This document shows, piece after piece, positions 1 to 64,000 of a stretch of 64,000 bases of DNA. Made by a program: the position numbers and the translations under genes. How positions within the stretch are numbered: position 1 is the stretch's first letter; each line of letters starts with the position of its first letter. The notes beneath the pieces were generated by a model. The model saw only the letters and a program-made list of their open reading frames with translations. It searched no databases and had not been told where the DNA came from. The stretch lies in the NCBI GenBank assembly GCA_964447405.1, contig CAYUSP010000003.1, forward strand, positions 691,723 through 755,722. The letters are read 5' to 3'. The stretch comes from an uncultured Nitrospiraceae bacterium (GTDB lineage: Bacteria > Nitrospirota > UBA9217).

Positions 1-251
1 TCCGGCGACGATCGTTTTCCGTAAAAGACCGCTTCCTTCATGGAAGGATTGTAATAGGCGTTCGTGATGTCGTCGGACAGCTTCGCAAGCAGTGATCTCG
101 CCAGGTCGGTCCGGTCCCTCTTCAGTTCCGCCTGCTCCACATTCCTGCCCGCAGTCGAGAAACTCGTATAGATCACTGTGACAATGATGGCGAGGATCGC
201 AGTCGCCAGCAGTACTTCGAGCAACGTAAATCCCTTGAAACCGAGAGGCAT
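1..251 (-). CDS. gspJ: Type II secretion minor pseudopilin (GspJ-like), N-terminal part only; the gene continues beyond the left edge
   Basis: My own translation from the ATG at 251 gives MPLGFKGFTLLEVLLATAILAIIVTVIYTSF..., a prepilin leader, G/FTLLE cleavage-methylation motif and hydrophobic helix. It follows gspI in the operon order. Confidence 0.6.
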   Translation of the reverse strand, partial: MPLGFKGFTLLEVLLATAILAIIVTVIYTSFSTAGRNVEQAELKRDRTDLARSLLAKLSDDITNAYYNPSMKEAVFYGKRSSP

Positions 252-300
252 GAAGCGTAAGGGGAAATCAGAGCACCTACAGGATTGATTACTGTTCTCC

Positions 301-332
301 ACCCCTGGCCCCTGGCCCCTGACCCCTGACCC
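301..332 (-). repeat. G-run tract on the mRNA-sense strand: GGGTCAGGGGTCAGGGGCCAGGGGCCAGGGG (5 G-runs, 3-nt loops)
   Basis: Read directly from the sequence. It lies between the gspI stop (337) and the gspJ start (251). Confidence 0.9.
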
Positions 333-336
333 TTTG

Positions 337-684
337 CTACTCATACCCCACCAGCTCTACCATTTCCTGCCGGTCCCCCTCTTTCCAGAGAACAGCAATG
401 CGCACCTCCATGATCTGGGTAAGGGGAGTGGGTGAAATCACCTTCTTCCATAGATACTCTTTGAACTCCACTTCGGGGAACTCCCCCTCATCCTCCGCAG
501 GAAGGCGCGGCCGCTTTACGATCGTGTCCGTCATCACCCGCTTCGCAAGAAGCGTGGCCGTGGTGATCCGCTCTGCTGCCAGGACGTTCTGCATGCTCCT
601 GTTTTTGAGCCCCAGCAGTGAGACCAGTACAAACGCCATGATCGAAACGGCCATCATCACTTCGAGAAGGGTGAAACCTTTCAT
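337..684 (-). CDS. gspI: Type II secretion minor pseudopilin GspI
   Basis: ORF 337..771 trimmed to the ATG at 684: MKGFTLLEVMMAVSIMAFVLVSLLG is a prepilin motif. Its ~115-aa size and operon position fit GspI. Confidence 0.75.
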   Translation of the reverse strand: MKGFTLLEVMMAVSIMAFVLVSLLGLKNRSMQNVLAAERITTATLLAKRVMTDTIVKRPRLPAEDEGEFPEVEFKEYLWKKVISPTPLTQIMEVRIAVLWKEGDRQEMVELVGYE

Positions 685-727
685 TCCTTGAGGGAAGGAT
701 TGAAATCCGGCCCGGAGACTCGGTTCT

Positions 728-759
728 CCCCATGCCCCATGACCCCTGCCCCATGACCC
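728..759 (-). repeat. G-run tract on the mRNA-sense strand: GGGTCATGGGGCAGGGGTCATGGGGCATGGGG (5 G-runs)
   Basis: Read directly from the sequence. It lies between the gspH stop (768) and the gspI start (684). Confidence 0.9.
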
Positions 760-767
760 TTGATCCA

Positions 768-1304
768 TCATCGCTCCTCTATCCGTCCTTCGCGGAGCTC
801 CGTATCCCCTGTCAGCGGCCTCACGATCAGGGTGAAAATCTTTTCATCCGCGTCCTTCAGGTAAATAAAGGTCTTCTCCACCCAGCCGTCCGGTGTGAAC
901 TGGATATAATGTTCATCGGAGTGGCTGCCCGCCCGCACATCGCTGAAAGCGGTCTGGCCGGAAAGGATTCCTTCGCTCCCCATCTCGGAGTGATATTTTC
1001 TGAACTCCACAGCCTGCTCTCCAGCCAGGCTGAGAACCTCGGCCCAATAGTGTCCGTTGGGAATATCGAACCTTAGGCGGAACACCGCTTTTTTTGCCTG
1101 TGCCTCGTCCCGCAGAAACCGTATGGTGCCAGTCAAGTGGCGCGCGCTCTGCTTGAGGTTTGCTTCTCCCATGTCCCCGAGGCGGGAGATCACGAGCGAA
1201 AGCATCACTCCCAATACGACAATAACAACCGCAAGTTCTACGAGTGTGAATCCGCGGGGGCTGTTCCGTAACCCGTGATCCCTGACCCCTGACCCTTGAC
1301 CCAT
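768..1304 (-). CDS. gspH: Type II secretion minor pseudopilin GspH
   Basis: 178-aa ORF with ...SPRGFTLVELAVVIVVLGVMLSLV, a prepilin cleavage motif. There is no alternative in-frame start between 1304 and the GFTLVE motif, so the G-rich repeat encodes part of an 18-aa leader. Confidence 0.75.
   Translation of the reverse strand: MGQGSGVRDHGLRNSPRGFTLVELAVVIVVLGVMLSLVISRLGDMGEANLKQSARHLTGTIRFLRDEAQAKKAVFRLRFDIPNGHYWAEVLSLAGEQAVEFRKYHSEMGSEGILSGQTAFSDVRAGSHSDEHYIQFTPDGWVEKTFIYLKDADEKIFTLIVRPLTGDTELREGRIEER
1272..1302 (-). repeat. G-run tract on the mRNA-sense strand: GGGTCAAGGGTCAGGGGTCAGGGATCACGGG (5 G-runs)
   Basis: Read directly from the sequence. It overlaps the gspH start codon and its first codons. 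Confidence 0.9.
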
Positions 1305-1310
1305 GGCAAG

Positions 1311-1751
1311 CTACTCTATCTTCCAGCTCTGGATATCGGCATTCTTGCCCTCGCCGCCCGGCTCGTTGTCAGCGCCGTAGGAGATGATTTCATATTCTCT
1401 GCCTTCGCTTCCCGGCGATAGATACACGTAGTCCTTGTCCCACGGGTCCTTGGGAATGCGCGCCGGCTTCAGATAGCCGCCCTCGCGCCACTTCGGCGGG
1501 ACGCGGCCTGTTTCCGGCTTCCTGATCAGGGCGTCAAACCCCTGCTCCGTGGAAGGATACGATCCATTGTCGAGTTTGTAAGCATCCAACGCGCTTTCCA
1601 GCGACCGGATCTGCACTTTTGCCGTCCCGATCTTCGCCTTTTCCTCCTGCCCCAGAATGCGGGGAAGGACCAGTCCCGCAAGCAGACCGAGGATAATGAT
1701 CACCACCATGATCTCGATGAGGGTGAAACCCTTTTGATTTCTTGTCTTCAT
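1311..1751 (-). CDS. gspG: Type II secretion major pseudopilin GspG
   Basis: ORF trimmed to the ATG at 1751, preceded by AAAGGAGA. MKTRNQKGFTLIEIMVVIIILGLLAGLVLPR plus ...DPWDKDYVYLSPG...ISYGADNEPGGEG is typical of GspG. Confidence 0.9.
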   Translation of the reverse strand: MKTRNQKGFTLIEIMVVIIILGLLAGLVLPRILGQEEKAKIGTAKVQIRSLESALDAYKLDNGSYPSTEQGFDALIRKPETGRVPPKWREGGYLKPARIPKDPWDKDYVYLSPGSEGREYEIISYGADNEPGGEGKNADIQSWKIE

Positions 1752-1841
1752 ACCGAGTCTCCTTTTACCACCTGACAATATCCGGTTTTCCTTGCCCCCT
1801 GACCCTTGCTCCTTGACCCTGATTTCCAAACCCTGCCGTTA

Positions 1842-3062
1842 TCATCTCAGCCCCGAGCTCATCTCAAGCATAGGCAGCATGATGGCGATGACAATGAAAC
1901 CGATGATCAGGCCCATCACCAGGATGATCACCGGTTCCAGGAGCGCCAGAAACCCGGTGATGCGCGTCTCCACGGTGCGGTCGAACGAATCCGAGATCTT
2001 GAGTAGCATTTTTTCGAGTTCACCGCTCTTCTCGCCCACGGCAACCATCTGCACGACCACGGGCGGGAACAGGCCGCTCCTGCGCAGCGGGTCCGCGATG
2101 GGCTCGCCTTCACGTACGTTGTCGCGGGCCTTCTGGACCGCATTCGCCAGCACGGTATTCCCCACTACATTTCTGACAATATCAAGGGCAGTCAGCGTAG
2201 GAACTCCGCTCTGGAGCAGCGTGCCCAGTGTCCGCGTGAACCGGGATACCGTGATCATGCGGATAAGCCCGCCGAACACGGGAATACGCAGCAGCCAGGC
2301 GTCAACGGCCTCTCTTCCCGCTTGCGTGCCGATATATCTCCGGAAATAGAATATCCCCAGGCCAAGCGCCAGCAGGATCGCCCACCAGTAAGAGGAGAGC
2401 AGCCGCACGATCCCAAGCAGCATGAGCGTCACGAACGGAAGCTGCTGTTTCGTGTTCTCGAACATGCCCACGACGCGCGGCATTACAAAGCTGAACACGA
2501 AGAACAGCATGCCTGCGCCGATGATCGTCATGAACGCGGGATAGGCAAGGGCCGCTGTGATCCTGCCGCGGAACCGCACCTGCTCGTCCAGAAAATCCGC
2601 CAACCGGTCAAGGGTTATCTCAAGAGTCCCGCTCGCTTCACCAGCCGAGACCATGTTGACATAGAGCGGCGAAAAGACCTGCGGATTATCCTTGAGTGCA
2701 TCCGCAAGCGATGCGCCTTCGCGTACCCTGTCGCGCACCGCGGAGAGCGCGGCCTTCAGGGCCTCGGTCTCCTCCTGGTCCACCAGCACGGTCAGAGCAT
2801 CCATCAGGGGGAGCCCCGATGACAACAGTGTCGCAAGCTGCCGCGTGGAGGTGGCCAGGTCGCCGAGACGCACCTTTCGCCTGAACACGGTGGTTGATGC
2901 CCCCCTGCGGGCAGCCTGGGCAGCGTCCCCTTCGCGGATCTCAAGAACGATGATGCCGTCTTTCTTGAGCTTCGTCCGGACGGTCTTGAGGCTTTCCCCG
3001 TCCTGGGCACCGGATATCTTCTTTCCCTGGCTGGTAACGCCTTTGTATTCGTAGACCGGCAT
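1842..3062 (-). CDS. gspF: Type II secretion inner-membrane platform protein GspF
   Basis: 406 aa. The MPVYEYKG... start and duplicated T2SSF-type domains with TM helices are typical GspF/PilC features. Confidence 0.9.
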   Translation of the reverse strand: MPVYEYKGVTSQGKKISGAQDGESLKTVRTKLKKDGIIVLEIREGDAAQAARRGASTTVFRRKVRLGDLATSTRQLATLLSSGLPLMDALTVLVDQEETEALKAALSAVRDRVREGASLADALKDNPQVFSPLYVNMVSAGEASGTLEITLDRLADFLDEQVRFRGRITAALAYPAFMTIIGAGMLFFVFSFVMPRVVGMFENTKQQLPFVTLMLLGIVRLLSSYWWAILLALGLGIFYFRRYIGTQAGREAVDAWLLRIPVFGGLIRMITVSRFTRTLGTLLQSGVPTLTALDIVRNVVGNTVLANAVQKARDNVREGEPIADPLRRSGLFPPVVVQMVAVGEKSGELEKMLLKISDSFDRTVETRITGFLALLEPVIILVMGLIIGFIVIAIMLPMLEMSSGLR

Positions 3063-3086
3063 GGTTTTAATTCAGTTGGGGGTCGC

Positions 3087-3157
3087 GAGTTCGTAGTTCG
3101 GAGATAAAGACCGAAACTGCGATTCTCACTTCCATCTCCGAACTCCAAACTCCGAAC
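3087..3157. repeat. Intercistronic hairpin element: arms GAGTTCGTAGTTCGGAGAT / ATCTCCGAACTCCAAACTCCGAAC, 28-nt loop
   Basis: The inner 11 bp (AGTTCGGAGAT/ATCTCCGAACT) pair perfectly. The arms are tandem repeats of an (A)GTTCGGA-like unit. The element starts 5 nt after the gspE stop. Confidence 0.8.
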
Positions 3158-3162
3158 TTACC

Positions 3163-4848
3163 TCACGTTTCCTTCTGCGTCACCCTCACTACTTCGTCAA
3201 CTGACGTGATGCCGGCGAGGATCTTTTCTGCGCCGTCCTGGCGGAGCGAACGCATGCCTTTTTCCATAGCCAGGGCCTTGATCATGGAAGCATCCGAGTT
3301 CTTCATAATCATCTGGCGCATCTCGTCATCCACCGTCAGGAGCTCATAGATCGCGCTCCTGCCAAAATAGCCGGTGTGGAAGCAGGCTTCGCACCCTTTT
3401 GCCCGATACACGGTGATGCCCGCGGCTCCTGTCCTGATCTCGAGTTCCGCGATCTCGCCGGCGGTCATCTGGTATGGCTCACGGCACTCTTTGCACAGCA
3501 CGCGCACGAGCCTCTGCGCAAGGATCCCCATAACCGACGAGGAAATAAGAAACGGTTCGATCTTCATATCAATCAACCGGGTCACCGCACCGGCGGAATC
3601 ATTCGTATGCAGCGTGGAGAACACCAGGTGTCCGGTGAGCGCGGCCTGGATCGCAATCTCAGCGGTCTCGGAGTCCCGGATCTCGCCCACAAGGATCACG
3701 TCCGGATCCTGACGCAAAACCGAACGGAGCCCCGCGGCAAAGGTGAGATGGATCTTGGCGTTCACCTGGATCTGCCCGATGCCCTTGAGCTGGTACTCGA
3801 CCGGGTCTTCGATGGTGATGATGTTCTTGTCCGGAGAGTTGATCTTCGAGAGCGCCGCGTACAGCGTGGTAGTCTTGCCGCTGCCAGTCGGGCCGGTAAC
3901 GAGAACAATGCCGTGGGGTCGCTCGATCATCGCATTGAACCTGGTAAGGGTATCCCCGGTGAATCCGATCTGATCGAGAGGCAGCAGGGCGCTTTCGCGG
4001 TACAGGAGGCGGAGCACGAGCCGCTCGCCGAACGCGGTGGGAACAATCGAGACACGGATGTCCACATCCTTGCCACCGATCTTGATGCGCATGCCGCCGT
4101 CCTGCGGCAGCCGCCGTTCTGCGATGTTCAGATCGGCCATGATCTTGACGCGCGAAGCGATGCTGGCCTGAAACCGCTTCTGGATCGTGAGAATGTTGTA
4201 CAGGATGCCGTCTATGCGGAACCGCGCGATCATCTCTTTTTCGAAGGGCTCGATGTGAATGTCGCTCGCGCGCTCGCGGATGGCCTGGGACAGGAGCGAA
4301 TTCACCAGCCTGATGATCGGAGCGTCGTCGGTGGCCTCCAGCAGGTCCGCGGGCTCATCGAGCTCCACCGCGAGAAAGGACAGGTCATCCTCCTCCATTT
4401 CCTGGACCGTATCCTCGGCGCGGTTCATGTCCTCGCTGTGAAGGCGGTTGATGGTGTCCAGGATCAGTTCGGACGGGGCAAGCACCAGCGATATATCGGC
4501 GTTGAAAAGGGCCCGGAGATCATCAAGCGTGGCGAGGACAAGCGGTTCGGATGTGGCGGCAACGACCGAGCCGTTCTCCCTGCGGAGCGGGACGGCGATC
4601 GCTTTTTTTGCGTAGGTGATGGGAACCTTGAGGGCCAGCTCGCGGTCGATTTCCCCGAGCTCGCCCTGGAACGGAAGGCGGAGCTGGGCGCCGAGCGCCT
4701 TCAGCACATCGGCCTCCGTCACAAAGTTTAACCGGACCAGCAGCGTACCGATCCGTCCGCCGCGCTTTTTCTGGAGTTCGAGCGCCTTTTTCAGCCGCTC
4801 CGGCGAAAGCCCGGACTCAACAAGTATCTCGCCGAGCAGGCGTCTCAC
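3163..4848 (-). CDS. gspE: Type II secretion ATPase GspE
   Basis: 561 aa. It has an N-terminal T2SE_N-type domain, a Walker A motif (GPTGSGKTTT), and a tetracysteine motif (CKEC...CEAC). Confidence 0.92.
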   Translation of the reverse strand: MRRLLGEILVESGLSPERLKKALELQKKRGGRIGTLLVRLNFVTEADVLKALGAQLRLPFQGELGEIDRELALKVPITYAKKAIAVPLRRENGSVVAATSEPLVLATLDDLRALFNADISLVLAPSELILDTINRLHSEDMNRAEDTVQEMEEDDLSFLAVELDEPADLLEATDDAPIIRLVNSLLSQAIRERASDIHIEPFEKEMIARFRIDGILYNILTIQKRFQASIASRVKIMADLNIAERRLPQDGGMRIKIGGKDVDIRVSIVPTAFGERLVLRLLYRESALLPLDQIGFTGDTLTRFNAMIERPHGIVLVTGPTGSGKTTTLYAALSKINSPDKNIITIEDPVEYQLKGIGQIQVNAKIHLTFAAGLRSVLRQDPDVILVGEIRDSETAEIAIQAALTGHLVFSTLHTNDSAGAVTRLIDMKIEPFLISSSVMGILAQRLVRVLCKECREPYQMTAGEIAELEIRTGAAGITVYRAKGCEACFHTGYFGRSAIYELLTVDDEMRQMIMKNSDASMIKALAMEKGMRSLRQDGAEKILAGITSVDEVVRVTQKET

Positions 4849-6710
4849 CGGGCGCCCTCGGCGGGTCGGCTCGACTCAGGAGTGACCGTCGTCGCGGCGG
4901 GTGCTGACTGCTGTTGGCCAGCAGCCGGCTCCTGCCCAGCCCCTGACTGTTCGCCGGTTGTAGGTTTTTTCTCGTGCGCGCCCGGGAGGCCCCGGTCCTT
5001 TTTGTCAATACGGTATTCCTTGCGGAACTCATCCAGGGATTCGTTCTTGTGCCTCGTAAGTTCGCCGGCCTCGGCGTCTCCCTTGATCACGTAGGGCGTA
5101 ATGAAAATCATGAGGTTCGTCTTCTCGATCTTGGTCGTCTTGTATTTAAAGAACCATCCCAGGATCGGGATATCGCCCAGCAGCGGCACCTTCACGGTTG
5201 ACGCTGTCGCATTGTCCCTGATCAGCCCGCCGATCACCATGGTTTCCTTGTCTTTCACTACGACGGTGGTGCTTGCCGAACGCTTGCTCGTACTCGGGCC
5301 CACCAGGTTCGGATTCAATCCGGCAGTCGCGATCACGTTGGATATCTCAAGGTTCAGCTCGAGCTTGACGTTGTCCTCCGAGGTGATCTGCGGCGTCAGT
5401 TCCATGGTCAGGCCGACGTCCTTTCGATCGATGGCGGTCAGGATGGAGCCGGCCGTTGCCGGAGTCTGGGTTTGACTGCCGATGAACGGCACATTCTCGC
5501 CGACCATGATCTTGGCCTTTTGATTGTCCGTGGTAAGGATGTTCGGCGTGGACAGCACATTCACGTCGCCGTCAGTCTGCACCGCGCGAAGGAGCGCGCC
5601 GATGTTCATGTACTCCACACCTTTAAAAGAGAAGGTACCCTTGACCGCTCCCACGGCCAGGCCATTGAAGCCCGCGAATGCGGCAGGTCCGCTGACCGTC
5701 GCGTTGGCGATGCCGCCGAAGTTCGTCCCGCCCACGGCATTCGTGCTGCTGTCGCTCAGTTGATTGACAGCGCGGAACTCGAATCCGAGTTCCCGCTGCT
5801 TTGCCAGACCCATCTCGATGATCGCTGCTTCGACATAGACCTGGCGGCGGCGAATATCAAGTTTCTGGATCACGTCCTTCATGATCTCGAAATCGCCTGG
5901 CGATGCGACAATAATCAGCGAGTTCGTTGTCTTGTCCGCAGTGATGGTGACCGCGCCTTCGAGGATCGTGGACGGTCCCGCGGGCTGCGCCGCTCCTCCC
6001 GCCGGCGGCACCGGCAGCCTGGAGACAAGCGCCTGCATCAGTTTAGCGATGTCCTCGGCGTTTGCGTTCCTCAAATAGTAGACGTTAATCTTGCCTTTCC
6101 CTTCGGGCGCCGCCACGTCCATGGCATGGATCAGGCTTTCGATCTTCCTGATGTTATGCACGGAGTCGGTAATGATGACGGAGTTCGTGGTGGGATAGGC
6201 GATCAGCGTGCCGTCTTTGGTAACGAGGGGGGAAATCGTTCGCACGATCTCCTGCGGATTGACGAAACTCATGCGGATGAGCTTGGTTACGTACCCCTCC
6301 CCGTTCATGCTGCCATCCTGCATCACCTTGAGCCCGCTCTGCCTGGCCGAGGCCGCGGGAATGATGCGGATCACCGCTCCGTCCTCAATGGCTGTAAACC
6401 CCTTGATTTCGAGCGCCGAAAGGAACACCTGGTATGCCTCGTCGGGTGAGATCTTCGTCGGCGTCATGAGCGTGATCTTGCCCACCACGCGTTCATCCAG
6501 GATGAAGTTCCTGCGCGTAAGCTCGCTCATCACTTTGATGAGGGCGTTGATGTCGATGTTGGTGAAGTTCAGGGTGATGTAATCCTCGCCGGATCTTGCC
6601 TTCTGAAGATCGGCCTGATCGGGCGGGGCAACGGGCTTCTTCTCTTCAGCGTTAGCCGCGGATATGCCCATGAGCCCCATGAGAAGCAGCAGGGCCGCTG
6701 TTCTTTTCAC
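4845..6710 (-). CDS. gspD: Type II secretion secretin GspD
   Basis: 621 aa. Signal peptide MKRTAALLLLMGLMGISAANA, N-domains and a secretin C-domain (VPLLGDIPILGWFF). It has a low-complexity Gln/Ala/Pro-rich tail. There is a 4-nt overlap with gspE. Confidence 0.92.
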   Translation of the reverse strand: MKRTAALLLLMGLMGISAANAEEKKPVAPPDQADLQKARSGEDYITLNFTNIDINALIKVMSELTRRNFILDERVVGKITLMTPTKISPDEAYQVFLSALEIKGFTAIEDGAVIRIIPAASARQSGLKVMQDGSMNGEGYVTKLIRMSFVNPQEIVRTISPLVTKDGTLIAYPTTNSVIITDSVHNIRKIESLIHAMDVAAPEGKGKINVYYLRNANAEDIAKLMQALVSRLPVPPAGGAAQPAGPSTILEGAVTITADKTTNSLIIVASPGDFEIMKDVIQKLDIRRRQVYVEAAIIEMGLAKQRELGFEFRAVNQLSDSSTNAVGGTNFGGIANATVSGPAAFAGFNGLAVGAVKGTFSFKGVEYMNIGALLRAVQTDGDVNVLSTPNILTTDNQKAKIMVGENVPFIGSQTQTPATAGSILTAIDRKDVGLTMELTPQITSEDNVKLELNLEISNVIATAGLNPNLVGPSTSKRSASTTVVVKDKETMVIGGLIRDNATASTVKVPLLGDIPILGWFFKYKTTKIEKTNLMIFITPYVIKGDAEAGELTRHKNESLDEFRKEYRIDKKDRGLPGAHEKKPTTGEQSGAGQEPAAGQQQSAPAATTVTPESSRPAEGAR

Positions 6711-6748
6711 TCGTCGCCTCCGTGATTTGAATTGTACAGGAAAATACG

Positions 6749-6829
6749 AACCGGAGAATCGGGGAATGGGGGCCTCGGAAAGGTTCTCGGGCCAATATTC
6801 CGTAGCTCCCGTTCCCCGGTTCCCCGGTT
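6749..6829. repeat. Intercistronic hairpin element: arms AACCGGAGAATCGGGGAATGGG / CCCGTTCCCCGGTTCCCCGGTT, ~37-nt loop
   Basis: 19 of 22 positions are complementary. The arms are tandem CCGGGGAA-like units. The element starts 6 nt after the gspC stop and lies before the gspD start. Confidence 0.8.
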
Positions 6830-6835
6830 TATGTG

Positions 6836-7660
6836 TTAGCGTATCTCGTAGTTCAGCGTCTGGCGCTGACCGCCGCGGATGAGGTCAATGGAGATGTACC
6901 GCTCGTTCCTGAGTCCCTGGTAAAGCTGGAAGAACTTGGAGGGATCGTCAACATCCTGCGAATTGACCCGCTGGATCACATCATTGTTCTGGATCCCGAT
7001 CTTCTCATAGATGCTGCCCGGCACGATCTCGCTGATCTTGAACCCCACGGTCTTTCCCTGCTCCATATGGGGCAGCGCACGCGCCTGCGTCAGTATCTGG
7101 CTCATGTTTTCCGTGCTCGCGATCATTTCTTTCTGGTCCACCATCCATTTGCCATCGGAGAGCTTTTTTACACCGTTTACGCCCGGCTTTGGGATGGAGA
7201 CGATCTTGGTGTCGTCGATGATCTGGATGTCGACGGTCCCGCCATCCGCTTTCTGGAGCGTGACCTTGTCGCGGATAACCTTTATGATCTGCGAACCATC
7301 AGGCAGCTTCTGGCGCGTCCGGTAAAAAGCCTGGCCCGTGCTGTCCTCAAGCACTGCGCCGGAAAAATTCGCGCCCTCCACCGTCCCGATGAGCTTGTAG
7401 GTGGTGGCTTCGATTGCTGTCGCTCCCCCGGAAGGCCCTTTTCCATCACCGAAGATCCCGCGTTCAAGGATGGAGGAATAATCGGAGAGCTCGCGCTTCG
7501 GCTCGATCGCTGGCCGTTCACGGTCCAAGGGAGCCGCGTACTTCGGAGCAGCATCAAGGCTCCTGCCGATCATCGCATCCACCGTATCAGCAAGAAAATA
7601 AGCTGAAAACGTGAGAAGAGCAATGAGAACAAGCGTATACAGTGTTTTTTCTTCTTTCAC
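6836..7660 (-). CDS. gspC: GspC-like type II secretion protein (N-terminal TM helix, C-terminal PDZ domain)
   Basis: 274 aa with a GTG start, TM segment LYTLVLIALLTFSAYFL and a PDZ-like C-terminus (GFKISEIVPGSIYEKIGIQNNDVIQRVN). It sits immediately upstream of gspD. Confidence 0.7.
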   Translation of the reverse strand: MKEEKTLYTLVLIALLTFSAYFLADTVDAMIGRSLDAAPKYAAPLDRERPAIEPKRELSDYSSILERGIFGDGKGPSGGATAIEATTYKLIGTVEGANFSGAVLEDSTGQAFYRTRQKLPDGSQIIKVIRDKVTLQKADGGTVDIQIIDDTKIVSIPKPGVNGVKKLSDGKWMVDQKEMIASTENMSQILTQARALPHMEQGKTVGFKISEIVPGSIYEKIGIQNNDVIQRVNSQDVDDPSKFFQLYQGLRNERYISIDLIRGGQRQTLNYEIR

Positions 7661-7702
7661 GACAGAAATGCCCCCCTAATGCTTCTTACCTCGTCATAAA
7701 AA

Positions 7703-7743
7703 ATTATACTCTCTGGCGGGTTTCTTGTCAATTGTTAACAATT
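7703..7743 (-). promoter_or_regulatory. Consensus sigma-70 promoter (TTGACA-17-TATAAT) for the gsp operon, with an overlapping 14-bp palindrome AATTGTTAACAATT
   Basis: On the minus strand, -35 is at 7726-7731 and -10 at 7703-7708, with a 17-nt spacer. The palindrome (7730-7743) overlaps the -35 box. The -10 box is ~45 nt upstream of the gspC start. Confidence 0.6.
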
Positions 7744-7815
7744 TGAGAGTAAAAGGTTTTTCCCTGTCCTGGCCGCTTCTGCAATGCTTTCCGAACAGCC
7801 GTCCGGTTCAATCGA

Positions 7816-8499
7816 TCATGCAATGAAGAACCCCTGGTAAAACCGCTCTGCCCGCTCACGGTAGCCGGGAAATATCCGTTCCGAGTCAATGGCAACGTCG
7901 GAAACATCGATGCCCTTCTCGTTCTTCAGCCATTCCTGCACCATGGCAGGAGTGACCTCGATGTGGAATTGGAGCGCATACACCCTGTCACGAAACAGGA
8001 AAGCCTGGTTCTGATAGAGCTCCGAAGATGCGAGGCATACAGCTCCAGCAGGAAGATCGAACGTGTCGCCATGCCATTGGAAGACCTGGGCACGGTCCCG
8101 GCCTGGTATCGTGAGAGCGGACATACCGGGATCTTTCAATCCGTCGCGCGTCAGTTCAACTTCGGACCATCCAATCTCCTTGCGAGAGCCGGGATAGACA
8201 CGGCTGCCGAGCACATGTGCGATCATCTGCGCACCAAGGCAGATTCCGAGTACATGCTTGTCCATTTTTATGGCCCGATCAATCAGCAGTGCCTCGTGTA
8301 CGAGATGGGGATAGGTAAGCATTTCGTACACCGCCATGGGTCCGCCCATGACCAGAAAATGGGAAAATTGATCGGGATCGGGGACATCATCGCCCGCGCT
8401 GAGATCAACGACCGCAAAGGGTATCCCGCGCGCAAGCAAATGCTCCGCGATCGTACCCGGCCCTTCACTGAAGATGTTCTTGATGATGAGAACCCGCAT
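7816..8499 (-). CDS. Class I glutamine amidotransferase-like protein (GMP synthase GATase-domain type)
   Basis: 227 aa. The GICLGAQ nucleophile elbow and ...QFHIE motif are typical of the type-1 GATase family. Confidence 0.75.
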   Translation of the reverse strand: MRVLIIKNIFSEGPGTIAEHLLARGIPFAVVDLSAGDDVPDPDQFSHFLVMGGPMAVYEMLTYPHLVHEALLIDRAIKMDKHVLGICLGAQMIAHVLGSRVYPGSRKEIGWSEVELTRDGLKDPGMSALTIPGRDRAQVFQWHGDTFDLPAGAVCLASSELYQNQAFLFRDRVYALQFHIEVTPAMVQEWLKNEKGIDVSDVAIDSERIFPGYRERAERFYQGFFIA

Positions 8500-8508
8500 A
8501 AAGCGCGA

Positions 8509-8676
8509 TCATCCCTTCTTTGAAAAAAATATGAATGCCATAGTAGGCCGCTTGGAGGACACGGAGGTCACAAACTGGATGCTCTCGAACACGCATCCCT
8601 TCGCCGTCCATTCGTTCAGGGTCCGTTCGATCTCTTCATCGGTCACCGTGCTGATTTCAACGACTTTATAGGACAT
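8509..8676 (-). CDS. Small hypothetical protein (55 aa), possibly DUF4177-like
   Basis: My own translation: MSYKVVEISTVTDEEIERTLNEWTAKGCVFESIQFVTSVSSKRPTMAFIFFSKKG. It is below the ORF-track cutoff. The ATG lies exactly 7 nt after a TATAAT box, and the gene is immediately upstream of the GATase gene. Confidence 0.45.
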   Translation of the reverse strand: MSYKVVEISTVTDEEIERTLNEWTAKGCVFESIQFVTSVSSKRPTMAFIFFSKKG

Positions 8677-8682
8677 GCCCGG

Positions 8683-8711
8683 ATTATAGACAAGGCGGGA
8701 TTATTTTTCAA
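8683..8711 (-). promoter_or_regulatory. Sigma-70-type promoter TTGAAA-17-TATAAT positioned for a leaderless transcript of the 55-aa ORF/GATase unit
   Basis: On the minus strand, -35 is at 8706-8711 and -10 at 8683-8688. The A of the ATG (8676) is 7 nt downstream of the -10 box. Confidence 0.5.
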
Positions 8712-8741
8712 TGATTATCGAAAAAAGCGCTTACTTTCCTG

Positions 8742-8770
8742 TTGCTAATCAGCATGAGACTCACTATAAT
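8742..8770 (+). promoter_or_regulatory. Sigma-70-type promoter TTGCTA-17-TATAAT positioned for a leaderless namZ-like transcript
   Basis: -35 is at 8742-8747 and -10 at 8765-8770. The A of the ATG at 8777 is 7 nt downstream of the -10 box. Confidence 0.5.
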
Positions 8771-8776
8771 TCGCCC

Positions 8777-9961
8777 ATGCTGGCCGACAAAAACGTTCTC
8801 TCTGGACTGGATCTCATTGACAAACAGTGGCCCCGGGACCTCAAAGGCGCGCGTGTCGGGCTCGTCGTGCATCCCGCTTCCGTGAACCGCAACCTGCAGC
8901 ACGCGGTCACAATATGCATGAGGTCGAAGCGCTTCGAGCTCACTACGCTCTTCGGCCCGCAACACGGGATCCTCGGGCAGACCCAGGACAATATGATCGA
9001 ATGGGAGGGTTTCAAAGACCAGTCCACCGGCCTCCCTGTTTACAGTTTATACGGTAAATTCCGCAAACCTCGCCCTGAGATGTTGGCGAACATTGATGTT
9101 CTGGTGGTCGACCTTCAGGATGTGGGGAGCAAATATTATACGTTCATCTGGACATTGGAACTCTGCATGCAAGCGTGCAGGAGCGCGGGCAAGGCCGTGA
9201 TTGTCCTGGACCGGCCCAATCCGATAAATGGGCAGAGCGTTGAAGGGCCGCTCCTGAATCCCGAATACGCGTCCTTTGTCGGGCTTCGTCCCCTTCCCAT
9301 CCGCCACGGCATGACCATCGGAGAGATCGGATCCTATCTCAGAAACACATTCCATGCCGGGCTGGACTACCGTGTCATCGCCATGCAGGGATGGAAGCGC
9401 GGCATGTGGTTTGAACAGACAAAACTGCCCTGGGTAATGCCCTCACCTAACATGCCGACACCCGATACGGCTCTGGTCTATCCCGGCATGTGCCTGTTCG
9501 AGGCCACGAACATCTCGGAAGGCAGGGGTACCACGCGGCCCTTCGAGATCTTCGGTGCACCGTTCATCATTGCCGAGGCTATTGTGGACGTTCTCAAAGA
9601 ATTCAAGCTGCCTGGCGTGATCTTCCGCCCCCTCTCGTTCCAGCCCACGTTCCAGAAACACGCGAACGCACTCTGCAACGGCGCTCAGATCCATGTAACG
9701 AACCGTGACAGGTTCAAACCATTCAAGACCGGAGTAGCGATCCTGAAAGCCATCCACAATACGTATCCCCGCGACTTCAAGTGGAACCAGCCTCCCTATG
9801 AATATGAAGAAGTGAACCTTCCTATCGACATCCTGGCGGGAAGCGATCGGCTGCGCAAGGACGTCGAATCATGGAAGGACATTGATGATATGGAAGCGTG
9901 GTGGAAGGAAGAAGCGAAGGCGTTTGAAAAAACAAGGAAGCAATTCTTGCTCTATAAATAG
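8777..9961 (+). CDS. namZ: DUF1343 family protein, NamZ-like exo-beta-N-acetylmuramidase candidate
   Basis: ORF 8711..9961 trimmed to the ATG at 8777. MLADKNVLSGLDLI...ARVGLVVHPASV...VVDLQDVGSKYYTF...LDRPNPING...GLRPLPIRHGMTIGE is the DUF1343/YbbC pattern. Confidence 0.75.
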   Translation: MLADKNVLSGLDLIDKQWPRDLKGARVGLVVHPASVNRNLQHAVTICMRSKRFELTTLFGPQHGILGQTQDNMIEWEGFKDQSTGLPVYSLYGKFRKPRPEMLANIDVLVVDLQDVGSKYYTFIWTLELCMQACRSAGKAVIVLDRPNPINGQSVEGPLLNPEYASFVGLRPLPIRHGMTIGEIGSYLRNTFHAGLDYRVIAMQGWKRGMWFEQTKLPWVMPSPNMPTPDTALVYPGMCLFEATNISEGRGTTRPFEIFGAPFIIAEAIVDVLKEFKLPGVIFRPLSFQPTFQKHANALCNGAQIHVTNRDRFKPFKTGVAILKAIHNTYPRDFKWNQPPYEYEEVNLPIDILAGSDRLRKDVESWKDIDDMEAWWKEEAKAFEKTRKQFLLYK

Positions 9962-9970
9962 AACCATTTC

Positions 9971-10103
9971 ACCGCAGAGGACGCAGAGGGGAAGCATGGC
10001 GAGGAAGGCAACGGCGGGCAAGGCATTAAGCTTTGTTTAAAAACCAGAAATAATTTTGAATTAAGATTTCCTTGGAGTTGATTTCCTCTGCTTCCTCTGC
10101 GGT
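9971..10103. repeat. Cargo-less hairpin element with the same terminal inverted repeats as the GxxExxY cassette
   Basis: The left arm ACCGCAGAGGACGCAGAGG (9971-9989) is identical to 12360-12378. The right arm CCTCTGCTTCCTCTGCGGT (10085-10103) matches the exact complement at 18 of 19 positions. The 95-nt interior is AT-rich and has no ORF. Confidence 0.85.
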
Positions 10104-10114
10104 AACAATTATTT

Positions 10115-12091
10115 ATGCCTGAATTCAATCTCAACATTTTCCTCCCCGCAGCTGGCCTCGGTGAACGGCTCAGACCGATCACGAACCACATTCCCAAACC
10201 GCTCCTTCCGATACTCGGCAAGCCAATCATCGAAGGCATTCTCGATAAACTCACTCTTGTCTGCAACGGCAGCATAGGGATTAACCTCCACTACAAGCCG
10301 GATATGCTACGCGAATGGGCTGTACGATCTACCTGGGCTGACCGCATATCATTCTTTCCCGAGGACCCGATCCTCGGGACCGGCGGCGCGCTTAAGAACG
10401 CGGAGTCATTTCTCTCCAGCAGGAACTTCATCGTCCACAACTCAGACATCCTCCTTGATATCAACTTCACCCGCCTGATCGAAGAGCACCTCTCTTCAGG
10501 TAATATCGCCACACTTGTATGCCACCGTTTGCCGGAGCTTGCCAACGTCGTGATCGATACACACGGCCAGGTCCTGGATGTAGAAAACCCGGGAGCATCA
10601 AAACCGGACGCATCGACCACTGCGGACAAGGTCGCCTATACCGGCGTCGCAATCTACTCACCGGACATATTGCAGTTTCTGCCATCCGGCGTTTCACATG
10701 CCACGGTCGCGTGGATAGCCGCGTCCAAGGCTGGTTTTCGAGTGCGCGCCTGGGATGTCACCGGCTCGTACTGGAACGACGTGGGAAATCCAGTGACCTA
10801 TGCACGAGGTGTACTGGACGCCCTGCGTGAAAACGGGGAAATGGTGCATGTCTCCCCTGCGGCACGATGCGGGAACATCCTGAGCGACGGTTATCTGGTG
10901 CTCGAGTCAAACGGGGAAGTACAGGACAGCTCCCGGCTCAGGAATTGTATTGTGATGCCCGGGGCAAACGTTTCCGGCAGTCATGCGGACTGCATTCTCG
11001 GTCCGGACTACGCGGTCGCACTTACGGAATCCGACATGCAGCCGTCGGTCCATGCGGCGGAAAAGAAACGCGTATTGCTGAACGATCCGCTTTTCTCGTC
11101 GCACTTTGGGATTCACGCCATGAGCAACTGCACAGCTGCAACTCCCAACTCGCCATTCTGGTCCGACGCAATCCTGATAGGACTCGGCGGCTCGGATAGG
11201 CGCTATTTCCGCGTACGGAACAATGGTAAGACCGCGGTCCTCATGGAGTGCCGGCAGGATGATCCGGACTATGATCGCCATTTGATTTACACCAGGTTCT
11301 TTAAAGAACATACCGTGCCCGTGCCTGAGCTCATTGCATCAGACACTGAGGGCAAACGTGCCCTGTTCGAGGACCTCGGAGACACATCGTTGTACTCATA
11401 CCTGAAGCTTCCGCACGCGGCTTATGCAGTCGAGGAAGTCTATCGGAAGGTGCTCGACATCCTGGTGCAGCTCCACACCAGGGTCACGAATCATGTATAC
11501 GGGTGCCCGACACTCAGTGCGCGAGTATTCGACTATGATCATTTACGGTGGGAAACAGGTTATTTTATGGAGCGGCTCGTCACCGGACTGAAAGATATCG
11601 CGGCGTTTGATCGGGCGGCACTGGACAACGAATTCCACCGGCTTGCGGAGCGGACAGCTGCGTTGCCCAAAAGCGTGATCCACCGGGATTTTCAATGCCA
11701 GAATATCATGATCACGGATGGAGACATGCCGCGCGTAATCGATTTCCAGGGCGCACGCATGGCGCCGCCAGGTTATGATGTCGCATCCATGCTGTGGGAC
11801 CCGTACCACCGGCTGGATGAAGGCGTCCGGGAGCGCCTTATTGGTTATTATGTGGCGGAAATGAAGAAATGTTCGGAAAATTTCGATGAGCAGGCTTTTT
11901 TGAACAGCCTGATCCCCTGCCGGCTTCAGAGACATATGCAGGCTTTGGGTGCATTTGGATTTTTGTCTGTGGTCAAGGGGAAAAAATATTTCCGCAAGCA
12001 CATACCCGAGGCAATGCGACTGTTGAAAGAGGAGACTATCCTGGTCAAGGAAGAATTTCCGACGCTGGCATTGCTCGCGTCAACACTCTGA
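10115..12091 (+). CDS. Fused sugar-1-phosphate nucleotidyltransferase (MurU-like) and aminoglycoside-phosphotransferase-fold sugar kinase (AmgK-like)
   Basis: A single 658-aa ORF. The N-terminus has LPAAGLGERLRPITNHIPKPLLPI (the NTP-transferase G-x-G-x-R motif). The C-terminus has HRDFQCQNIMI...VIDFQGARMAPPGYDVASML (APH/AmgK-type catalytic loop). Confidence 0.65.
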   Translation: MPEFNLNIFLPAAGLGERLRPITNHIPKPLLPILGKPIIEGILDKLTLVCNGSIGINLHYKPDMLREWAVRSTWADRISFFPEDPILGTGGALKNAESFLSSRNFIVHNSDILLDINFTRLIEEHLSSGNIATLVCHRLPELANVVIDTHGQVLDVENPGASKPDASTTADKVAYTGVAIYSPDILQFLPSGVSHATVAWIAASKAGFRVRAWDVTGSYWNDVGNPVTYARGVLDALRENGEMVHVSPAARCGNILSDGYLVLESNGEVQDSSRLRNCIVMPGANVSGSHADCILGPDYAVALTESDMQPSVHAAEKKRVLLNDPLFSSHFGIHAMSNCTAATPNSPFWSDAILIGLGGSDRRYFRVRNNGKTAVLMECRQDDPDYDRHLIYTRFFKEHTVPVPELIASDTEGKRALFEDLGDTSLYSYLKLPHAAYAVEEVYRKVLDILVQLHTRVTNHVYGCPTLSARVFDYDHLRWETGYFMERLVTGLKDIAAFDRAALDNEFHRLAERTAALPKSVIHRDFQCQNIMITDGDMPRVIDFQGARMAPPGYDVASMLWDPYHRLDEGVRERLIGYYVAEMKKCSENFDEQAFLNSLIPCRLQRHMQALGAFGFLSVVKGKKYFRKHIPEAMRLLKEETILVKEEFPTLALLASTL

Positions 12092-12334
12092 TACAATCGG
12101 CTGTGCGCCTCTATCCCTCATTGCTTTCTCCACTGCCGTGATTTGCTCGTTAAGCAACTTGCACTCTTCCTCGTATTCCGTGGTCAAATTCTGCGCTTTT
12201 TCGGCGCCGATGTGCACCGAGGTCTTCACGAAGGTGAATGAGTGCATGTCCTGCAGGTCGCACAGGTTATCCTTCAACCGCTTGAGCTCGGCTTTGAGTT
12301 CGTCGAAGGACATATCGTTATAATTCTTTGTCAT
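12080..12334 (-). CDS. Small hypothetical coiled-coil protein (84 aa)
   Basis: ORF trimmed to the ATG at 12334 (MTKNYNDMSFDELKAELKRLKDNL...). I recognise no family. It is AT-richer than its neighbours. Confidence 0.4.
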   Translation of the reverse strand: MTKNYNDMSFDELKAELKRLKDNLCDLQDMHSFTFVKTSVHIGAEKAQNLTTEYEEECKLLNEQITAVEKAMRDRGAQPIVSEC

Positions 12335-12359
12335 AACACAAACCTCAAAACCTTTTTTT

Positions 12360-12845
12360 ACCGCAGAGGACGCAGAGGAAGTCAAACCCGCTGGCCTATA
12401 ATCCGTTGGCGACTCTCTTAATGCCATCTTTCAAATGAACAACATTGAAGTTTATTAATAGCCCAAGCTTTTTATTGCTTAATTTCAGGTATGAAAGAAT
12501 TTGTGCTTCATGAATCGGCAATATTTTCTCAACTGCCTTCAATTCAACGATAACACAATTGTCAAGCATAAGGTCTATTCTATATCCGGCATCGATCTTC
12601 AAGCCATCATACAGGATCGGCAAGGCCATTTGAGAAAGCACGGTTAATCCGAGCTTTCGTAGTTCATGCAGCAAACATGCTTCATACGCGCTTTCCAGCA
12701 AACCAGGACCCAAAGCTGAATGAACTTTCATTGCAGCTTCAATAATCTTACCACTAACCCCATTTATATCCATTTATTCCAGACCTCCTGTCTATCCTGC
12801 CAGTTTTTGACCTCCTCGCCTCTCACCCTCTGCGTCCTCTGCGGT
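12360..12845 (-). mobile_element. Hairpin-bounded cassette carrying a GxxExxY gene (perfect 19-bp terminal inverted repeats)
   Basis: ACCGCAGAGGACGCAGAGG at 12360-12378 is the exact reverse complement of 12827-12845. The interior is AT-rich. The element begins 6 nt after the cca stop. Confidence 0.7.
12396..12773 (-). CDS. GxxExxY family protein (PD-(D/E)XK-like small protein)
   Basis: 125 aa. It has the motif G-L-L-E-S-A-Y in ...HSALGPGLLESAYEACLLHEL, a typical ...DLMLDNCVIVELKA... core, and an AGGAGG RBS 8 nt upstream. Confidence 0.85.
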   Translation of the reverse strand: MDINGVSGKIIEAAMKVHSALGPGLLESAYEACLLHELRKLGLTVLSQMALPILYDGLKIDAGYRIDLMLDNCVIVELKAVEKILPIHEAQILSYLKLSNKKLGLLINFNVVHLKDGIKRVANGL

Positions 12846-12851
12846 GAAAGA

Positions 12852-14270
12852 TTATCTGAATCTCTCCAGATACACCAGCGCCTCCTGCCTGGTCGCGATA
12901 ACTCCCTCTGCCTGCTTCTCCTTAATCTCCTCCAGAATCTCGCGAAACCGCGGACCCGGTGTAAGTCCAATCCCGATGAGGTCCTCACCCCTTATCAGTG
13001 GTTTCTCTTCGACCTTCAGGAATTTTGAAAAGTAGAATTCCAGGACCGCAGCCATGGTCTTCGAGGTGTCCGTAAACTTTTCCCTGGGCATGATCTCGAA
13101 TGTAGCGCGCGCGTCCGCCTGGGCAAGGAGCAGACTCTCCGGCACAGACTCTCCGAGATCGCGGCAGTAGCGGTACATGGCGTTTCTTCCCGGACCGCCT
13201 GGAGCGGAAAGATTAAACAGCCTCATGTGCTGTTTGATGACCCGGGTGACCGCTTTTTCCGTGTCTTTCGAGAGCTTCAATCGCCGGCAAATGCCCGCCG
13301 CCTTGTCCGCGCCCAGATTGTCGTGTCCATGGAACCGGACATGGCCGTCCGCATTCGTGAACGTCTCGGGCTTTGCATTATCATGGATAAGACAGGCGAA
13401 TCTGAGCGCTGCCTTTCTCGTGACCTGGTGTTCGAGCAGCTCATCGAGGTGCGCCAGTATAGCAGCTGCATGCTCTGGTGGAAGTGACTGCAGATCATCC
13501 AGTACCGCATCGATATACCCCGCTGTTTTTATGGAATGGGTCAGGACATCATGGACATGGTACCTGCCGGGAGCAAAGCCGCGGAGCGTTTCGAGTTCCG
13601 GCAGAAGCGGCGCGAGAAGACCAAGTGAATCCAGGAGCGTGAGATGCTGTTCAGCATTCCGTTCGGCAAGGATGATAAAGAGCTCATCCCGAACGCGTTC
13701 TGGAGCTGGCCGCGATATCAGGCTTGCGCGCTGCCGGATGTGCTCCGCAGTCGATGCCTCGATCGTACATCCCAACGCAGCAGCAAATCGCACTGCGCGC
13801 AAAAGACGAAGAGGGTCCTCATCCAGAACCTCCGGACTTGTCACGCGAATGACCCTGTTCTCCGCATCCTTTTTACCATGAAAGAGATCGATCAGTCCTG
13901 CAAGAGACTGATCACGCATGAACTCCCGCAGGTCAAGCGCCATGGCATTGATGGTGAAATCCCGACGGCCAAGATCGGCCTGCAGGTCAGGACCTTCGAA
14001 GTTCGTAAAATCGAACTGAAAGGAGCCATCGTTCTCATACTTCATGACGCGCGTTATCTTTCGATCTTCGTCCAGGAAAAAAAAACTGCCCTGAATCAGA
14101 TCAGCGAACGTGCGCGCCACAGCCTCCGAGCCTTCAGGCATGAGCAGGTCTATGTCCTTGAGGTCCTGTTTGCCTATCAGGAGGTCGCGGATAGCTCCGC
14201 CGACGAGATAGATGGGTTGGGGAGTTAATGAAAGCAGCTTGGCAAGATATTTCGAAGCGAGAGCATCCAT
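12852..14270 (-). CDS. cca: CCA-adding tRNA nucleotidyltransferase / poly(A) polymerase family with an HD domain
   Basis: 472 aa with YLVGGAIRDLLIG...DIDL...RRDFTINAMA (the Pol-beta nucleotidyltransferase head) and HDNAKP/HGHD (HD domain). Confidence 0.8.
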   Translation of the reverse strand: MDALASKYLAKLLSLTPQPIYLVGGAIRDLLIGKQDLKDIDLLMPEGSEAVARTFADLIQGSFFFLDEDRKITRVMKYENDGSFQFDFTNFEGPDLQADLGRRDFTINAMALDLREFMRDQSLAGLIDLFHGKKDAENRVIRVTSPEVLDEDPLRLLRAVRFAAALGCTIEASTAEHIRQRASLISRPAPERVRDELFIILAERNAEQHLTLLDSLGLLAPLLPELETLRGFAPGRYHVHDVLTHSIKTAGYIDAVLDDLQSLPPEHAAAILAHLDELLEHQVTRKAALRFACLIHDNAKPETFTNADGHVRFHGHDNLGADKAAGICRRLKLSKDTEKAVTRVIKQHMRLFNLSAPGGPGRNAMYRYCRDLGESVPESLLLAQADARATFEIMPREKFTDTSKTMAAVLEFYFSKFLKVEEKPLIRGEDLIGIGLTPGPRFREILEEIKEKQAEGVIATRQEALVYLERFR

Positions 14271-14329
14271 GGCTGATACTTATGTATAGCAGAAAAACGC
14301 ATCACTTTCAGCGCAGCATTTCTGTCAGA

Positions 14330-15025
14330 TCATTCCCCGGTCGTTGCTTCCTGAGGTTCCTCACCCGTGATCTGCCTGATGTCCTTCAGCCGTTTTTTCC
14401 TGTCTTCCCGCACAACATACCAGTCATGAATGAGCGTCTCGATCAGGCCGATCAGGAGCTTTTCCTCGCCGGAGTCGGTGTCCTGAATTGCGGCCCCCTC
14501 ACTCTCCATCCGAGCTCCGATCATGCCGCTCCTGCGCACAGACTCGATGGCCTCCCAGGTGAGCGGGTCCACCGTGCCCTTGACCTGGCGGAATTCGTCA
14601 TTGAGACTGCCGGGTTGGACCTGCCAGAAATCACGAAGCATTGCGGAGAGGCAGCGCCGCGACAGGGCTGCAGCCACTTTGGGGCTGAACTCGGCGGCAA
14701 AACAAGCTTCCTGATAATCTTCGAGAATATTATGCGGAAGGGTTGTAGGAAAAGACCGGGCTCGTGAAGGCGGAATGAGCGGCCAGGTCTTGATGTGCTT
14801 ACCCGTGTAAGACCGGTGGTGGCCCGATGTCTCAAGGGTGTGCAGCGAAGCATTCAGGGAGAACCGGCGGCATTTCGGATTGGGGCAAACCACATACTTC
14901 ACCACCAGGCGGCGCGGTCCGTCTGCGTTTTCCCCGGTGAGATCAGCAAAGCTTACCTGACGGTCCGCATCGGACACGGTCTGGTCCGTGCCACAGAACG
15001 CGCAATTCCAGAAATATTCACCCAT
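14330..15025 (-). CDS. DUF4145 domain protein with an N-terminal zinc-ribbon
   Basis: ORF trimmed to the ATG at 15025, preceded by GGGAGGGA. It has CAFCG...CPNPKC cysteine pairs followed by ...ILEDYQEACFAAEFSPKVAAALSRRCLSAMLRD, which is DUF4145-like. Confidence 0.6.
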   Translation of the reverse strand: MGEYFWNCAFCGTDQTVSDADRQVSFADLTGENADGPRRLVVKYVVCPNPKCRRFSLNASLHTLETSGHHRSYTGKHIKTWPLIPPSRARSFPTTLPHNILEDYQEACFAAEFSPKVAAALSRRCLSAMLRDFWQVQPGSLNDEFRQVKGTVDPLTWEAIESVRRSGMIGARMESEGAAIQDTDSGEEKLLIGLIETLIHDWYVVREDRKKRLKDIRQITGEEPQEATTGE

Positions 15026-15051
15026 GGCTTCCCTCCCTGATATGCATTCCC

Positions 15052-16134
15052 TTACTCCGCGAGCAGTGCCCGCAGATGCTGTTCCTCCCATTCCCTGGTG
15101 ACTACAACCTCGCCTATCTTAGTCGGCAGAACGAATTTAACTTTTCCCCCTTCTGCCTTTTTGTCGATCTGCATCGTTTCCATGAGTTCCGTCACGGACG
15201 GTTTTCGGCTGAGTGAAGACAGACTGGCCGGCAGTCCAAAGGAGGTGACGAGTTTTTCCACTCGCCCGGGGACCGACGAATCGCAGAAACCCGCTTTATG
15301 AGCAAGCCGCGACGCATAGACCATGCCGATGGCCGCAGCATGGCCATGGCGCATGGTGTAGTTCTCCGCAGTTTCAATCGCATGCCCCACGGTGTGGCCA
15401 AAGTTCAGGACCGCACGAAGCCCGCCCTCGCGCTCATCCCTGCTCACAACGTCTGCTTTGATCTCGCAGGACCGGCTGATGATATGGTTCAGTGCGTCAG
15501 CATCCAGCGAGAGGATCCTGTCGCGGTTTTGTTCGAGATATACGAAGAAGGCGCTGTCCCGGATCACTCCGTACTTGATCACTTCGGCCATTCCCGAGAG
15601 CAGCTCCTCGCGGGGAAGGGTCTTCAGCACTTCGAGGTCCATCAGCACTTTTTGTGGCTGATAAAATGCGCCGATCATGTTCTTGCCCATGCTATGGTTC
15701 ACGCCGGTTTTGCCGCCCACGCTGCTGTCCACCATGGCGAGGAGCGATGTGGGGACCTGAATAAATGGCACGCCGCGCATGAAGGTCGCGGCTGCGAAGC
15801 CGGTGAGATCGCCTATCACTCCGCCGCCCAAAGCTACGAGCGCGGAATTTCTGTCGAAGCTGTTGATCAGGAGCGCAGTGTAGATGGCATTCGCCCAATC
15901 AAGGTTCTTGTACTGCTCCCCGTCCGGCACCTCGATGGACATGACCGTGAATCCCGCGTTTTTAAGGCTGTCCGCGGCGCGTTTGCCGTACAGGCCCTTG
16001 ACCAGGGGATTCGTAACCAGGGCCATCTTTCTGCCGAGGCCCAGACCCTGCAGGCGGGCGCCGATATTGTCCAAGCTTGAACCGATCTCGATGTCATAGC
16101 TCCGGTCGCCGAGGTTGACACTAACAGTATGCAT
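15052..16134 (-). CDS. aroB: 3-dehydroquinate synthase
   Basis: 360 aa with GGGVIGDLTGFAAATFMRGVPFIQVPTSLLAMVDSSVGGKTG and the HxxGH motifs typical of AroB. Confidence 0.92.
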   Translation of the reverse strand: MHTVSVNLGDRSYDIEIGSSLDNIGARLQGLGLGRKMALVTNPLVKGLYGKRAADSLKNAGFTVMSIEVPDGEQYKNLDWANAIYTALLINSFDRNSALVALGGGVIGDLTGFAAATFMRGVPFIQVPTSLLAMVDSSVGGKTGVNHSMGKNMIGAFYQPQKVLMDLEVLKTLPREELLSGMAEVIKYGVIRDSAFFVYLEQNRDRILSLDADALNHIISRSCEIKADVVSRDEREGGLRAVLNFGHTVGHAIETAENYTMRHGHAAAIGMVYASRLAHKAGFCDSSVPGRVEKLVTSFGLPASLSSLSRKPSVTELMETMQIDKKAEGGKVKFVLPTKIGEVVVTREWEEQHLRALLAE

Positions 16135-16636
16135 ATTTAATTCTCTCTTTGATCTCTTGAATAACGTCCACCACGGACTTTTGGGACGTGTCGATGATCA
16201 CATCTGCCTGTGCGTAGAATTTTTCCCGGCTGTCGAGGAGTTCCTTGATGCGGGCCTTGGGATCAGGGGTCTGAAGCAGGGGGCGATGGGTTTCATGCTT
16301 GATCCGCTCGTAGATAACTTCGGGCCGGGCTGACAGGCAAACGACAAAGCCAGCCTTCCTGAATGCCTGCCGGTTCGTTTCCCGTATCACCGCGCCGCCG
16401 CCCGTGGACACTACCTGGCCTTCCTTCTCCATGACCTCATGAATGATCTTTTCTTCGATATCACGAAAATAGGGTTCACCGTGTGTTGAAAAAATCGAGC
16501 TAATGGTCATCCGCTGGTCTGCTTCAATGAGGAGGTCAGTGTCAACGAACTCATAACCCAGATCCTTTGCAAGCCGGGTGCCTACGCTGGTCTTGCCCAC
16601 GCCCATGAAACCAGTGAGAATGATATTATTGAACAT
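16121..16636 (-). CDS. aroK: Shikimate kinase
   Basis: 171 aa with the P-loop GFMGVGKTSVG and a ...STGGGAV... motif. It lies between aroC and aroB. Confidence 0.9.
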   Translation of the reverse strand: MFNNIILTGFMGVGKTSVGTRLAKDLGYEFVDTDLLIEADQRMTISSIFSTHGEPYFRDIEEKIIHEVMEKEGQVVSTGGGAVIRETNRQAFRKAGFVVCLSARPEVIYERIKHETHRPLLQTPDPKARIKELLDSREKFYAQADVIIDTSQKSVVDVIQEIKERIKYAYC

Positions 16637-16689
16637 ACTATTGATAAGAGGGAAACGTCGGTGAAGGATTCTATCTTACTTCTATCTTC

Positions 16690-17877
16690 TTACCTCTTCG
16701 CCTGCTCCTCTTCCCTCTCCATGCGAGCGTTCAGCTGTTTGTTGAACATATGATAGTTGCGTTTCATTTCCTCGATGCTGTCGCCGCCGAACTTGTCGAT
16801 CATGGCCGCTGCGATCTCGAAGGCAACCACTGCTTCCGCCACTACTCCTGCCGCGGGCACGGCGCAGACATCGGAGCGGTGCACGCTTGCCTTGAACGGC
16901 GTCTTGCTTACCAGATCAACGGAACGGAGCGGCTTCATCAGTGTGGGGATCGGCTTCATTGCCGCCCGAAGCGTTATGATCTCACCGTTGCTGATGCCGC
17001 CCTCGATCCCGCCCGCCAGATTGGTCTTGCGATAGAAACCGTCCTTCTTGTTCCACAATATCTCATCATGTACCTGGGATCCGGGCTTGTTGGCTGCACC
17101 GAATCCCGCACCGACCTCTACTCCCTTGATGGCCTGAATGCTCATGAGTGCGGCGGCAAGCCTGCTGTCGAGCTTCCGGTCCCAGTGCACGTGGCTGCCA
17201 AGTCCCATGGGCACACCGGTGATAAGCACCTCGAACACGCCACCCAGCGAGTCACCGGCCGCCCGTGCTTCATCGATCCGGCGCATCATGCGCTTCTCGG
17301 CCTCATGGTCAGCGCACCGCAGCTCCGATGCTTCCGCTTTTTTCCTGGTCTCTGCTGGTGCCATGGGTACCTTGGCATGGACATTCCCTATCGACAGCAC
17401 GTGGCTTATAACATCGATCCCAAATTCCTCAAGCAGCCTTTTTGCCACGGCACCTACAGCGACCCGCATGGCGGTCTCGCGTGCGCTCGACCTCTCCAGA
17501 ACGTTTCTTATGTCCGTGAATCCGTACTTCATGGCGCCGGCAAGGTCCGCATGGCCGGGACGGGGGCGGGTCACGGGGTCAGCAGAATTCAGGAACATGG
17601 GATCTGGTGACATCTTGTCGCGCCAGTTCTCCCAGTCCTTGTTGCGGACCATGAGGCCAAGAGGGCTGCCGAGCGTCTTTCCCCAGCGGACACCGGTGTA
17701 GATCTTGACCGTATCCTTTTCGATCTTCATCCGGTCACCGCGTCCGTATCCACCCTGCCTTCGGGCAAGATCACTATCTATATCCGTGACTCGTATCAGA
17801 AGGCCCGCTGGCAAGCCCTCAATAATGCCCATGAGCAGCTCGCCGTGCGATTCCCCAGCAGTCAGATAACGCAGCAT
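16690..17877 (-). CDS. aroC: Chorismate synthase
   Basis: 395 aa. The [12 protein letters not shown] start and the RPGHAD and GRSSARETA-like motifs fit AroC. Confidence 0.92.
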
Positions 17878-18105
17878 AAATTATCCCCCCTCCACAAATG
17901 GAACACTTACAGTTCAGCTTTGTTAAAGAAAAATAGCGAAAAAACCCGTAAAATCGCGCTCATCATAGCAAATTTGCAGTAGAAGTGCAATCAAAAGTAT
18001 GGTACTATTCAGCGTATTTTTTGGGTTTTTGGGGGTTTTTTCGCAATAAATTGACCTTCAAAAAATATATCCCATTACAACCGCACTCACGTTAGGATCA
18101 ATATC

Positions 18106-18549
18106 ATGGACTATAGACAGGGAACGTATGGAAGGGTTTTTATTCTCAAATTTGACGATAAAGACGATCTCCTTAAAGAAATCAAGCAATTAGCTGGTAA
18201 AGAAAAAATCCGGGCTGGTACGATAATGCTTCTGGGCGGCATGCGCTCATGCGGTGTCGTCTCCGGTCCCAGGGAACCGGTGATACCACCAGAACCAGTG
18301 TGGTTCAACTTCAATGATGGCAGAGAAGTTCTTGGCTTCGGCACGCTGTTCTGGCAGGAGAATGAGCCAATTATCCATCTGCACGGTGCAATAGGCCGCG
18401 GAAGCGAGACCGTGACCGGATGTATTCGCAAGGACTCACGCGTGTATCTGGTCGTGGAAGCAGTGATCACCGAGATCCTCGGCATAGAAGCCCGCAAAGC
18501 CACGGATGCAAATTCCGGTCTGGTAATGCTGCAATTGGGAAAATCATGA
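18106..18549 (+). CDS. PPC (DUF296) domain protein
   Basis: 147 aa. ...GRVFILKFDDKDDLLKEI...IMLLGGMRS...IHLHGAIG... is the pattern of the plants-and-prokaryotes-conserved domain. Confidence 0.6.
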   Translation: MDYRQGTYGRVFILKFDDKDDLLKEIKQLAGKEKIRAGTIMLLGGMRSCGVVSGPREPVIPPEPVWFNFNDGREVLGFGTLFWQENEPIIHLHGAIGRGSETVTGCIRKDSRVYLVVEAVITEILGIEARKATDANSGLVMLQLGKS

Positions 18550-18583
18550 GTAGTCATCCGCATCGCTTCAAGGGGCGTCAGCC

Positions 18584-19309
18584 ATGATCGCCCTGCTCTG
18601 TTCAGTCAACGCTGAAGCGGATATTCTTCTGCCGCTCATAGATGTTTCCCGATCCTCCGCAATAGGTTCCAAAATGATCGTTGAGGGGACGGTGTCTGAC
18701 CAGCAGGTGCTGCTGTGCGTGGGAGGAATGGGCAAGGTTAATGCGGGACACGCGGCAACGCTGCTGCTCGACCGGTTCGATCCGGAGGTTATCATCAGTT
18801 TCGGGATCGGGGGTGCATACCCCTCGTCAGGCGCACGCATCGGGGATATCGCCCTCGCGCAGGAAGAGATCGCCGGCGATGAAGGGGTACTGACCCTGGA
18901 CGGATTCAAGGATACGGAGTATATCGGTATTCCGCTCCTGAAAACAGCATCTGCAGTCATCTATACAACGTATCCCGCGCCAACAGCCTTGCTGAAGCAG
19001 GCGCTTCACTCATTAGTTTCCCGTCCGCATGAGGGCAATATTCATGTGGGAAAATTCGTCACCTTATCCACCTGCACCGGCACTGCATCCCGGGCCCGGG
19101 AGCTTGAAGAGCGCCATCACGGGCTCTGCGAGAACATGGAGGGAGCGGCCGTGGCCCAGGTTGCGATGCTGCATAACCTGCCGTGGCTTGAGGTGCGGGG
19201 CATATCGAACATGGTCGAGGACCGAGATCCGAAGAAATGGGACATTTCACGCGCCACGGCGGCCGTACAGAACGCGGTCCTTACCATGCTCGCCGGATGG
19301 CGGTTATGA
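18584..19309 (+). CDS. mqnB: Futalosine hydrolase (nucleosidase family)
   Basis: 241 aa with a PNP_UDP-type fold: GGMGKVNAGHAA...SFGIGGAY...CENMEGAAVAQV...RGISNMVEDRD. It is translationally coupled to mqnD. Confidence 0.75.
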   Translation: MIALLCSVNAEADILLPLIDVSRSSAIGSKMIVEGTVSDQQVLLCVGGMGKVNAGHAATLLLDRFDPEVIISFGIGGAYPSSGARIGDIALAQEEIAGDEGVLTLDGFKDTEYIGIPLLKTASAVIYTTYPAPTALLKQALHSLVSRPHEGNIHVGKFVTLSTCTGTASRARELEERHHGLCENMEGAAVAQVAMLHNLPWLEVRGISNMVEDRDPKKWDISRATAAVQNAVLTMLAGWRL

Positions 19310-20145
19310 CTGCCGTGCTCACGATAGGCTACTCGCCCTGTCCTAACGATACCTATATTTTCTACGCTCTCACCCACGGCAAAGTAAGGATTCCGAATAT
19401 CGCCTTCCGTGAACAACTTGATGACGTCGAGACGCTGAACCGCATGGCACTCGAGGGTACGCTCGACATCACCAAGATTTCCTACCACGCCCTCGGCCAT
19501 CTGCGCGAGCAATACGCCCTGCTCCGGTCCGGCAGCGCGCTTGGCCGGGGATGCGGCCCGCTCGTGGTTACAAAACCGGGAACAACGCTGGATTTGGTCA
19601 GGAAAGGTTTGATCGCCATTCCCGGCGAACTCACGACAGCCCATCTTCTCCTTCGTCTCTTCGATCCCCAGATCACGAATCTAAAGGTGATGGCCTTCGA
19701 CCGCATCATGGACGCGGTAGCGCACGGGGAAGTTTTGGCCGGGCTTATCATCCACGAGAGTCGATTCACCTATCCATTGTACAAACTCGAAAAACTTATC
19801 GACCTCGGTGAATGGTGGGAGCGGTTCTCCAACCTACCGATCCCCCTGGGCGGCATCCTGGGCAGGCGTGCGCTCGGCAAAGATGTTTTACTTCGGGTGG
19901 AAGCCGGCATCCGGGAAAGCCTGCATTATGCGAATTCACACCCCGATGAGGTGCTGTCCTATTGTAAACAGCACAGCCAGGAGATGGATGAATCCGTGAT
20001 GAAGGACCACATAGACCTGTATGTGAATGACTTCTCACTTGACCTGGGAAAGGATGGCATGGCTGCGGTGCGGAGGCTTTTTGATGAAGCCGAGGCGCGG
20101 GGAATCTTTCCCCGTTCGGACATGCCGTTGCTTGCTGGGGAGTGA
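19306..20145 (+). CDS. mqnD: 1,4-dihydroxy-6-naphthoate synthase
   Basis: ORF trimmed to the ATG at 19306, which forms an ATGA overlap with the mqnB stop. TIGYSPCPNDTYIFYAL...DDVETLN...DITKISYHA...SGSALGRGCGPLVV is the MqnD signature. Confidence 0.8.
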   Translation: MTAVLTIGYSPCPNDTYIFYALTHGKVRIPNIAFREQLDDVETLNRMALEGTLDITKISYHALGHLREQYALLRSGSALGRGCGPLVVTKPGTTLDLVRKGLIAIPGELTTAHLLLRLFDPQITNLKVMAFDRIMDAVAHGEVLAGLIIHESRFTYPLYKLEKLIDLGEWWERFSNLPIPLGGILGRRALGKDVLLRVEAGIRESLHYANSHPDEVLSYCKQHSQEMDESVMKDHIDLYVNDFSLDLGKDGMAAVRRLFDEAEARGIFPRSDMPLLAGE

Positions 20146-20246
20146 ATTTATTATGCAGGGACGCTGATGAGTATGCTATACTTTTTTCACGTTGACAGAC
20201 CGCGGAATTGCGCGATCAAACACTAAGAAGATTCGAGGGAGGCGCT

Positions 20247-20807
20247 ATGGTTGGCTGGATACTGCTTGCTGTGCTTGGCCTGGTCATTATCTGGATCATC
20301 GTGATCTATAATGGGCTCGTATCGTTACGGAACGAGGTGCAGAATGCGTGGAAGCAGATCGATGTGCAGTTGAAACGCAGGCATGATCTGATCCCGAACC
20401 TGGTGGCAGCTGTGAAAGGCGCGCTGGAATTCGAACAGGACACCCTCGAAAAAGTGATTTCAGCCCGGGCAAAGGCCGTTTCCGCGGGATCTGCCGCATC
20501 CAAAGCCGACGCTGAGAACATGCTGACCCAGGCCATCGGAAAGCTCTTTGCCGTGATGGAGAACTACCCCGCGCTCAAAAGCAACGAAAACGTCCTGCGT
20601 CTCCAGGAGGAGTTGACCTCAACCGAGAACAGGATTTCCTTCGCGCGACAGTTGTATAATGACCTCGTTGCTAATTACCGGACCAGGCTCCAGGTCTTCC
20701 CGAACAATATCATTTCGTCAATGTTCAACTTTCAGACCGAGGAATATTTTTCAGCCGAGGAGCAGGCCAAGGCCACACCGGCTGTGAATCTGAGCATAAG
20801 GAAATAG
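20247..20807 (+). CDS. lemA: LemA family protein
   Basis: ORF trimmed to the ATG at 20247, preceded by GGGAGG. It has an N-terminal TM helix and YNGLV.LRN.V..AW.QIDVQLKRRHDLIPNLV, the LemA pattern. Confidence 0.85.
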   Translation: MVGWILLAVLGLVIIWIIVIYNGLVSLRNEVQNAWKQIDVQLKRRHDLIPNLVAAVKGALEFEQDTLEKVISARAKAVSAGSAASKADAENMLTQAIGKLFAVMENYPALKSNENVLRLQEELTSTENRISFARQLYNDLVANYRTRLQVFPNNIISSMFNFQTEEYFSAEEQAKATPAVNLSIRK

Positions 20808-20810
20808 AAC

Positions 20811-20921
20811 GGACAGAAGTAAGAAGACAGACTGAACCAATATACCGCACGCTTGTATACCTTGTCTATTGTCTGACTTCTCTCTTCTGTCCTCTGTCTT
20901 CTGTCCTCTGTCTTCTGACCC
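20811..20921. repeat. Cargo-less hairpin element related to the four-helix-bundle cassette, plus tandem CTCTGTCTTCTGTC units
   Basis: The left arm GGACAGAAGTAAGAAGACAGAC (20811-20832) pairs with GTCTGACTTCTCTCTTCTGTCC (20871-20892) at 19 of 22 positions. Its first 16 nt are identical to 29288-29303. It starts 3 nt after the lemA stop. Confidence 0.8.
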
Positions 20922-20926
20922 TCACC

Positions 20927-22561
20927 ATGCCCCTTACCTTTATTGACATAGAACGGCAGAAGAGCTGGCGCATAGGAATCTTTTTCCTCGTTCTCCTCGC
21001 GTTGTACCTCGTGATAGCGGCTCTCTTTGTAACCGCCTTTTTCCCCATTCCCTGGCATGGCGCGCTGCAGTTCTGGTTGATTGTCGGACTGGCTGCGCTG
21101 TTCATTGCAGGGATTCACTTCTGGTTCTCCGCATATGACACGGTCAGGACGGTAATACAAGGCCTCGAAGGCCAGCCGCCCGATCCTCAGGACGACGTGC
21201 ATACGATGTTCCTGAACATCATACAGGAGATCCAGGTCGTGACCGGGAGCAAACGGAAGATTCAGTGCACCGTGATTCCCTCATTCTCCCTGAATGCGCT
21301 GGCGGTTGCGGATCTCAGGGGCGAGGCTGCGATAGGAATCACGGAAGGTCTGCTGTCGCGCCTTACCCGGCCCCAGCTCGAAGCGGTCATCGCGCATGAA
21401 GCGCACCACATCCTTTCAGGGGATTGCCTGGAAGCCACCGTAGCTGCAAGCCTGTTCGGCACGTATGTATCTGCCATTGAAAAAATGAGCGCGACGTCAC
21501 AGGGCCGGGCCTTTGCGTCGCCCACGCTCCTGCTGGCCTGGCTGCTGATGAAACTGAGCCAGCTCCTGAACATGTTCATTTCTCGCGAGCGCGAGTACCG
21601 GGCCGACGCCGCAGCTGTACGCATGACCAGAAACCCCATCGCGCTCGCAGAGACACTCTATATGCTGTCGCGAAGCTGGCGGGGCGCTGGTTTTATCGGC
21701 AGCGGATACGAAATGCTCTGTATCGTGAATCCCCGATCAGCGTTCATGGACGAAACCGAAGGATTCTGGGCCGACCTGCTGTCCACGCATCCTCCGCTCC
21801 GGAAAAGGATGGACATTCTGCTTTCCATGGCGCATGCGAACATCGCTGAATTGGATGCCCGTTCAGCGGGGGCAGCAGATCACAAGCCGACAAAGGTGGA
21901 ACTTCGATACTATGCCATGAATCCCCAGCAAAAGTGGCAGGGGCCGTTCACGCCGGCAGAACTCGGCGAACTGCTGTGGTTGTCGCCCCTTACCTGGGTC
22001 ACGCAGGGCAAGAATCATCCCGTGGACCGCGCTTCGAAAGAGCCTTCCCTCAACGCCATTTTCATGGCTAAACTTGCCTCGCAGGAGCGGCCTCTTTCGG
22101 ATTTTTCCTGCCCTGCCTGCAGCCAGCAGCTCGTTATAAGTTCTTATGAAGGCACTCAGATCTATCAATGCAGATTTTGTTCCGGCATTCTGGTGGATAT
22201 GATGAAAATACCCCGGATCATCGCTCGAACAAGCCGGGAGCGTCTGTGCTCGGAGAGGATCGTATCTCTTGCCAAGGCAGTCGCTTCGGCAAATCAAATG
22301 AAAGTTACGCTTCAGAAACACGCTGCGGGTGGGCATAAGGCGGTTGCGCTTCTGCCGTGCCCGAAATGCGGCAATCCCATGTTCAGGTGCTTTTACAGCC
22401 AGGCCCACCTGATTGAAATAGACCGCTGCAGTTTCTGCAGCCTCACATGGTTCGAGCAGGACGAGCTCGAAATGCTGCAATGCATGATAGAGCACAGGTT
22501 GATGCCGGATGTCACCGGGCAGGAACAGATTACTCTGCCAACTGCTGAAGCATGGATTTAA
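20927..22561 (+). CDS. M48 family zinc metallopeptidase with a C-terminal GYF_2-like domain and two zinc-ribbons
   Basis: 544 aa. It has N-terminal TM helices and HEAHHIL (HExxH). YYAMNPQQKWQGPFTPAEL is GYF_2-like. CPACS...CRFCSG and CPKCG...CSFCSLTWFEQDELE are zf-TFIIB-type ribbons. Confidence 0.75.
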   Translation: MPLTFIDIERQKSWRIGIFFLVLLALYLVIAALFVTAFFPIPWHGALQFWLIVGLAALFIAGIHFWFSAYDTVRTVIQGLEGQPPDPQDDVHTMFLNIIQEIQVVTGSKRKIQCTVIPSFSLNALAVADLRGEAAIGITEGLLSRLTRPQLEAVIAHEAHHILSGDCLEATVAASLFGTYVSAIEKMSATSQGRAFASPTLLLAWLLMKLSQLLNMFISREREYRADAAAVRMTRNPIALAETLYMLSRSWRGAGFIGSGYEMLCIVNPRSAFMDETEGFWADLLSTHPPLRKRMDILLSMAHANIAELDARSAGAADHKPTKVELRYYAMNPQQKWQGPFTPAELGELLWLSPLTWVTQGKNHPVDRASKEPSLNAIFMAKLASQERPLSDFSCPACSQQLVISSYEGTQIYQCRFCSGILVDMMKIPRIIARTSRERLCSERIVSLAKAVASANQMKVTLQKHAAGGHKAVALLPCPKCGNPMFRCFYSQAHLIEIDRCSFCSLTWFEQDELEMLQCMIEHRLMPDVTGQEQITLPTAEAWI

Positions 22562-22576
22562 AGGACGCGAACATAC

Positions 22577-23251
22577 ATGATCACGATTAAGTTATTTGCG
22601 AATCTGAAGGACAAGGCAGGAAAGAGCGAGCTGCATATAGCTGCACAACAACTCACCCTATCAGACCTTATTGAGCGGATTGCCCGGGAGCATCCCGCCC
22701 TGTCCGAAATGCTATCCTGCGGCAGGATCATTGTATCTATCAATCAGGAGCTCGCGGGCAGGGATGCACTGATCAAGGATGGCGATGAAGTTGCGCTTAT
22801 GCCGCCGTTCTCGGGAGGTGGTCCGTCAGCGGGCGTAGTCCGAATACAGAAAGAGCCTTTTTCCATAGAAGAGGAAACAACTCGGCTGAAAACCTCATCA
22901 GCGTCCATCGGAGCGATTGTGGCATTCCTCGGGACTACCCGCGATATATCCAGGAATAAAAAGGTATCCCAGCTGGAGTTCGAACACTATCCCGGCATGG
23001 CGGAAAAAATGCTTCTCGAGTTGAGAGAGCGGGCGATCAGGGATTATAGGATACTCGATGCGACGATCATACACCGCACCGGCATCATACCCGCGGGCGA
23101 CGACATCGTCCTCGTCCTCGTCGCGGCCGGGCACCGCGACGAAGCATTTGCAGCATGCCGCTTCTGCATTGATGAACTAAAGAGAACTGCGCCTATCTGG
23201 AAAAAAGAGACCACGCCGGAAGGCGAGGTGTGGGTGGAGGAACATCCATGA
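22577..23251 (+). CDS. Fused MoaD-MoaE molybdopterin synthase (small and large subunits in one ORF)
   Basis: 224 aa. The N-terminal ~81 aa form a ThiS/MoaD-type fold ending ...ALMPPFSGG. This is followed by a MoaE-like region (IGAIVAFLGTTRD...EHYPGMAEK...LVLVAAGHRDEAFAACRFCIDELKRTAPIWKKE). Confidence 0.8.
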   Translation: MITIKLFANLKDKAGKSELHIAAQQLTLSDLIERIAREHPALSEMLSCGRIIVSINQELAGRDALIKDGDEVALMPPFSGGGPSAGVVRIQKEPFSIEEETTRLKTSSASIGAIVAFLGTTRDISRNKKVSQLEFEHYPGMAEKMLLELRERAIRDYRILDATIIHRTGIIPAGDDIVLVLVAAGHRDEAFAACRFCIDELKRTAPIWKKETTPEGEVWVEEHP

Positions 23252-23372
23252 GGCAGAGGTTAGAAGATTGATGACAGGCAAACCCAATAAAGCTCTTTGG
23301 TTCAGACTGCTATCTTTAATCTCTTGTTAGTCTGTCTTCTGACAGTCTGTTCTTATCGTCTTTTGTGCTCAA

Positions 23373-23792
23373 TTATTTCTTCGCTACTTTTTTCCCGTCC
23401 CGGAGGAAGACAACGCAGGTTGTGCAGTCCGCGTCCTGCCGGCATCGGGTGGTTTCCCAGCAGGGTTTGCTCTTGTTCGTGAATGCCGTGCAGATTACCC
23501 GACGATCGTCCGGGCAGTCCCGTATCTCCCAGCAAGGTGCGTAATCAAGTAGTTTCTTGATCCCTTCAATGCTGATTTTCTTCGCATGGATCAGTTCACG
23601 GATACATCGCAGCCACTTAATATCATTTTCCGTATAGAGCCGGTTCCTGCGCTCCCGTGTCGGAAGAATGAGGCCGTGCTTTTCATAGAGGCGCAGCGTC
23701 TGTGCCGTCGTCCCGACGAGTTTGGCTGCAATACCCATGGTATAGAGCGGAGCATCCTTGTCTTTCATTGCATCGAGGCTTTCTGGTGCCAT
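23373..23792 (-). CDS. MerR family transcriptional regulator with a Cys-rich C-terminal domain
   Basis: 139 aa. The HTH is YTMGIAAKLVGTTAQTLRLYEKHGLILP. The C-terminal 45 aa contain 7 Cys, including two CWE motifs (CWEIRDCP...ICT...PCWETTRCRQDADCTTC). Confidence 0.75.
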   Translation of the reverse strand: MAPESLDAMKDKDAPLYTMGIAAKLVGTTAQTLRLYEKHGLILPTRERRNRLYTENDIKWLRCIRELIHAKKISIEGIKKLLDYAPCWEIRDCPDDRRVICTAFTNKSKPCWETTRCRQDADCTTCVVFLRDGKKVAKK

Positions 23793-23818
23793 ATGTTTTT
23801 TCTGTTCCCTTCGGATTT

Positions 23819-24535
23819 TTACCGTGGAATAAGGATTGTCATTTTATCCAGAATCAGCAGCACGCCCATGATGATCAGGATGATGCCGCTGGTGATCTTG
23901 ACTGCCTTGAAATGTTTTTTTAACACATTGAATGACGAAAGGAAGGCGCTGATGGCGATGGCCGAAAGGATGAATGGTACGCCAAGACCGAGCGAATAAA
24001 ACATGAGCAGTGTCATCCCGCTTCCCAGCGTATCGCTCGTCACGGCAAGAGCAAGGACCGATCCCAGAAAAGGCCCGGTGCATGGCGTCCAACCTGCTCC
24101 GAAGATCATACCGACGACAACCGTACCCAAATAACCTGCGGGCCGCGATTTAAGACTGAGCTTTGCTTCCTGCTGCAAAAATGGGATGTTGACGACATCC
24201 ATCACAAATACACCCATGATAATAACCAGCACTCCTCCCACAATACGAATGACATCGAGGTGCTGCGAAAGTATGCTGCCCGCAAGGCTCGCCGTGGCGC
24301 CGAGGAGCACGAAAATGATCGAGAACCCCGCCACGAATGCCAGTGAATGGAGCAGGGTAATGCTCATGTTCTTCCGGCGCGTCTCCCTGCTGACCAACTC
24401 GTCGTAACTGATCCCGGTTATATAGGAAACGTAGGAGGGGATAAGCGGCAGAATGCAGGGAGAAGCAAAAGAAATAATCCCCATGACGAGTGAGTAAAGC
24501 AGGACATACGGCGTCAAACCATGCGAAAGGTCCAT
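23819..24535 (-). CDS. ccdA: Cytochrome c biogenesis thiol-disulfide transporter CcdA (DsbD transmembrane-domain family)
   Basis: ORF trimmed to the ATG at 24535. It has multiple TM helices, with ...FASPCILPLIPSYVSYITG... and ...AGWTPCTGPFLGSVL... as the conserved Cys motifs. Confidence 0.8.
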   Translation of the reverse strand: MDLSHGLTPYVLLYSLVMGIISFASPCILPLIPSYVSYITGISYDELVSRETRRKNMSITLLHSLAFVAGFSIIFVLLGATASLAGSILSQHLDVIRIVGGVLVIIMGVFVMDVVNIPFLQQEAKLSLKSRPAGYLGTVVVGMIFGAGWTPCTGPFLGSVLALAVTSDTLGSGMTLLMFYSLGLGVPFILSAIAISAFLSSFNVLKKHFKAVKITSGIILIIMGVLLILDKMTILIPR

Positions 24536-24729
24536 GCAGGATAATCTCCCTTTAAAAACAGCAATGCATAATACCAAAGCAGGTCAAATTTAGTCAAGCA
24601 ATACTTTTGTTATTCTCGGGTTGATGTGTTCTAAAGTTCAGACTATGCCGGGTTTTTCGCTTGATATTTCTCTGTTGCCGGCACACTCGTTCCGCACGCC
24701 ATTCCCACAGACACACGGCATTTTTTTTA

Positions 24730-24758
24730 TTGACAAAGAATGGCAAGTTCACTATTCT
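24730..24758 (+). promoter_or_regulatory. Candidate sigma-70 promoter TTGACA-17-TATTCT with an upstream T-tract
   Basis: -35 is at 24730-24735 and -10 at 24753-24758. It lies ~50 nt upstream of the ATG at 24807, which has an AGGAGG RBS. Confidence 0.45.
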
Positions 24759-24806
24759 TCAGCTCGAATCAATCGCAGCAATTCTGTGCATAGGAGGATC
24801 AATTCG

Positions 24807-25433
24807 ATGTACATCGATCAACCGATACGACAGTTTATGGACAAACTGGCCAGCAAATCTCCCGAACCTGGAGGCGGCAGCGTAGCAGCGCTTACCGGAT
24901 CGCTCGGTGCGGCACTGGTAAGCATGGTCTCGAATCTCACCCTCGGTAAGGAAAAATACAAGGACGTTCAGCCTCAGATCGAACAGTTGCTCAAGGAATC
25001 GGAAAAACTGCGAACAGAAATGCAGGACCTCATCCAGAAGGACACCGAAGTATATGGCGCTCTTTCCGAAGTTTACAAGATGCCAAAGAATACTGATGCG
25101 GAAAAAGCTGCGCGCACTGCAAAGATGCAGGTGGCGTTGAAAAATGCCTGCCAGGTTCCCTTTGACATCGGGATGAAATCACTGGAAGTGGCGAAACTCG
25201 CCCGTCGCGCTGCCGATATCGGGAATGTTGGCGCGGTCAGCGACGCGGGCGTGGCCGTGCTGCTCGCCCAGGCCTGTGCGCAGAGTGCCGCGCTCAATGT
25301 CAAGATCAACGTGAACAGCATCAAGGATGATGCATACAACCAAGACACCTGGACACGCATGCAGGATGTGCTCGGCCAGGTTGCGGCTCTGGAAAAATCA
25401 GTGATGGAAACGACGTATAAGAAAATGGGCTAA
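24807..25433 (+). CDS. Cyclodeaminase/cyclohydrolase family protein (FTCD C-terminal / FchA-like methenyl-THF cyclohydrolase candidate)
   Basis: ORF trimmed to the ATG at 24807. ...FMDKLASKSPEPGGGSVAALTGSLGAALVSMVSNLTLGKEKY... is the family hallmark. Confidence 0.7.
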   Translation: MYIDQPIRQFMDKLASKSPEPGGGSVAALTGSLGAALVSMVSNLTLGKEKYKDVQPQIEQLLKESEKLRTEMQDLIQKDTEVYGALSEVYKMPKNTDAEKAARTAKMQVALKNACQVPFDIGMKSLEVAKLARRAADIGNVGAVSDAGVAVLLAQACAQSAALNVKINVNSIKDDAYNQDTWTRMQDVLGQVAALEKSVMETTYKKMG

Positions 25434-25439
25434 AATATT

Positions 25440-25547
25440 GGGTCATGTAGCATGGGTCAAGCAGCAAGGATCCAAGAGCGGGCGGTAACGATCTTGTTTG
25501 ATGGTTCTCCCCATGCTACTTGCTACAGTGCTTTTGCTACTTGACCC
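25440..25547. repeat. Hairpin element with arms built from GGGTCA(A/T)G(T/C)AGCA units
   Basis: GGGTCATGTAGCATGGGTCAAGCAGCAAGG (25440-25469) faces CCATGCTACTTGCTACAGTGCTTTTGCTACTTGACCC (25511-25547). The outer 14 bp pair at 13 of 14 positions. It starts 6 nt after the upstream stop. Confidence 0.7.
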
Positions 25548-25570
25548 TCTTCGACGAAGGAGAAGAACAC

Positions 25571-26422
25571 ATGTCAGCTAAACTATTAACCGGCAAAGAA
25601 GTTGCTCAGAAGATGGACCAGGATATCCAGAAGGATGTCCAGGAGCTCAAGACGAAGGGTTGCAATCCAGCGCTCAGGATCATGATCGTGGGCGATGCGG
25701 AAGATTCGATCTTTTACGCGAACAGCGCAAAAAAGATGGCGGAAAAGAACGGCATTGCCTGTGAAATAGAGCAGGTTGCCGGAACTACAAGTCAGGCAGA
25801 CTTTGTCAGCACGCTTAAACAGCGGAACGCGGACAAGAACATTCACGGTATCATCGTCATGCGGCCGTTCCCAAAACAGATCAGCGAAGATGTTGTAAAA
25901 CACATTCTCGCTCCGGAAAAAGATATTGACTGCTTCAATCCAGTGAACGCCGGCAAGATCATGGCCGGCGATATGACCGGCTTCCCGCCGGCAACCCCCC
26001 AGGCAGTCATGGAAATCCTGAAATTCTATCAGATCCCCATGAGCGGCAAGGAAGCGGTGGTCATCGGCCGCTCCATGGTTGTGGGCAAGCCTATGTCCAT
26101 GCTGCTGTTGGGTGAGAACGCGACAGTCACCGTATGCCACTCAAAAACGCAGGACCTTCCTGGCGTTTGCCGCAGAGCAGACATTCTTGTTGCAGCAATC
26201 GGCAAGGCAAAGATGATCACAAAGGACTATATCAAGCAGGGCGCCACGGTCATGGATGTGGGAATTAATCCGGAAGGTGATAAGTTCGTGGGTGATGTGG
26301 ACACCGAACCGGCAAAGGATGTTGCCGGAGCTATAACTCCGGTCCCCGGTGGTGTGGGCACGGTCACGACGCGTGTGCTGCTCAAGCATGTCGTTAAAGC
26401 AGCGAAACTGCAGAACCCATAA
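25571..26422 (+). CDS. folD: Bifunctional methylene-THF dehydrogenase / methenyl-THF cyclohydrolase
   Basis: ORF trimmed to the ATG at 25571, preceded by GAAGGAGAA. ...LTGKEVA...VGDAEDS..Y...GIIVMRPFP...NPVN.G...PATP.AVMEIL...VVIGRS.VVGKP...PGGVGTVTT is the FolD pattern. Confidence 0.9.
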   Translation: MSAKLLTGKEVAQKMDQDIQKDVQELKTKGCNPALRIMIVGDAEDSIFYANSAKKMAEKNGIACEIEQVAGTTSQADFVSTLKQRNADKNIHGIIVMRPFPKQISEDVVKHILAPEKDIDCFNPVNAGKIMAGDMTGFPPATPQAVMEILKFYQIPMSGKEAVVIGRSMVVGKPMSMLLLGENATVTVCHSKTQDLPGVCRRADILVAAIGKAKMITKDYIKQGATVMDVGINPEGDKFVGDVDTEPAKDVAGAITPVPGGVGTVTTRVLLKHVVKAAKLQNP

Positions 26423-26576
26423 CGAGAGATCAATGGTTTTGGCAAGAACCAAGGACAAAATAGCAGAGCAAAGCAGAAATTCAGGTTTGAAAGCTGCATA
26501 GTACGTCGAACTTATACCTGTTACCGCCATTCCGGTGAAGAGCGGAATCCGGATTCACCGTTACATCGCATAACAT

Positions 26577-26619
26577 AAAAAACCCCCGGGAGATTGCTCC
26601 CCCGGGGGTTTGTTTTTGC
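26577..26619. terminator. Bidirectional rho-independent terminator between folD (+) and the porin gene (-)
   Basis: GC-rich stem AACCCCCGGGAG/CTCCCCCGGGGGTT with a 4-nt loop. It is flanked by AAAAA upstream and TTTGTTTTT downstream, so either strand reads as a U-tract terminator. Confidence 0.75.
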
Positions 26620-26653
26620 TTCCGTATCAGCACAATTACTGTGCGAACACGAT

Positions 26654-27952
26654 TTAGAACGCCATGGTAAGCACGCCCTGGATGTTGGTTGAAGCATCCT
26701 TGCCCAGACCTGCGCCCGGGATAAGATGGCCGACAACCCAGTTCCAGGTCACGCCATCAGCAAGCTTCCAGTTCGCCTTGAGGTCGATTTCGTTTCCGAG
26801 CTCGGAAGTATCTGCACCACCAACTTCCTTCTTGTTCGCGACCTTTTCCGTGGCCTGCAGAATCCAGATATCGCCGCCAATGCTCAGGTTCTTTGTAGCT
26901 GCGAACATGGCGCCTGCATTAAGCGCTGTGGTACCGCAGAAGCCCTGGTTCTTCGCGCCGCATGCACCAGCGACCAAGAATTCATAGACCAGCGTGTAGT
27001 GAACATCCTTGTCAAGGAAGGTGACCATTTGATTGAAGTCAGGTGAGGTCGAATTGCGCTTGACGCCGGAACCGCGGGCTACGGTAAAGTTCACCGTGAG
27101 AGCATCCATCGGCACTTTGCCTTCGATTACGATCTGGTTGCCCTTGAGTTTTGCCGAGGTGGTAGCACCCTTTGCTGTGCCAGACTGCATGTCAAGTTCA
27201 GCCTTGAGATCGATCGGGCCGACTTTGCCGCCAAAATGCAAGCCGACGTTCGTGGCTTTCGTGTCATAACCGGCTGTATTGAATCCAAAGCCATTTCGAC
27301 GGTCATTCGCCTGTAAGATGTTGATACCGGCTGTGGCATCACCAAACTTGTTGGTGGCAACGAGCACATAGGCATCAATGTCATCGCTGGCATTGATCGC
27401 TCCCTCGGAGATCTTCACATCCACTACGCCAAGATGGAGTCCGCCGAAATCAGCATAGGCTACTAAGGCATCGGAACCATACTTGTTGGAACGAATGAAC
27501 CAAGCATTGCTGAGCTGAAGGAACATATGACCAGCCTTGAAAAAGACTGGCGTTCCCGGGATCGGGGTCAGGAGCCATGCTTCGCGAAGCTTGATGCGGC
27601 TTGCGGGACCAGTGGTGGCAACGTAATTGCCAGCTGTATTCGTGCCACCGGTCACTACCGTCGTGGTTCCCTGCTCTGCTTCATATCTGCCGAATGTGTC
27701 CCAGTCGTTCTCGATCGTCACTTTAGCCTTGGCATCGCCTGCCTTGGCATTAATGTCAATGCGAACTCTCTCCTGCGTGCTAACGTCTCTTGTGGCGCTC
27801 GTGTCAGCTGTTGCATCACTAAAATCCAGGTTGTTGAAATTCTTGCTTCTCAAAAATACCTGCCCGCCTATGGTAACATCCGCGGCCAGGGCCACCGTAC
27901 TGATCATAACCATCGCCAGTGCCAACAGTACTACGAAATACTTCTTCATCAT
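26654..27952 (-). CDS. Porin-like outer-membrane beta-barrel protein
   Basis: 432 aa. It has signal peptide MMKKYFVVLLALAMVMISTVALA, alternating beta-strand-like composition rich in G/T/N/A, and a C-terminal ...GVLTMAF (terminal Phe). Confidence 0.65.
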   Translation of the reverse strand: MMKKYFVVLLALAMVMISTVALAADVTIGGQVFLRSKNFNNLDFSDATADTSATRDVSTQERVRIDINAKAGDAKAKVTIENDWDTFGRYEAEQGTTTVVTGGTNTAGNYVATTGPASRIKLREAWLLTPIPGTPVFFKAGHMFLQLSNAWFIRSNKYGSDALVAYADFGGLHLGVVDVKISEGAINASDDIDAYVLVATNKFGDATAGINILQANDRRNGFGFNTAGYDTKATNVGLHFGGKVGPIDLKAELDMQSGTAKGATTSAKLKGNQIVIEGKVPMDALTVNFTVARGSGVKRNSTSPDFNQMVTFLDKDVHYTLVYEFLVAGACGAKNQGFCGTTALNAGAMFAATKNLSIGGDIWILQATEKVANKKEVGGADTSELGNEIDLKANWKLADGVTWNWVVGHLIPGAGLGKDASTNIQGVLTMAF

Positions 27953-28665
27953 TCATCCTCCCTTAACATTGATTTTGCCCCGAATTGCTCCGGAACACAA
28001 GGTAACCTCTTTTTTATCTACAACTCAAAATGATGCCGATGCATTATTGCGGTTTATTGGGACAGCACCCCCCCTTTCATCTTTGTATCAAAATTTTGAA
28101 CAAACGAAGGATAGAGACTCAAGTCCACATAGTGAGCTGATGTGCATTTCAAATTTTACTGCATTTCTTGTATTTTTTTTGCGGAATCCCTTGCTGCTGC
28201 TTTTGGGACAACTGATGTATTGCTCAACGCGAACACGTTGGCAATGGTGATATGTAGGTCTGTCAGTGGTTATCATTGATTGATAATTTCATACGAATCT
28301 GCCACTAGCACAAACAACTACAAACAACGAAATGTGAAAACCGGGGAAGACAAAACACGTGATGCAAGCATTCAATGAGCATTTGGAAGCAATTGAAGTA
28401 GGGCAAATATAACAAAGTCGCATAGTCAAGTCAAGACTTTTCTACCTCATTGAAATGGGAATAAAACATGATCAGTTGCAGATTACCGAAACTATAAACT
28501 CGCTGACTTGCTGACGTAGAAAAGATTGCCCGCGCATATAACACCATTCATTCATGAAACAGGTCCCAAAAAGTCTGACGTACCTCAGCTGCGATTTGAT
28601 CAATCAGTCGGACCTGTGGCTAACCAGTCGCCGCCAATTCCCGGGATCATCATTTCAGTTTCCCC

Positions 28666-29313
28666 TTGCCATCACAAATAACTCATGCTATAACGCTCGT
28701 CATGTCAACCTCTCCCTCCTTAGAAGAACAGATAACGATGGCGGGCCTCACATACGGACGCCGCCACGACATCGCATACCGCTCCGGCATGGTGCTCCAG
28801 GTATGCGGTGCTGCCTTGCTCGCTGTGCTGTATCCGCTCGACAGCCCGTTCTATACCATAGGCATCATGCTGTTCGAAGCCGGCGTACTGCTTTCTGCAA
28901 TCTATCTTCTCGTTTGGATGCGCCCGGTCAAGAAGATAATAGTCGGGTCGGTGATCGCAGGGCTCGTTCTTCAAGTAGTCGGTGCCTTCGCGGCCCCGGA
29001 ACAATATGCGGGTCTGGTTCTGCTCTCAGGAATCGGGCTCGTCTGCGCTGGAGCGGCTGGGATGGTCGGCAATGAGGCGTTTTGCTTTGGATACCGTGAA
29101 GGCTGGGTGCTTATGCTGGCTGGATTTCCCGTGATGGTCCTGGCAAATCTGCTGCTCAGAGAGAACCGCATTTTCAATTCGCTGGGTTTCTCCGTTATTT
29201 TTTTACTGCTGCTTTCACTTACAGGCAAGAAGCTAAGGCAGAAATTGCTTTCTTTACCCTCTACAAGCGTTTGCGGGGTGTCGGAGAGGACAGAAGTAAG
29301 AAGTAAGAAGTAA
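28666..29313 (+). CDS. Hypothetical multi-pass membrane protein (possibly DUF2301-like)
   Basis: It has 5-6 predicted TM helices and a ...GNEAFCFGYREGW... motif. The start is uncertain (alternative ATGs at codons 13 and 25). The last ~9 codons and the stop lie inside the repeat arm of the downstream cassette. Confidence 0.5.
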   Translation: MPSQITHAITLVMSTSPSLEEQITMAGLTYGRRHDIAYRSGMVLQVCGAALLAVLYPLDSPFYTIGIMLFEAGVLLSAIYLLVWMRPVKKIIVGSVIAGLVLQVVGAFAAPEQYAGLVLLSGIGLVCAGAAGMVGNEAFCFGYREGWVLMLAGFPVMVLANLLLRENRIFNSLGFSVIFLLLLSLTGKKLRQKLLSLPSTSVCGVSERTEVRSKK

Positions 29314-29736
29314 GAGAACTACCAAATATAATTCGTCCAACATGAAAAAACATAACTTCAGAAATCTAAAAATCTACCAACGAGCCATAGCATTCGCTGT
29401 GGATATTTACCAGATCAGCAGGAGTTTTCCGCAGGATGAAATTTATGGGCTGACAAGTCAGATACGACGGGCCGCAACTTCAATCCCCCTTAATATTGCC
29501 GAAGGCAGTGGCAGCACATCAGGAAAAGAGTTTAGGCGATTTCTTGAAATTGCTTTACGTTCTGATTATGAGGTATTGGCCTGTCTGGAAATATCATTAC
29601 GATTGAATTACTGCAATCATGCGGTTTTTGAAAAACTGACTCAGGAAGCAAACGAAATAGCATCCATGATAGCTGGATTCTCAAAAAGCCTATAATCTTA
29701 CTTCTTACGTCTTATCTCCTTTTTCTTTCTTCTGTC
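29288..29736 (+). mobile_element. Hairpin-bounded cassette carrying a four-helix-bundle (23S rRNA IVS-type) gene
   Basis: The left arm is GGACAGAAGTAAGAAGTAAGAAGTAAGA (29288-29315). The right arm is TCTTACTTCTTAC...CTTCTGTC (29696-29736). The inner 13 bp and outer 8 bp are complementary. The cargo is AT-rich. The stop codons of both flanking convergent genes fall in the arms. Confidence 0.65.
29342..29695 (+). CDS. Four helix bundle protein (23S rRNA-intervening-sequence protein family)
   Basis: 117 aa. ...LKIYQRAIAFAVDIYQISRSFPQDEIYGLTSQIRRAATSIPLNIAEGSGSTSGKEFRRFLEIALRS..E is the canonical pattern of this family. Confidence 0.85.
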   Translation: MKKHNFRNLKIYQRAIAFAVDIYQISRSFPQDEIYGLTSQIRRAATSIPLNIAEGSGSTSGKEFRRFLEIALRSDYEVLACLEISLRLNYCNHAVFEKLTQEANEIASMIAGFSKSL

Positions 29737-31141
29737 ACTTAAAATCTTCCTTTTTCAAACCATACCGCGCCATCTTTTCATGGAAGTTCTTGATATTGAT
29801 CCCCGCATGACCAGCCGCTTTGGTCATGTTTCCGGCATACATTTTGAGAAGCTGGGTAAAATATTCTGTTTCAAACTGCGCAACGACCTCAGTTTTGATC
29901 ATCCGAAAAGGCGGGATATCGCCTCCTCCGGGGAATGACGCGGTGAACTTTCCTGTTCCTCCCGGACGTTTCAAGTCAAGACGGCTGAGGGTGTCGCCCT
30001 TTTCCATGATCACTGCGCGTTCGATAAGATTCTCCAGTTCGCGCACGTTTCCGGGATAGGAATACCGCAGCAACGCAGTGAGCGCATCCGGTGATATAGA
30101 AGTAATCGTTTTCTGGTTTTTTTCGCAATATTTCCTGAGAAAAAATGAGGCTAAAAGCGGGACATCGTCCATCCGGTCCCGCAATGCGGGCAATTTGATC
30201 GGAACAACATTCAGCCGGTAAAAAAGGTCCTCGCGAAACAACCGTTCACCCATAGCGCGATGAAGATCCTTGTGCGTGGCGGCAATGACCCGTACATCGA
30301 CTTTTACGGGATGATTACCTCCCACGCGTTCGAACTCACGCTCCTGCAGTACGCGCAGGAGCTTCATCTGGACCGGCATGGACATTTCCCCGATCTCGTC
30401 GAGGAACAGCGTACCACCATCCGCCATCTCGAATCTACCGATGCGCTGCCGGATCGCACCGGTAAACGATCCCTTCTCGTGTCCAAACAGTTCACTTTCC
30501 AGGAGGGTCTCGGGAAGGGCTGAACAGCTCACAACGACGAATGGGCGGTCCTTTCTTCTGCTGTTATAGTGGATCGACCGGGCTATGAGCTCTTTGCCTG
30601 TGCCGCTCTCTCCGTGGATCAGCACAGTTGCATCGGTCTCGGCCACTGTACGGATGAGCTGAAATATCCCCTGCATGTGCGGATTTCTTCCCAAAAGATT
30701 GCCAAACTGATAACGCTCCTCCACCTCATGCCTGAGATTTTCCACCTCCCGGAAAAGCCTCCTGCGTTCAACAGCATTTTTTACCTGTTGGCTCAGATCC
30801 TCATATTGTATCGGTTTGGTTAAAAAGCTGTAGGCGCCCTCCTTCATTGCCTTGACAGCCATCTCTATCGTCCCGTAAGCGGTCACGACGATCACCGGAA
30901 TGTCAGTCCTGCCCGGCCCCGGGAAGGCTCCCTTGCGAAGCTTCTCGAGCAGGTCCATACCCGTGATCATCGGCATCTGCTGGTCCACGATAATGACATC
31001 GAAATCGCGGCTCTCAAGGCATCTCAATGCCGAAACGCCGTCTTCCGCCGTCTCTACTTCATAGCCTTCCCTTCTGAGGTTGGCAGACATGACCAGAAGG
31101 ATGTCGGGCTCATCGTCGACTATTAAGAGGGAGCCTTTCAT
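29735..31141 (-). CDS. Sigma-54-dependent response regulator (REC, AAA+ and Fis-type HTH domains; NtrC family)
   Basis: 468 aa. The REC domain has LLIVDDEPD...DVIIVDQQMP. It also has Walker A GESGTGKE, the sigma-54 contact ESELFGHEKGSFTGA, and a C-terminal HTH. Confidence 0.9.
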   Translation of the reverse strand: MKGSLLIVDDEPDILLVMSANLRREGYEVETAEDGVSALRCLESRDFDVIIVDQQMPMITGMDLLEKLRKGAFPGPGRTDIPVIVVTAYGTIEMAVKAMKEGAYSFLTKPIQYEDLSQQVKNAVERRRLFREVENLRHEVEERYQFGNLLGRNPHMQGIFQLIRTVAETDATVLIHGESGTGKELIARSIHYNSRRKDRPFVVVSCSALPETLLESELFGHEKGSFTGAIRQRIGRFEMADGGTLFLDEIGEMSMPVQMKLLRVLQEREFERVGGNHPVKVDVRVIAATHKDLHRAMGERLFREDLFYRLNVVPIKLPALRDRMDDVPLLASFFLRKYCEKNQKTITSISPDALTALLRYSYPGNVRELENLIERAVIMEKGDTLSRLDLKRPGGTGKFTASFPGGGDIPPFRMIKTEVVAQFETEYFTQLLKMYAGNMTKAAGHAGINIKNFHEKMARYGLKKEDFK

Positions 31142-32850
31142 AGGGGGGGGGTCTGATTGAGGACCGTGGAATATGGCTTGTCCGAATGTACTGCTTCTCC
31201 ATGTGCTCCGGGTGCACTGCTCTGCATGCCGGAACAGCAGCGTATAGGAAGCCTCACCAGGATCCGGGTGCCGCCGGACGAGGGTTGATCGATGACGATC
31301 TCACCCTCATGGCTCTTCAAGACCCTCTGGACGATGGTCAGGCCAAGCCCCGTACCTCTGACTTTGGTCGTATAAAAGGACTGGAAGACGCGCTCCCGAT
31401 CCTGCTCGGGAATTCCCGGGCCCGAATCCTGGATGCGAATTTCGACTGCCGGCCGATCCATTGCCTGCGCCGTGGAAACCCGCAGCGTCCCACCCCCGGG
31501 CATTGCTTCCGCGGCATTGCGCAGCAGATTGTGCAGCGCCTGTTCTATCTGCAGCTCATCCGCCTGCAAATGCGGAAGCCCCGGATCAAGGTCGCGCACC
31601 AGCTCGATCTTCTGGGTGCGGAGCTGCTCACCAAGAGCATCAAGCGCCTGATCAAGCACGGTATTGACCTGAAGCGTCGTGAGATTCATGCGGATCGGTT
31701 TGGAAACATAGAGGAGGTCGGAGGCCACCTGGTTAACGCGGACAGCCTGCCGTTTGATCAAGCTCGTGAACTTTTGCAGTGTTTCATCGTTTGCATATTC
31801 CGTGGACAGAAAATGCGCCGCTCCAGTGATCGCGTTCAACGGATTTCTCACTTCGTGGGCCACACGGGCGGCCATCTCTCCCAGCTCTGCGAGGCGGCGC
31901 GACTGTTCGAGCCGCTCTGCGAGCCGGACCTTTTCGGTCACGTCCTTGATGTATTCGACCACCTGAACGACCCGGTTGCCCCGGTCCAGCAGAGGAAACG
32001 AGCTGATCTCGACGACCCGGTCCTCGGCCACGCCGGCGTTTCGGGGGAGTCTCTTCGTGGTCGATGCCGGCAATCCCGTGCGAAACGTCTCCTCGGCAGG
32101 GCAGTCATTGCAGACCGTGGTCCCGAAGGAGCAGGCTTCATGGCACCGCTCGCCGGGTGTGATGCTCCGGGCGAGCAGCGACGTCATTGACTTATTCGCG
32201 GCGGTTATCCTGAAATCACTGTTAATGACCTGGATGCCGTCCGTGATGCCGTCGAACATGGCCACCAGTCTCTTGCGAGCATCGGAGATCTGGTCCTCCA
32301 TCTCCTTTTTTCGCGTAATATCCTCAAGCATGATCACCACGCCGTTTCCGACGGACCAGGCCATTTTGCCGAGGGGATAAACGCTGTAGCTCATGGTCTT
32401 TCGGGGGCCGTGCTTCGACAGCAGATCATATTCGAGGTCAATGGCGGCACCTGCGGCCCAGACCGCATCGGACAAACGCTCCCATAGTGCTCGGAGCGCA
32501 TGGTCATCGAATCCCATGATCTTGCCTATTTCCGCCATATGCTTGCCAACCACCATCACGCGCGGCAAGCCGAATAATTTTTCCGCCGCGGCATTAAAGA
32601 TCCTGATGCCGCCTTCTCCGTCAAGCGAGATGATGCCGGTGGTCACACTGTCGAGCAGGCCTCCCATGTGCAGAAGGAGTTCGTTGTTCCAGCCGGGTGC
32701 AGCCGGGATCGCGGCTCCGGAACGCGCGGGTTGACCGGCCCCACCTCCGAAAGGATCGTTGCCAAGAGGTGTCTTTTTTTCGGTTCGCATGAATGGAAAT
32801 CGCGATTTACTGGTGGGAAGTTTCCTTGTCATGTTTATCCGTCTTGTCAC
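31138..32850 (-). CDS. PAS-domain sensor histidine kinase (cytoplasmic; one PAS carries a 4-Cys motif)
   Basis: It has two PAS-like regions, HisKA (AHEVRNPLNAI) and HATPase_c (DSGPGIP...GTGLGL). The GTG start at 32850 overlaps the upstream gene by 44 nt, so ATG 32832 or 32790 may be the true start. Confidence 0.85.
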   Translation of the reverse strand: MTRRINMTRKLPTSKSRFPFMRTEKKTPLGNDPFGGGAGQPARSGAAIPAAPGWNNELLLHMGGLLDSVTTGIISLDGEGGIRIFNAAAEKLFGLPRVMVVGKHMAEIGKIMGFDDHALRALWERLSDAVWAAGAAIDLEYDLLSKHGPRKTMSYSVYPLGKMAWSVGNGVVIMLEDITRKKEMEDQISDARKRLVAMFDGITDGIQVINSDFRITAANKSMTSLLARSITPGERCHEACSFGTTVCNDCPAEETFRTGLPASTTKRLPRNAGVAEDRVVEISSFPLLDRGNRVVQVVEYIKDVTEKVRLAERLEQSRRLAELGEMAARVAHEVRNPLNAITGAAHFLSTEYANDETLQKFTSLIKRQAVRVNQVASDLLYVSKPIRMNLTTLQVNTVLDQALDALGEQLRTQKIELVRDLDPGLPHLQADELQIEQALHNLLRNAAEAMPGGGTLRVSTAQAMDRPAVEIRIQDSGPGIPEQDRERVFQSFYTTKVRGTGLGLTIVQRVLKSHEGEIVIDQPSSGGTRILVRLPIRCCSGMQSSAPGAHGEAVHSDKPYSTVLNQTPPL

Positions 32851-34357
32851 TGCCCGTCGAGTACTGATGGTAGGAATGCATGCCCAGCTTCAGCAGCCCC
32901 TTCTCGATCAGTTTCCTCGCGGAGTCGGCAACAACAGGATCGAACTGGCCGCCCGACTCCCGCTTGAGTTCAACGAACACTTCCTGGCTCGAAATAGTGC
33001 CGCGATAAGGCCGTTCGGAGATCATGGCATCGATCGTATCGGCAACATTGAGGATCCTCGCAGCGAGGGCGATCGCCTCCCCGGCAAGGCCGCGCGGGTA
33101 CCCCTTCCCGTCATACCGCTCATGATGCTGATAGATCGCATTGATGATAAACGCTGAGAAGCCTATCGGCTCAAGGATCCTGATCCCGTGTGCCGGGTGA
33201 TCCTTCATGATGTCGAATTCTTCCCTGCTGAGCCGTTCCGGTTTGCTGATGATCAATTCGCTGATCCCGATCTTGCCCACATCATGCAGGATGGCGGCGA
33301 TATGGACCTCTTCCAGCTGCGAGGGGCTCATGCCGATGTCCCGCGCGATGGCCACTGCGTATTTCGCAACATTAGTGGAGTGCCACCGCGTGTAGGGATC
33401 CTTCGCTTCCACAGCAGCCACAAGCGCCTGCACGGTGCGGAAATAATTCTCCCGCAGGTTCTCATAAAGAGCGGCGTTTTCCATGGCGGTCACCACCTGG
33501 CTGGACAGGATGAGGACGATCTGGAGGTCGCTCTCCGTGAACGATGGCCCGGAGAGCTTGCTGACGTTCAGTACGCCGAACAGTTTGTTCTTTCCCATGA
33601 GCGGGACCGACATGGAGGAGGCCGGCATGTTCTCCCGGTTAAGGGCGCTCATGACGTCCGCGTCAGGATGCTTGCCGGCCGAGATGATCAGCGGCTTCCG
33701 GTGCTTGAGTACCAGGCCGGACACTCCCTCTCCTTCATGGCGCCTGGCCTTGAGCGCGAGGTCCGTGGAAAGACCGTGGGATGCCCGGATCAGCAGCGTG
33801 CCGCTCGCCTCATCGATCAGCATGAGCGAAACACGGTCCACATGGAATTCCTGCACCAGCACCTCGGTGATGATCTTGAAGAGATGGGCGAGATCGATCT
33901 CGGTGACCAGAAGCTTGCTGATCTCGAACAGGGGAATGAGCGCCTTCAGCCTGATGTTCTCCTTTTGAAGCCGGCTGCGCTTGACTGCGCGGTCGACCGC
34001 TCCCAGCAATTCTTCCTGGGTGAATGGCTTGAGCACGAAACCATCCACGCCGCGCATCAGGGACTCGATCGCCGTGTCAAGGGTGCCATGGCCGGTGATG
34101 AAGATGGTCACGATGTCCAGCTTCATGACCTTGACCCGCTCGAACAGCTCGAGTCCGTCAATGCCCGGCATTCTGATGTCGGTAATCAGCAGGTCCGTAG
34201 CCGCATTCGCAAGCTCATCCAGCGCCGCAGCACCGTTCGATACCGTGGAAACCTGGTACCCCTCGGCCTCAAGGATCAGTTTACAAAGATCTCTGATTGC
34301 ATCTTCATCGTCAACGACAAGGATTTTCTCTCCTGCCATGCAATAACTCCTGTCCAA
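32807..34357 (-). CDS. Response regulator with REC, GAF and HD-GYP domains (putative c-di-GMP phosphodiesterase)
   Basis: 516 aa. It has a REC domain (ILVVDDEDA...LLITDIRMPGIDG), a central GAF-like region, and HDVGK...HHERYDGKGYPRGL (HD-GYP). Confidence 0.85.
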   Translation of the reverse strand: MDRSYCMAGEKILVVDDEDAIRDLCKLILEAEGYQVSTVSNGAAALDELANAATDLLITDIRMPGIDGLELFERVKVMKLDIVTIFITGHGTLDTAIESLMRGVDGFVLKPFTQEELLGAVDRAVKRSRLQKENIRLKALIPLFEISKLLVTEIDLAHLFKIITEVLVQEFHVDRVSLMLIDEASGTLLIRASHGLSTDLALKARRHEGEGVSGLVLKHRKPLIISAGKHPDADVMSALNRENMPASSMSVPLMGKNKLFGVLNVSKLSGPSFTESDLQIVLILSSQVVTAMENAALYENLRENYFRTVQALVAAVEAKDPYTRWHSTNVAKYAVAIARDIGMSPSQLEEVHIAAILHDVGKIGISELIISKPERLSREEFDIMKDHPAHGIRILEPIGFSAFIINAIYQHHERYDGKGYPRGLAGEAIALAARILNVADTIDAMISERPYRGTISSQEVFVELKRESGGQFDPVVADSARKLIEKGLLKLGMHSYHQYSTGSDKTDKHDKETSHQ

Positions 34358-34502
34358 TAATCCATTGAGTCTATCGAGTCGGGCGGGTCCATGAAGTCAC
34401 TGACACCCTTGACGTCTTAATTGCATGGCATCATGCCCTGCGCTCCTGCCTCGGACTCCCGGGTATTGCCGCTCTCTTACACAACGATCTCGAGGAACTC
34501 TC

Positions 34503-35942
34503 CTACACCGGCAGAATCACCCGAAAAGTGGAACCCTCGCCAACCTTGCTTTCAACTTCAAGCCTGCCGCCGTGATTCTGAACGATCATATAGCTGATGG
34601 AGAGCCCGAGACCGGTCCCGTCTCCATCGGCACGCGTCATGAAAAAAGGATCGAAAATCCTGTCAAGCTGCTCTTCGGGGATGCCGGTGCCTGTATCGAT
34701 GAACTCCACGGTGATATGCTCCTTCCCGGTAAAGTCCGCTGACAGCCGGCTCGTAATCAGCAGGGACCCTCCCTGCGGCATGGCGACAAATGCGTTGCTG
34801 ATGAGATTCACAAATACCTGTTTCATTTCGTCGCTGTCCATCGCCACAAGCGGCAGCCCGGCGGGACAGCTGGTGGTGATCTCTACGTTGCTGATCCGAG
34901 CCTGACCCTTGATCAGCGAAATGGTGTCCTGCACGACGCCGCAGAGGTCGGTTTTGACAAGCTGCGGAGGTTTCCGCCGGGAGAAGTCAAGCAGGCTCTT
35001 CAGAATCTCCCGGGCGCGCAGTGTTTCACGTTCTATGGTCTTTAAGTACGCTTTTTTATCTTCGGGTATGTCGTCCGCCTTCAGCAGCAGCCCGGTATAG
35101 CCCAGCACGCCGGTCAGGGGATTGTTGACTTCATAGGCGATATTAGTAGCCATCTCGCCAATCGCAGCCAGTTTTGCGCTTTGCACCAGCTGCCGCTGTG
35201 AGCGGTGAAGGTTTTGGGTCATCGCATTGAAGGCTTCGCCAAGTTCCTTGAATTCGCTTCCCTGGTCATCGCTGATCTCCACGCGCTGCTGCAAGTCGCC
35301 CCGTGCTATGAGTCGGATCGCAACGAGCAGTTTGCTGAGGCGACGTTCCAGACTATCCGCAAGGTACCATGCAATGATCACCGCAAGAAAGAATCCGAGC
35401 AAGAGGGTGAAATACAGGACGGTCCTGATCTCACGGATGGTGGTAAGGGTATCCTGGGTCTTTTGCTGCAGCCGCACATTTGCGGTAAAGGCCATACCCT
35501 GCGTCATGGTAATGAGTTCCTGCCCCAGTTCATGGGCACGTCGCTCGAACGAGGCGATTCGGGCGGGATTCGCGGACGCCGTTACCAGCCGGCTGATGGC
35601 TGCCTTGTAATCGCCGGCCATATCATGCATGCCCAGCAGACCCTGGGCAAGCTCTGGAGCATGATGACAGCCGAGACAGGAGTCCATAACGTTGTCAAGT
35701 TCCTGGACCTGTGCGATCAGCACGTCCACATCGCCGCCCCTCCGGGTCCTGTTCATATAGATATGGGATTGTACCTGCTGCAGATGGATGATAAGGCTTT
35801 CCCGCAGAATCTCGACCTGATGCAGCTGGATCAGTTTGTCCATGCGCTGCGTCGTCTTGGTGATATAGATCGCGGCGATCACGCTCCCGGTCAGGAAGAT
35901 CGCGATCAGCATGCCAAAGCCAATAAGGATTCTTTTTTTCAT
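34503..35942 (-). CDS. Membrane sensor histidine kinase with a periplasmic CXXCH (c-heme-binding) motif, HAMP, HisKA and HATPase domains
   Basis: 479 aa. TM1 spans residues 5-27 and TM2 ~175-195. CLGCH is at residues 89-93 (nt 35664-35678), between the two TMs. HAMP follows, then YEVNNPLTGV and the ATPase motifs. Confidence 0.85.
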   Translation of the reverse strand: MKKRILIGFGMLIAIFLTGSVIAAIYITKTTQRMDKLIQLHQVEILRESLIIHLQQVQSHIYMNRTRRGGDVDVLIAQVQELDNVMDSCLGCHHAPELAQGLLGMHDMAGDYKAAISRLVTASANPARIASFERRAHELGQELITMTQGMAFTANVRLQQKTQDTLTTIREIRTVLYFTLLLGFFLAVIIAWYLADSLERRLSKLLVAIRLIARGDLQQRVEISDDQGSEFKELGEAFNAMTQNLHRSQRQLVQSAKLAAIGEMATNIAYEVNNPLTGVLGYTGLLLKADDIPEDKKAYLKTIERETLRAREILKSLLDFSRRKPPQLVKTDLCGVVQDTISLIKGQARISNVEITTSCPAGLPLVAMDSDEMKQVFVNLISNAFVAMPQGGSLLITSRLSADFTGKEHITVEFIDTGTGIPEEQLDRIFDPFFMTRADGDGTGLGLSISYMIVQNHGGRLEVESKVGEGSTFRVILPV

Positions 35943-35955
35943 GGTATCATGCCGC

Positions 35956-36879
35956 TCATTCGTTCCGATAGTGATATGTTTTCAGATTGATGCCGACTTG
36001 CGATGTGATCTTGTAGAGATATTCAAAGTCCTTGTCGCTCGTCTCGATGAATCCGCGGGCACCGAATCGGCGAAGCGCGTCCCGCCCTTCTTCGTTCTTC
36101 TCCATCTCGACAAGCACCTTGACGAGCGCCTTTTTAATATCAGGATCGAGGTCACTGCGGACCGCCAAACAGTTCTGGGGTACAACGCCCGAGGCCCCAA
36201 TGATCATGAGCTCCTTCTCGATCCGGGGATTCTCCGACATCAACTGGTCGTAGATGGTATTCTTCGCGGCTCCTATGTCCGCTTCCTTGTTCAGCACCGC
36301 CAAAATCGCGGCATCATGGCTGCCGGCGAAAAAGGTCTCCCCCAGATAGGAATGAGGGTCAACAATGCCTTTCTCCCGGAAATACGCGAGCGGAAAGATA
36401 TATCCGGCGGTTGTGGCTCGCTCCACGAAAACAAAACGCTTCCCCTTCATGGAGGACTCACTGCGAATACCGCTGTCCTTGCGGACAAAGATGTACCCGT
36501 GATAAGTGGAAGTCCCGTCCATATTGACCGGCCGCGCGAGCGGTTCCACACCCAGCTGGCTGTGAGCCAGGCCATAGGTGAAACTGCCAAAAAACGCGCC
36601 GTCCATTTTTTCCGCAACAAACCGCTCAATAATGTTTCCGTAGCGGCTCAGACTGGTGAAGTTGACCGTCATGCCTATCCGGTCGGACAGATATTTTCGC
36701 AGGACCATGTAGCGTTCCCGCTGCCGAAATACATTCTGCTCGGGAATCAGCCCGATGAGAAGCTCCTGCTGCCCCAGCGTTTTCTTCTGTTCCGGGGGCG
36801 CTTTTTTATTCTCGCATGCCCCGAACGCGAGGGACACCGCTACCAGGAGGATTGTTGTCATGCGTTTATACGGTGCCAT
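35956..36879 (-). CDS. PhnD-like periplasmic substrate-binding protein (phosphonate/phosphate ABC-type SBP fold), no transporter genes adjacent
   Basis: ORF 35956..37197 trimmed to the ATG at 36879, preceded by GGGGAGA. It has a lipoprotein-like signal (ILLVAVSLAFGAC) and ...LLIGLIPEQN...GAFFGSFTYGLAH..., which is PhnD-like. Confidence 0.65.
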   Translation of the reverse strand: MAPYKRMTTILLVAVSLAFGACENKKAPPEQKKTLGQQELLIGLIPEQNVFRQRERYMVLRKYLSDRIGMTVNFTSLSRYGNIIERFVAEKMDGAFFGSFTYGLAHSQLGVEPLARPVNMDGTSTYHGYIFVRKDSGIRSESSMKGKRFVFVERATTAGYIFPLAYFREKGIVDPHSYLGETFFAGSHDAAILAVLNKEADIGAAKNTIYDQLMSENPRIEKELMIIGASGVVPQNCLAVRSDLDPDIKKALVKVLVEMEKNEEGRDALRRFGARGFIETSDKDFEYLYKITSQVGINLKTYHYRNE

Positions 36880-36898
36880 AAGTCTCCCCTCGCCGGCC

Positions 36899-38995
36899 TT
36901 ATACCGCCGCCAGCTTATACAGAGGAAGGACCACCCGGAACGTGGTTCCCTGCCCCTGCTCGCTCTGAACCTCGATGCTGCCGCCATGATTTTGCACGAT
37001 GCGATAGCTGATAGAGAGCCCCAGCCCTGTACCGTCTCCTTTCTCCTTGGTGGAGAAGAACGGCTCAAATATTTTATTCTTGTGCTCTGCCGCAATTCCC
37101 ACACCGGAGTCCCGGATAACAACGAAACATTCCTGCTCGGACGCGATATCGACGTTGATCGCGATAACTCCTCCGTGCGGCATGGCCTGGAGCGCATTGT
37201 TCAGGATATTAATGAACACCTGCTTCATTTCATTATGATCCATGTTGACGATCACCGGCGATTCAGGATAGTCCTCCTGAATCCTGACGGACGCCTGCTC
37301 GGCAATACCCTGCAGCAGCGCCACGGTCTCCCGGAGCGGCTGGGTCAGATCCCCCGGCTGCATCCATGACGGCCGCTGACGCGCGAAGTCGAGCAGATTG
37401 CGGATGATCTTGCGCACCCTGAGCGTCTCCTGCTCCATCAGCCCGAGAATCCGCTTCGGCTCATCCGGCAGGTCAAGTGTCTTGATCAAGTGGGTCGTAT
37501 ACCCAAGCACGCTCGTCAGCGGATTGTTGATCTCGTGAGCAACATTCGCCGAGAGCTCGCCGATGGCCACCATCCTCGTGGAATGGAGGAGCTGTTCCTG
37601 AGTGGCATGGAGCTCGCTCATTTTCCCCTTCAGGTCGGAATAGAGAGAGGCATTCTGCAGAGCTGCGGCAGCAAGGCTCGAAAACACGGTGAATAGCCTG
37701 AGATCATGTTTGTCGAAGTTCGTTCCGCCCTTTTTGTTGACTGCGGTGATCAACCCCGTCATAGTATTCGCTGACCACAGCGGGATGGTCATGATGCTCC
37801 TGAAGCCGAGCGATTTCATGGAGGTACTGTCGAGTCTGAAGTCAGCCAGGGCATCGGGAATCAGGAGCGGCGTGCCATAGCTTACCAGCCAGTTGTATAT
37901 GCCCCCCGCCTCGACCGGCATCTCCAGCCCCCGGATAACATGCGATCGGGAGCCGTATACTCCCAGATATTTGAGCATGCGGTCGGACCGGTCAACCACG
38001 GAAATGGCGATCGTATCGGCCCTTACGAGGTCCTCCGCTCTTGCAGCGATCTTGACCAGCAGCGCCTCCTGGTCAAGGCTTTCCATAAGGTCAAGGCCGG
38101 CGGTATGCAGCAGAAAGAGGTCCCGGTTCCCGCGAGATAGACTGGTATCGCGGGTCCGGAGCGTCAGCGCCATCTGGTTGAACGTGTGGCCGAGTTTGCT
38201 GATCTCATCAGATCCCTTGACAGGGAAAGGAGTATCCCAATCCTGCTGGCTCAACCGGTCGGCTGCCTTGCTGAGCTGAAGGATGGGCCGCGTAATGCTG
38301 ATCGCGATGATCTGGCTGAATGCCAAGCCGACCAGCAGGATCCCGATCAGCGCAACCGCGGATTTTGTTATAAATCCCGAGAATTTCTGCTCAAACCGTT
38401 GACTGGAGATGCCCGCCCGGACATACCCCACTCGGTCGGCTCCCGACATGACCGGAAGCGTAAGATCATACACGCCGTCTGCCTTGATGCGGAACACGGG
38501 TTCCGTGATGCCGCCGTCGGAATCGCAGTGAAGCGTGGTATCCTCGCGGTCCTGCAGGTTGCTGCCGGGCCTTGTATAAAAGGAGGCGCCGCTACTTAAA
38601 TATACCTCCGCGGCCGTACTGGCGATGAGCATTTTACATGCATGATTGTACACCATCAGATACCGCAGGGAATTGCCGGAATGGGACTCATCATCGGCCG
38701 CAAAAGGGGGGGCTATCTTCCGATAAATCTCGAGCAGGTTCCCTGTGGTAATATCATCAGCGGTAAGCGCCGCTATTTCTCGGGCCACATACAAAGCCCT
38801 GTCCCTGATCTCGGCATCCAGGGTCCTTTTCGCCTCCCGAAAATAGAACGCACCCACCAGCGAGGCAACCAGGATAAGAGCTACTGTCATAAAAAAAGAC
38901 ACTCTGCATCCGATGCTGCCCCACCACCAGAAGAGAGCCCTGCGCAATCTATCCGATATAACTGAGTTTTCCCCGATTGAATGCGTCTTGGCCAT
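36899..38995 (-). CDS. Membrane sensor histidine kinase (periplasmic domain, HAMP, GAF, HisKA and HATPase)
   Basis: 698 aa. It has two TM helices flanking a ~150-aa periplasmic region, HAMP (ITRPILQLSKAADRL...), a GAF-like region, AHEINNPLTSV and the ATPase motifs. Confidence 0.85.
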   Translation of the reverse strand: MAKTHSIGENSVISDRLRRALFWWWGSIGCRVSFFMTVALILVASLVGAFYFREAKRTLDAEIRDRALYVAREIAALTADDITTGNLLEIYRKIAPPFAADDESHSGNSLRYLMVYNHACKMLIASTAAEVYLSSGASFYTRPGSNLQDREDTTLHCDSDGGITEPVFRIKADGVYDLTLPVMSGADRVGYVRAGISSQRFEQKFSGFITKSAVALIGILLVGLAFSQIIAISITRPILQLSKAADRLSQQDWDTPFPVKGSDEISKLGHTFNQMALTLRTRDTSLSRGNRDLFLLHTAGLDLMESLDQEALLVKIAARAEDLVRADTIAISVVDRSDRMLKYLGVYGSRSHVIRGLEMPVEAGGIYNWLVSYGTPLLIPDALADFRLDSTSMKSLGFRSIMTIPLWSANTMTGLITAVNKKGGTNFDKHDLRLFTVFSSLAAAALQNASLYSDLKGKMSELHATQEQLLHSTRMVAIGELSANVAHEINNPLTSVLGYTTHLIKTLDLPDEPKRILGLMEQETLRVRKIIRNLLDFARQRPSWMQPGDLTQPLRETVALLQGIAEQASVRIQEDYPESPVIVNMDHNEMKQVFINILNNALQAMPHGGVIAINVDIASEQECFVVIRDSGVGIAAEHKNKIFEPFFSTKEKGDGTGLGLSISYRIVQNHGGSIEVQSEQGQGTTFRVVLPLYKLAAV

Positions 38996-39222
38996 AGGAA
39001 GCAGGAGAGTACAACTGGGTCATAGTAACATAAAAGCACAGAGGTGTAAATCCATTTAAAGACAACCGGACGACTACGAACAACAGCTTTTGTAAAGGCG
39101 GGCGTCAACGGATACTCCTGCAGTTCCTTGAGCAGAACTTCAGAAATAGCCTTGCGGACAATGGATATTCTGCGTTGCGGACGAAATACTTATGCCCCCG
39201 CAGGACGGGAAACAGCCGCGTA

Positions 39223-40029
39223 TCACTTCACCAACTCCCCATACTCTCCGGGTCGGCGCTTTTTCAAAAAGCCCCAGGTCTGCACAGCTGCTTCCCGTTC
39301 AGCAAGATCGATATCAGCCAGTACGATCGCTTCCTTGCCTCCGGCAAGATCGGAAACCGTCTCCCCCCAGGGGTCCGCGCAGAAACTCCGCCCGTAAAAG
39401 GACAGCTCCCCCTCTTTCCCCACGCGATTCACCCGGAACACGAATATGTTGTTGGTGAACGCGTTCGAGGAGACCGCACGTTCCCAAAGGGTATGGGTAT
39501 TGATCGATGCCGCGGTGGGCGCAAACACAATTTCCGCGCCCCTGAGCGCAAGGACGCGGCTGGCCTCGGGGAACAGGTTGTCCCAGCAGATCTGGACGCC
39601 GATCCTGCCCTGCGATGTCTCGTATACGGGCAGGCCTGCGTCGCCGGGCGAGAAATAGAATTGTTCACGGTATTGAGGCAGATCGGGGATGTGCAGTTTT
39701 CGGTAGGTCCCGAGATGTTTTCCGCAATCGAAGACTGCGGCGCTGTTGTAATATTTCCCGCTGGCTGATTCGAAGAATGGGACGATGATCACGGTCCCGG
39801 TCTTTTGCGAAGTATGCTGGAACCGGCCCAATGTCTCACCCAGGGGATTGATCGCCCAGGAGAAGAGGGTCTTGTCCTCCTGTTTCGGGAACCAGCGAGT
39901 GAGGAAAAGTTCGGGATAGCAGATAATCCTCGCTCCTCTCTCGGCAGCCACTTCCGCCATCTCAAGAGCGCGCTGGATGTTCCGTTCGGTTTCCGGACCG
40001 GCGCTTATCTGTATGCCCGCGATTCGCAT
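39223..40029 (-). CDS. Carbon-nitrogen hydrolase (nitrilase superfamily) protein
   Basis: 268 aa. The Glu-Lys-Cys triad contexts are present: CYPELF, YRKLHIP and GVQICWD. Confidence 0.8.
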   Translation of the reverse strand: MRIAGIQISAGPETERNIQRALEMAEVAAERGARIICYPELFLTRWFPKQEDKTLFSWAINPLGETLGRFQHTSQKTGTVIIVPFFESASGKYYNSAAVFDCGKHLGTYRKLHIPDLPQYREQFYFSPGDAGLPVYETSQGRIGVQICWDNLFPEASRVLALRGAEIVFAPTAASINTHTLWERAVSSNAFTNNIFVFRVNRVGKEGELSFYGRSFCADPWGETVSDLAGGKEAIVLADIDLAEREAAVQTWGFLKKRRPGEYGELVK

Positions 40030-40149
40030 GGTGTGCAGTCAACAACGAAGGATGCGTATGATCGCGGTTATTATTCCACCTGCCCCGTATTCACGGTTCC
40101 ACTGATAGGCTCCGGGTACAGGCTCCGCGATCCTTAATCCGCACTCAAA

Positions 40150-42786
40150 TTACTTCCCATGGCACTTTTTGTACTTCTTCCCGCTTCCGCAGGGGCAGGG
40201 ATCGTTCCGTCCCACTTTGGCTCCCGCGTGCACCGGCTGGGGGACCGAGGCTGCCGCTTCGCCGGCCCCGACGAACGTGAGATTGGCGATCTGGCGCTTC
40301 TGCTTCCGTTCGATCTCCTCGCCCTGGTCTTTGGCTGCGGCCTTGATCCGGAAGAGGTTCTCGACGGTGGTCTCGACGATGCGGAGCTTCATTTCCTCGA
40401 ACATTTCGAAGCCTTCTTTTTTATATTCGATGAGCGGGTCCTTCTGTCCGTATCCCCGGAGTCCGATGCCTTCCTTGAGGTGGTCCATGGCAAGCAGGTG
40501 GTCCTTCCACTGGTAGTCCACGGCCTGCAGCATGAAGACCTTTTCGAGGTGGCGCATGAGTTCTGGACCGGCCTGCTGCTCCTTCTCGTCATAGCTTTGC
40601 TTCAGGGCCTGCCACAATTTTTCGCGGAACTCATCGCGGGACAGGTTCTGCGGATCGATGGTGCCCATGCGGTAGGAAAACTTCGCGGCCAGCACATCGG
40701 TGAGGCCGGTGATATCCCAGGCTTCGGAATAGGCGTCTTCGGGGCAGTAGAACCCGAGCATGCCGTCGAGCATTTCCTCGGCAAGGCCGAGCATCTCATC
40801 TTTCAGATCCGTGCCGGAAAGGATCTGGCGGCGCTGTTCGTAGATCACCTTCCTCTGCTGGTTCATGACATCGTCGTACTCGAGGATGTGCTTCCGCATC
40901 TCAAAGTTGTGCGCTTCGACCTTCTTTTGCGCATTCTCAATGGCGCGCGACACCATGCGGTGTTCGATCGGCATATCCTCTTCCATGCCCAGTTTGCCCA
41001 TGAGCCCCGAGATGCGGTCCGATCCGAATATCCTGAGCAGGTCATCCTCAAGCGAAAGATAAAACCGCGACGAACCGGGGTCGCCCTGCCGGCCCGAACG
41101 GCCGCGAAGCTGGTTGTCGATCCGCCGCGCCTCATGCCGTTCCGTGCCGAGGATATGGAGCCCGCCTGCGGCGATCACTTTTTCCTTTTCAACGGCGCAA
41201 AGCTCCCTGAACTGGGCCAGCGTCTTGTCCCATTCCTCAGAGGTATATTCCTTGCCTTTGAGCGCCTGGCGCGTGAGCCCTTCGGGATTGCCTCCCAGCA
41301 CGATGTCCGTGCCGCGGCCTGCCATGTTCGTGGCGATCGTAACAGCTGCATGCCGGCCTGCCTGGGCCACGATCTCGGCCTCCATCTCGTGGTACTTGGC
41401 ATTCAGCACCGAGTGCCGGATGCCCTTCTTTTTTAGCAAGGCAGCCAGGGTCTCGGATTTGACGATGGATATGGTGCCCACGAGGACCGGCTGGCCGTTC
41501 TTGTGCAGTTCCTCGATTTCCCTGATGGCAGCCAGGAACTTGCCCTGCTCGGTCTTGTAAATGTAGTCGGCGCTGTCCTTGCGCACCATGGGGCGGTGCG
41601 TGGGAATGACCAGCACATCAAGATTGTAAATCTTCCCGAACTCCGCGGCCTCGGTCTCCGCTGTTCCGGTCATGCCCGCGAGCTTGGCATAGAGGCGGAA
41701 GTAATTCTGGAACGTGATCGAGGCAAGCGTCTGGTTCTCGTTCTCGATCTTGACGCCTTCCTTTGCCTCGATGGCCTGGTGCAGGCCGTCGCTCCAGCGC
41801 CTGCCGGGCATGAGCCTGCCGGTGAACTCGTCCACGATCATAACCTGATCGTCCTTGACCACGTAGTCCACATCGCGGCTGAACAACGCATGGGCCTTGA
41901 GCGCCTGATGCACATGATGCACGAGGTCCACGTTGGCGGGGTCGTACAGGTTCCCGGCGCCGAGCATTTTTTCGACCTTGATGTTTCCATCTTCGGTCAG
42001 GGCCGCAGTCTTGGTCTTTTCCTCGATCGTATAGTCCGTGTTCTTCTGCAGGCTCGGGATGATCCGGTTTATCTTGTAGTATTTGTCCGTGGAATCTTCC
42101 GTGGGTCCGGAGATGATCAGCGGGGTCCTGGCCTCATCGATCAGGATCGAGTCCACCTCGTCGACAATGGCGAAATTGAGCTCGCGCTGGACGTAATCAG
42201 CAAGATCGAACTTCATGTTGTCGCGAAGGTAATCGAATCCGAACTCGTTGTTTGTGCCGTAGGTCACGTCCGCGGCGTAAGCCTGCTGCCGCTGCTCGTC
42301 GGTAAGGCCGTGCACGATCACGCCGACCGTGAGACCCAGGAACGAATACACGGGCCCCATCCACTGAGCATCGCGGCGGGCGAGATAGTCGTTCACGGTC
42401 ACCACGTGAACGCCCTTTCCTGAGAGGCTGTTCAGGTACACGGGAAGCGTCGCAACCAGGGTCTTGCCTTCACCGGTCTTCATCTCAGAGATCTTGCCCT
42501 GGTGCAGGACGATGCCGCCGATGAGCTGCACATCAAAGTGGCGCATGCCCAGGGTCCGCTTGGACGCCTCGCGCACGACCGCGAACGCCTCGGGAAGCAT
42601 GTCGTCCAGCGTCTCACCGTCTTCGAGCCGCTTCCTGAACTCATCAGTTTTGGCCCGCAGCTCGGCGTCGGAAAGCCGGGCAATTCCGTCCTCCTGCGCA
42701 TTAGTCGCGTCCACCAGATGCTGAATGCGCTTTAATTCCCGCTCATTCGCGGTGCCGAACATTTTTTTCAGGATCGATCCGATCAT
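40150..42786 (-). CDS. secA: Preprotein translocase ATPase SecA
   Basis: 878 aa. It has ...[14 protein letters not shown]... (Walker A), [19 protein letters not shown], and a C-terminal zinc finger [15 protein letters not shown]. Confidence 0.95.
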
Positions 42787-42828
42787 CTAACAGTTCTCCA
42801 GCACAGCATGGTCATATGACAGCGGCTC

Positions 42829-42856
42829 ATATTATCATTTTTCGCACGGATTTCAA
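42829..42856 (-). promoter_or_regulatory. Candidate sigma-70 promoter TTGAAA-16-TAATAT upstream of secA
   Basis: On the minus strand, -35 is at 42851-42856 and -10 at 42829-42834, ~40 nt upstream of the secA ATG. Confidence 0.3.
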
Positions 42857-43064
42857 GTAAATAATCCGTTTGACCGCGTTGTTTGGCCCTTGTCTCTCGC
42901 CGCTTGATGTCGAATGTCAGACCGTACCAAGCAGTACACCGAAGGGACTCCACCTGCACCATCGGGATCAAGGGAGCAGAATCCCGTCCGTTCACTCCAT
43001 GAAGGTACCGCTCACTGCGGGTTATGCCAGTGTCAATACCATTATAGACATTGCAGGACCCGTC

Positions 43065-43093
43065 TTGACATCGTGCGCTTCATGAGATATGGT
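43065..43093 (+). promoter_or_regulatory. Candidate sigma-70 promoter TTGACA-17-TATGGT upstream of katG
   Basis: -35 is at 43065-43070 and -10 at 43088-43093. This implies a ~220-nt 5' UTR before the katG ATG. Confidence 0.4.
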
Positions 43094-43124
43094 TAGCTAT
43101 ATTTCGGATCCATTCCAGATATGA

Positions 43125-45518
<2,394 letters not shown>

Positions 45519-45601
45519 TAGAGTCAGAGCGAAGGCCTGTCACGGATTACCTGCGGTGTGATCAAGTAATACCGGCATAAGTTGTTTTCGATGCATGATC
45601 A

Positions 45602-45638
45602 GGTCCTATCATCGAGCGGATGATGGGACCTTTTTATT
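45602..45638 (+). terminator. Rho-independent terminator after katG
   Basis: The stem GGTCCTATCATC/GATGATGGGACC (one G-U pair) has a 5-nt loop and is followed by TTTTTATT. Confidence 0.8.
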
Positions 45639-45652
45639 CTGGAGATCTAACC

Positions 45653-46702
45653 ATGAGCATGATCATCGAACTTGCAGAGAACGGCCGCCTGCCGGATGCG
45701 CTAATCCGCGCCGGTATCCGGACGCTCAATCGGCAGCGACTTCGTGAAGAGCAGCGCGGCGGCATCGAGGCGCTCCGCGAGCACCAGCGCCAGTTCATCG
45801 CAATGCTGCGCTAGAGCCCCATCGCAGTCCTGACCGAGGCTGCGAACGAACAGCACTACGAGGTCCCGCCGGAGTTCTTCCTCCTCGCACTGGGGAAGAA
45901 CCGCAAGTACAGCTGCTGCTATTATCCGACTGGGATGGAGAGCCTGAACGAGGCAGAGGAGAGGATGCTCGCGCTCACCTGCGAGCGAGCGCAGCTCTCC
46001 GATGGCATGGACATCCTGGAGCTCGGCTGCGGATGGGGTTCCCTCACGCTCTGGATGGCGGAGCAGTATCCAAAGAGTCGGATCACGGCCGTGTCGAACT
46101 CCAATCCCCAACGGGAGTTCATCACAGCACTCTGCCGTGACAGGGGCATCGGGAACGTCCTGGTGGTCACGGCGGACATGAACAATTTCTGCACTGAGAA
46201 TCGCTTCGACAACGTCGTGTCGGTCGAGATGTTCGAGCACATGCGGAACTATGAACTGCTGCTCCGAAAGGTCGCTTCCTGGATGCGGCCCGGCGCAAAG
46301 CTCTTCGTCCACATCTTCTGCCACAAGGAATATGCCTACCTGTTCGAGGACGAGGGCGAGGACAACTGGATGGGGAGGCATTTTTTCAGTGGCGGCATCA
46401 TGCCATCCGACGACCTGCTGCTCTATTTCCAGGATGATGTCGCCATTGAGAACCACTGGCGCGTGGACGGGACCCACTATGAGAGGACCGCGAACCACTG
46501 GCTGCAGAACATGGACGCGCGGAAGGAAGCAGTCATGCCGGTCCTGGAGCGGACCTACGGGATGCAGGACGCCGCCCTATGGTTCCAGCGATGGAGGCTC
46601 TTCTTCATGGCCTGCGCCGAGCTGTGGGGGTTCCGCGATGGCCAGGAATGGTGGGTGGCGCACTATTTATTCAGAAAACGATCGGTCAGACAACCATCCT
46701 AA
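45653..46702 (+). pseudogene. Cyclopropane-fatty-acyl-phospholipid synthase-like SAM methyltransferase interrupted by a single in-frame TAG (codon 54)
   Basis: ORFs 45620..45814 and 45935..46702 are in the same frame. Reading through the TAG at 45812-45814 gives ...[28 protein letters not shown]...[10 protein letters not shown]..., a continuous CFA-synthase-family sequence. The ATG at 45653 has a GGAGAT RBS. Confidence 0.65.
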
Positions 46703-46782
46703 CAAAGGAGTCTTCCAGGTCCAGAAGGCTTCGGTGATCGATGGTTTCGTCCGCCAAGAGCGGAGGGACCAAGGCGAAGGGG

Positions 46783-47631
46783 CTATTGCAAAGTCCGCAG
46801 ATAGGAGATCACCGCCGCCAGATCAGCGGGTGTCAGCTTGCTGGTGGCATTTGTGACGACCTCTTCCATGGCCTTGTTGGCCACGTCGCCGTCCGGCAGT
46901 ATTCCGGTCTTCAAATACTTCGCCAGATCCTGATCGCTCCATTTTTTCAGCCGTGATGACGTCAGGTCAGGAACCTTCTTGCCGTCCGGGCCAATACCGC
47001 CTTTGAGATAGCTCTTCTTCTTGGGAGCACCAGCCAGGTTGCGAGGCGTATGACATTCGCCGCAATGCCCCACCGCCTGGACCAGATAGGCCCCGCGGTC
47101 GACAGATCCCGAACGCACGTGATCCGGAACGAACGGCCCGGGCGTGAAGAACAGCCACTGCCAGCCCCGGAGAGGGAAACGCATCCCGAAGAGCGGCCCG
47201 AGGTCATGCGGCCGGCTTGCGAGCTTGTCCGGTTTGAGTGAGCGCAGATAGGACCACAGGTCCTTCAGGTCGCTGTCACTGATCCCCGTGAATGAAGGAT
47301 ACGGGAATGCCGGGAAGTAGATCGCTCCATCGGGACGGACGCCATGGCGCATGGAACGGATGAAGTCGGATTCGCTCCAGCGACCGATTCCCCTATCGTT
47401 GTCCGGAGTGATATTCGGTCCGAAGAACGTGCCAAAGGGGGTCTTGAGCGCGCGTCCGCCTGCATAGGGTATAGCGCCTTCCCGGTCCTCGGTGTGGCAT
47501 CCCGCGCAATTGGCAATGCTTGCCAGATAGGCGCCCCGCTTCACATCCTCAACCGTTCCCGCCAGGCCATTCGATCCGGTCAGCAGCAGAACGAACAATC
47601 CGATAGCGACTGTCTGTTTCCTGTTTCCCAT
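46783..47631 (-). CDS. Dihaem c-type cytochrome (secreted)
   Basis: ORF trimmed to the ATG at 47631. It has a signal peptide and two CXXCH motifs (CAGCH, CGECH) in class-I cytochrome c-like contexts. Confidence 0.8.
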   Translation of the reverse strand: MGNRKQTVAIGLFVLLLTGSNGLAGTVEDVKRGAYLASIANCAGCHTEDREGAIPYAGGRALKTPFGTFFGPNITPDNDRGIGRWSESDFIRSMRHGVRPDGAIYFPAFPYPSFTGISDSDLKDLWSYLRSLKPDKLASRPHDLGPLFGMRFPLRGWQWLFFTPGPFVPDHVRSGSVDRGAYLVQAVGHCGECHTPRNLAGAPKKKSYLKGGIGPDGKKVPDLTSSRLKKWSDQDLAKYLKTGILPDGDVANKAMEEVVTNATSKLTPADLAAVISYLRTLQ

Positions 47632-47647
47632 ATCCACTCCATCCTGT

Positions 47648-47680
47648 GACAAAGAAGACCCCGCCCATCAGGGCGGGGCC
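47648..47680 (-). terminator. Rho-independent terminator after the cytochrome c' gene
   Basis: The minus strand reads GGCCCCGCCC-TGAT-GGGCGGGGTC followed by TTCTTTGT. Confidence 0.7.
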
Positions 47681-47700
47681 GTACCAAGCCATCAATGTCC

Positions 47701-48162
47701 CTACTGTTTCTTTTCACGGAAATTGTCGTGGCACCCGCCGCAGGTCTTGCCGAGTGCGCCGATAGCACCCTTTGTGGCGGCCTCGTCCTTACCTTTGGAT
47801 GCGGCGACCAGCTTGGCCACGGCTGCCTGCGTCTCATCCGTTGCCGCCTTAAACTTCGCCGTGTCGGAAAAGACCGCGGGGAGCGAGGCGGATTTTTCCT
47901 TTGCCGTGGCGGCATCAAAGCCGTCCCAGGGCATCTTGGCAAGCACTTCCAGGTACCCGGCATTGCGCGCGACGGTCTCCGCGTTGAAGGGGGCTTCGCC
48001 TTTCGCCATTGCGACAAGCGGGCCAAAATACTTCCCCTGCAGCGTCATGGCTGCCTGACGCTGCTTGACAAGCACCTCGGGTTTCATCTGTGAGAACGCC
48101 GTGACCGCAAGACCAGCAAACACCGCCATTGTTACGACCGAAACGAGCACCATCTTCTTCAT
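47701..48162 (-). CDS. Cytochrome c' / class II cytochrome c (four-helix bundle, C-terminal haem site)
   Basis: 153 aa. It has a signal peptide, helical composition, and a single CGGCH 10 residues from the C-terminus. Confidence 0.8.
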   Translation of the reverse strand: MKKMVLVSVVTMAVFAGLAVTAFSQMKPEVLVKQRQAAMTLQGKYFGPLVAMAKGEAPFNAETVARNAGYLEVLAKMPWDGFDAATAKEKSASLPAVFSDTAKFKAATDETQAAVAKLVAASKGKDEAATKGAIGALGKTCGGCHDNFREKKQ

Positions 48163-48413
48163 TACACACCTCCGTTGTTGGAATTACCCTGTCAGAACCG
48201 TAGCCAGGGTGTTTGATTAGATATCAAAATATACCATATTTCGAACCAGTCGGCATCCGCTTGATCGGCTCCGGATGGTCGCAAGAACTCTCCGGCTGAC
48301 AAGAGAAGATGCCAGGTTGAGCAGGAATGGTGTGCGGTGCACTACCTCTTTACGCAATGCTGACGGTTCTCTCTGATTCGTGCCATACAGTGCAGCATAT
48401 AGGTTTTTTTCTT

Positions 48414-48809
48414 CTAGAAACCGCCCATCCTCGACGCCAGCAGCGGGCAGAGCGCCATGATGGCCATGCCCAGCCCCAGCAGGTTCCCCTTCCTGATGTC
48501 AAAGTCATCCAGGATGGTCTCCCAGCGCATCTTCAGGATGAACCGGCCCACCACGACATCGAACAGCCCCATGAAGAGGGACAATGATATCCCGAGGACC
48601 AGCAACCCCCCGTCGGCCCTGATGTGCAAGAACGGCACATAGTAGTAGCAGATGAGCAGACAAAGGGCCAGCGCAGGCAGCAGCGATATCCGCTTCGCAT
48701 TCATCACTCCGACCCGCTTGTTCAGAAAGATCGTTCTGGCGATCCCGTTCAGCATTTCCGAGGCGGCGACAAGAATGAATAAACCGATTACGTGCAGGAT
48801 GAAGGTCAT
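48414..48809 (-). CDS. Hypothetical membrane protein (4 TM helices)
   Basis: ORF trimmed to the ATG at 48809, preceded by GGAAGGAA. It has hydrophobic helices, and I recognise no family. Confidence 0.5.
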   Translation of the reverse strand: MTFILHVIGLFILVAASEMLNGIARTIFLNKRVGVMNAKRISLLPALALCLLICYYYVPFLHIRADGGLLVLGISLSLFMGLFDVVVGRFILKMRWETILDDFDIRKGNLLGLGMAIMALCPLLASRMGGF

Positions 48810-48854
48810 GCGATCATTTCCTTCCGAAATAATCGAGCCAGAGGGCATCAAAGG

Positions 48855-49466
48855 TCAGGATGTTCGTGGCTTGTAACCAAGAATGGCCCAGAGCACCCAG
48901 AGCGACAGGTTCATGCCAAGGCCCAGATAGCCGTTATAGAGCGCGACGATCGTGGATGCGGCGTACACCACCATGCCGTACCGGTAGGCAATCGAGATCT
49001 TCCGCACATGGGCCGCCGAGATGCCGTGCTGCAGCAGGTCTCCGCGTACCATGCACTGCCAAATGAGATTGTAGCCGATGCTGATGAAGATGAAGGTCCC
49101 GCAATAGAATGCGGCGGCCGCGTTCAGCGCCCTGCCGTCGAGGTATTCGGCGAGCAGCGATGTGGGAAAGGGTACGAAACTGATCAGGAGCAGCAGGAAA
49201 CCGTTTGCATACAAGAAACCTGGATTGGTCCGCCGAACCATGTTGAACAAGCCATGGTGGTTGATCCACATGATCAGGATGGCAAAGAAGCTGAGCAGAA
49301 AGGCAAGGAACGACGGCCAGAGGCCGATGAGCGCCCCGGCAAGTTCCGCCGGTGAACTGTCGTGCGACATTTTTGGCACCTTGATCTCGAGGATCAAAAG
49401 CGTGATAGCGATGGCGAACACGCCGTCGCTGAAAGCTTCGACCCTGCCTGTTTCCTTTTCTTGCAT
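48855..49466 (-). CDS. TMEM175/DUF1211 family potassium channel-like protein
   Basis: ORF trimmed to the ATG at 49466. RVEAFSDGVFAIAITLLILEI is the RxxxFSD signature helix, and the protein has six TM segments. Confidence 0.75.
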   Translation of the reverse strand: MQEKETGRVEAFSDGVFAIAITLLILEIKVPKMSHDSSPAELAGALIGLWPSFLAFLLSFFAILIMWINHHGLFNMVRRTNPGFLYANGFLLLLISFVPFPTSLLAEYLDGRALNAAAAFYCGTFIFISIGYNLIWQCMVRGDLLQHGISAAHVRKISIAYRYGMVVYAASTIVALYNGYLGLGMNLSLWVLWAILGYKPRTS

Positions 49467-49546
49467 GGGATCCTCTCTTGTGATTAGCATCGTCCGTCGG
49501 TTCGTGACCCTATAAGTTCGGCAGCGACGGCCCGCCCCCGCAGGCG

Positions 49547-50038
49547 TCATTTCACGGGGACGAGGACGATATCGAACGTCCCTTTCCGGCTCCCCTCTTC
49601 GCGATACTGCTGCGTCATCAGGATATCGAATCCCGGGGCCGAGACCCGGAGATGAATGTGCGGCGGCCTGCCCGAGTACGGCGGCGGGACATGGCTCTCA
49701 AACCGGTATGCGCCTTTCCCGTCGGCAATGACCGTTGCGCGATAGGCGTCGCCATATCCGCCGTCCGGCCCGGCAAGCCACAGTTCGATGACCGCACCTT
49801 TGATCGGAGCGCAGTCCTTCGCCGAGCGGACCATGCCCTCGAGGACATACCCTTTCCCCACGCTTGCGCGCACCGGCGAGCCAGGCTCGTAATACGGACC
49901 GAGAGCATCGGGTTCCGTCGGCCTACAGGAGCCCGCATTCGCATCGAGCTGCAAGAGCAGCAGGAGTACGGCCGACAGAAAGGGCCGTAAGCCACGTCTT
50001 CTCATGGCATCCTCGGCATTGCCCGGTGTTGTCTTCAT
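49547..50038 (-). CDS. Secreted intradiol ring-cleavage dioxygenase-like protein
   Basis: It has a signal peptide, then ...GPYYEPGSP...G.VIELW.A...G.Y...RF.S..P.PY.GRPPHIH..V, a dioxygenase beta-sandwich pattern. An alternative start is at 50005. Confidence 0.65.
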   Translation of the reverse strand: MKTTPGNAEDAMRRRGLRPFLSAVLLLLLQLDANAGSCRPTEPDALGPYYEPGSPVRASVGKGYVLEGMVRSAKDCAPIKGAVIELWLAGPDGGYGDAYRATVIADGKGAYRFESHVPPPYSGRPPHIHLRVSAPGFDILMTQQYREEGSRKGTFDIVLVPVK

Positions 50039-50056
50039 GCTCGATCCTGTGACGAA

Positions 50057-50524
50057 TCATTTCTTTCCGAACTTCTCTTTCCAGATGACATCCGCCTTCT
50101 TGATGTGGCCGGGAATGTCCCTGCTCCATTTCCCATATGCCTCCTGGCTGCAGTTCAGGTACAGCTTCCCGTCCACGATCTTCCAGACCTCCGGGTCCGT
50201 TATCGCCAGCCGGGACTCGGTCATAGCCCAGGCACAATACCCGTCATACTGAGGGGCGTACTTCTCCGGACTTGCCGCGAACAGGTCCCGGTTCTCCTTG
50301 GTCGAGAAATGCCAGGTCATATCATGCCAGGGGAATGTGAATGACCCGCTGCCTTTCATTGCCTTGCCGGCTTTGAAATAAGCCACGGCGTCATATCCCT
50401 TGATCGCAACCTCATTCTGCGGCGACGCCGAAGCAGGAGAGCCTCCCAATCGGATAAGCAGCAGGAAGAGACCAGCGATGAACATCAAATACCCATAAGT
50501 CGTTCTTCTTGATCTCATATGCAT
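50057..50524 (-). CDS. YHS domain-containing protein (secreted)
   Basis: It has a signal peptide, then ...AIKGYDAVAYF...G....F...W.FS..ENRDLF...PEKYAPQYDGYCAWAM..., a YHS-type pattern. Confidence 0.65.
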   Translation of the reverse strand: MHMRSRRTTYGYLMFIAGLFLLLIRLGGSPASASPQNEVAIKGYDAVAYFKAGKAMKGSGSFTFPWHDMTWHFSTKENRDLFAASPEKYAPQYDGYCAWAMTESRLAITDPEVWKIVDGKLYLNCSQEAYGKWSRDIPGHIKKADVIWKEKFGKK

Positions 50525-50581
50525 GCACCTCCCTCATATTATTATCGATGAGCCACCCCTCTTCTCATTTTATCATTTTTT

Positions 50582-50803
50582 TCACTGGGCCCCGTGCCTG
50601 GCTACCGCAGCCTTCACCCGGCGCAGGAGCCTGCGGGCCCAGATGAACTCCGTCCCAAGGACAGCGAGACCGATTGGTATCACCACGACCGCAGGCCCGG
50701 GGAGAACGATCATCGCCACTCCGGCCAGAAGGATCGTCGCACCTACTACGAGAACGATCAGCCTCCGGGCATGCCTCACCGCTCTGTTCAGGACATCATT
50801 CAT
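50582..50803 (-). CDS. PGPGW domain small membrane protein
   Basis: ORF trimmed to the ATG at 50803. ...VVGATILLAGVAMIVLPGPAVVVIPIGLAVLGTEFIWARRLL... is the PGPGW-type two-TM pattern. Confidence 0.55.
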   Translation of the reverse strand: MNDVLNRAVRHARRLIVLVVGATILLAGVAMIVLPGPAVVVIPIGLAVLGTEFIWARRLLRRVKAAVARHGAQ

Positions 50804-50894
50804 GGCATCGCCGCCATATCCCCGTCCAGAGCATGCCCTGCACAAGAACAGCTCGCAGTTTGCCCGGACCATTGGATGCGACTGCTGGAAACAC

Positions 50895-51293
50895 TTACTT
50901 CTCTCTCCGGTAACAGTATCTTGCAGCCGCAAGCGCCAGGATGATGGCCGCAATGCCCACCAGCGTCATGCCCGCGAGCTCCTTCACATCCAGGGTAATG
51001 ACCTTGCGCGCGATGGCGATCATGGCCACGGTCAGGACCACCTCGAAGTGCACTACATTATCCTTGAGATAGGCCTTGATCGTCTCGAGCAGCTCCACGC
51101 CGATCAACACCAGCAAAAACAGCCCGAAGATGTCCAGCAGCTCATCGATCTCGAGCAGGAGGACCGGCGGAGTGATGATGTCCTTGATGATGATCCATCC
51201 CAGCTCGATGGTCGCCAGCAGAACGACGACGGCCATCAATATGACCAGCGTGGCCGTTACCGCCTTTTCGAACTTCTTCAGCAGATCAAGCAT
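50895..51293 (-). CDS. PsiE-like (phosphate-starvation-inducible E family) membrane protein
   Basis: ORF trimmed to the ATG at 51293, preceded by AGGAGG. It has four TM helices with ...LLVLIGVELLETIK.Y.......VVLTVAMIAIARKVI... Confidence 0.55.
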   Translation of the reverse strand: MLDLLKKFEKAVTATLVILMAVVVLLATIELGWIIIKDIITPPVLLLEIDELLDIFGLFLLVLIGVELLETIKAYLKDNVVHFEVVLTVAMIAIARKVITLDVKELAGMTLVGIAAIILALAAARYCYRREK

Positions 51294-53979
51294 GTTCCCT
51301 CCTTCGGCGCAGCCATTTGTCGATCTCGACGACAAAAACGACGGTAAGTGAAAGCAGACATACCCGGCCCCACTCCTGAACCGTGAGCGGCTCGGTCTTG
51401 AAGACCCACTGCAGCGCCGGCACGTAGATGAACGCGAGCTGCGCCAGGACAGACGCTGCGATGGCGAAGAGCAGCAGCGGATTGCTCAGCAGGCCGATCC
51501 GGAACACCGACAGCGTCTCGGACCGGCTGTTCCAGGTCTGGAAGAACTGGAAGAAAACCATGGTGGTCACGGCGATGGTCCGCGCCTGCTCGAGGTGCTC
51601 GCCGATGGCGAGGGCGTGGTGGAAGCTGTACACGACGCCGGCGGCGATGAGCGCTCCGACCAGCACGGTGCGCTGCACCAGCACGGCAGACATCACTCCC
51701 TCCTTCGGGTCACGCGGCGGCCGCAGGACGACGCCCGGCTCACCCGGCTCGAAGGTGAGCGCCAGCACCTGGAGCCCGTTCGTCACGAGGTTGATCCAGA
51801 GCAGCTGCGACGGCGTGTACGGCATGGGAAGCCCCAGCGCGATCGTGCCGATGATCGACAGGATCGCGGCGACGCCCGTAGGGATCAGGAAGAAGACGAC
51901 CTTCCGTATGTTGTCGAACACGATCCGGCCTTCCTCGACCGCCGCGAAGATCGTGGCGAAGTTGTCGTCAATGATTACCATGTCCGACGCCTCCTTGGCA
52001 ACATCCGTTCCGGTACGGCCCATGGCGATCCCGATATGCGCGGCCTTGAGCGCCGGCGCGTCGTTCACGCCGTCTCCCGTCATGGCCACGATCTCGCCGT
52101 GCCGGATGAGCTGCCGGGCGATGCGCAGCTTGTGGTGCGGCGCCACGCGGGCAAAGATCGACACGGTCCTGACCTTCTCGAACAGCTCGTCGTCGCCCAT
52201 CTCCTCGAGCTCCCTGCCCGTGAGCGCTGCACCGGTGCCGTCCCCGATGCCGATCATCCTCCCGATGGCGCCGGCGGTGGTGGCGTGGTCGCCGGTGATC
52301 ATGACAACGCGGATGCCCGCCTTCCGGCAGCCCTTCACCGCGTCCATAGCCTCGGGCCGCGGTGGATCGATCATGCCCTGGAGACCCGTAAGCGTGAGAT
52401 CACCCTCCACGTGCCCGTGCGTGAGCTCTTCGAGGTCCGGCGGCGCCTCCTTGTAGGCCATGGCCAGGACACGCATGCCCTCGGACGCGAACCGATGCGC
52501 TGCGTTGAGGAGCTCCTTCGCCCGGAGCGCACCGGTCAGGTGGCAGGACGTGCAGAGGTCGATGACACGCTCGGGGCCGCCCTTGACGAAGATGTACTTC
52601 CTGCCGTCGTGTCGGTGCAGCGTCGCCATGTAGCCCCGGTCGGACTCGAAAGGCACCATCGAGACGAGCGGCCAGTCCCGCTTCTCGTCCTCGGGGCGGA
52701 GGCCCGCCTTCATGGCAGAGACGATGAGCGCCCCCTCGGTCGGGTCGCCGTCGACGCGGTACGTGCCGTCCTCCTCGTAGACCTCTGATTCGTTGCAGAG
52801 CAGGCCGATCCGCAGGTTCAGGAACAGGTCCTTTCGTTCCTGCTCCGTGATGGGAAGCCACCCGTGCAGGACCTCGCCGCCAGGGTCATACCCGGTCCCG
52901 GTCACTTCGAAGACGTGCTGGCCGTCGTGGACCACCTTGACGGTCATCTCGTTCTTCGTGAGCGTGCCGGTCTTGTCGGTGCAGATGACGGTCGTGCTGC
53001 CAAGGGTCTCGACAGCCGGCAGCTTCCGGACGATGGCGTTCCGGCGCGCCATGTTCCGGACGCCCAGGGCGAGCGCGATGGTCAGCACCGCCGGAAGGCC
53101 CTCGGGGATGGTGGCGACGGCCGCGGCCACGGCAGTCATGAACATGTCCTTGACCGTTTCGCCGACCAGCAACCCGATGCCGAAGAGAAGGCACGATGCC
53201 GACAGTACCACGTACCCGATCATGGCCGAGAAGCGGTGGAACTTCTGCTGCAGCGGCGCCGGTGCTGTTTCCGCTTCCCGAATCTCGCGGGCGATGCTGC
53301 CGAGGACGGAGCGCGCGCCCGTGGCGACCACGACGCCGCGGCCGCGGCCGTTCACGACGACCGTGCCCAGGAAGGCCATGTTCCGCTGGTCCCCGGGCGG
53401 CAGGTTCGGTTCGGCAATGGCTGACACGGTCTTCTGCGCGGGCAGCGACTCGCCGGTCAGCATGGACTCGTCGGTCTTGAGCTCCAGCGCCTTCACGAGC
53501 CGGATGTCCGCCGGCACCTTGACGCCCGAGGCGAGCAGGACGATGTCGCCTGGCACCAGTTCCGCACTGTCGATCTCGTGCTCCCTGCCGTCCCTGACCA
53601 CCCGCGCCTTCGGCACCACCAGCTTCTTGAGTGCCCGGACGCTCTCCTCGGCCCGGTATTCCTGGAAGAAGCCGATCGCCGCGTTCAGGACCACGACCGT
53701 CAGAATGACGCCCGAGTCCACGACCTCCTCGAGCAGGGCGGTCACCACAGCGGCGATGAGAAGGATGTAGATCAAGGGGCTCGTGAACTGACCCGCAAGG
53801 ATCCGGAGCTTGCTGATCCGGTCCTCCTCACCGAGGCGGTTCAGGCCGTGCTCGATCAGCCGTTCGTGGACCTTTGACGACGACAGTCCCTGGTCCGACG
53901 TCGCGAGAGCATGCAGCACATCACTGCTTTCCTGCTGATAAGGCCGAAGATCGGATCGTTCAGGTGTCGTTGGTGACAT
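51286..53979 (-). CDS. P-type cation-transporting ATPase (type IIA/IIB-like, Ca2+/Mg2+ class)
   Basis: ORF trimmed to the ATG at 53979, preceded by GGGAGAC. It has a Cation_ATPase_N-type start, TGES, CTDKTGTLT, MITGDH, and GDGVNDAPALK. Confidence 0.9.
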   Translation of the reverse strand: MSPTTPERSDLRPYQQESSDVLHALATSDQGLSSSKVHERLIEHGLNRLGEEDRISKLRILAGQFTSPLIYILLIAAVVTALLEEVVDSGVILTVVVLNAAIGFFQEYRAEESVRALKKLVVPKARVVRDGREHEIDSAELVPGDIVLLASGVKVPADIRLVKALELKTDESMLTGESLPAQKTVSAIAEPNLPPGDQRNMAFLGTVVVNGRGRGVVVATGARSVLGSIAREIREAETAPAPLQQKFHRFSAMIGYVVLSASCLLFGIGLLVGETVKDMFMTAVAAAVATIPEGLPAVLTIALALGVRNMARRNAIVRKLPAVETLGSTTVICTDKTGTLTKNEMTVKVVHDGQHVFEVTGTGYDPGGEVLHGWLPITEQERKDLFLNLRIGLLCNESEVYEEDGTYRVDGDPTEGALIVSAMKAGLRPEDEKRDWPLVSMVPFESDRGYMATLHRHDGRKYIFVKGGPERVIDLCTSCHLTGALRAKELLNAAHRFASEGMRVLAMAYKEAPPDLEELTHGHVEGDLTLTGLQGMIDPPRPEAMDAVKGCRKAGIRVVMITGDHATTAGAIGRMIGIGDGTGAALTGRELEEMGDDELFEKVRTVSIFARVAPHHKLRIARQLIRHGEIVAMTGDGVNDAPALKAAHIGIAMGRTGTDVAKEASDMVIIDDNFATIFAAVEEGRIVFDNIRKVVFFLIPTGVAAILSIIGTIALGLPMPYTPSQLLWINLVTNGLQVLALTFEPGEPGVVLRPPRDPKEGVMSAVLVQRTVLVGALIAAGVVYSFHHALAIGEHLEQARTIAVTTMVFFQFFQTWNSRSETLSVFRIGLLSNPLLLFAIAASVLAQLAFIYVPALQWVFKTEPLTVQEWGRVCLLSLTVVFVVEIDKWLRRRREHA

Positions 53980-54032
53980 GGCGTCTCCCGTGGTGCAGCT
54001 GCGGAGCAAAGCACATACGTTAGCAAGTAGCG

Positions 54033-54782
54033 TTAAAAGCGTATCTCCATACCTGCCACTGCATAGTGAAACAGCGAGAATGTATATACTTCGCTATTGT
54101 CGGCACCGCCTTCCAGCACGCGGTAGCCGGCAAAGAATCTGGTCGAGCCGCTGACGTCATACATCATCGCGAAAAATACGTCCTCGGCCCTGCCTTGTGT
54201 CGAGCCGAGCGCGTCGCCGGCAACGCGGAACGTCCAGGGCTTCGTGAACCGCCAGTCAATAAGGAAATTGATCAGCGGTACGAAGCCGGTGTTCTTTTTC
54301 TCGGCCCGCAGGCCGCCCCCCTCGACCGTGATCGCCGCATCACGGACCTTGGCAGTCAATCCCACCCAGGTGTCGAGATCATCGCGAGTGACGAGATTCC
54401 TGCGCCAGGTAAAGCGATAGGAGTCGAAGCGGAATGTGGCGTCAAGGTCCGTTCCTGCCGGGAAGGTCTTTCCGGCAAAGCGGATATCCCGGTCCAAACG
54501 GCCGTGGGAACTCAAGCTGAGCGGAGAAACGACGACACCGAAGTAATCGCGCATATCACGAATGTACCCGGCTTCCAGCCGCCCGGTGAATTTGGTGTCG
54601 GTCTTAAGGTCGTCAGAGAACGAAAACCGCGTCCCGGTATCTCCCGGGATGCGGACATCATTCTTACTCGTAAATACTTCCGCAGCCTGCAGATTGAATA
54701 CATATTCCGCAGCCACCGGATCCGGCAGGCAGAGGAACCCGGTCAGAGTGATTAACAGACCTGCAATCCGTGCATTGATCAT
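54033..54782 (-). CDS. Outer-membrane beta-barrel protein, function unknown
   Basis: ORF trimmed to the ATG at 54782, preceded by AAGGAG. It has a signal peptide, an alternating beta pattern, and ends ...AVAGMEIRF. Confidence 0.55.
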   Translation of the reverse strand: MINARIAGLLITLTGFLCLPDPVAAEYVFNLQAAEVFTSKNDVRIPGDTGTRFSFSDDLKTDTKFTGRLEAGYIRDMRDYFGVVVSPLSLSSHGRLDRDIRFAGKTFPAGTDLDATFRFDSYRFTWRRNLVTRDDLDTWVGLTAKVRDAAITVEGGGLRAEKKNTGFVPLINFLIDWRFTKPWTFRVAGDALGSTQGRAEDVFFAMMYDVSGSTRFFAGYRVLEGGADNSEVYTFSLFHYAVAGMEIRF

Positions 54783-55069
54783 GGCGGACTCCTTTTTTTC
54801 TTCTCGATAAATGCTCGGTCCCAACACAGAGGAACCGAACAATATGTTTCTCAAACGCGCCAAGCGCCCGCTGCAATTACTGCACACGAAGACCTGGCAA
54901 CGCGTTCTTTTAATTGATCGACTGGCGGCCTTTGCGGACGCGCCCGGGAACCGCTTAGCTTGCTACGGTCGCAAGGCGAGACACGTCCCCCGTTTTCGCA
55001 CTGCTGTTTACTTAATTATATATGAGAATGGCGTTTCGGGAGAATGAAACCGCATATCCCGCTGCCCGT

Positions 55070-56236
55070 CTATGAGGCTCTAAGCGCCTCGACGATTTTC
55101 ATGCGGCTGGCGCGGAAGGCCGGCAGCACACCGCCCACCAAGCCCATGATCAGCGAGAAGATGAGCGACTGCACGACGATTTCCGGGGTGAGGCTGAAGG
55201 AGAATGCCAGCTCCGAAAAGGTCTGCCAGTTCACGGTCGAGATGGTGAAGAGCTGCAGAAACGACGAAATGAAAATCCCCGCAAGCCCGCCGACGAGGCC
55301 CAGCAGAAGGGACTCCACGAGGAACACGACCATGATGCTCCTCCTTCGAAACCCGAGTGCACGGAGCGTGCCGATCTCGGCGGTGCGGTTGGCCACGGCC
55401 GCGTACATGGTGATCATGGCGCCGATGACTGCGCCGAGGGAGAAGATGATCGTAAGCGTCATTCCCATGATGCTCAGAAAGGTTGCCATCATCTCGGACT
55501 GGTCGCTGTAGAATTGCTTTTCGCGTTTCGCTTCCAGAGTAAGACGCGGGTCCGTTTCGATCCGTTCCTTCAATGTTGGAAAGGCCGAGGCATCCCTCAA
55601 CCGGAAGAGCACTGATGAGTACACCGGTCTGCGAAATGCCTGCATAAGCTGGTCCGAGTCCCCCCAGATCTCGGAGCTGAAGCCCGTGGTGCCCGCGTCA
55701 AAGGTCCCGACCACGGTCCAGTCGCGCATGCCGAACCGAAGCGTCTCGCCGATACCGCCGCCCTTGAAACGCTTTGCCACGCTCTGGCCCGCGATCACCT
55801 CCAAGGATCCCGGCCTGGGCATATGCCCGTCAACCAGTTTCACCTGCGGCCGCAGCGCGAGCGATGCATCGGTGATGCCGCGGATAACCACATTCGACGG
55901 CTTGTCCGTGCCCCGCTTGGGCAGGGAAATGAGCACCACGATCTCCTTGGCCAGGAGCTGCCTGCCGTCAATGCCAACGGCGATCTCGGGCTGGGACTCG
56001 ACCACAGCGGCCTGGCTGCGGTCCACGCCGCTCTGGACCTCGGTCTGCGAAGCCTTGCGGATCACGACCACATTGTCCAACGATCCGGTCTGGACCAGCG
56101 TCTGCCTGAGCCCGGTCGCCAGCATCAAGGTTGCGGCAAACACGAAGACCACAAGCGCCATGCCCGAAGCGGTCAGCACCGTGGTGAGACGGCGGGTCCA
56201 GAGGTTCCGGAAGCTGTAGGAGAAAGGAATGGCCAT
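55070..56236 (-). CDS. ABC transporter permease, FtsX/MacB-type (second of two)
   Basis: 388 aa. It has an N-terminal TM helix, a large periplasmic MacB_PCD-like domain, and a C-terminal FtsX 3-TM bundle (...EIGTLRALGFRRRSI...). Confidence 0.85.
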   Translation of the reverse strand: MAIPFSYSFRNLWTRRLTTVLTASGMALVVFVFAATLMLATGLRQTLVQTGSLDNVVVIRKASQTEVQSGVDRSQAAVVESQPEIAVGIDGRQLLAKEIVVLISLPKRGTDKPSNVVIRGITDASLALRPQVKLVDGHMPRPGSLEVIAGQSVAKRFKGGGIGETLRFGMRDWTVVGTFDAGTTGFSSEIWGDSDQLMQAFRRPVYSSVLFRLRDASAFPTLKERIETDPRLTLEAKREKQFYSDQSEMMATFLSIMGMTLTIIFSLGAVIGAMITMYAAVANRTAEIGTLRALGFRRRSIMVVFLVESLLLGLVGGLAGIFISSFLQLFTISTVNWQTFSELAFSFSLTPEIVVQSLIFSLIMGLVGGVLPAFRASRMKIVEALRAS

Positions 56237-56264
56237 AGTTAGCGTATGAGACTAAAGATTAAAA

Positions 56265-56464
56265 AATCTTTGACACGGAAGGAGCGGATGAAAAGCGGAT
56301 ATTGGCAGATAACGCCTAAATAGGTCCGTATCCCTCAGTGTTAAGCACGTCATTCTTTTAATGTTAACAGCTTCGTTCTAGAAGCGAGGATGAACCTCGG
56401 ATTGCGATTGTTAAAATCCGCCCTTATCCGGATTTCTGATCCGCCGTGATCCGTGTCAAAGATT
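56265..56464. repeat. 200-bp element bounded by a perfect 15-bp inverted repeat AATCTTTGACACGGA / TCCGTGTCAAAGATT, inserted between the two permease genes
   Basis: The arms are at 56265-56279 and 56450-56464. The sub-terminal GCGGAT-rich imperfect repeats also pair. The interior is AT-rich and has no ORF. It begins 10 nt after the upstream permease stop. Confidence 0.8.
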
Positions 56465-56474
56465 CGACCGTGTC

Positions 56475-57632
56475 TTACACTATTCTCCTCAATCCGTCAG
56501 CGATCCTGATCGTTGCGCCGCGCCAGGTCGGGAAGACTCCTGCCACAGCACCGACGATAAATGCTGCAAGGAAATCAAGATAGATGGTCTCCGGTGTGAG
56601 ACGGAACACAGGGAAGAACGCGCCCAGTTTTTGGCCGATCCACTCTGCCGCCGGGAAACTGAGCGCCACGCCCACTACCCCGCCGGCCATGGCAATAACC
56701 AGCGACTCGCCGAAGACCACGCCTGCAACATGCCAGCCGCCGAAGCCCAGGGTCTTCAGGGTGGCGTATTCGGCAATGCGTTCCCGGGCTGTCATGGCCA
56801 TGGTGTTCGCCGCGACGACCATGATGATCACGATGACCACATAGGAGACCAGCCGGATAGCGACCACGATGGCCTCGGTCATGGACACAAAGCTCATCTG
56901 GAACGACCGTTCCGTCTCGGTTAGCGTCTCGGCAAGTGAGTTCTTGAACATGCCATCTACATAAAGCGATACTTCAGCAGCCAGGTCCGGGCTGGTTAGC
57001 CCCAGAACATAGAATCCGACCTGGTCCGCCCGCTGCGGCGCGGTTTTCCGAACCGACTCGTTTAGATAGTCCCAGTGAAAGAAGAATTGCGAGGTGTCGG
57101 TGATGCGTTCCGCACCCCGGTAAATGCCGCGCACCACGAACTCCCACTGGCCGGGAAAGATGGTGCCGCGCAGGGTCACGATGTCCCCGCCCTTCCAGCC
57201 GAAGCGCTCTGCCGTGCTCTTGCCCACGACGCAGCCTTTTCGGTCTACAAGGAAGGCCTTCCTTTCCTCGGCAGTGAGCACGTATTCCGGGTAAAGATCC
57301 AGGTAGGTCTTCGGCTCCACCGCAAAATTAGGGAAGAAGTTCTTCTCGTCGATATAGACCCCGCCGAACCAATTCCCCGAGGAAACCGTAGTAACGCCGG
57401 GAACCTGGCGGATCTTTTCCAGATATGAGGCAGGCAGGAGGAAAATCAGGGAGATGGCGTTCCTCGTCACGAGACGGGAGGCGGAGGAGGATTCCACGCC
57501 AAGGTACCACGCGGCAACAAGGGTTCGCAGGAGCCCGAAGGCCAGCACGGCAATGGCGACGCCGACAATGGTAAGCGTTGACCTGAGCTTGTGGCGGAAG
57601 GCGTTCCGGATGATGAGCTTAAGCACGAACAT
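56475..57632 (-). CDS. ABC transporter permease, FtsX/MacB-type (first of two)
   Basis: 385 aa with the same architecture as 55070..56236 (...[15 protein letters not shown]...). Confidence 0.85.
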
Positions 57633-58314
57633 CGTTCATCACGCCCTTCTCAAGGTGCCGGACCAGATGGGCCTTTTCCGCGGCCCGGGGATCATGGGTC
57701 ACCATGATGATTGTTTTGTTGAACTCCTTGTTGAGGCGAGTCATGAGTCCGAGCACATCCTCTGCCGAGACGCGATCCAGGTCTCCCGTGGGTTCGTCGG
57801 CAACAAGGATCGTCGGGTCCGTGACCACGGCGCGGGCGATCGCCACTCGCTGCTGCTGTCCGCCCGAGAGCTGGGAGGGGTAATGGTCCATGCGGTCCTG
57901 GAGGTTCACGACTGCAAGAGCCATCTCCACATGTTCGCGCCGCTCCTTCCGGGTAAGCCGGGTCAGCAGAAGCGGCAGTTCCACGTTCTCATAGGCGGTG
58001 AGCACCGGCATGAGGTTGTAGAACTGGAAGATGAAGCCGACATTGATGGCGCGCCACCCGGCAAGGTCTGTTTCGGAAAGGGTCGAAATGTCCACGCCGC
58101 CGATGATGACCGAACCGCTGTCCGCCTTGTCGATGCCCGCAAGGATGTTCAGGAGAGTGCTCTTGCCGGATCCGGATGGCCCCATGAGCGCCAGGAATTC
58201 ACCGTCGCAGATCTCGAACGTGATGTTCTCGAGCACGGGTACCGTCTGGGACCCACGCTGGTAGGATTTATTGAGGTCCTTGACAGTGACGATGTTTTGG
58301 GGGCAGCGGTCCAC
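57619..58314 (-). CDS. ABC transporter ATP-binding protein (MacB/LolD-type)
   Basis: 231 aa with [24 protein letters not shown] and [11 protein letters not shown]. Its GTG start overlaps the upstream TAG stop by 1 nt. Confidence 0.9.
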
Positions 58315-59483
58315 TATTTTTCTTTCCGCGTGACAGTCGAACCGTTCTTGAGCTTTTTCGGGGGATTCAGCACGACCTTGTCGCCCGGCATCAGGCCGCT
58401 GGCAACTTCGATTCCGTCGCCAATCTTTCCGCCGAGCGTTACCGTCGTCTCTTTGGCCTTGTCATCCTTTACCACGAACACAAGCTGCCGCCCGTTCCGG
58501 GAAACGAGGGCTGCCGGGTTCACCGCGGTCTTGGGCGCCTCCTCATTGCCAATAACAGCGCGTTCGAGGAAGGCTACGCGGGCGCTCATCTCGGGTAGGA
58601 CGCGCGGATCGACCTCCAGGAAGCGCACCTTGACCATAATCGATGCCTTGCTCCGATCGGCGGTCGGAACGATCATATGCACAACGCCGCGGAAGCGGTT
58701 GTCCGGCAGGGCATCGAGCTGGATCTCGCAAGGCTGGTCTTTCTTCACCTTGGAAAGGTTCGATTCTGAAACATCCACCTCGACCTGGAGCGAGGTCATA
58801 TCCGCGATGGTCACGACCGAAGCCTTGGCATTTGCCGCGGCTCCCAGGGGCGTAACGATGTCGCCCACATCGGCGTTCTTTGTCAGCACAACAGCGTCAA
58901 ATGGCGCCCGGATCAAGGTATACTCAACGGCGACCTGCGCCGACCGGAGAGCCGCCTCCGCGCCAGCCACCGCGGCCTGAGACCGTTTCAGGCGCGTATC
59001 AGCAACTTCAAGCTCGGACTGCGCCACATATCCCTTTTCCCGCAGTTCCTTCATGCGGCCGAAGTGCTGCTGCGCGTCGGCCAATTCGGCTTTTGCGCTG
59101 CTCACGCCCGCAACAGCCTGATCGCTTGCTGCCAGCACATCCTTGTTCTCCAGCCGGGCAATGACCGCTCCTGCACGGACCTTGCTCCCCTCCTCCACGC
59201 CGAGCCATTCCATGCGGCCAGTAGTCTTGGATGCCACGGCAGCCTTACGCTGGGCTACGATATATCCACTTGCGTTCAGAAGGGTGAAAGATTGGGAAGG
59301 GAAGACGCGGGAAACAACCGAGGTCTCAACTTCAAGAGTCGGGTTGCCTGCGATCACTACAACAGCGGACACGGCAACGGCGGCACCCAGAGCGATCAGG
59401 CCCCACCGCGGGATCTTCTGTTTTCGCTGGAAGTTCGCACCGGATTTATCAAGCTTGAGTTTTGACAAGTCGGTGTTCGTCAC
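58314..59483 (-). CDS. Efflux transporter periplasmic adaptor (HlyD/MacA family)
   Basis: 389 aa. It has an N-terminal TM helix, a lipoyl/barrel-sandwich region, a coiled-coil hairpin (AELADAQQHFGRMKEL...) and beta-barrel segments. Confidence 0.85.
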   Translation of the reverse strand: MTNTDLSKLKLDKSGANFQRKQKIPRWGLIALGAAVAVSAVVVIAGNPTLEVETSVVSRVFPSQSFTLLNASGYIVAQRKAAVASKTTGRMEWLGVEEGSKVRAGAVIARLENKDVLAASDQAVAGVSSAKAELADAQQHFGRMKELREKGYVAQSELEVADTRLKRSQAAVAGAEAALRSAQVAVEYTLIRAPFDAVVLTKNADVGDIVTPLGAAANAKASVVTIADMTSLQVEVDVSESNLSKVKKDQPCEIQLDALPDNRFRGVVHMIVPTADRSKASIMVKVRFLEVDPRVLPEMSARVAFLERAVIGNEEAPKTAVNPAALVSRNGRQLVFVVKDDKAKETTVTLGGKIGDGIEVASGLMPGDKVVLNPPKKLKNGSTVTRKEK

Positions 59484-59608
59484 GCGTGCTCCCTCGCTGT
59501 GCGATCGACTATCATATGCCCCTCATGCCCGTACGCGCGGATGTTTTCCTGCTTGCAGTACAGGCGATCCCACTTGCGGACTGAGGAATGCGATCACAGG
59601 ATATGCTG

Positions 59609-59812
59609 CTAGCCGCGGACCCGCTTGATCGTACCGTTATTGAGGAGCTGGTGAAACTGGGAAAGCAGTGCTTCTTCTTCCTTGTCGATGTGGCCGTCTT
59701 TATTCGCGTGCTCCATGATCTGGTTATATTCGTCAGGAGTGATCTCGAGATCACTGATGGCATGATTAATAAGCTCCTTCAGCCCGGTCGCGGATTTGCT
59801 CGGTTTTTCCAT
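59609..59812 (-). CDS. Small hypothetical acidic protein (67 aa)
   Basis: It has a strong promoter (next feature) and a GGGAGA RBS. I recognise no family. Confidence 0.5.
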   Translation of the reverse strand: MEKPSKSATGLKELINHAISDLEITPDEYNQIMEHANKDGHIDKEEEALLSQFHQLLNNGTIKRVRG

Positions 59813-59856
59813 GGTTGTTCTCCCTTTTGCATGTGGATTTGTTGTTGAGTTGTCGT

Positions 59857-59885
59857 AGTATACCGATGAGCCCCGTTCCTGTCAA
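59857..59885 (-). promoter_or_regulatory. Near-consensus sigma-70 promoter TTGACA-17-TATACT
   Basis: On the minus strand, -35 is at 59880-59885 and -10 at 59857-59862, ~45 nt upstream of the ATG at 59812. Confidence 0.55.
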
Positions 59886-59971
59886 CATCACGCTAACGTT
59901 CGGGAAATTGCTGCAGTTGCTTGACATGGTCTGATTCATTTGCCACGGAAATGATACACGAATTTAATTCG

Positions 59972-60715
59972 TTATCGATTTTCCGTTCCTTTGCCGGTAT
60001 ACGCAGCATAATGCAGGTCGGTCGTGTTCTTATAGCCGCGATAGAACTTTTTTGCTATGACATTCAAGAGCGGGTCGGTCAGGCCGTTTAAAAAAGCGTA
60101 ATCAACATTGTCGGCGATGTGGTGTCGCGCGTGGTGTCGTTTGGACAGAAAAACGCCGCTCCTGTTTATCACCCGAGTAATCCCTGAATCCGGAACGTGG
60201 CAGCAGTAATGAGTAACCTCCGCAAAAGAGGATACTATCCCTATATACGCCAGGGTCCAGGAAAGAAAAGGAGGGAGAATTGCGCTCTCGATCAATAAGG
60301 CTGCTGCCAGGAGATATCCCACAAGCCAGATCTTTGATCCTGATTCATTGAAGTAAACTACCGGAAGGGTTTTTTCTTTATACAGCGGGGTTCTATGGTG
60401 CAAATGGAAGGCGGCGATCAACGGCCCAACCGGAGAATCGTAGTTGCCATTATTGTCCATGTACATATGGACCAGGCCGTTGAGGAAGTCAGCTGCCAGA
60501 TAGGCCGTGAAAAACGAGAGAACCTGCAATGGCGCTCCCAGGGAAAGAGGAAGAACCAGATACAGAACTAAAAGCTGCAACGAGACAACGAGGATGGACA
60601 CTACTTTGCCGATCCCGGTATAAATGCTTTTTTGTTCATATAATTCCATGGCAGCATTAAACTGTTGCTGTTTAAGGGTCAGTACCTGGTCGTCTATCAT
60701 GGCAAGCCCTTTCAT
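59972..60715 (-). CDS. His-box membrane desaturase-like protein, candidate CarF/TMEM189 (Kua) family lipid desaturase
   Basis: It has multiple TM helices and histidine clusters (VHMYMD, FHLHHR, THYCCH, RHHARHH), and is ~250 aa. The start is uncertain (TTG 60742, ATG 60715 or ATG 60700). It looks AT-richer than its neighbours by eye. Confidence 0.5.
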   Translation of the reverse strand: MKGLAMIDDQVLTLKQQQFNAAMELYEQKSIYTGIGKVVSILVVSLQLLVLYLVLPLSLGAPLQVLSFFTAYLAADFLNGLVHMYMDNNGNYDSPVGPLIAAFHLHHRTPLYKEKTLPVVYFNESGSKIWLVGYLLAAALLIESAILPPFLSWTLAYIGIVSSFAEVTHYCCHVPDSGITRVINRSGVFLSKRHHARHHIADNVDYAFLNGLTDPLLNVIAKKFYRGYKNTTDLHYAAYTGKGTENR

Positions 60716-60753
60716 GATCGCATCACGTGATACTCGTGTCAATGCATGTTACC

Positions 60754-61728
60754 CTAGTCCATCGGGTATTGCTGAAAGAATTGCCATATGATCTGCGTTG
60801 CATCAAAGCCTTTCAGCGGATGATCTTCCGGAAGCGCTTTCATAAAGGGCCCTCCGGGCCACTCGTGTCCCCAGTTGAACACGCGGACGGTCCGCACCTC
60901 GTTCCCGTTGTTGGCATCTTTCCATGATTCTTCTACAACCATCCCGTTAAACGCGTCCTTCCAAACCGGGCCTGCAGCAGACTTGTTGGAAGCGATCCAG
61001 AAATCCTTTGCATGGGAAACCGGCCGATACTCCCGAGCGCTTTTGCGGTCGAGGGGTTTCCCCCCTTCATAGGGGACCGTCTTGTCCGCATCCCCATGCA
61101 TGATCAGGAACGGGACCGGACGCTCCGGTGCCGGCAGAGGCCACTCCAATGCGTCCTGCGACACCCTGCTGTTGATGGCGCCGGCAACCGAGGCTGCAGC
61201 TGCCAGCAAGGATGATCGTTCCGCTGCAAACCGGTAGGTCATCATGCCCCCATTCGAAAAACCCATCATGTAGATACGGCGCTTGTCGATAGCGTACTGT
61301 TTGCCAATCCCCTTGATGGCAGCCTCTATGAAGGCCACATCGTTCCAATTATCTTCAACAGCTTTGCCGCAGCAATGCCCTGCGTTCCAGTGCTGCAAAA
61401 ATCCCAGGATGCCTATGCCCTCGGGGTACATCACGATGAAGCCATCGCGATCAGCGAGCTGACTCCATCCCGACCATTTCTCCATTTCCCGTGCAGTGCT
61501 GAACGCGCCGTGCAGAACCACGACGAGAGGATAGGAACGGGAACTAGTGTACCCCGGGGGAATATGCAGCAAATAGCGACGATCATTGTTACCTGTCCGC
61601 AGAGAGAGATCATCCCCGAATGTACCGGGATCCATAGTTACGCTCCTGGTTCCTGGATAAGCGCAACCAATAAGCACGCAGATAAGCAAAATCCAGATCT
61701 GCTGGTAATGACTGAACAGAGAGGTCAT
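60754..61728 (-). CDS. Secreted alpha/beta-hydrolase esterase, PHB-depolymerase/LpqC family (lipoprotein)
   Basis: It has a lipobox (LLICVLIGC), then YPLVVVLHG...DGFIVMYPEG...WNAGHCCG...MMGFSNGGMM (nucleophile elbow GFSNG). Confidence 0.7.
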   Translation of the reverse strand: MTSLFSHYQQIWILLICVLIGCAYPGTRSVTMDPGTFGDDLSLRTGNNDRRYLLHIPPGYTSSRSYPLVVVLHGAFSTAREMEKWSGWSQLADRDGFIVMYPEGIGILGFLQHWNAGHCCGKAVEDNWNDVAFIEAAIKGIGKQYAIDKRRIYMMGFSNGGMMTYRFAAERSSLLAAAASVAGAINSRVSQDALEWPLPAPERPVPFLIMHGDADKTVPYEGGKPLDRKSAREYRPVSHAKDFWIASNKSAAGPVWKDAFNGMVVEESWKDANNGNEVRTVRVFNWGHEWPGGPFMKALPEDHPLKGFDATQIIWQFFQQYPMD

Positions 61729-62243
61729 GGTTTGACTTGCTTTACAAATCTCCCCTTATACGTGGCGCGGCCGTCGCATTTTTCGAAGATGAACTGGCAG
61801 ATCCTGGTGCCGGGATACAGAGCCAGCGGCGCATAGCCCAGGTTCACGATCTCCAGGACCTGATGGTTGGAGATGCCGGGATGCATGAAACCGGCGGTCA
61901 CGTGGACTGCAAGGCCGAAGCGCGCGAACCTGCTCCGGCCTTCGAGCCGGCCGGAGATGGTATCAGCAAGAGTGATCTTTTCCTTCGTGATGCCCAGGAC
62001 CATCTCACCGGGCTTGATCACGATGAAACTGCCATCCTTGACATGGACCGCCTTGGTGATGTCCTGAAAATCAGAATCGTTCTTAACGTGATACACTTTT
62101 GATTTTTTCTTGAAGATCCTGAAATCATTTCCGAGCGTAAGGTCGATGGAACCCGGCCCGATCTGCGTTTTGTCGAGCGGCTCGATCTTGATCAATTCAC
62201 TTTTTAATGCTTTCGCGATTTCCTTGCCGATCAGCACACTCAT
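61725..62243 (-). CDS. dcd: dCTP deaminase family protein
   Basis: 172 aa with ...IGPGSIDLTLGN.F..F... and ...GRLEGRSRFARFGLAVHVTAGFMHPG..., a dUTPase-fold Dcd pattern. Confidence 0.75.
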   Translation of the reverse strand: MSVLIGKEIAKALKSELIKIEPLDKTQIGPGSIDLTLGNDFRIFKKKSKVYHVKNDSDFQDITKAVHVKDGSFIVIKPGEMVLGITKEKITLADTISGRLEGRSRFARFGLAVHVTAGFMHPGISNHQVLEIVNLGYAPLALYPGTRICQFIFEKCDGRATYKGRFVKQVKP

Positions 62244-62270
62244 GATATCCCAGCCTTTCCACTATTTATT

Positions 62271-63023
62271 TTATACTGATATCGGTCGGATATCATGCAC
62301 ATCTATCTTCACCAGCACCGGTCCCGGTATGGGCGTGTTGCCCACGAGCAGCGGGAGTGCCCGACGCCGTGTCGGGGCTTTGATCCTGCCGAAGGTCCGA
62401 TAGTCTTCGCACAGATGCGCGGCGTGCGCCCATCCGCCAACGACTTCGGCAGTATAATCCAGCCTGCGAAGAAGGAGCTGATCATCAAAATAGAATATCT
62501 GCTTTGTGGAATGCACGGGGACGTCATCGGGGAAAGTGGCCTGGATCCGCGAAAGCCCTGACAATGCGCCCGGCAAGGGATCGAGAATTTCCGTTACGAC
62601 CCCTTTACGTGCCAGCAGGAATGGAATGGCAAGGTAACCCCAGGTGGCATAGCCTGCAAAGTAGATGAAGTCCAGGTCGTCCCAGTAAAATAGCCTGCGG
62701 AGCCCCTTGAACGCGTCTCGTGGGTTCTCCCTTCGCGAGAGTACCACGCCGTTGCTGTCAACGATCCGGACCTCTTTGATTCCGATGAGTTCGGCAGTCT
62801 GCCCCGGCTTCGGATAATCCAGAAAAGAAAACCTCGGCTCACGGATCGATGCCCTCATGAGAACCCGCTTCAGAACAGGCCGCTGCTTCGCGGTAAACAG
62901 GAAACCGCTTGCTGATATTTCCGCTTCCAGCGCTTCAAGACTGTTCCAGTACTCCAATCCGCCGTGCACTTCTATAATCTCTTTCACGATCTGTTTCGGG
63001 TCCTTCTCGATCATCGCGAGCAT
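62271..63023 (-). CDS. Hypothetical protein (250 aa)
   Basis: It is a long ORF with codon usage like its neighbours. I recognise no family. Confidence 0.5.
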   Translation of the reverse strand: MLAMIEKDPKQIVKEIIEVHGGLEYWNSLEALEAEISASGFLFTAKQRPVLKRVLMRASIREPRFSFLDYPKPGQTAELIGIKEVRIVDSNGVVLSRRENPRDAFKGLRRLFYWDDLDFIYFAGYATWGYLAIPFLLARKGVVTEILDPLPGALSGLSRIQATFPDDVPVHSTKQIFYFDDQLLLRRLDYTAEVVGGWAHAAHLCEDYRTFGRIKAPTRRRALPLLVGNTPIPGPVLVKIDVHDIRPISV

Positions 63024-63043
63024 CCCTTCTCTGTACTTCTCGA

Positions 63044-63232
63044 CTACTCATCAATATCAGTGCTCTTTTGGAAAACCTGTGTATTCACGTTGCCGGACGC
63101 CGGCCCCCCGCATTCGGGGATGTAACAGGTAACATCCACATATTCGCACTTTTCCTTGCACGAGGGGCAGATTTCCGGAGGCCTGTCATCGGTTAGTGTA
63201 TAACCGCACTTGTTGCATTTCCATGTCGTCAT
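63044..63232 (-). CDS. Rubredoxin-like zinc-ribbon protein (62 aa)
   Basis: ORF trimmed to the ATG at 63232, preceded by AAGGAG. MTTWKCNKCGY...PPEICPSCKEKCEY has two CxxC knuckles. Confidence 0.6.
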   Translation of the reverse strand: MTTWKCNKCGYTLTDDRPPEICPSCKEKCEYVDVTCYIPECGGPASGNVNTQVFQKSTDIDE

Positions 63233-63306
63233 GTCAATCTCCTTTTTACAGGCAAACACACTGGTTTCGCACACGCTGTTCGCAGTCAATCCCGCTGACC
63301 GAAATG

Positions 63307-63786
63307 TCAGACGGCCTTTCGCGAAGATCGCGTTTTGGCTTTGGAAATCCCGGAAGGCCGGAGTTTTTTCCGCTGTGTTGTCTTCGGCGCATGCCAATTG
63401 TACGGGATGGGCTGAAGCATGCTCACGCGGTTGCCCTCAGAATCAATGAATGAGACATACGGTCCTACGCCGGGTATCTCCATGGGCTCGCCCAGTACTT
63501 TACCCCCCGCCTTAATCACTTTCTTTATTGATTTCCTGATATCGTCAACAGCAATAACGATAGAGGGATACTGCGCGGGCCAATCCGGTTTATTCTGGTA
63601 AAAGCCCCCGTTGATCGCGCCAGGCTTTTTGGGGCCGCTCTCGCCGGTTTCCGTGGTAGTTGCAACAACGTAATTGCCCATCTCCTTGCCAAGCATCTTT
63701 GTTTGCCAACCGAATGTTGATTTATAAAACTTCGCCATGCGCGTTCGATTGTCGTAGGGCATCTCAAAATGAACGACAGGGTCCAT
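63307..63786 (-). CDS. VOC (glyoxalase/bleomycin-resistance fold) family protein
   Basis: 159 aa. MDPVVHFEMPYDN..R...FY...FGW......MG.Y........G...INGG......P....IVIAVDDI......I.AGG is typical of this small VOC subgroup. Confidence 0.7.
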   Translation of the reverse strand: MDPVVHFEMPYDNRTRMAKFYKSTFGWQTKMLGKEMGNYVVATTTETGESGPKKPGAINGGFYQNKPDWPAQYPSIVIAVDDIRKSIKKVIKAGGKVLGEPMEIPGVGPYVSFIDSEGNRVSMLQPIPYNWHAPKTTQRKKLRPSGISKAKTRSSRKAV

Positions 63787-63865
63787 ATCATATCCTCCTT
63801 AAGCACGAGTTGAGTGCAGCTACTATGCAGCATTATTGTTCCGATGTTCCGGTGATTGTCCCCTT

Positions 63866-63903
63866 ATGCAAAAAGGCAGGATCCATCGCGGACCCTGCCT
63901 TTG
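63866..63903 (-). terminator. Rho-independent terminator after the partial gene at the right edge
   Basis: The minus strand reads AAGGCAGGGTCC-GCGAT-GGATCCTGCCTT followed by TTTTGC. Confidence 0.7.
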
Positions 63904-63923
63904 GTGAATCATTCCCTTTGGTA

Positions 63924-64000
63924 TCAGTCGCACGAAGTCAGCGTCGTTGGATTGATCACATACCAGACATCTTTCACGCCCTGTCCATTCGTATCGCCAG
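63924..64000 (-). CDS. C-terminal 24 codons of an unidentified gene extending beyond the right edge
   Basis: My own translation: ...GDTNGQGVKDVWYVINPTTLTSCD*, with the stop at 63924-63926, followed by a terminator. Confidence 0.35.
   Translation of the reverse strand, partial: GDTNGQGVKDVWYVINPTTLTSCD

Follow-up and report, generated by a model that had tools for sequence, protein, structure and literature searches.

A putative haem-c sensor domain with a predicted four-helix-bundle fold, joined to a tyrosine H-box transmitter in Nitrospirota

The kinase-family protein of 479 amino acids encoded by the open reading frame at 34503-35942 (minus strand) of the window, the whole stretch of 64,000 nucleotides analyzed here, belongs to a so far undescribed bacterial family of periplasmic sensor domains, recognizable by a CxxCHH motif. 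We read its domain as a periplasmic four-helix-bundle haem-c sensor that is usually paired with a binding protein and is wired, in this protein, to a pseudokinase with tyrosine (Tyr270) at the phospho-acceptor position; the probability that we attach to this reading is roughly 65%.

Motif and topology of the sensor protein

The reverse complement of 35664-35678, TGTCTCGGCTGTCAT on the minus strand, encodes C89-L-G-C-H93, and the next codon (35661-35663) adds a second histidine, H94. Translation thus confirms the earlier note, which had reported a c-type haem attachment motif at this position of a kinase-family protein. Two transmembrane (TM) segments were found in the 479-residue chain by Kyte-Doolittle hydropathy. 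The protein begins with MKKR, which orients it by the positive-inside rule, and a HAMP domain stands right behind TM2; from these three observations residues 28-171 are periplasmic. The CXXCH is accordingly predicted from the sequence to sit in an exported segment, and its placement in the periplasm between TM1 and TM2, as first proposed, is borne out. The order of domains is TM, four-helix bundle, TM, HAMP, DHp, CA, and a PAS domain is absent. The features of the protein are as follows.

35862-35930, minus strand: TM1, residues about 5-27, from hydropathy, with MKKR ahead of it
35430-35861, minus strand: periplasmic sensor domain, residues 28-171, from topology and the predicted four-helix bundle
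35820-35822, minus strand: H41 on helix a1, candidate distal haem ligand, within the face L40-H41-x-x-E44-x-x-R47
35661-35678, minus strand: CxxCHH codons (C89-L-G-C92-H93-H94), from the sequence and alignments; proposed haem-c site (two thioether cysteines, proximal histidine) with an invariant second histidine
35493-35495, minus strand: M150 on helix a4, alternative candidate distal ligand
35355-35429, minus strand: TM2, residues about 172-196, from hydropathy and the structure model, running on from a4
35205-35345, minus strand: HAMP domain, residues 200-246 (PF00672, E 1.1e-7), straight after TM2
34971-35159, minus strand: HisKA/DHp domain, residues 262-324 (PF00512, E 3.9e-14), with the H-box NIA-Y270-EVNNPL
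34509-34838, minus strand: HATPase_c domain, residues 369-478 (PF02518, E 7.9e-26)

Conservation and extent of the CxxCHH family

An exhaustive profile search collected 256 clusters of proteins with this sensor domain; word-indexed homology searches return mainly close or truncated relatives, and the family is visible only by the exhaustive search. CxxCHH is present in all 142 family representatives of at least 150 amino acids, 119 of which have it at residue 89. Three alignments of divergent members (127, 34, and 74 sequences; median identity about 32%) have C89, C92, H93, and H94 as their sole invariant columns. The CXXCH is likewise kept in all 25 orthologous genome loci examined and in all 13 more distant loci, and one orthologue has a two-residue insertion ahead of H94. 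All four invariant codons vary synonymously among the orthologous loci (TGC/TGT, CAT/CAC), and selection therefore acts on the protein. Conservation in orthologues had been named as a check on the motif, which proves to be invariant there and across a far wider family.

The matches listed from the orthologue-profile search of genome contigs are all Nitrospirota orthologues, and the taxonomy of the wider family is that of three named metagenome-assembled genome (MAG) proteins, from Desulfobacterales SG8_35_2, a Desulfobulbaceae MAG, and a Nitrospirota MAG. A HAMP domain follows in 73 of 74 full-length members, whose outputs include kinases (58), hybrid kinases (22), and GGDEF/EAL modules (11); an MCP output was not seen among these 74. 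Several short proteins (P0180-P0184) were considered as stand-alone versions of the domain and rejected, as their ends fall inside the HAMP region and they are apparent fragments.

In current databases the members are annotated only as "HAMP domain-containing" or "hypothetical" proteins. Pfam, NCBIfam, and the PDB have no sequence match over the sensor domain: a Pfam scan of 34 family sensor domains at E values up to 1 gave scattered noise only, and a PDB sequence search with the domain gave nothing significant. In the literature searched, the string CXXCHH occurs in zero papers, and we found neither a paper describing the sensor domain nor one linking a four-helix-bundle sensor with c-type haem.

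Fold and candidate haem site

The AlphaFold2 (AF2) model of the sensor domain is a four-helix bundle (pLDDT 88.3) with up-down helices a1 (24-63), a2 (72-90), a3 (96-121), and a4 (126-191), so that an up-down-up-down bundle lies between the two TM helices. Both AF2 models consist of four helices without strands, and their structural neighbors are helical bundles throughout, which supports the earlier suggestion that the domain is all-helical rather than PAS-like. The closest solved structure is the sensor domain of the Adeh_2942 kinase (TM-score 0.84, normalized by target length), a haem-free helical bundle (Pokkuluri et al. 2013). That the domain may represent a different haem-sensor fold, as was also proposed, fits the literature searched, in which the haem-c sensor domains described are all PAS-like or Cache (PMC8396549, PMC12889525).

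In the model, CxxCHH is on the membrane-proximal side, at the C-terminus of a2 and in the loop to a3. Covalent attachment of haem at C89 and C92 is suggested by the motif itself; cytochrome c maturation systems need little beyond an exported CXXCH. By helix-length arithmetic on the AF2 model, from which the cofactor is absent, H41, E44, R47, and M150 are estimated to lie at about the height of the CxxCH and could line a haem pocket. Among 127 aligned members the a1 face is strongly conserved, with H41 in 118 (93%), E44 in 114 (90%), and R47 in 123 (97%), and position 150 is methionine in 101 (80%). Three family members have neither H41 nor M150; therefore, neither candidate ligand is obligatory. 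A second conserved cluster (Q58, Y112, S117, T121, and G140) is located in the membrane-distal half of the domain.

Comparison with known sensor domains and cytochromes

The closest functional parallels are the periplasmic haem-c sensors with PAS-like or Cache folds, such as GSU0582 and GSU0935 of G. sulfurreducens, DcrA of D. vulgaris, and the sCache_heme/Tll0287-like domains (PF11845). Like the CxxCHH domain, these carry one CXXCH per domain between two TM segments, feed kinase, c-di-GMP, or chemotaxis modules by way of a HAMP domain, and occur in anaerobes rich in c-type cytochromes; they are presumed to sense redox state or small ligands (NO, O2) via the haem (PMC8396549, PMC12889525). They differ in fold, having an alpha/beta architecture with a central antiparallel sheet, whereas the CxxCHH domain is predicted to be all-helical and adds an invariant extra histidine and a dedicated binding-protein partner. 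Neither PF11845 nor a PAS/Cache profile matches the sensor region at E values up to 1, in the window's domain or in 34 family members.

In fold, the domain resembles the four-helix-bundle sensors (the TarH domain of Tar/Tsr, 4HB_MCP_1, PcaY_PP, NarX, Adeh_2942, HK9, and LytS-N), which are cofactor-free and bind small ligands or binding proteins. Unlike these, it has a CXXCH at the hairpin tip, implying a covalent haem. Searches of the CxxCHH sensor domains with PF02203, PF12729, and PF05227 gave no match beyond a single hit to CHASE3 in one member, which stayed short of the threshold (E 0.0037). An hhalign comparison to a 4HB_MCP_1 domain, with a single-sequence template and hence of low sensitivity, returned a probability of 0.1%, and homology to the sensor region of the neighboring kinase was not detected.

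The class II cytochromes c (cytochrome c', c556; PF01322) offer a further likeness: they are four-helix bundles with a single haem at the bundle end and the CXXCH in the last turn of a helix. Cytochrome c', which binds NO and CO, is a soluble protein with the motif at the C-terminus of helix 4, while the present domain is TM-anchored and has it where helix 2 ends. We considered homology to the cytochrome c' encoded in the window and rejected it, since hhalign aligns only the 10-residue motif (probability 11%) and PF01322 does not match.

The binding-protein partner

Directly upstream of the sensor gene is a gene that the earlier note had overlooked.

35956-36879, minus strand: binding protein of the PhnD/PtxB/AioX/ArrX family (PF12974, E 1.1e-61) with a lipoprotein-type signal (LAFGAC)

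Its stop codon lies 14 nt ahead of the ATG of the sensor gene. Its best match among solved structures is the phosphite-binding protein PtxB (5o2j, E 1.5e-31), and ArrX and AioX also match. A PF12974 gene is the same-strand upstream neighbor in 13 of 23 orthologous loci and directly precedes the sensor gene in 9 of the 10 divergent family lineages. In loci L032, L036, L037, and L038 the start and stop codons overlap; the pairing is kept while the output domains vary across the family. Conversely, about 10 of the 23 close orthologous loci and a LytS-type lineage retain CxxCHH with no PF12974 gene adjacent to it; the partner is therefore not obligatory, or is encoded elsewhere.

The PF12974 gene adjoins the sensor gene without an ABC transporter alongside. 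The same arrangement, a PF12974 binding protein beside a sensor kinase with no adjacent ABC transporter, characterizes the three-component systems AioXSR and ArrXSR. In the more distant members L029, L030, L034, and L036 an NtrC-type regulator gene directly follows the sensor gene; in the window such a gene, a possible partner, is two genes further on, behind an HD-GYP regulator and a PAS kinase. TtrS and ThsS, in which PF12974 domains are fused to the sensor, are related to these binding-protein/kinase systems, and all of them sense respiratory or redox-active oxyanions such as arsenite, arsenate, tetrathionate, and thiosulfate (PMC8050422, PMC5408782). The sensor domain of AioS is sCache-like and without haem, and docking of binding proteins on four-helix-bundle sensors, activating them, is documented (PMC8050422). 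Nothing in the literature searched links PhnD with a haem kinase.

Tyr270 in the transmitter

The description of the protein as a histidine kinase stands only in part. Its HisKA and HATPase_c domains are readily identified, but a TAT codon (35133-35135) places Tyr270 where the H-box should have the phospho-acceptor histidine. Tyrosine is found at this position in 22 of 23 readable orthologous loci, the exception being orthologue L005, which has histidine. Histidine also occupies the position in 42 of 43 wider-family representatives and in both neighboring kinases. By eye, the N (NLISNA), G1 (DTGTGI), F (FDPFF), and G2 (GTGLGLS) boxes seem intact, as is the acidic residue that follows Tyr270; near this position DHp helix 1 contains no further histidine.

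A clade-conserved tyrosine at the phospho-acceptor position of a transmitter with an otherwise complete set of H, N, G1, F, and G2 boxes is known from Caulobacter DivL, in which tyrosine at this position abolishes kinase activity (PMC4211667). DivL works within a network of canonical kinases and response regulators (PMC4211667), and such genes surround the sensor gene here as well. The protein is not a DivL orthologue: DivL is a cytoplasm-facing multi-PAS protein of Alphaproteobacteria that binds DivK~P and controls CckA, whereas this Nitrospirota protein has a predicted periplasmic haem-type sensor and a HAMP domain and lacks PAS domains. As the rest of the family has histidine, the substitution arose independently of DivL. 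From one residue and the analogy to DivL, the sensor protein is probably a DivL-like pseudokinase.

Gene neighborhood and cytochrome context

The sensor gene is surrounded by other signaling genes on the same strand, and elements of cytochrome c biology are encoded elsewhere in the window.

36899-38995, minus strand: upstream paralogous canonical kinase (TM, periplasmic domain, TM, HAMP, GAF, HisKA with AHEINNPL, HATPase)
32807-34357, minus strand: response regulator with GAF and HD-GYP domains (c-di-GMP phosphodiesterase type), downstream of the sensor gene
31138-32850, minus strand: PAS-PAS histidine kinase of the same gene string, H-box AHEVRNPL
29735-31141, minus strand: NtrC-type sigma-54-dependent response regulator, last gene of the string
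23819-24577, minus strand: CcdA-like thiol-reductant transporter (DsbD_TM; PF02683, E 1.7e-17), a cytochrome c maturation context
46783-47652, minus strand: dihaem cytochrome c
47701-48162, minus strand: cytochrome c' (PF01322)

The kinase core of the upstream paralogue is about 50% identical to that of the CxxCHH protein, and in the orthologous loci this canonical kinase is always encoded beside the sensor gene. The HD-GYP regulator is syntenic in every orthologous locus with downstream sequence. Scans of the window for sigma-54 promoters (TGGCAC-N5-TTGCW, at most two mismatches) gave 30 matches, uninformative against 32.6 expected, and those for sigma-70 promoters and terminators were at background level.

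The CcdA-like protein, the dihaem cytochrome c, and the cytochrome c' substantiate the earlier statement that the window encodes CcdA and several c-type cytochromes, and from the two cytochrome genes it follows that the organism makes periplasmic c-type cytochromes. Within the window CcdA is the only maturation component found; a haem lyase gene (CcsBA or Ccm) is not among its genes. Another CXXCH, probably fortuitous, occurs in a P-type ATPase (51286-54009).

Proposed mechanism and alternative readings

The mechanism that we infer, from haem attachment and axial ligation through signal and binding-protein docking to output, would be as follows. Residues 28-171 would form a membrane-anchored bundle with one covalent c-type haem, held by thioether bonds from C89 and C92 with H93 as the proximal iron ligand. 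The attachment site would be close to the membrane, at the tip of the short hairpin of a2 and a3, and for that reason the haem would pack against the long stalk helices, which run on into TM1 and TM2, facing H41, E44, and R47 on a1 and M150 on a4. A change in the oxidation state of the haem, or a small molecule displacing a labile distal ligand, could then shift a4/TM2 relative to a1/TM1, and HAMP would relay the shift to the cytoplasmic transmitter. The PhnD/PtxB/AioX-type protein probably docks on the bundle, in the manner of XylFII on LytS or of MBP on Tar, and the module could then integrate the presence of an oxyanion with the haem's redox or ligand state. The Tyr270 protein may control or trans-phosphorylate the upstream paralogous kinase, or bind the adjacent response regulators.

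A bolder version of this proposal is tentative, and we hold it to be possible but doubtful: that the protein is the founding example of an undescribed class in which a Tar-like bundle, having gained a covalent haem c by way of the invariant CxxCHH at the hairpin tip, and a dedicated binding protein together detect the coincidence of a redox-active oxyanion with the periplasmic redox or ligand state, and that a Nitrospirota clade was rewired, by transmitter duplication and a His-to-Tyr change, into a DivL-like pseudokinase controlling the paralogous kinase.

The haem sensor has to be weighed against other explanations of the same motif. Apart from the probably fortuitous copy in the P-type ATPase at 51286-54009, only the shortness of the CXXCH speaks for a chance occurrence, which conservation refutes. 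Given the amino-acid composition of the window (C 1.08%, H 2.2%), 0.0004 CXXCH and 8e-6 CXXCHH are expected per 145-residue domain, while the motif is kept in all 142 representatives, at an identity of about 32% and with synonymous turnover of its codons, leaving this explanation a negligible likelihood. It is more conceivable, but still quite unlikely, that CxxCHH is a periplasmic metal site (Cys2His2-type, for Zn, Cu, or Fe) or a CXXC thiol-disulfide switch, with the bundle sensing metal or oxidant directly. Four invariant potential metal ligands do fall within six residues, neither candidate distal haem ligand is universal, and metal-sensing helical periplasmic kinase domains exist. However, the strict C-x-x-C-H spacing, with histidine straight after the second cysteine, is shared by 142 of 142 representatives and is the canonical signature of haem c; adjacent histidines rarely chelate one metal along with a CXXC; and an arginine as nearly invariant as R47 (97%), at about the motif's estimated height, would be typical of propionate binding. 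Moreover, the organisms that export this segment through Sec make c-type cytochromes, and the maturation systems attach haem to an exported CXXCH with little other specificity. Alternatively, a haem could be present solely as a structural or electron-transfer cofactor, the real input being the docking of a ligand-loaded PF12974 protein on the bundle, as in AioX-AioS or XylFII-LytS. A PF12974 gene that directly precedes the sensor gene both in the window and in 9 of the 10 divergent lineages, the two reading frames often overlapping at their start and stop codons, the membership of the signaling proteins AioX and ArrX in this family, the documented activation of four-helix-bundle sensors by binding proteins (PMC8050422), and the Q58, Y112, S117, T121, and G140 cluster, which could be a docking or ligand site, are all consistent with such an arrangement. 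We consider it unlikely, if worth keeping in view, on the grounds that in about 10 of the 23 close orthologous loci, as in the LytS-type lineage, CxxCHH is kept without an adjacent binding-protein gene, that the haem motif is the family's sole invariant feature, and that every studied haem-c sensor domain senses via its haem (PMC8396549, PMC12889525).

At the output end, the question is whether the Tyr270 protein could be a working autokinase that phosphorylates another residue, or the tyrosine itself, and signals conventionally to the adjacent response regulator. The intact N, G1, F, and G2 boxes and acidic residue after 270, the histidine in orthologue L005 and in the rest of the family, and the response-regulator gene directly downstream would agree with this. 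Set against these are the lack of another histidine near 270 in DHp helix 1, the tyrosine in 22 of 23 orthologues, the canonical paralogous kinase that is always encoded alongside, and the loss of kinase activity that the same substitution causes in DivL (PMC4211667), which together make an autokinase improbable. We therefore favor the four-helix-bundle haem-c sensor wired to a pseudokinase.

Significance

Many anaerobes are thought to use periplasmic haem-c sensors to monitor the redox state and the gases outside the cytoplasm, and haem c in Cache domains was presented as a new principle in a 2026 preprint (PMC12889525). The four-helix bundle is the other major extracellular sensor fold; if our reading is correct, haem c would be found on a second, unrelated scaffold, pointing to its repeated recruitment into sensors. 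A compact helical domain of about 145 residues could link cofactor chemistry directly to the well-studied piston and HAMP mechanism, and a domain model would improve the annotation of many Nitrospirota and Desulfobacterota genomes. The conserved H-box tyrosine provides a non-alphaproteobacterial case for studying the change from kinase to pseudokinase, and the rewiring in Nitrospirota, if true, would be a second, independent origin of a "tyrosine H-box". Finally, the near-constant pairing with a PF12974 protein offers a route to the physiological signal and suggests that these sensors combine chemical and redox inputs.

A predicted periplasmic CxxCHH motif in a HAMP-containing kinase-family protein

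The reverse complement of positions 35664-35678 reads TGT CTC GGC TGT CAT and encodes C89-L-G-C-H93, as the earlier note had read it, and the codon that directly follows specifies a second histidine, H94. The motif belongs to a protein termed here the haem-sensor protein, which begins MKKR and has membrane segments at residues ~5-27 and 172-196 by hydropathy. The features relevant to this protein are:

34503-35942 (-), haem-sensor protein, 479 aa; Pfam HAMP at residues 200-246, HisKA at 262-324, HATPase_c at 369-478
35956-36879 (-), PF12974 periplasmic binding protein, directly upstream of the haem-sensor gene, 14 nt stop-to-start
36899-38995 (-), upstream HAMP-GAF kinase
43164-45518, catalase-peroxidase-like protein (PF00141)
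46783-47652, dihaem cytochrome c
47701-48162, cytochrome c'
51286-54009 (-), P-type cation ATPase

Because the HAMP domain, which is cytoplasmic, comes straight after the second membrane segment, residues 28-171 are predicted to face the periplasm, in agreement with the topology proposed earlier. The window's own amino-acid frequencies predict 0.0004 CXXCH per domain of this size. Five are present in the ~19,800 ORF residues of the window: three in bona fide cytochromes, one in the haem-sensor protein and one, probably fortuitous, in the P-type ATPase, so a bare motif is by itself weak evidence.

CxxCHH defines a protein family

Close relatives of the haem-sensor protein (62-80% identity) come from uncultivated Nitrospirota genomes. 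CXXCH is kept in 25 of 25 orthologous genome loci and CxxCHH in 24; the exception, locus L024 (7929-8519), reads CTGCH-EQ-H, a two-residue insertion between the proximal and the otherwise invariant second histidine. One metagenomic orthologue (P0012 in the orthologue alignment A1) has tryptophan in the C89 column (SWVGCHH), a single-base difference from cysteine in a sequence with other oddities; this could reflect a sequencing error or decay of the gene copy. Locus L002 (JBLMWN010000055.1) is labelled a Betaproteobacteria MAG; given its Nitrospirota gene order and its 70-84% protein identity to the window across the gene string, the contig is probably mis-binned.

Queried with nothing but the sensor region, an exhaustive profile search (clusters at 50% identity, E up to 1e-3) matched 256 clusters. 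Every one of the 142 representatives that are 150 aa or longer has CxxCHH within its first 200 residues, 119 of them at exactly residue 89. When divergent members were aligned in sets of 127, 34 and 74 (their median identity to the query is 32%), C89, C92, H93 and H94 were the sole invariant columns, and they remain so over the whole length of full-length proteins; all four codons vary synonymously among loci. This combination of invariance and synonymous variation identifies CxxCHH, on sequence grounds, as the defining feature of a family under purifying selection, so that the conservation the earlier note had proposed to examine extends well beyond the orthologues.

The domain is a modular input. 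HAMP follows the second membrane segment directly in 73 of 74 full-length representatives, and the outputs include a kinase core in 58, a receiver-bearing hybrid kinase in 22, GGDEF, in some cases with EAL, in 11 and a LytS-type kinase in one. PAS linkers are common, and none of the 74 showed an MCP signalling domain. Named members come from MAGs of Nitrospirota, Desulfobulbaceae and Desulfobacterales and are annotated as 'hypothetical' or 'HAMP domain-containing'.

Predicted fold and placement of the motif

No Pfam or NCBIfam model covers the sensor region, and a profile search of PDB sequences with this domain returned nothing significant. The predicted structure is a classic Tar-type four-helix bundle, neither PAS nor Cache, which bears out the earlier description of an all-helical, non-PAS-like domain. 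CxxCHH is predicted to occupy the last turn of helix a2 and the a2-a3 loop, which in an up-down bundle lies on the membrane side. Helices a2 and a3, at 19 and 26 residues, do not reach the length of the periplasmic portions of a1 and a4 (~36 and ~46), so the haem would sit under the hairpin, against the stalk helices and about level with the L40-H41-x-x-E44-x-x-R47 face of a1 and M150 on a4; this placement derives from helix-length arithmetic, not from model coordinates. R47 (conserved in 97% of members) could plausibly pair with a haem propionate, and the distal ligand might be H41 (93%) or M150 (80%); as both are missing from three members, neither is obligatory. Tetrahaem cytochrome c3 also contains CxxCHH, and by analogy H94 might ligate the haem of the dimer partner, although the Tar-like dimer geometry makes this doubtful.

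A second conserved cluster (residues 55-66, 112-125 and 136-140; window ~35523-35780) occupies the half of the bundle away from the membrane, far above the level predicted for the haem, and includes Q58 (92%), Y112 (91%), T121 (88%), G140 (88%), S117 (87%) and A136 (84%). It could be a docking surface for the binding protein or a ligand pocket.

Haem or another use of the motif

Cytochrome c maturation systems recognise little beyond an exported CXXCH, and the segment is exported by predicted topology. Products encoded in the window also include a CcdA-like protein, a dihaem cytochrome c and a cytochrome c', in line with the earlier note's mention of CcdA and several c-type cytochromes. CxxCHH could instead bind a metal as a Cys2His2 site or act as a CXXC redox switch, both of which suit the strict C-x-x-C-H pattern less well than haem does. 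We favour covalent haem attachment, with a probability of roughly 0.8.

Other haem proteins occur near family members. In the window, the genes at 43164-48162 form a cluster of the oxidative/nitrosative-stress type. Small multihaem cytochrome genes (L034:2312-3061 and L036:6746-7306; faint Cytochrome_C7 / c3_2 matches) lie near family members with sigma-54 regulators and are possible regulatory targets. A gene for a Tll0287-like (sCache_heme)-GGDEF protein, which represents the other kind of periplasmic haem-c sensor, adjoins one family member in convergent orientation (L033:4091-5350).

A probable binding-protein partner

The adjacent PF12974 protein has a lipoprotein-type signal; its nearest solved structures are PtxB (E 1.5e-31), PhnD and HtxB, along with the signalling proteins ArrX and AioX. 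No ABC transporter adjoins its gene. Of 23 orthologous loci, 13 have a PF12974 gene in this upstream position, and so do 9 of the 10 divergent lineages that were sampled (L029, L030, L031, L032/33, L034, L035, L036, L037 and L038), where its stop codon often overlaps the start codon of the sensor gene; the one lineage without it is the LytS-type (L026-28). The binding proteins of the L029-L038 loci are 34-51% identical to the window's, and the sensors they accompany end in kinase, PAS-kinase, hybrid kinase or PAS-GGDEF-EAL outputs. The pairing thus tracks the sensor domain rather than the output, which makes the four-helix bundle itself the most likely target of the binding protein. Binding proteins dock on such sensors in Tar-MBP, LytS-XylFII, TorS-TorT and GlnX-GlnH, and signalling by PF12974 proteins is known from AioXSR and, in fused form, from TtrS and ThsS (PMC8050422, PMC5408782). 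Like AioXSR, L029, L030, L034 and L036 have an NtrC-type regulator downstream of the sensor gene.

Roughly half of the Nitrospirota clade has lost or relocated the partner gene. In about ten of the 23 close orthologous loci (L005, L006, L007, L008, L010, L011, L012, L013, L016, L017, L021) the upstream GAF kinase gene runs straight into the haem-sensor gene, implying that the partner is dispensable or encoded elsewhere.

A tyrosine transmitter within a conserved gene string

The gene string is syntenic in orthologous loci: Cache-like/GAF kinase, binding protein (some loci only), haem-sensor protein, receiver-GAF-HD-GYP regulator, PAS kinase and sigma-54 regulator. The H-box of the haem-sensor protein reads NIA-Y270-EVNNPL (TAT codon at 35133-35135, -). 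Of the 23 Nitrospirota orthologous loci that are readable here, 22 have tyrosine at the phospho-acceptor site (L005 has histidine), as against histidine in 42 of 43 other family representatives and in the other two kinases of the string. The remaining transmitter motifs (N, G1, F and G2 boxes) appear intact. This pattern is the hallmark of Caulobacter DivL, a pseudokinase reported to be unique in having tyrosine at this site (PMC4211667); the substitution here arose independently.

The haem-sensor protein probably does not autophosphorylate. Its kinase core is ~50% identical to that of the upstream HAMP-GAF kinase, versus ~32% for other family members, which suggests a local duplication of the transmitter; the periplasmic domain of the upstream kinase has a weak sCache_3_2 match only. 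In the Nitrospirota clade the haem sensor would act through this paralogue, whether by forming heterodimers, by trans-phosphorylation or allosterically, or it would bind a phosphorylated regulator instead; this output route is the most speculative part of our reading.

Elsewhere in the window, the ORFs of a string at 1-7660 (-) carry N-termini of prepilin type (GFTLLEV, GFTLVEL, GFTLIEI), and large secretion-type genes come next; judged from the ORF N-termini, this is a candidate cluster for type II secretion or type IV pili.

Relation to known sensors

Functionally, the domain is akin to the periplasmic haem-c sensors known from Geobacter and Desulfovibrio and to the sCache_heme family, but it lacks their defining fold and profile matches. 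Its predicted structure places it with Tar-type bundles, yet without a profile match to them, and we know of no Tar-type bundle member that carries a cofactor; the likeness to cytochrome c' is one of general design only. A literature search of incomplete coverage turned up no account of a haem-c sensor with a helical fold, of the CxxCHH signature or of the pairing of PF12974 with a haem kinase. As far as sequence analysis reaches, the reading of the motif in the earlier note is supported: the domain appears to be a periplasmic haem-c sensor on a new scaffold, belonging to an uncharacterised family whose further value lies in its conserved binding-protein partner and in the DivL-like substitution.
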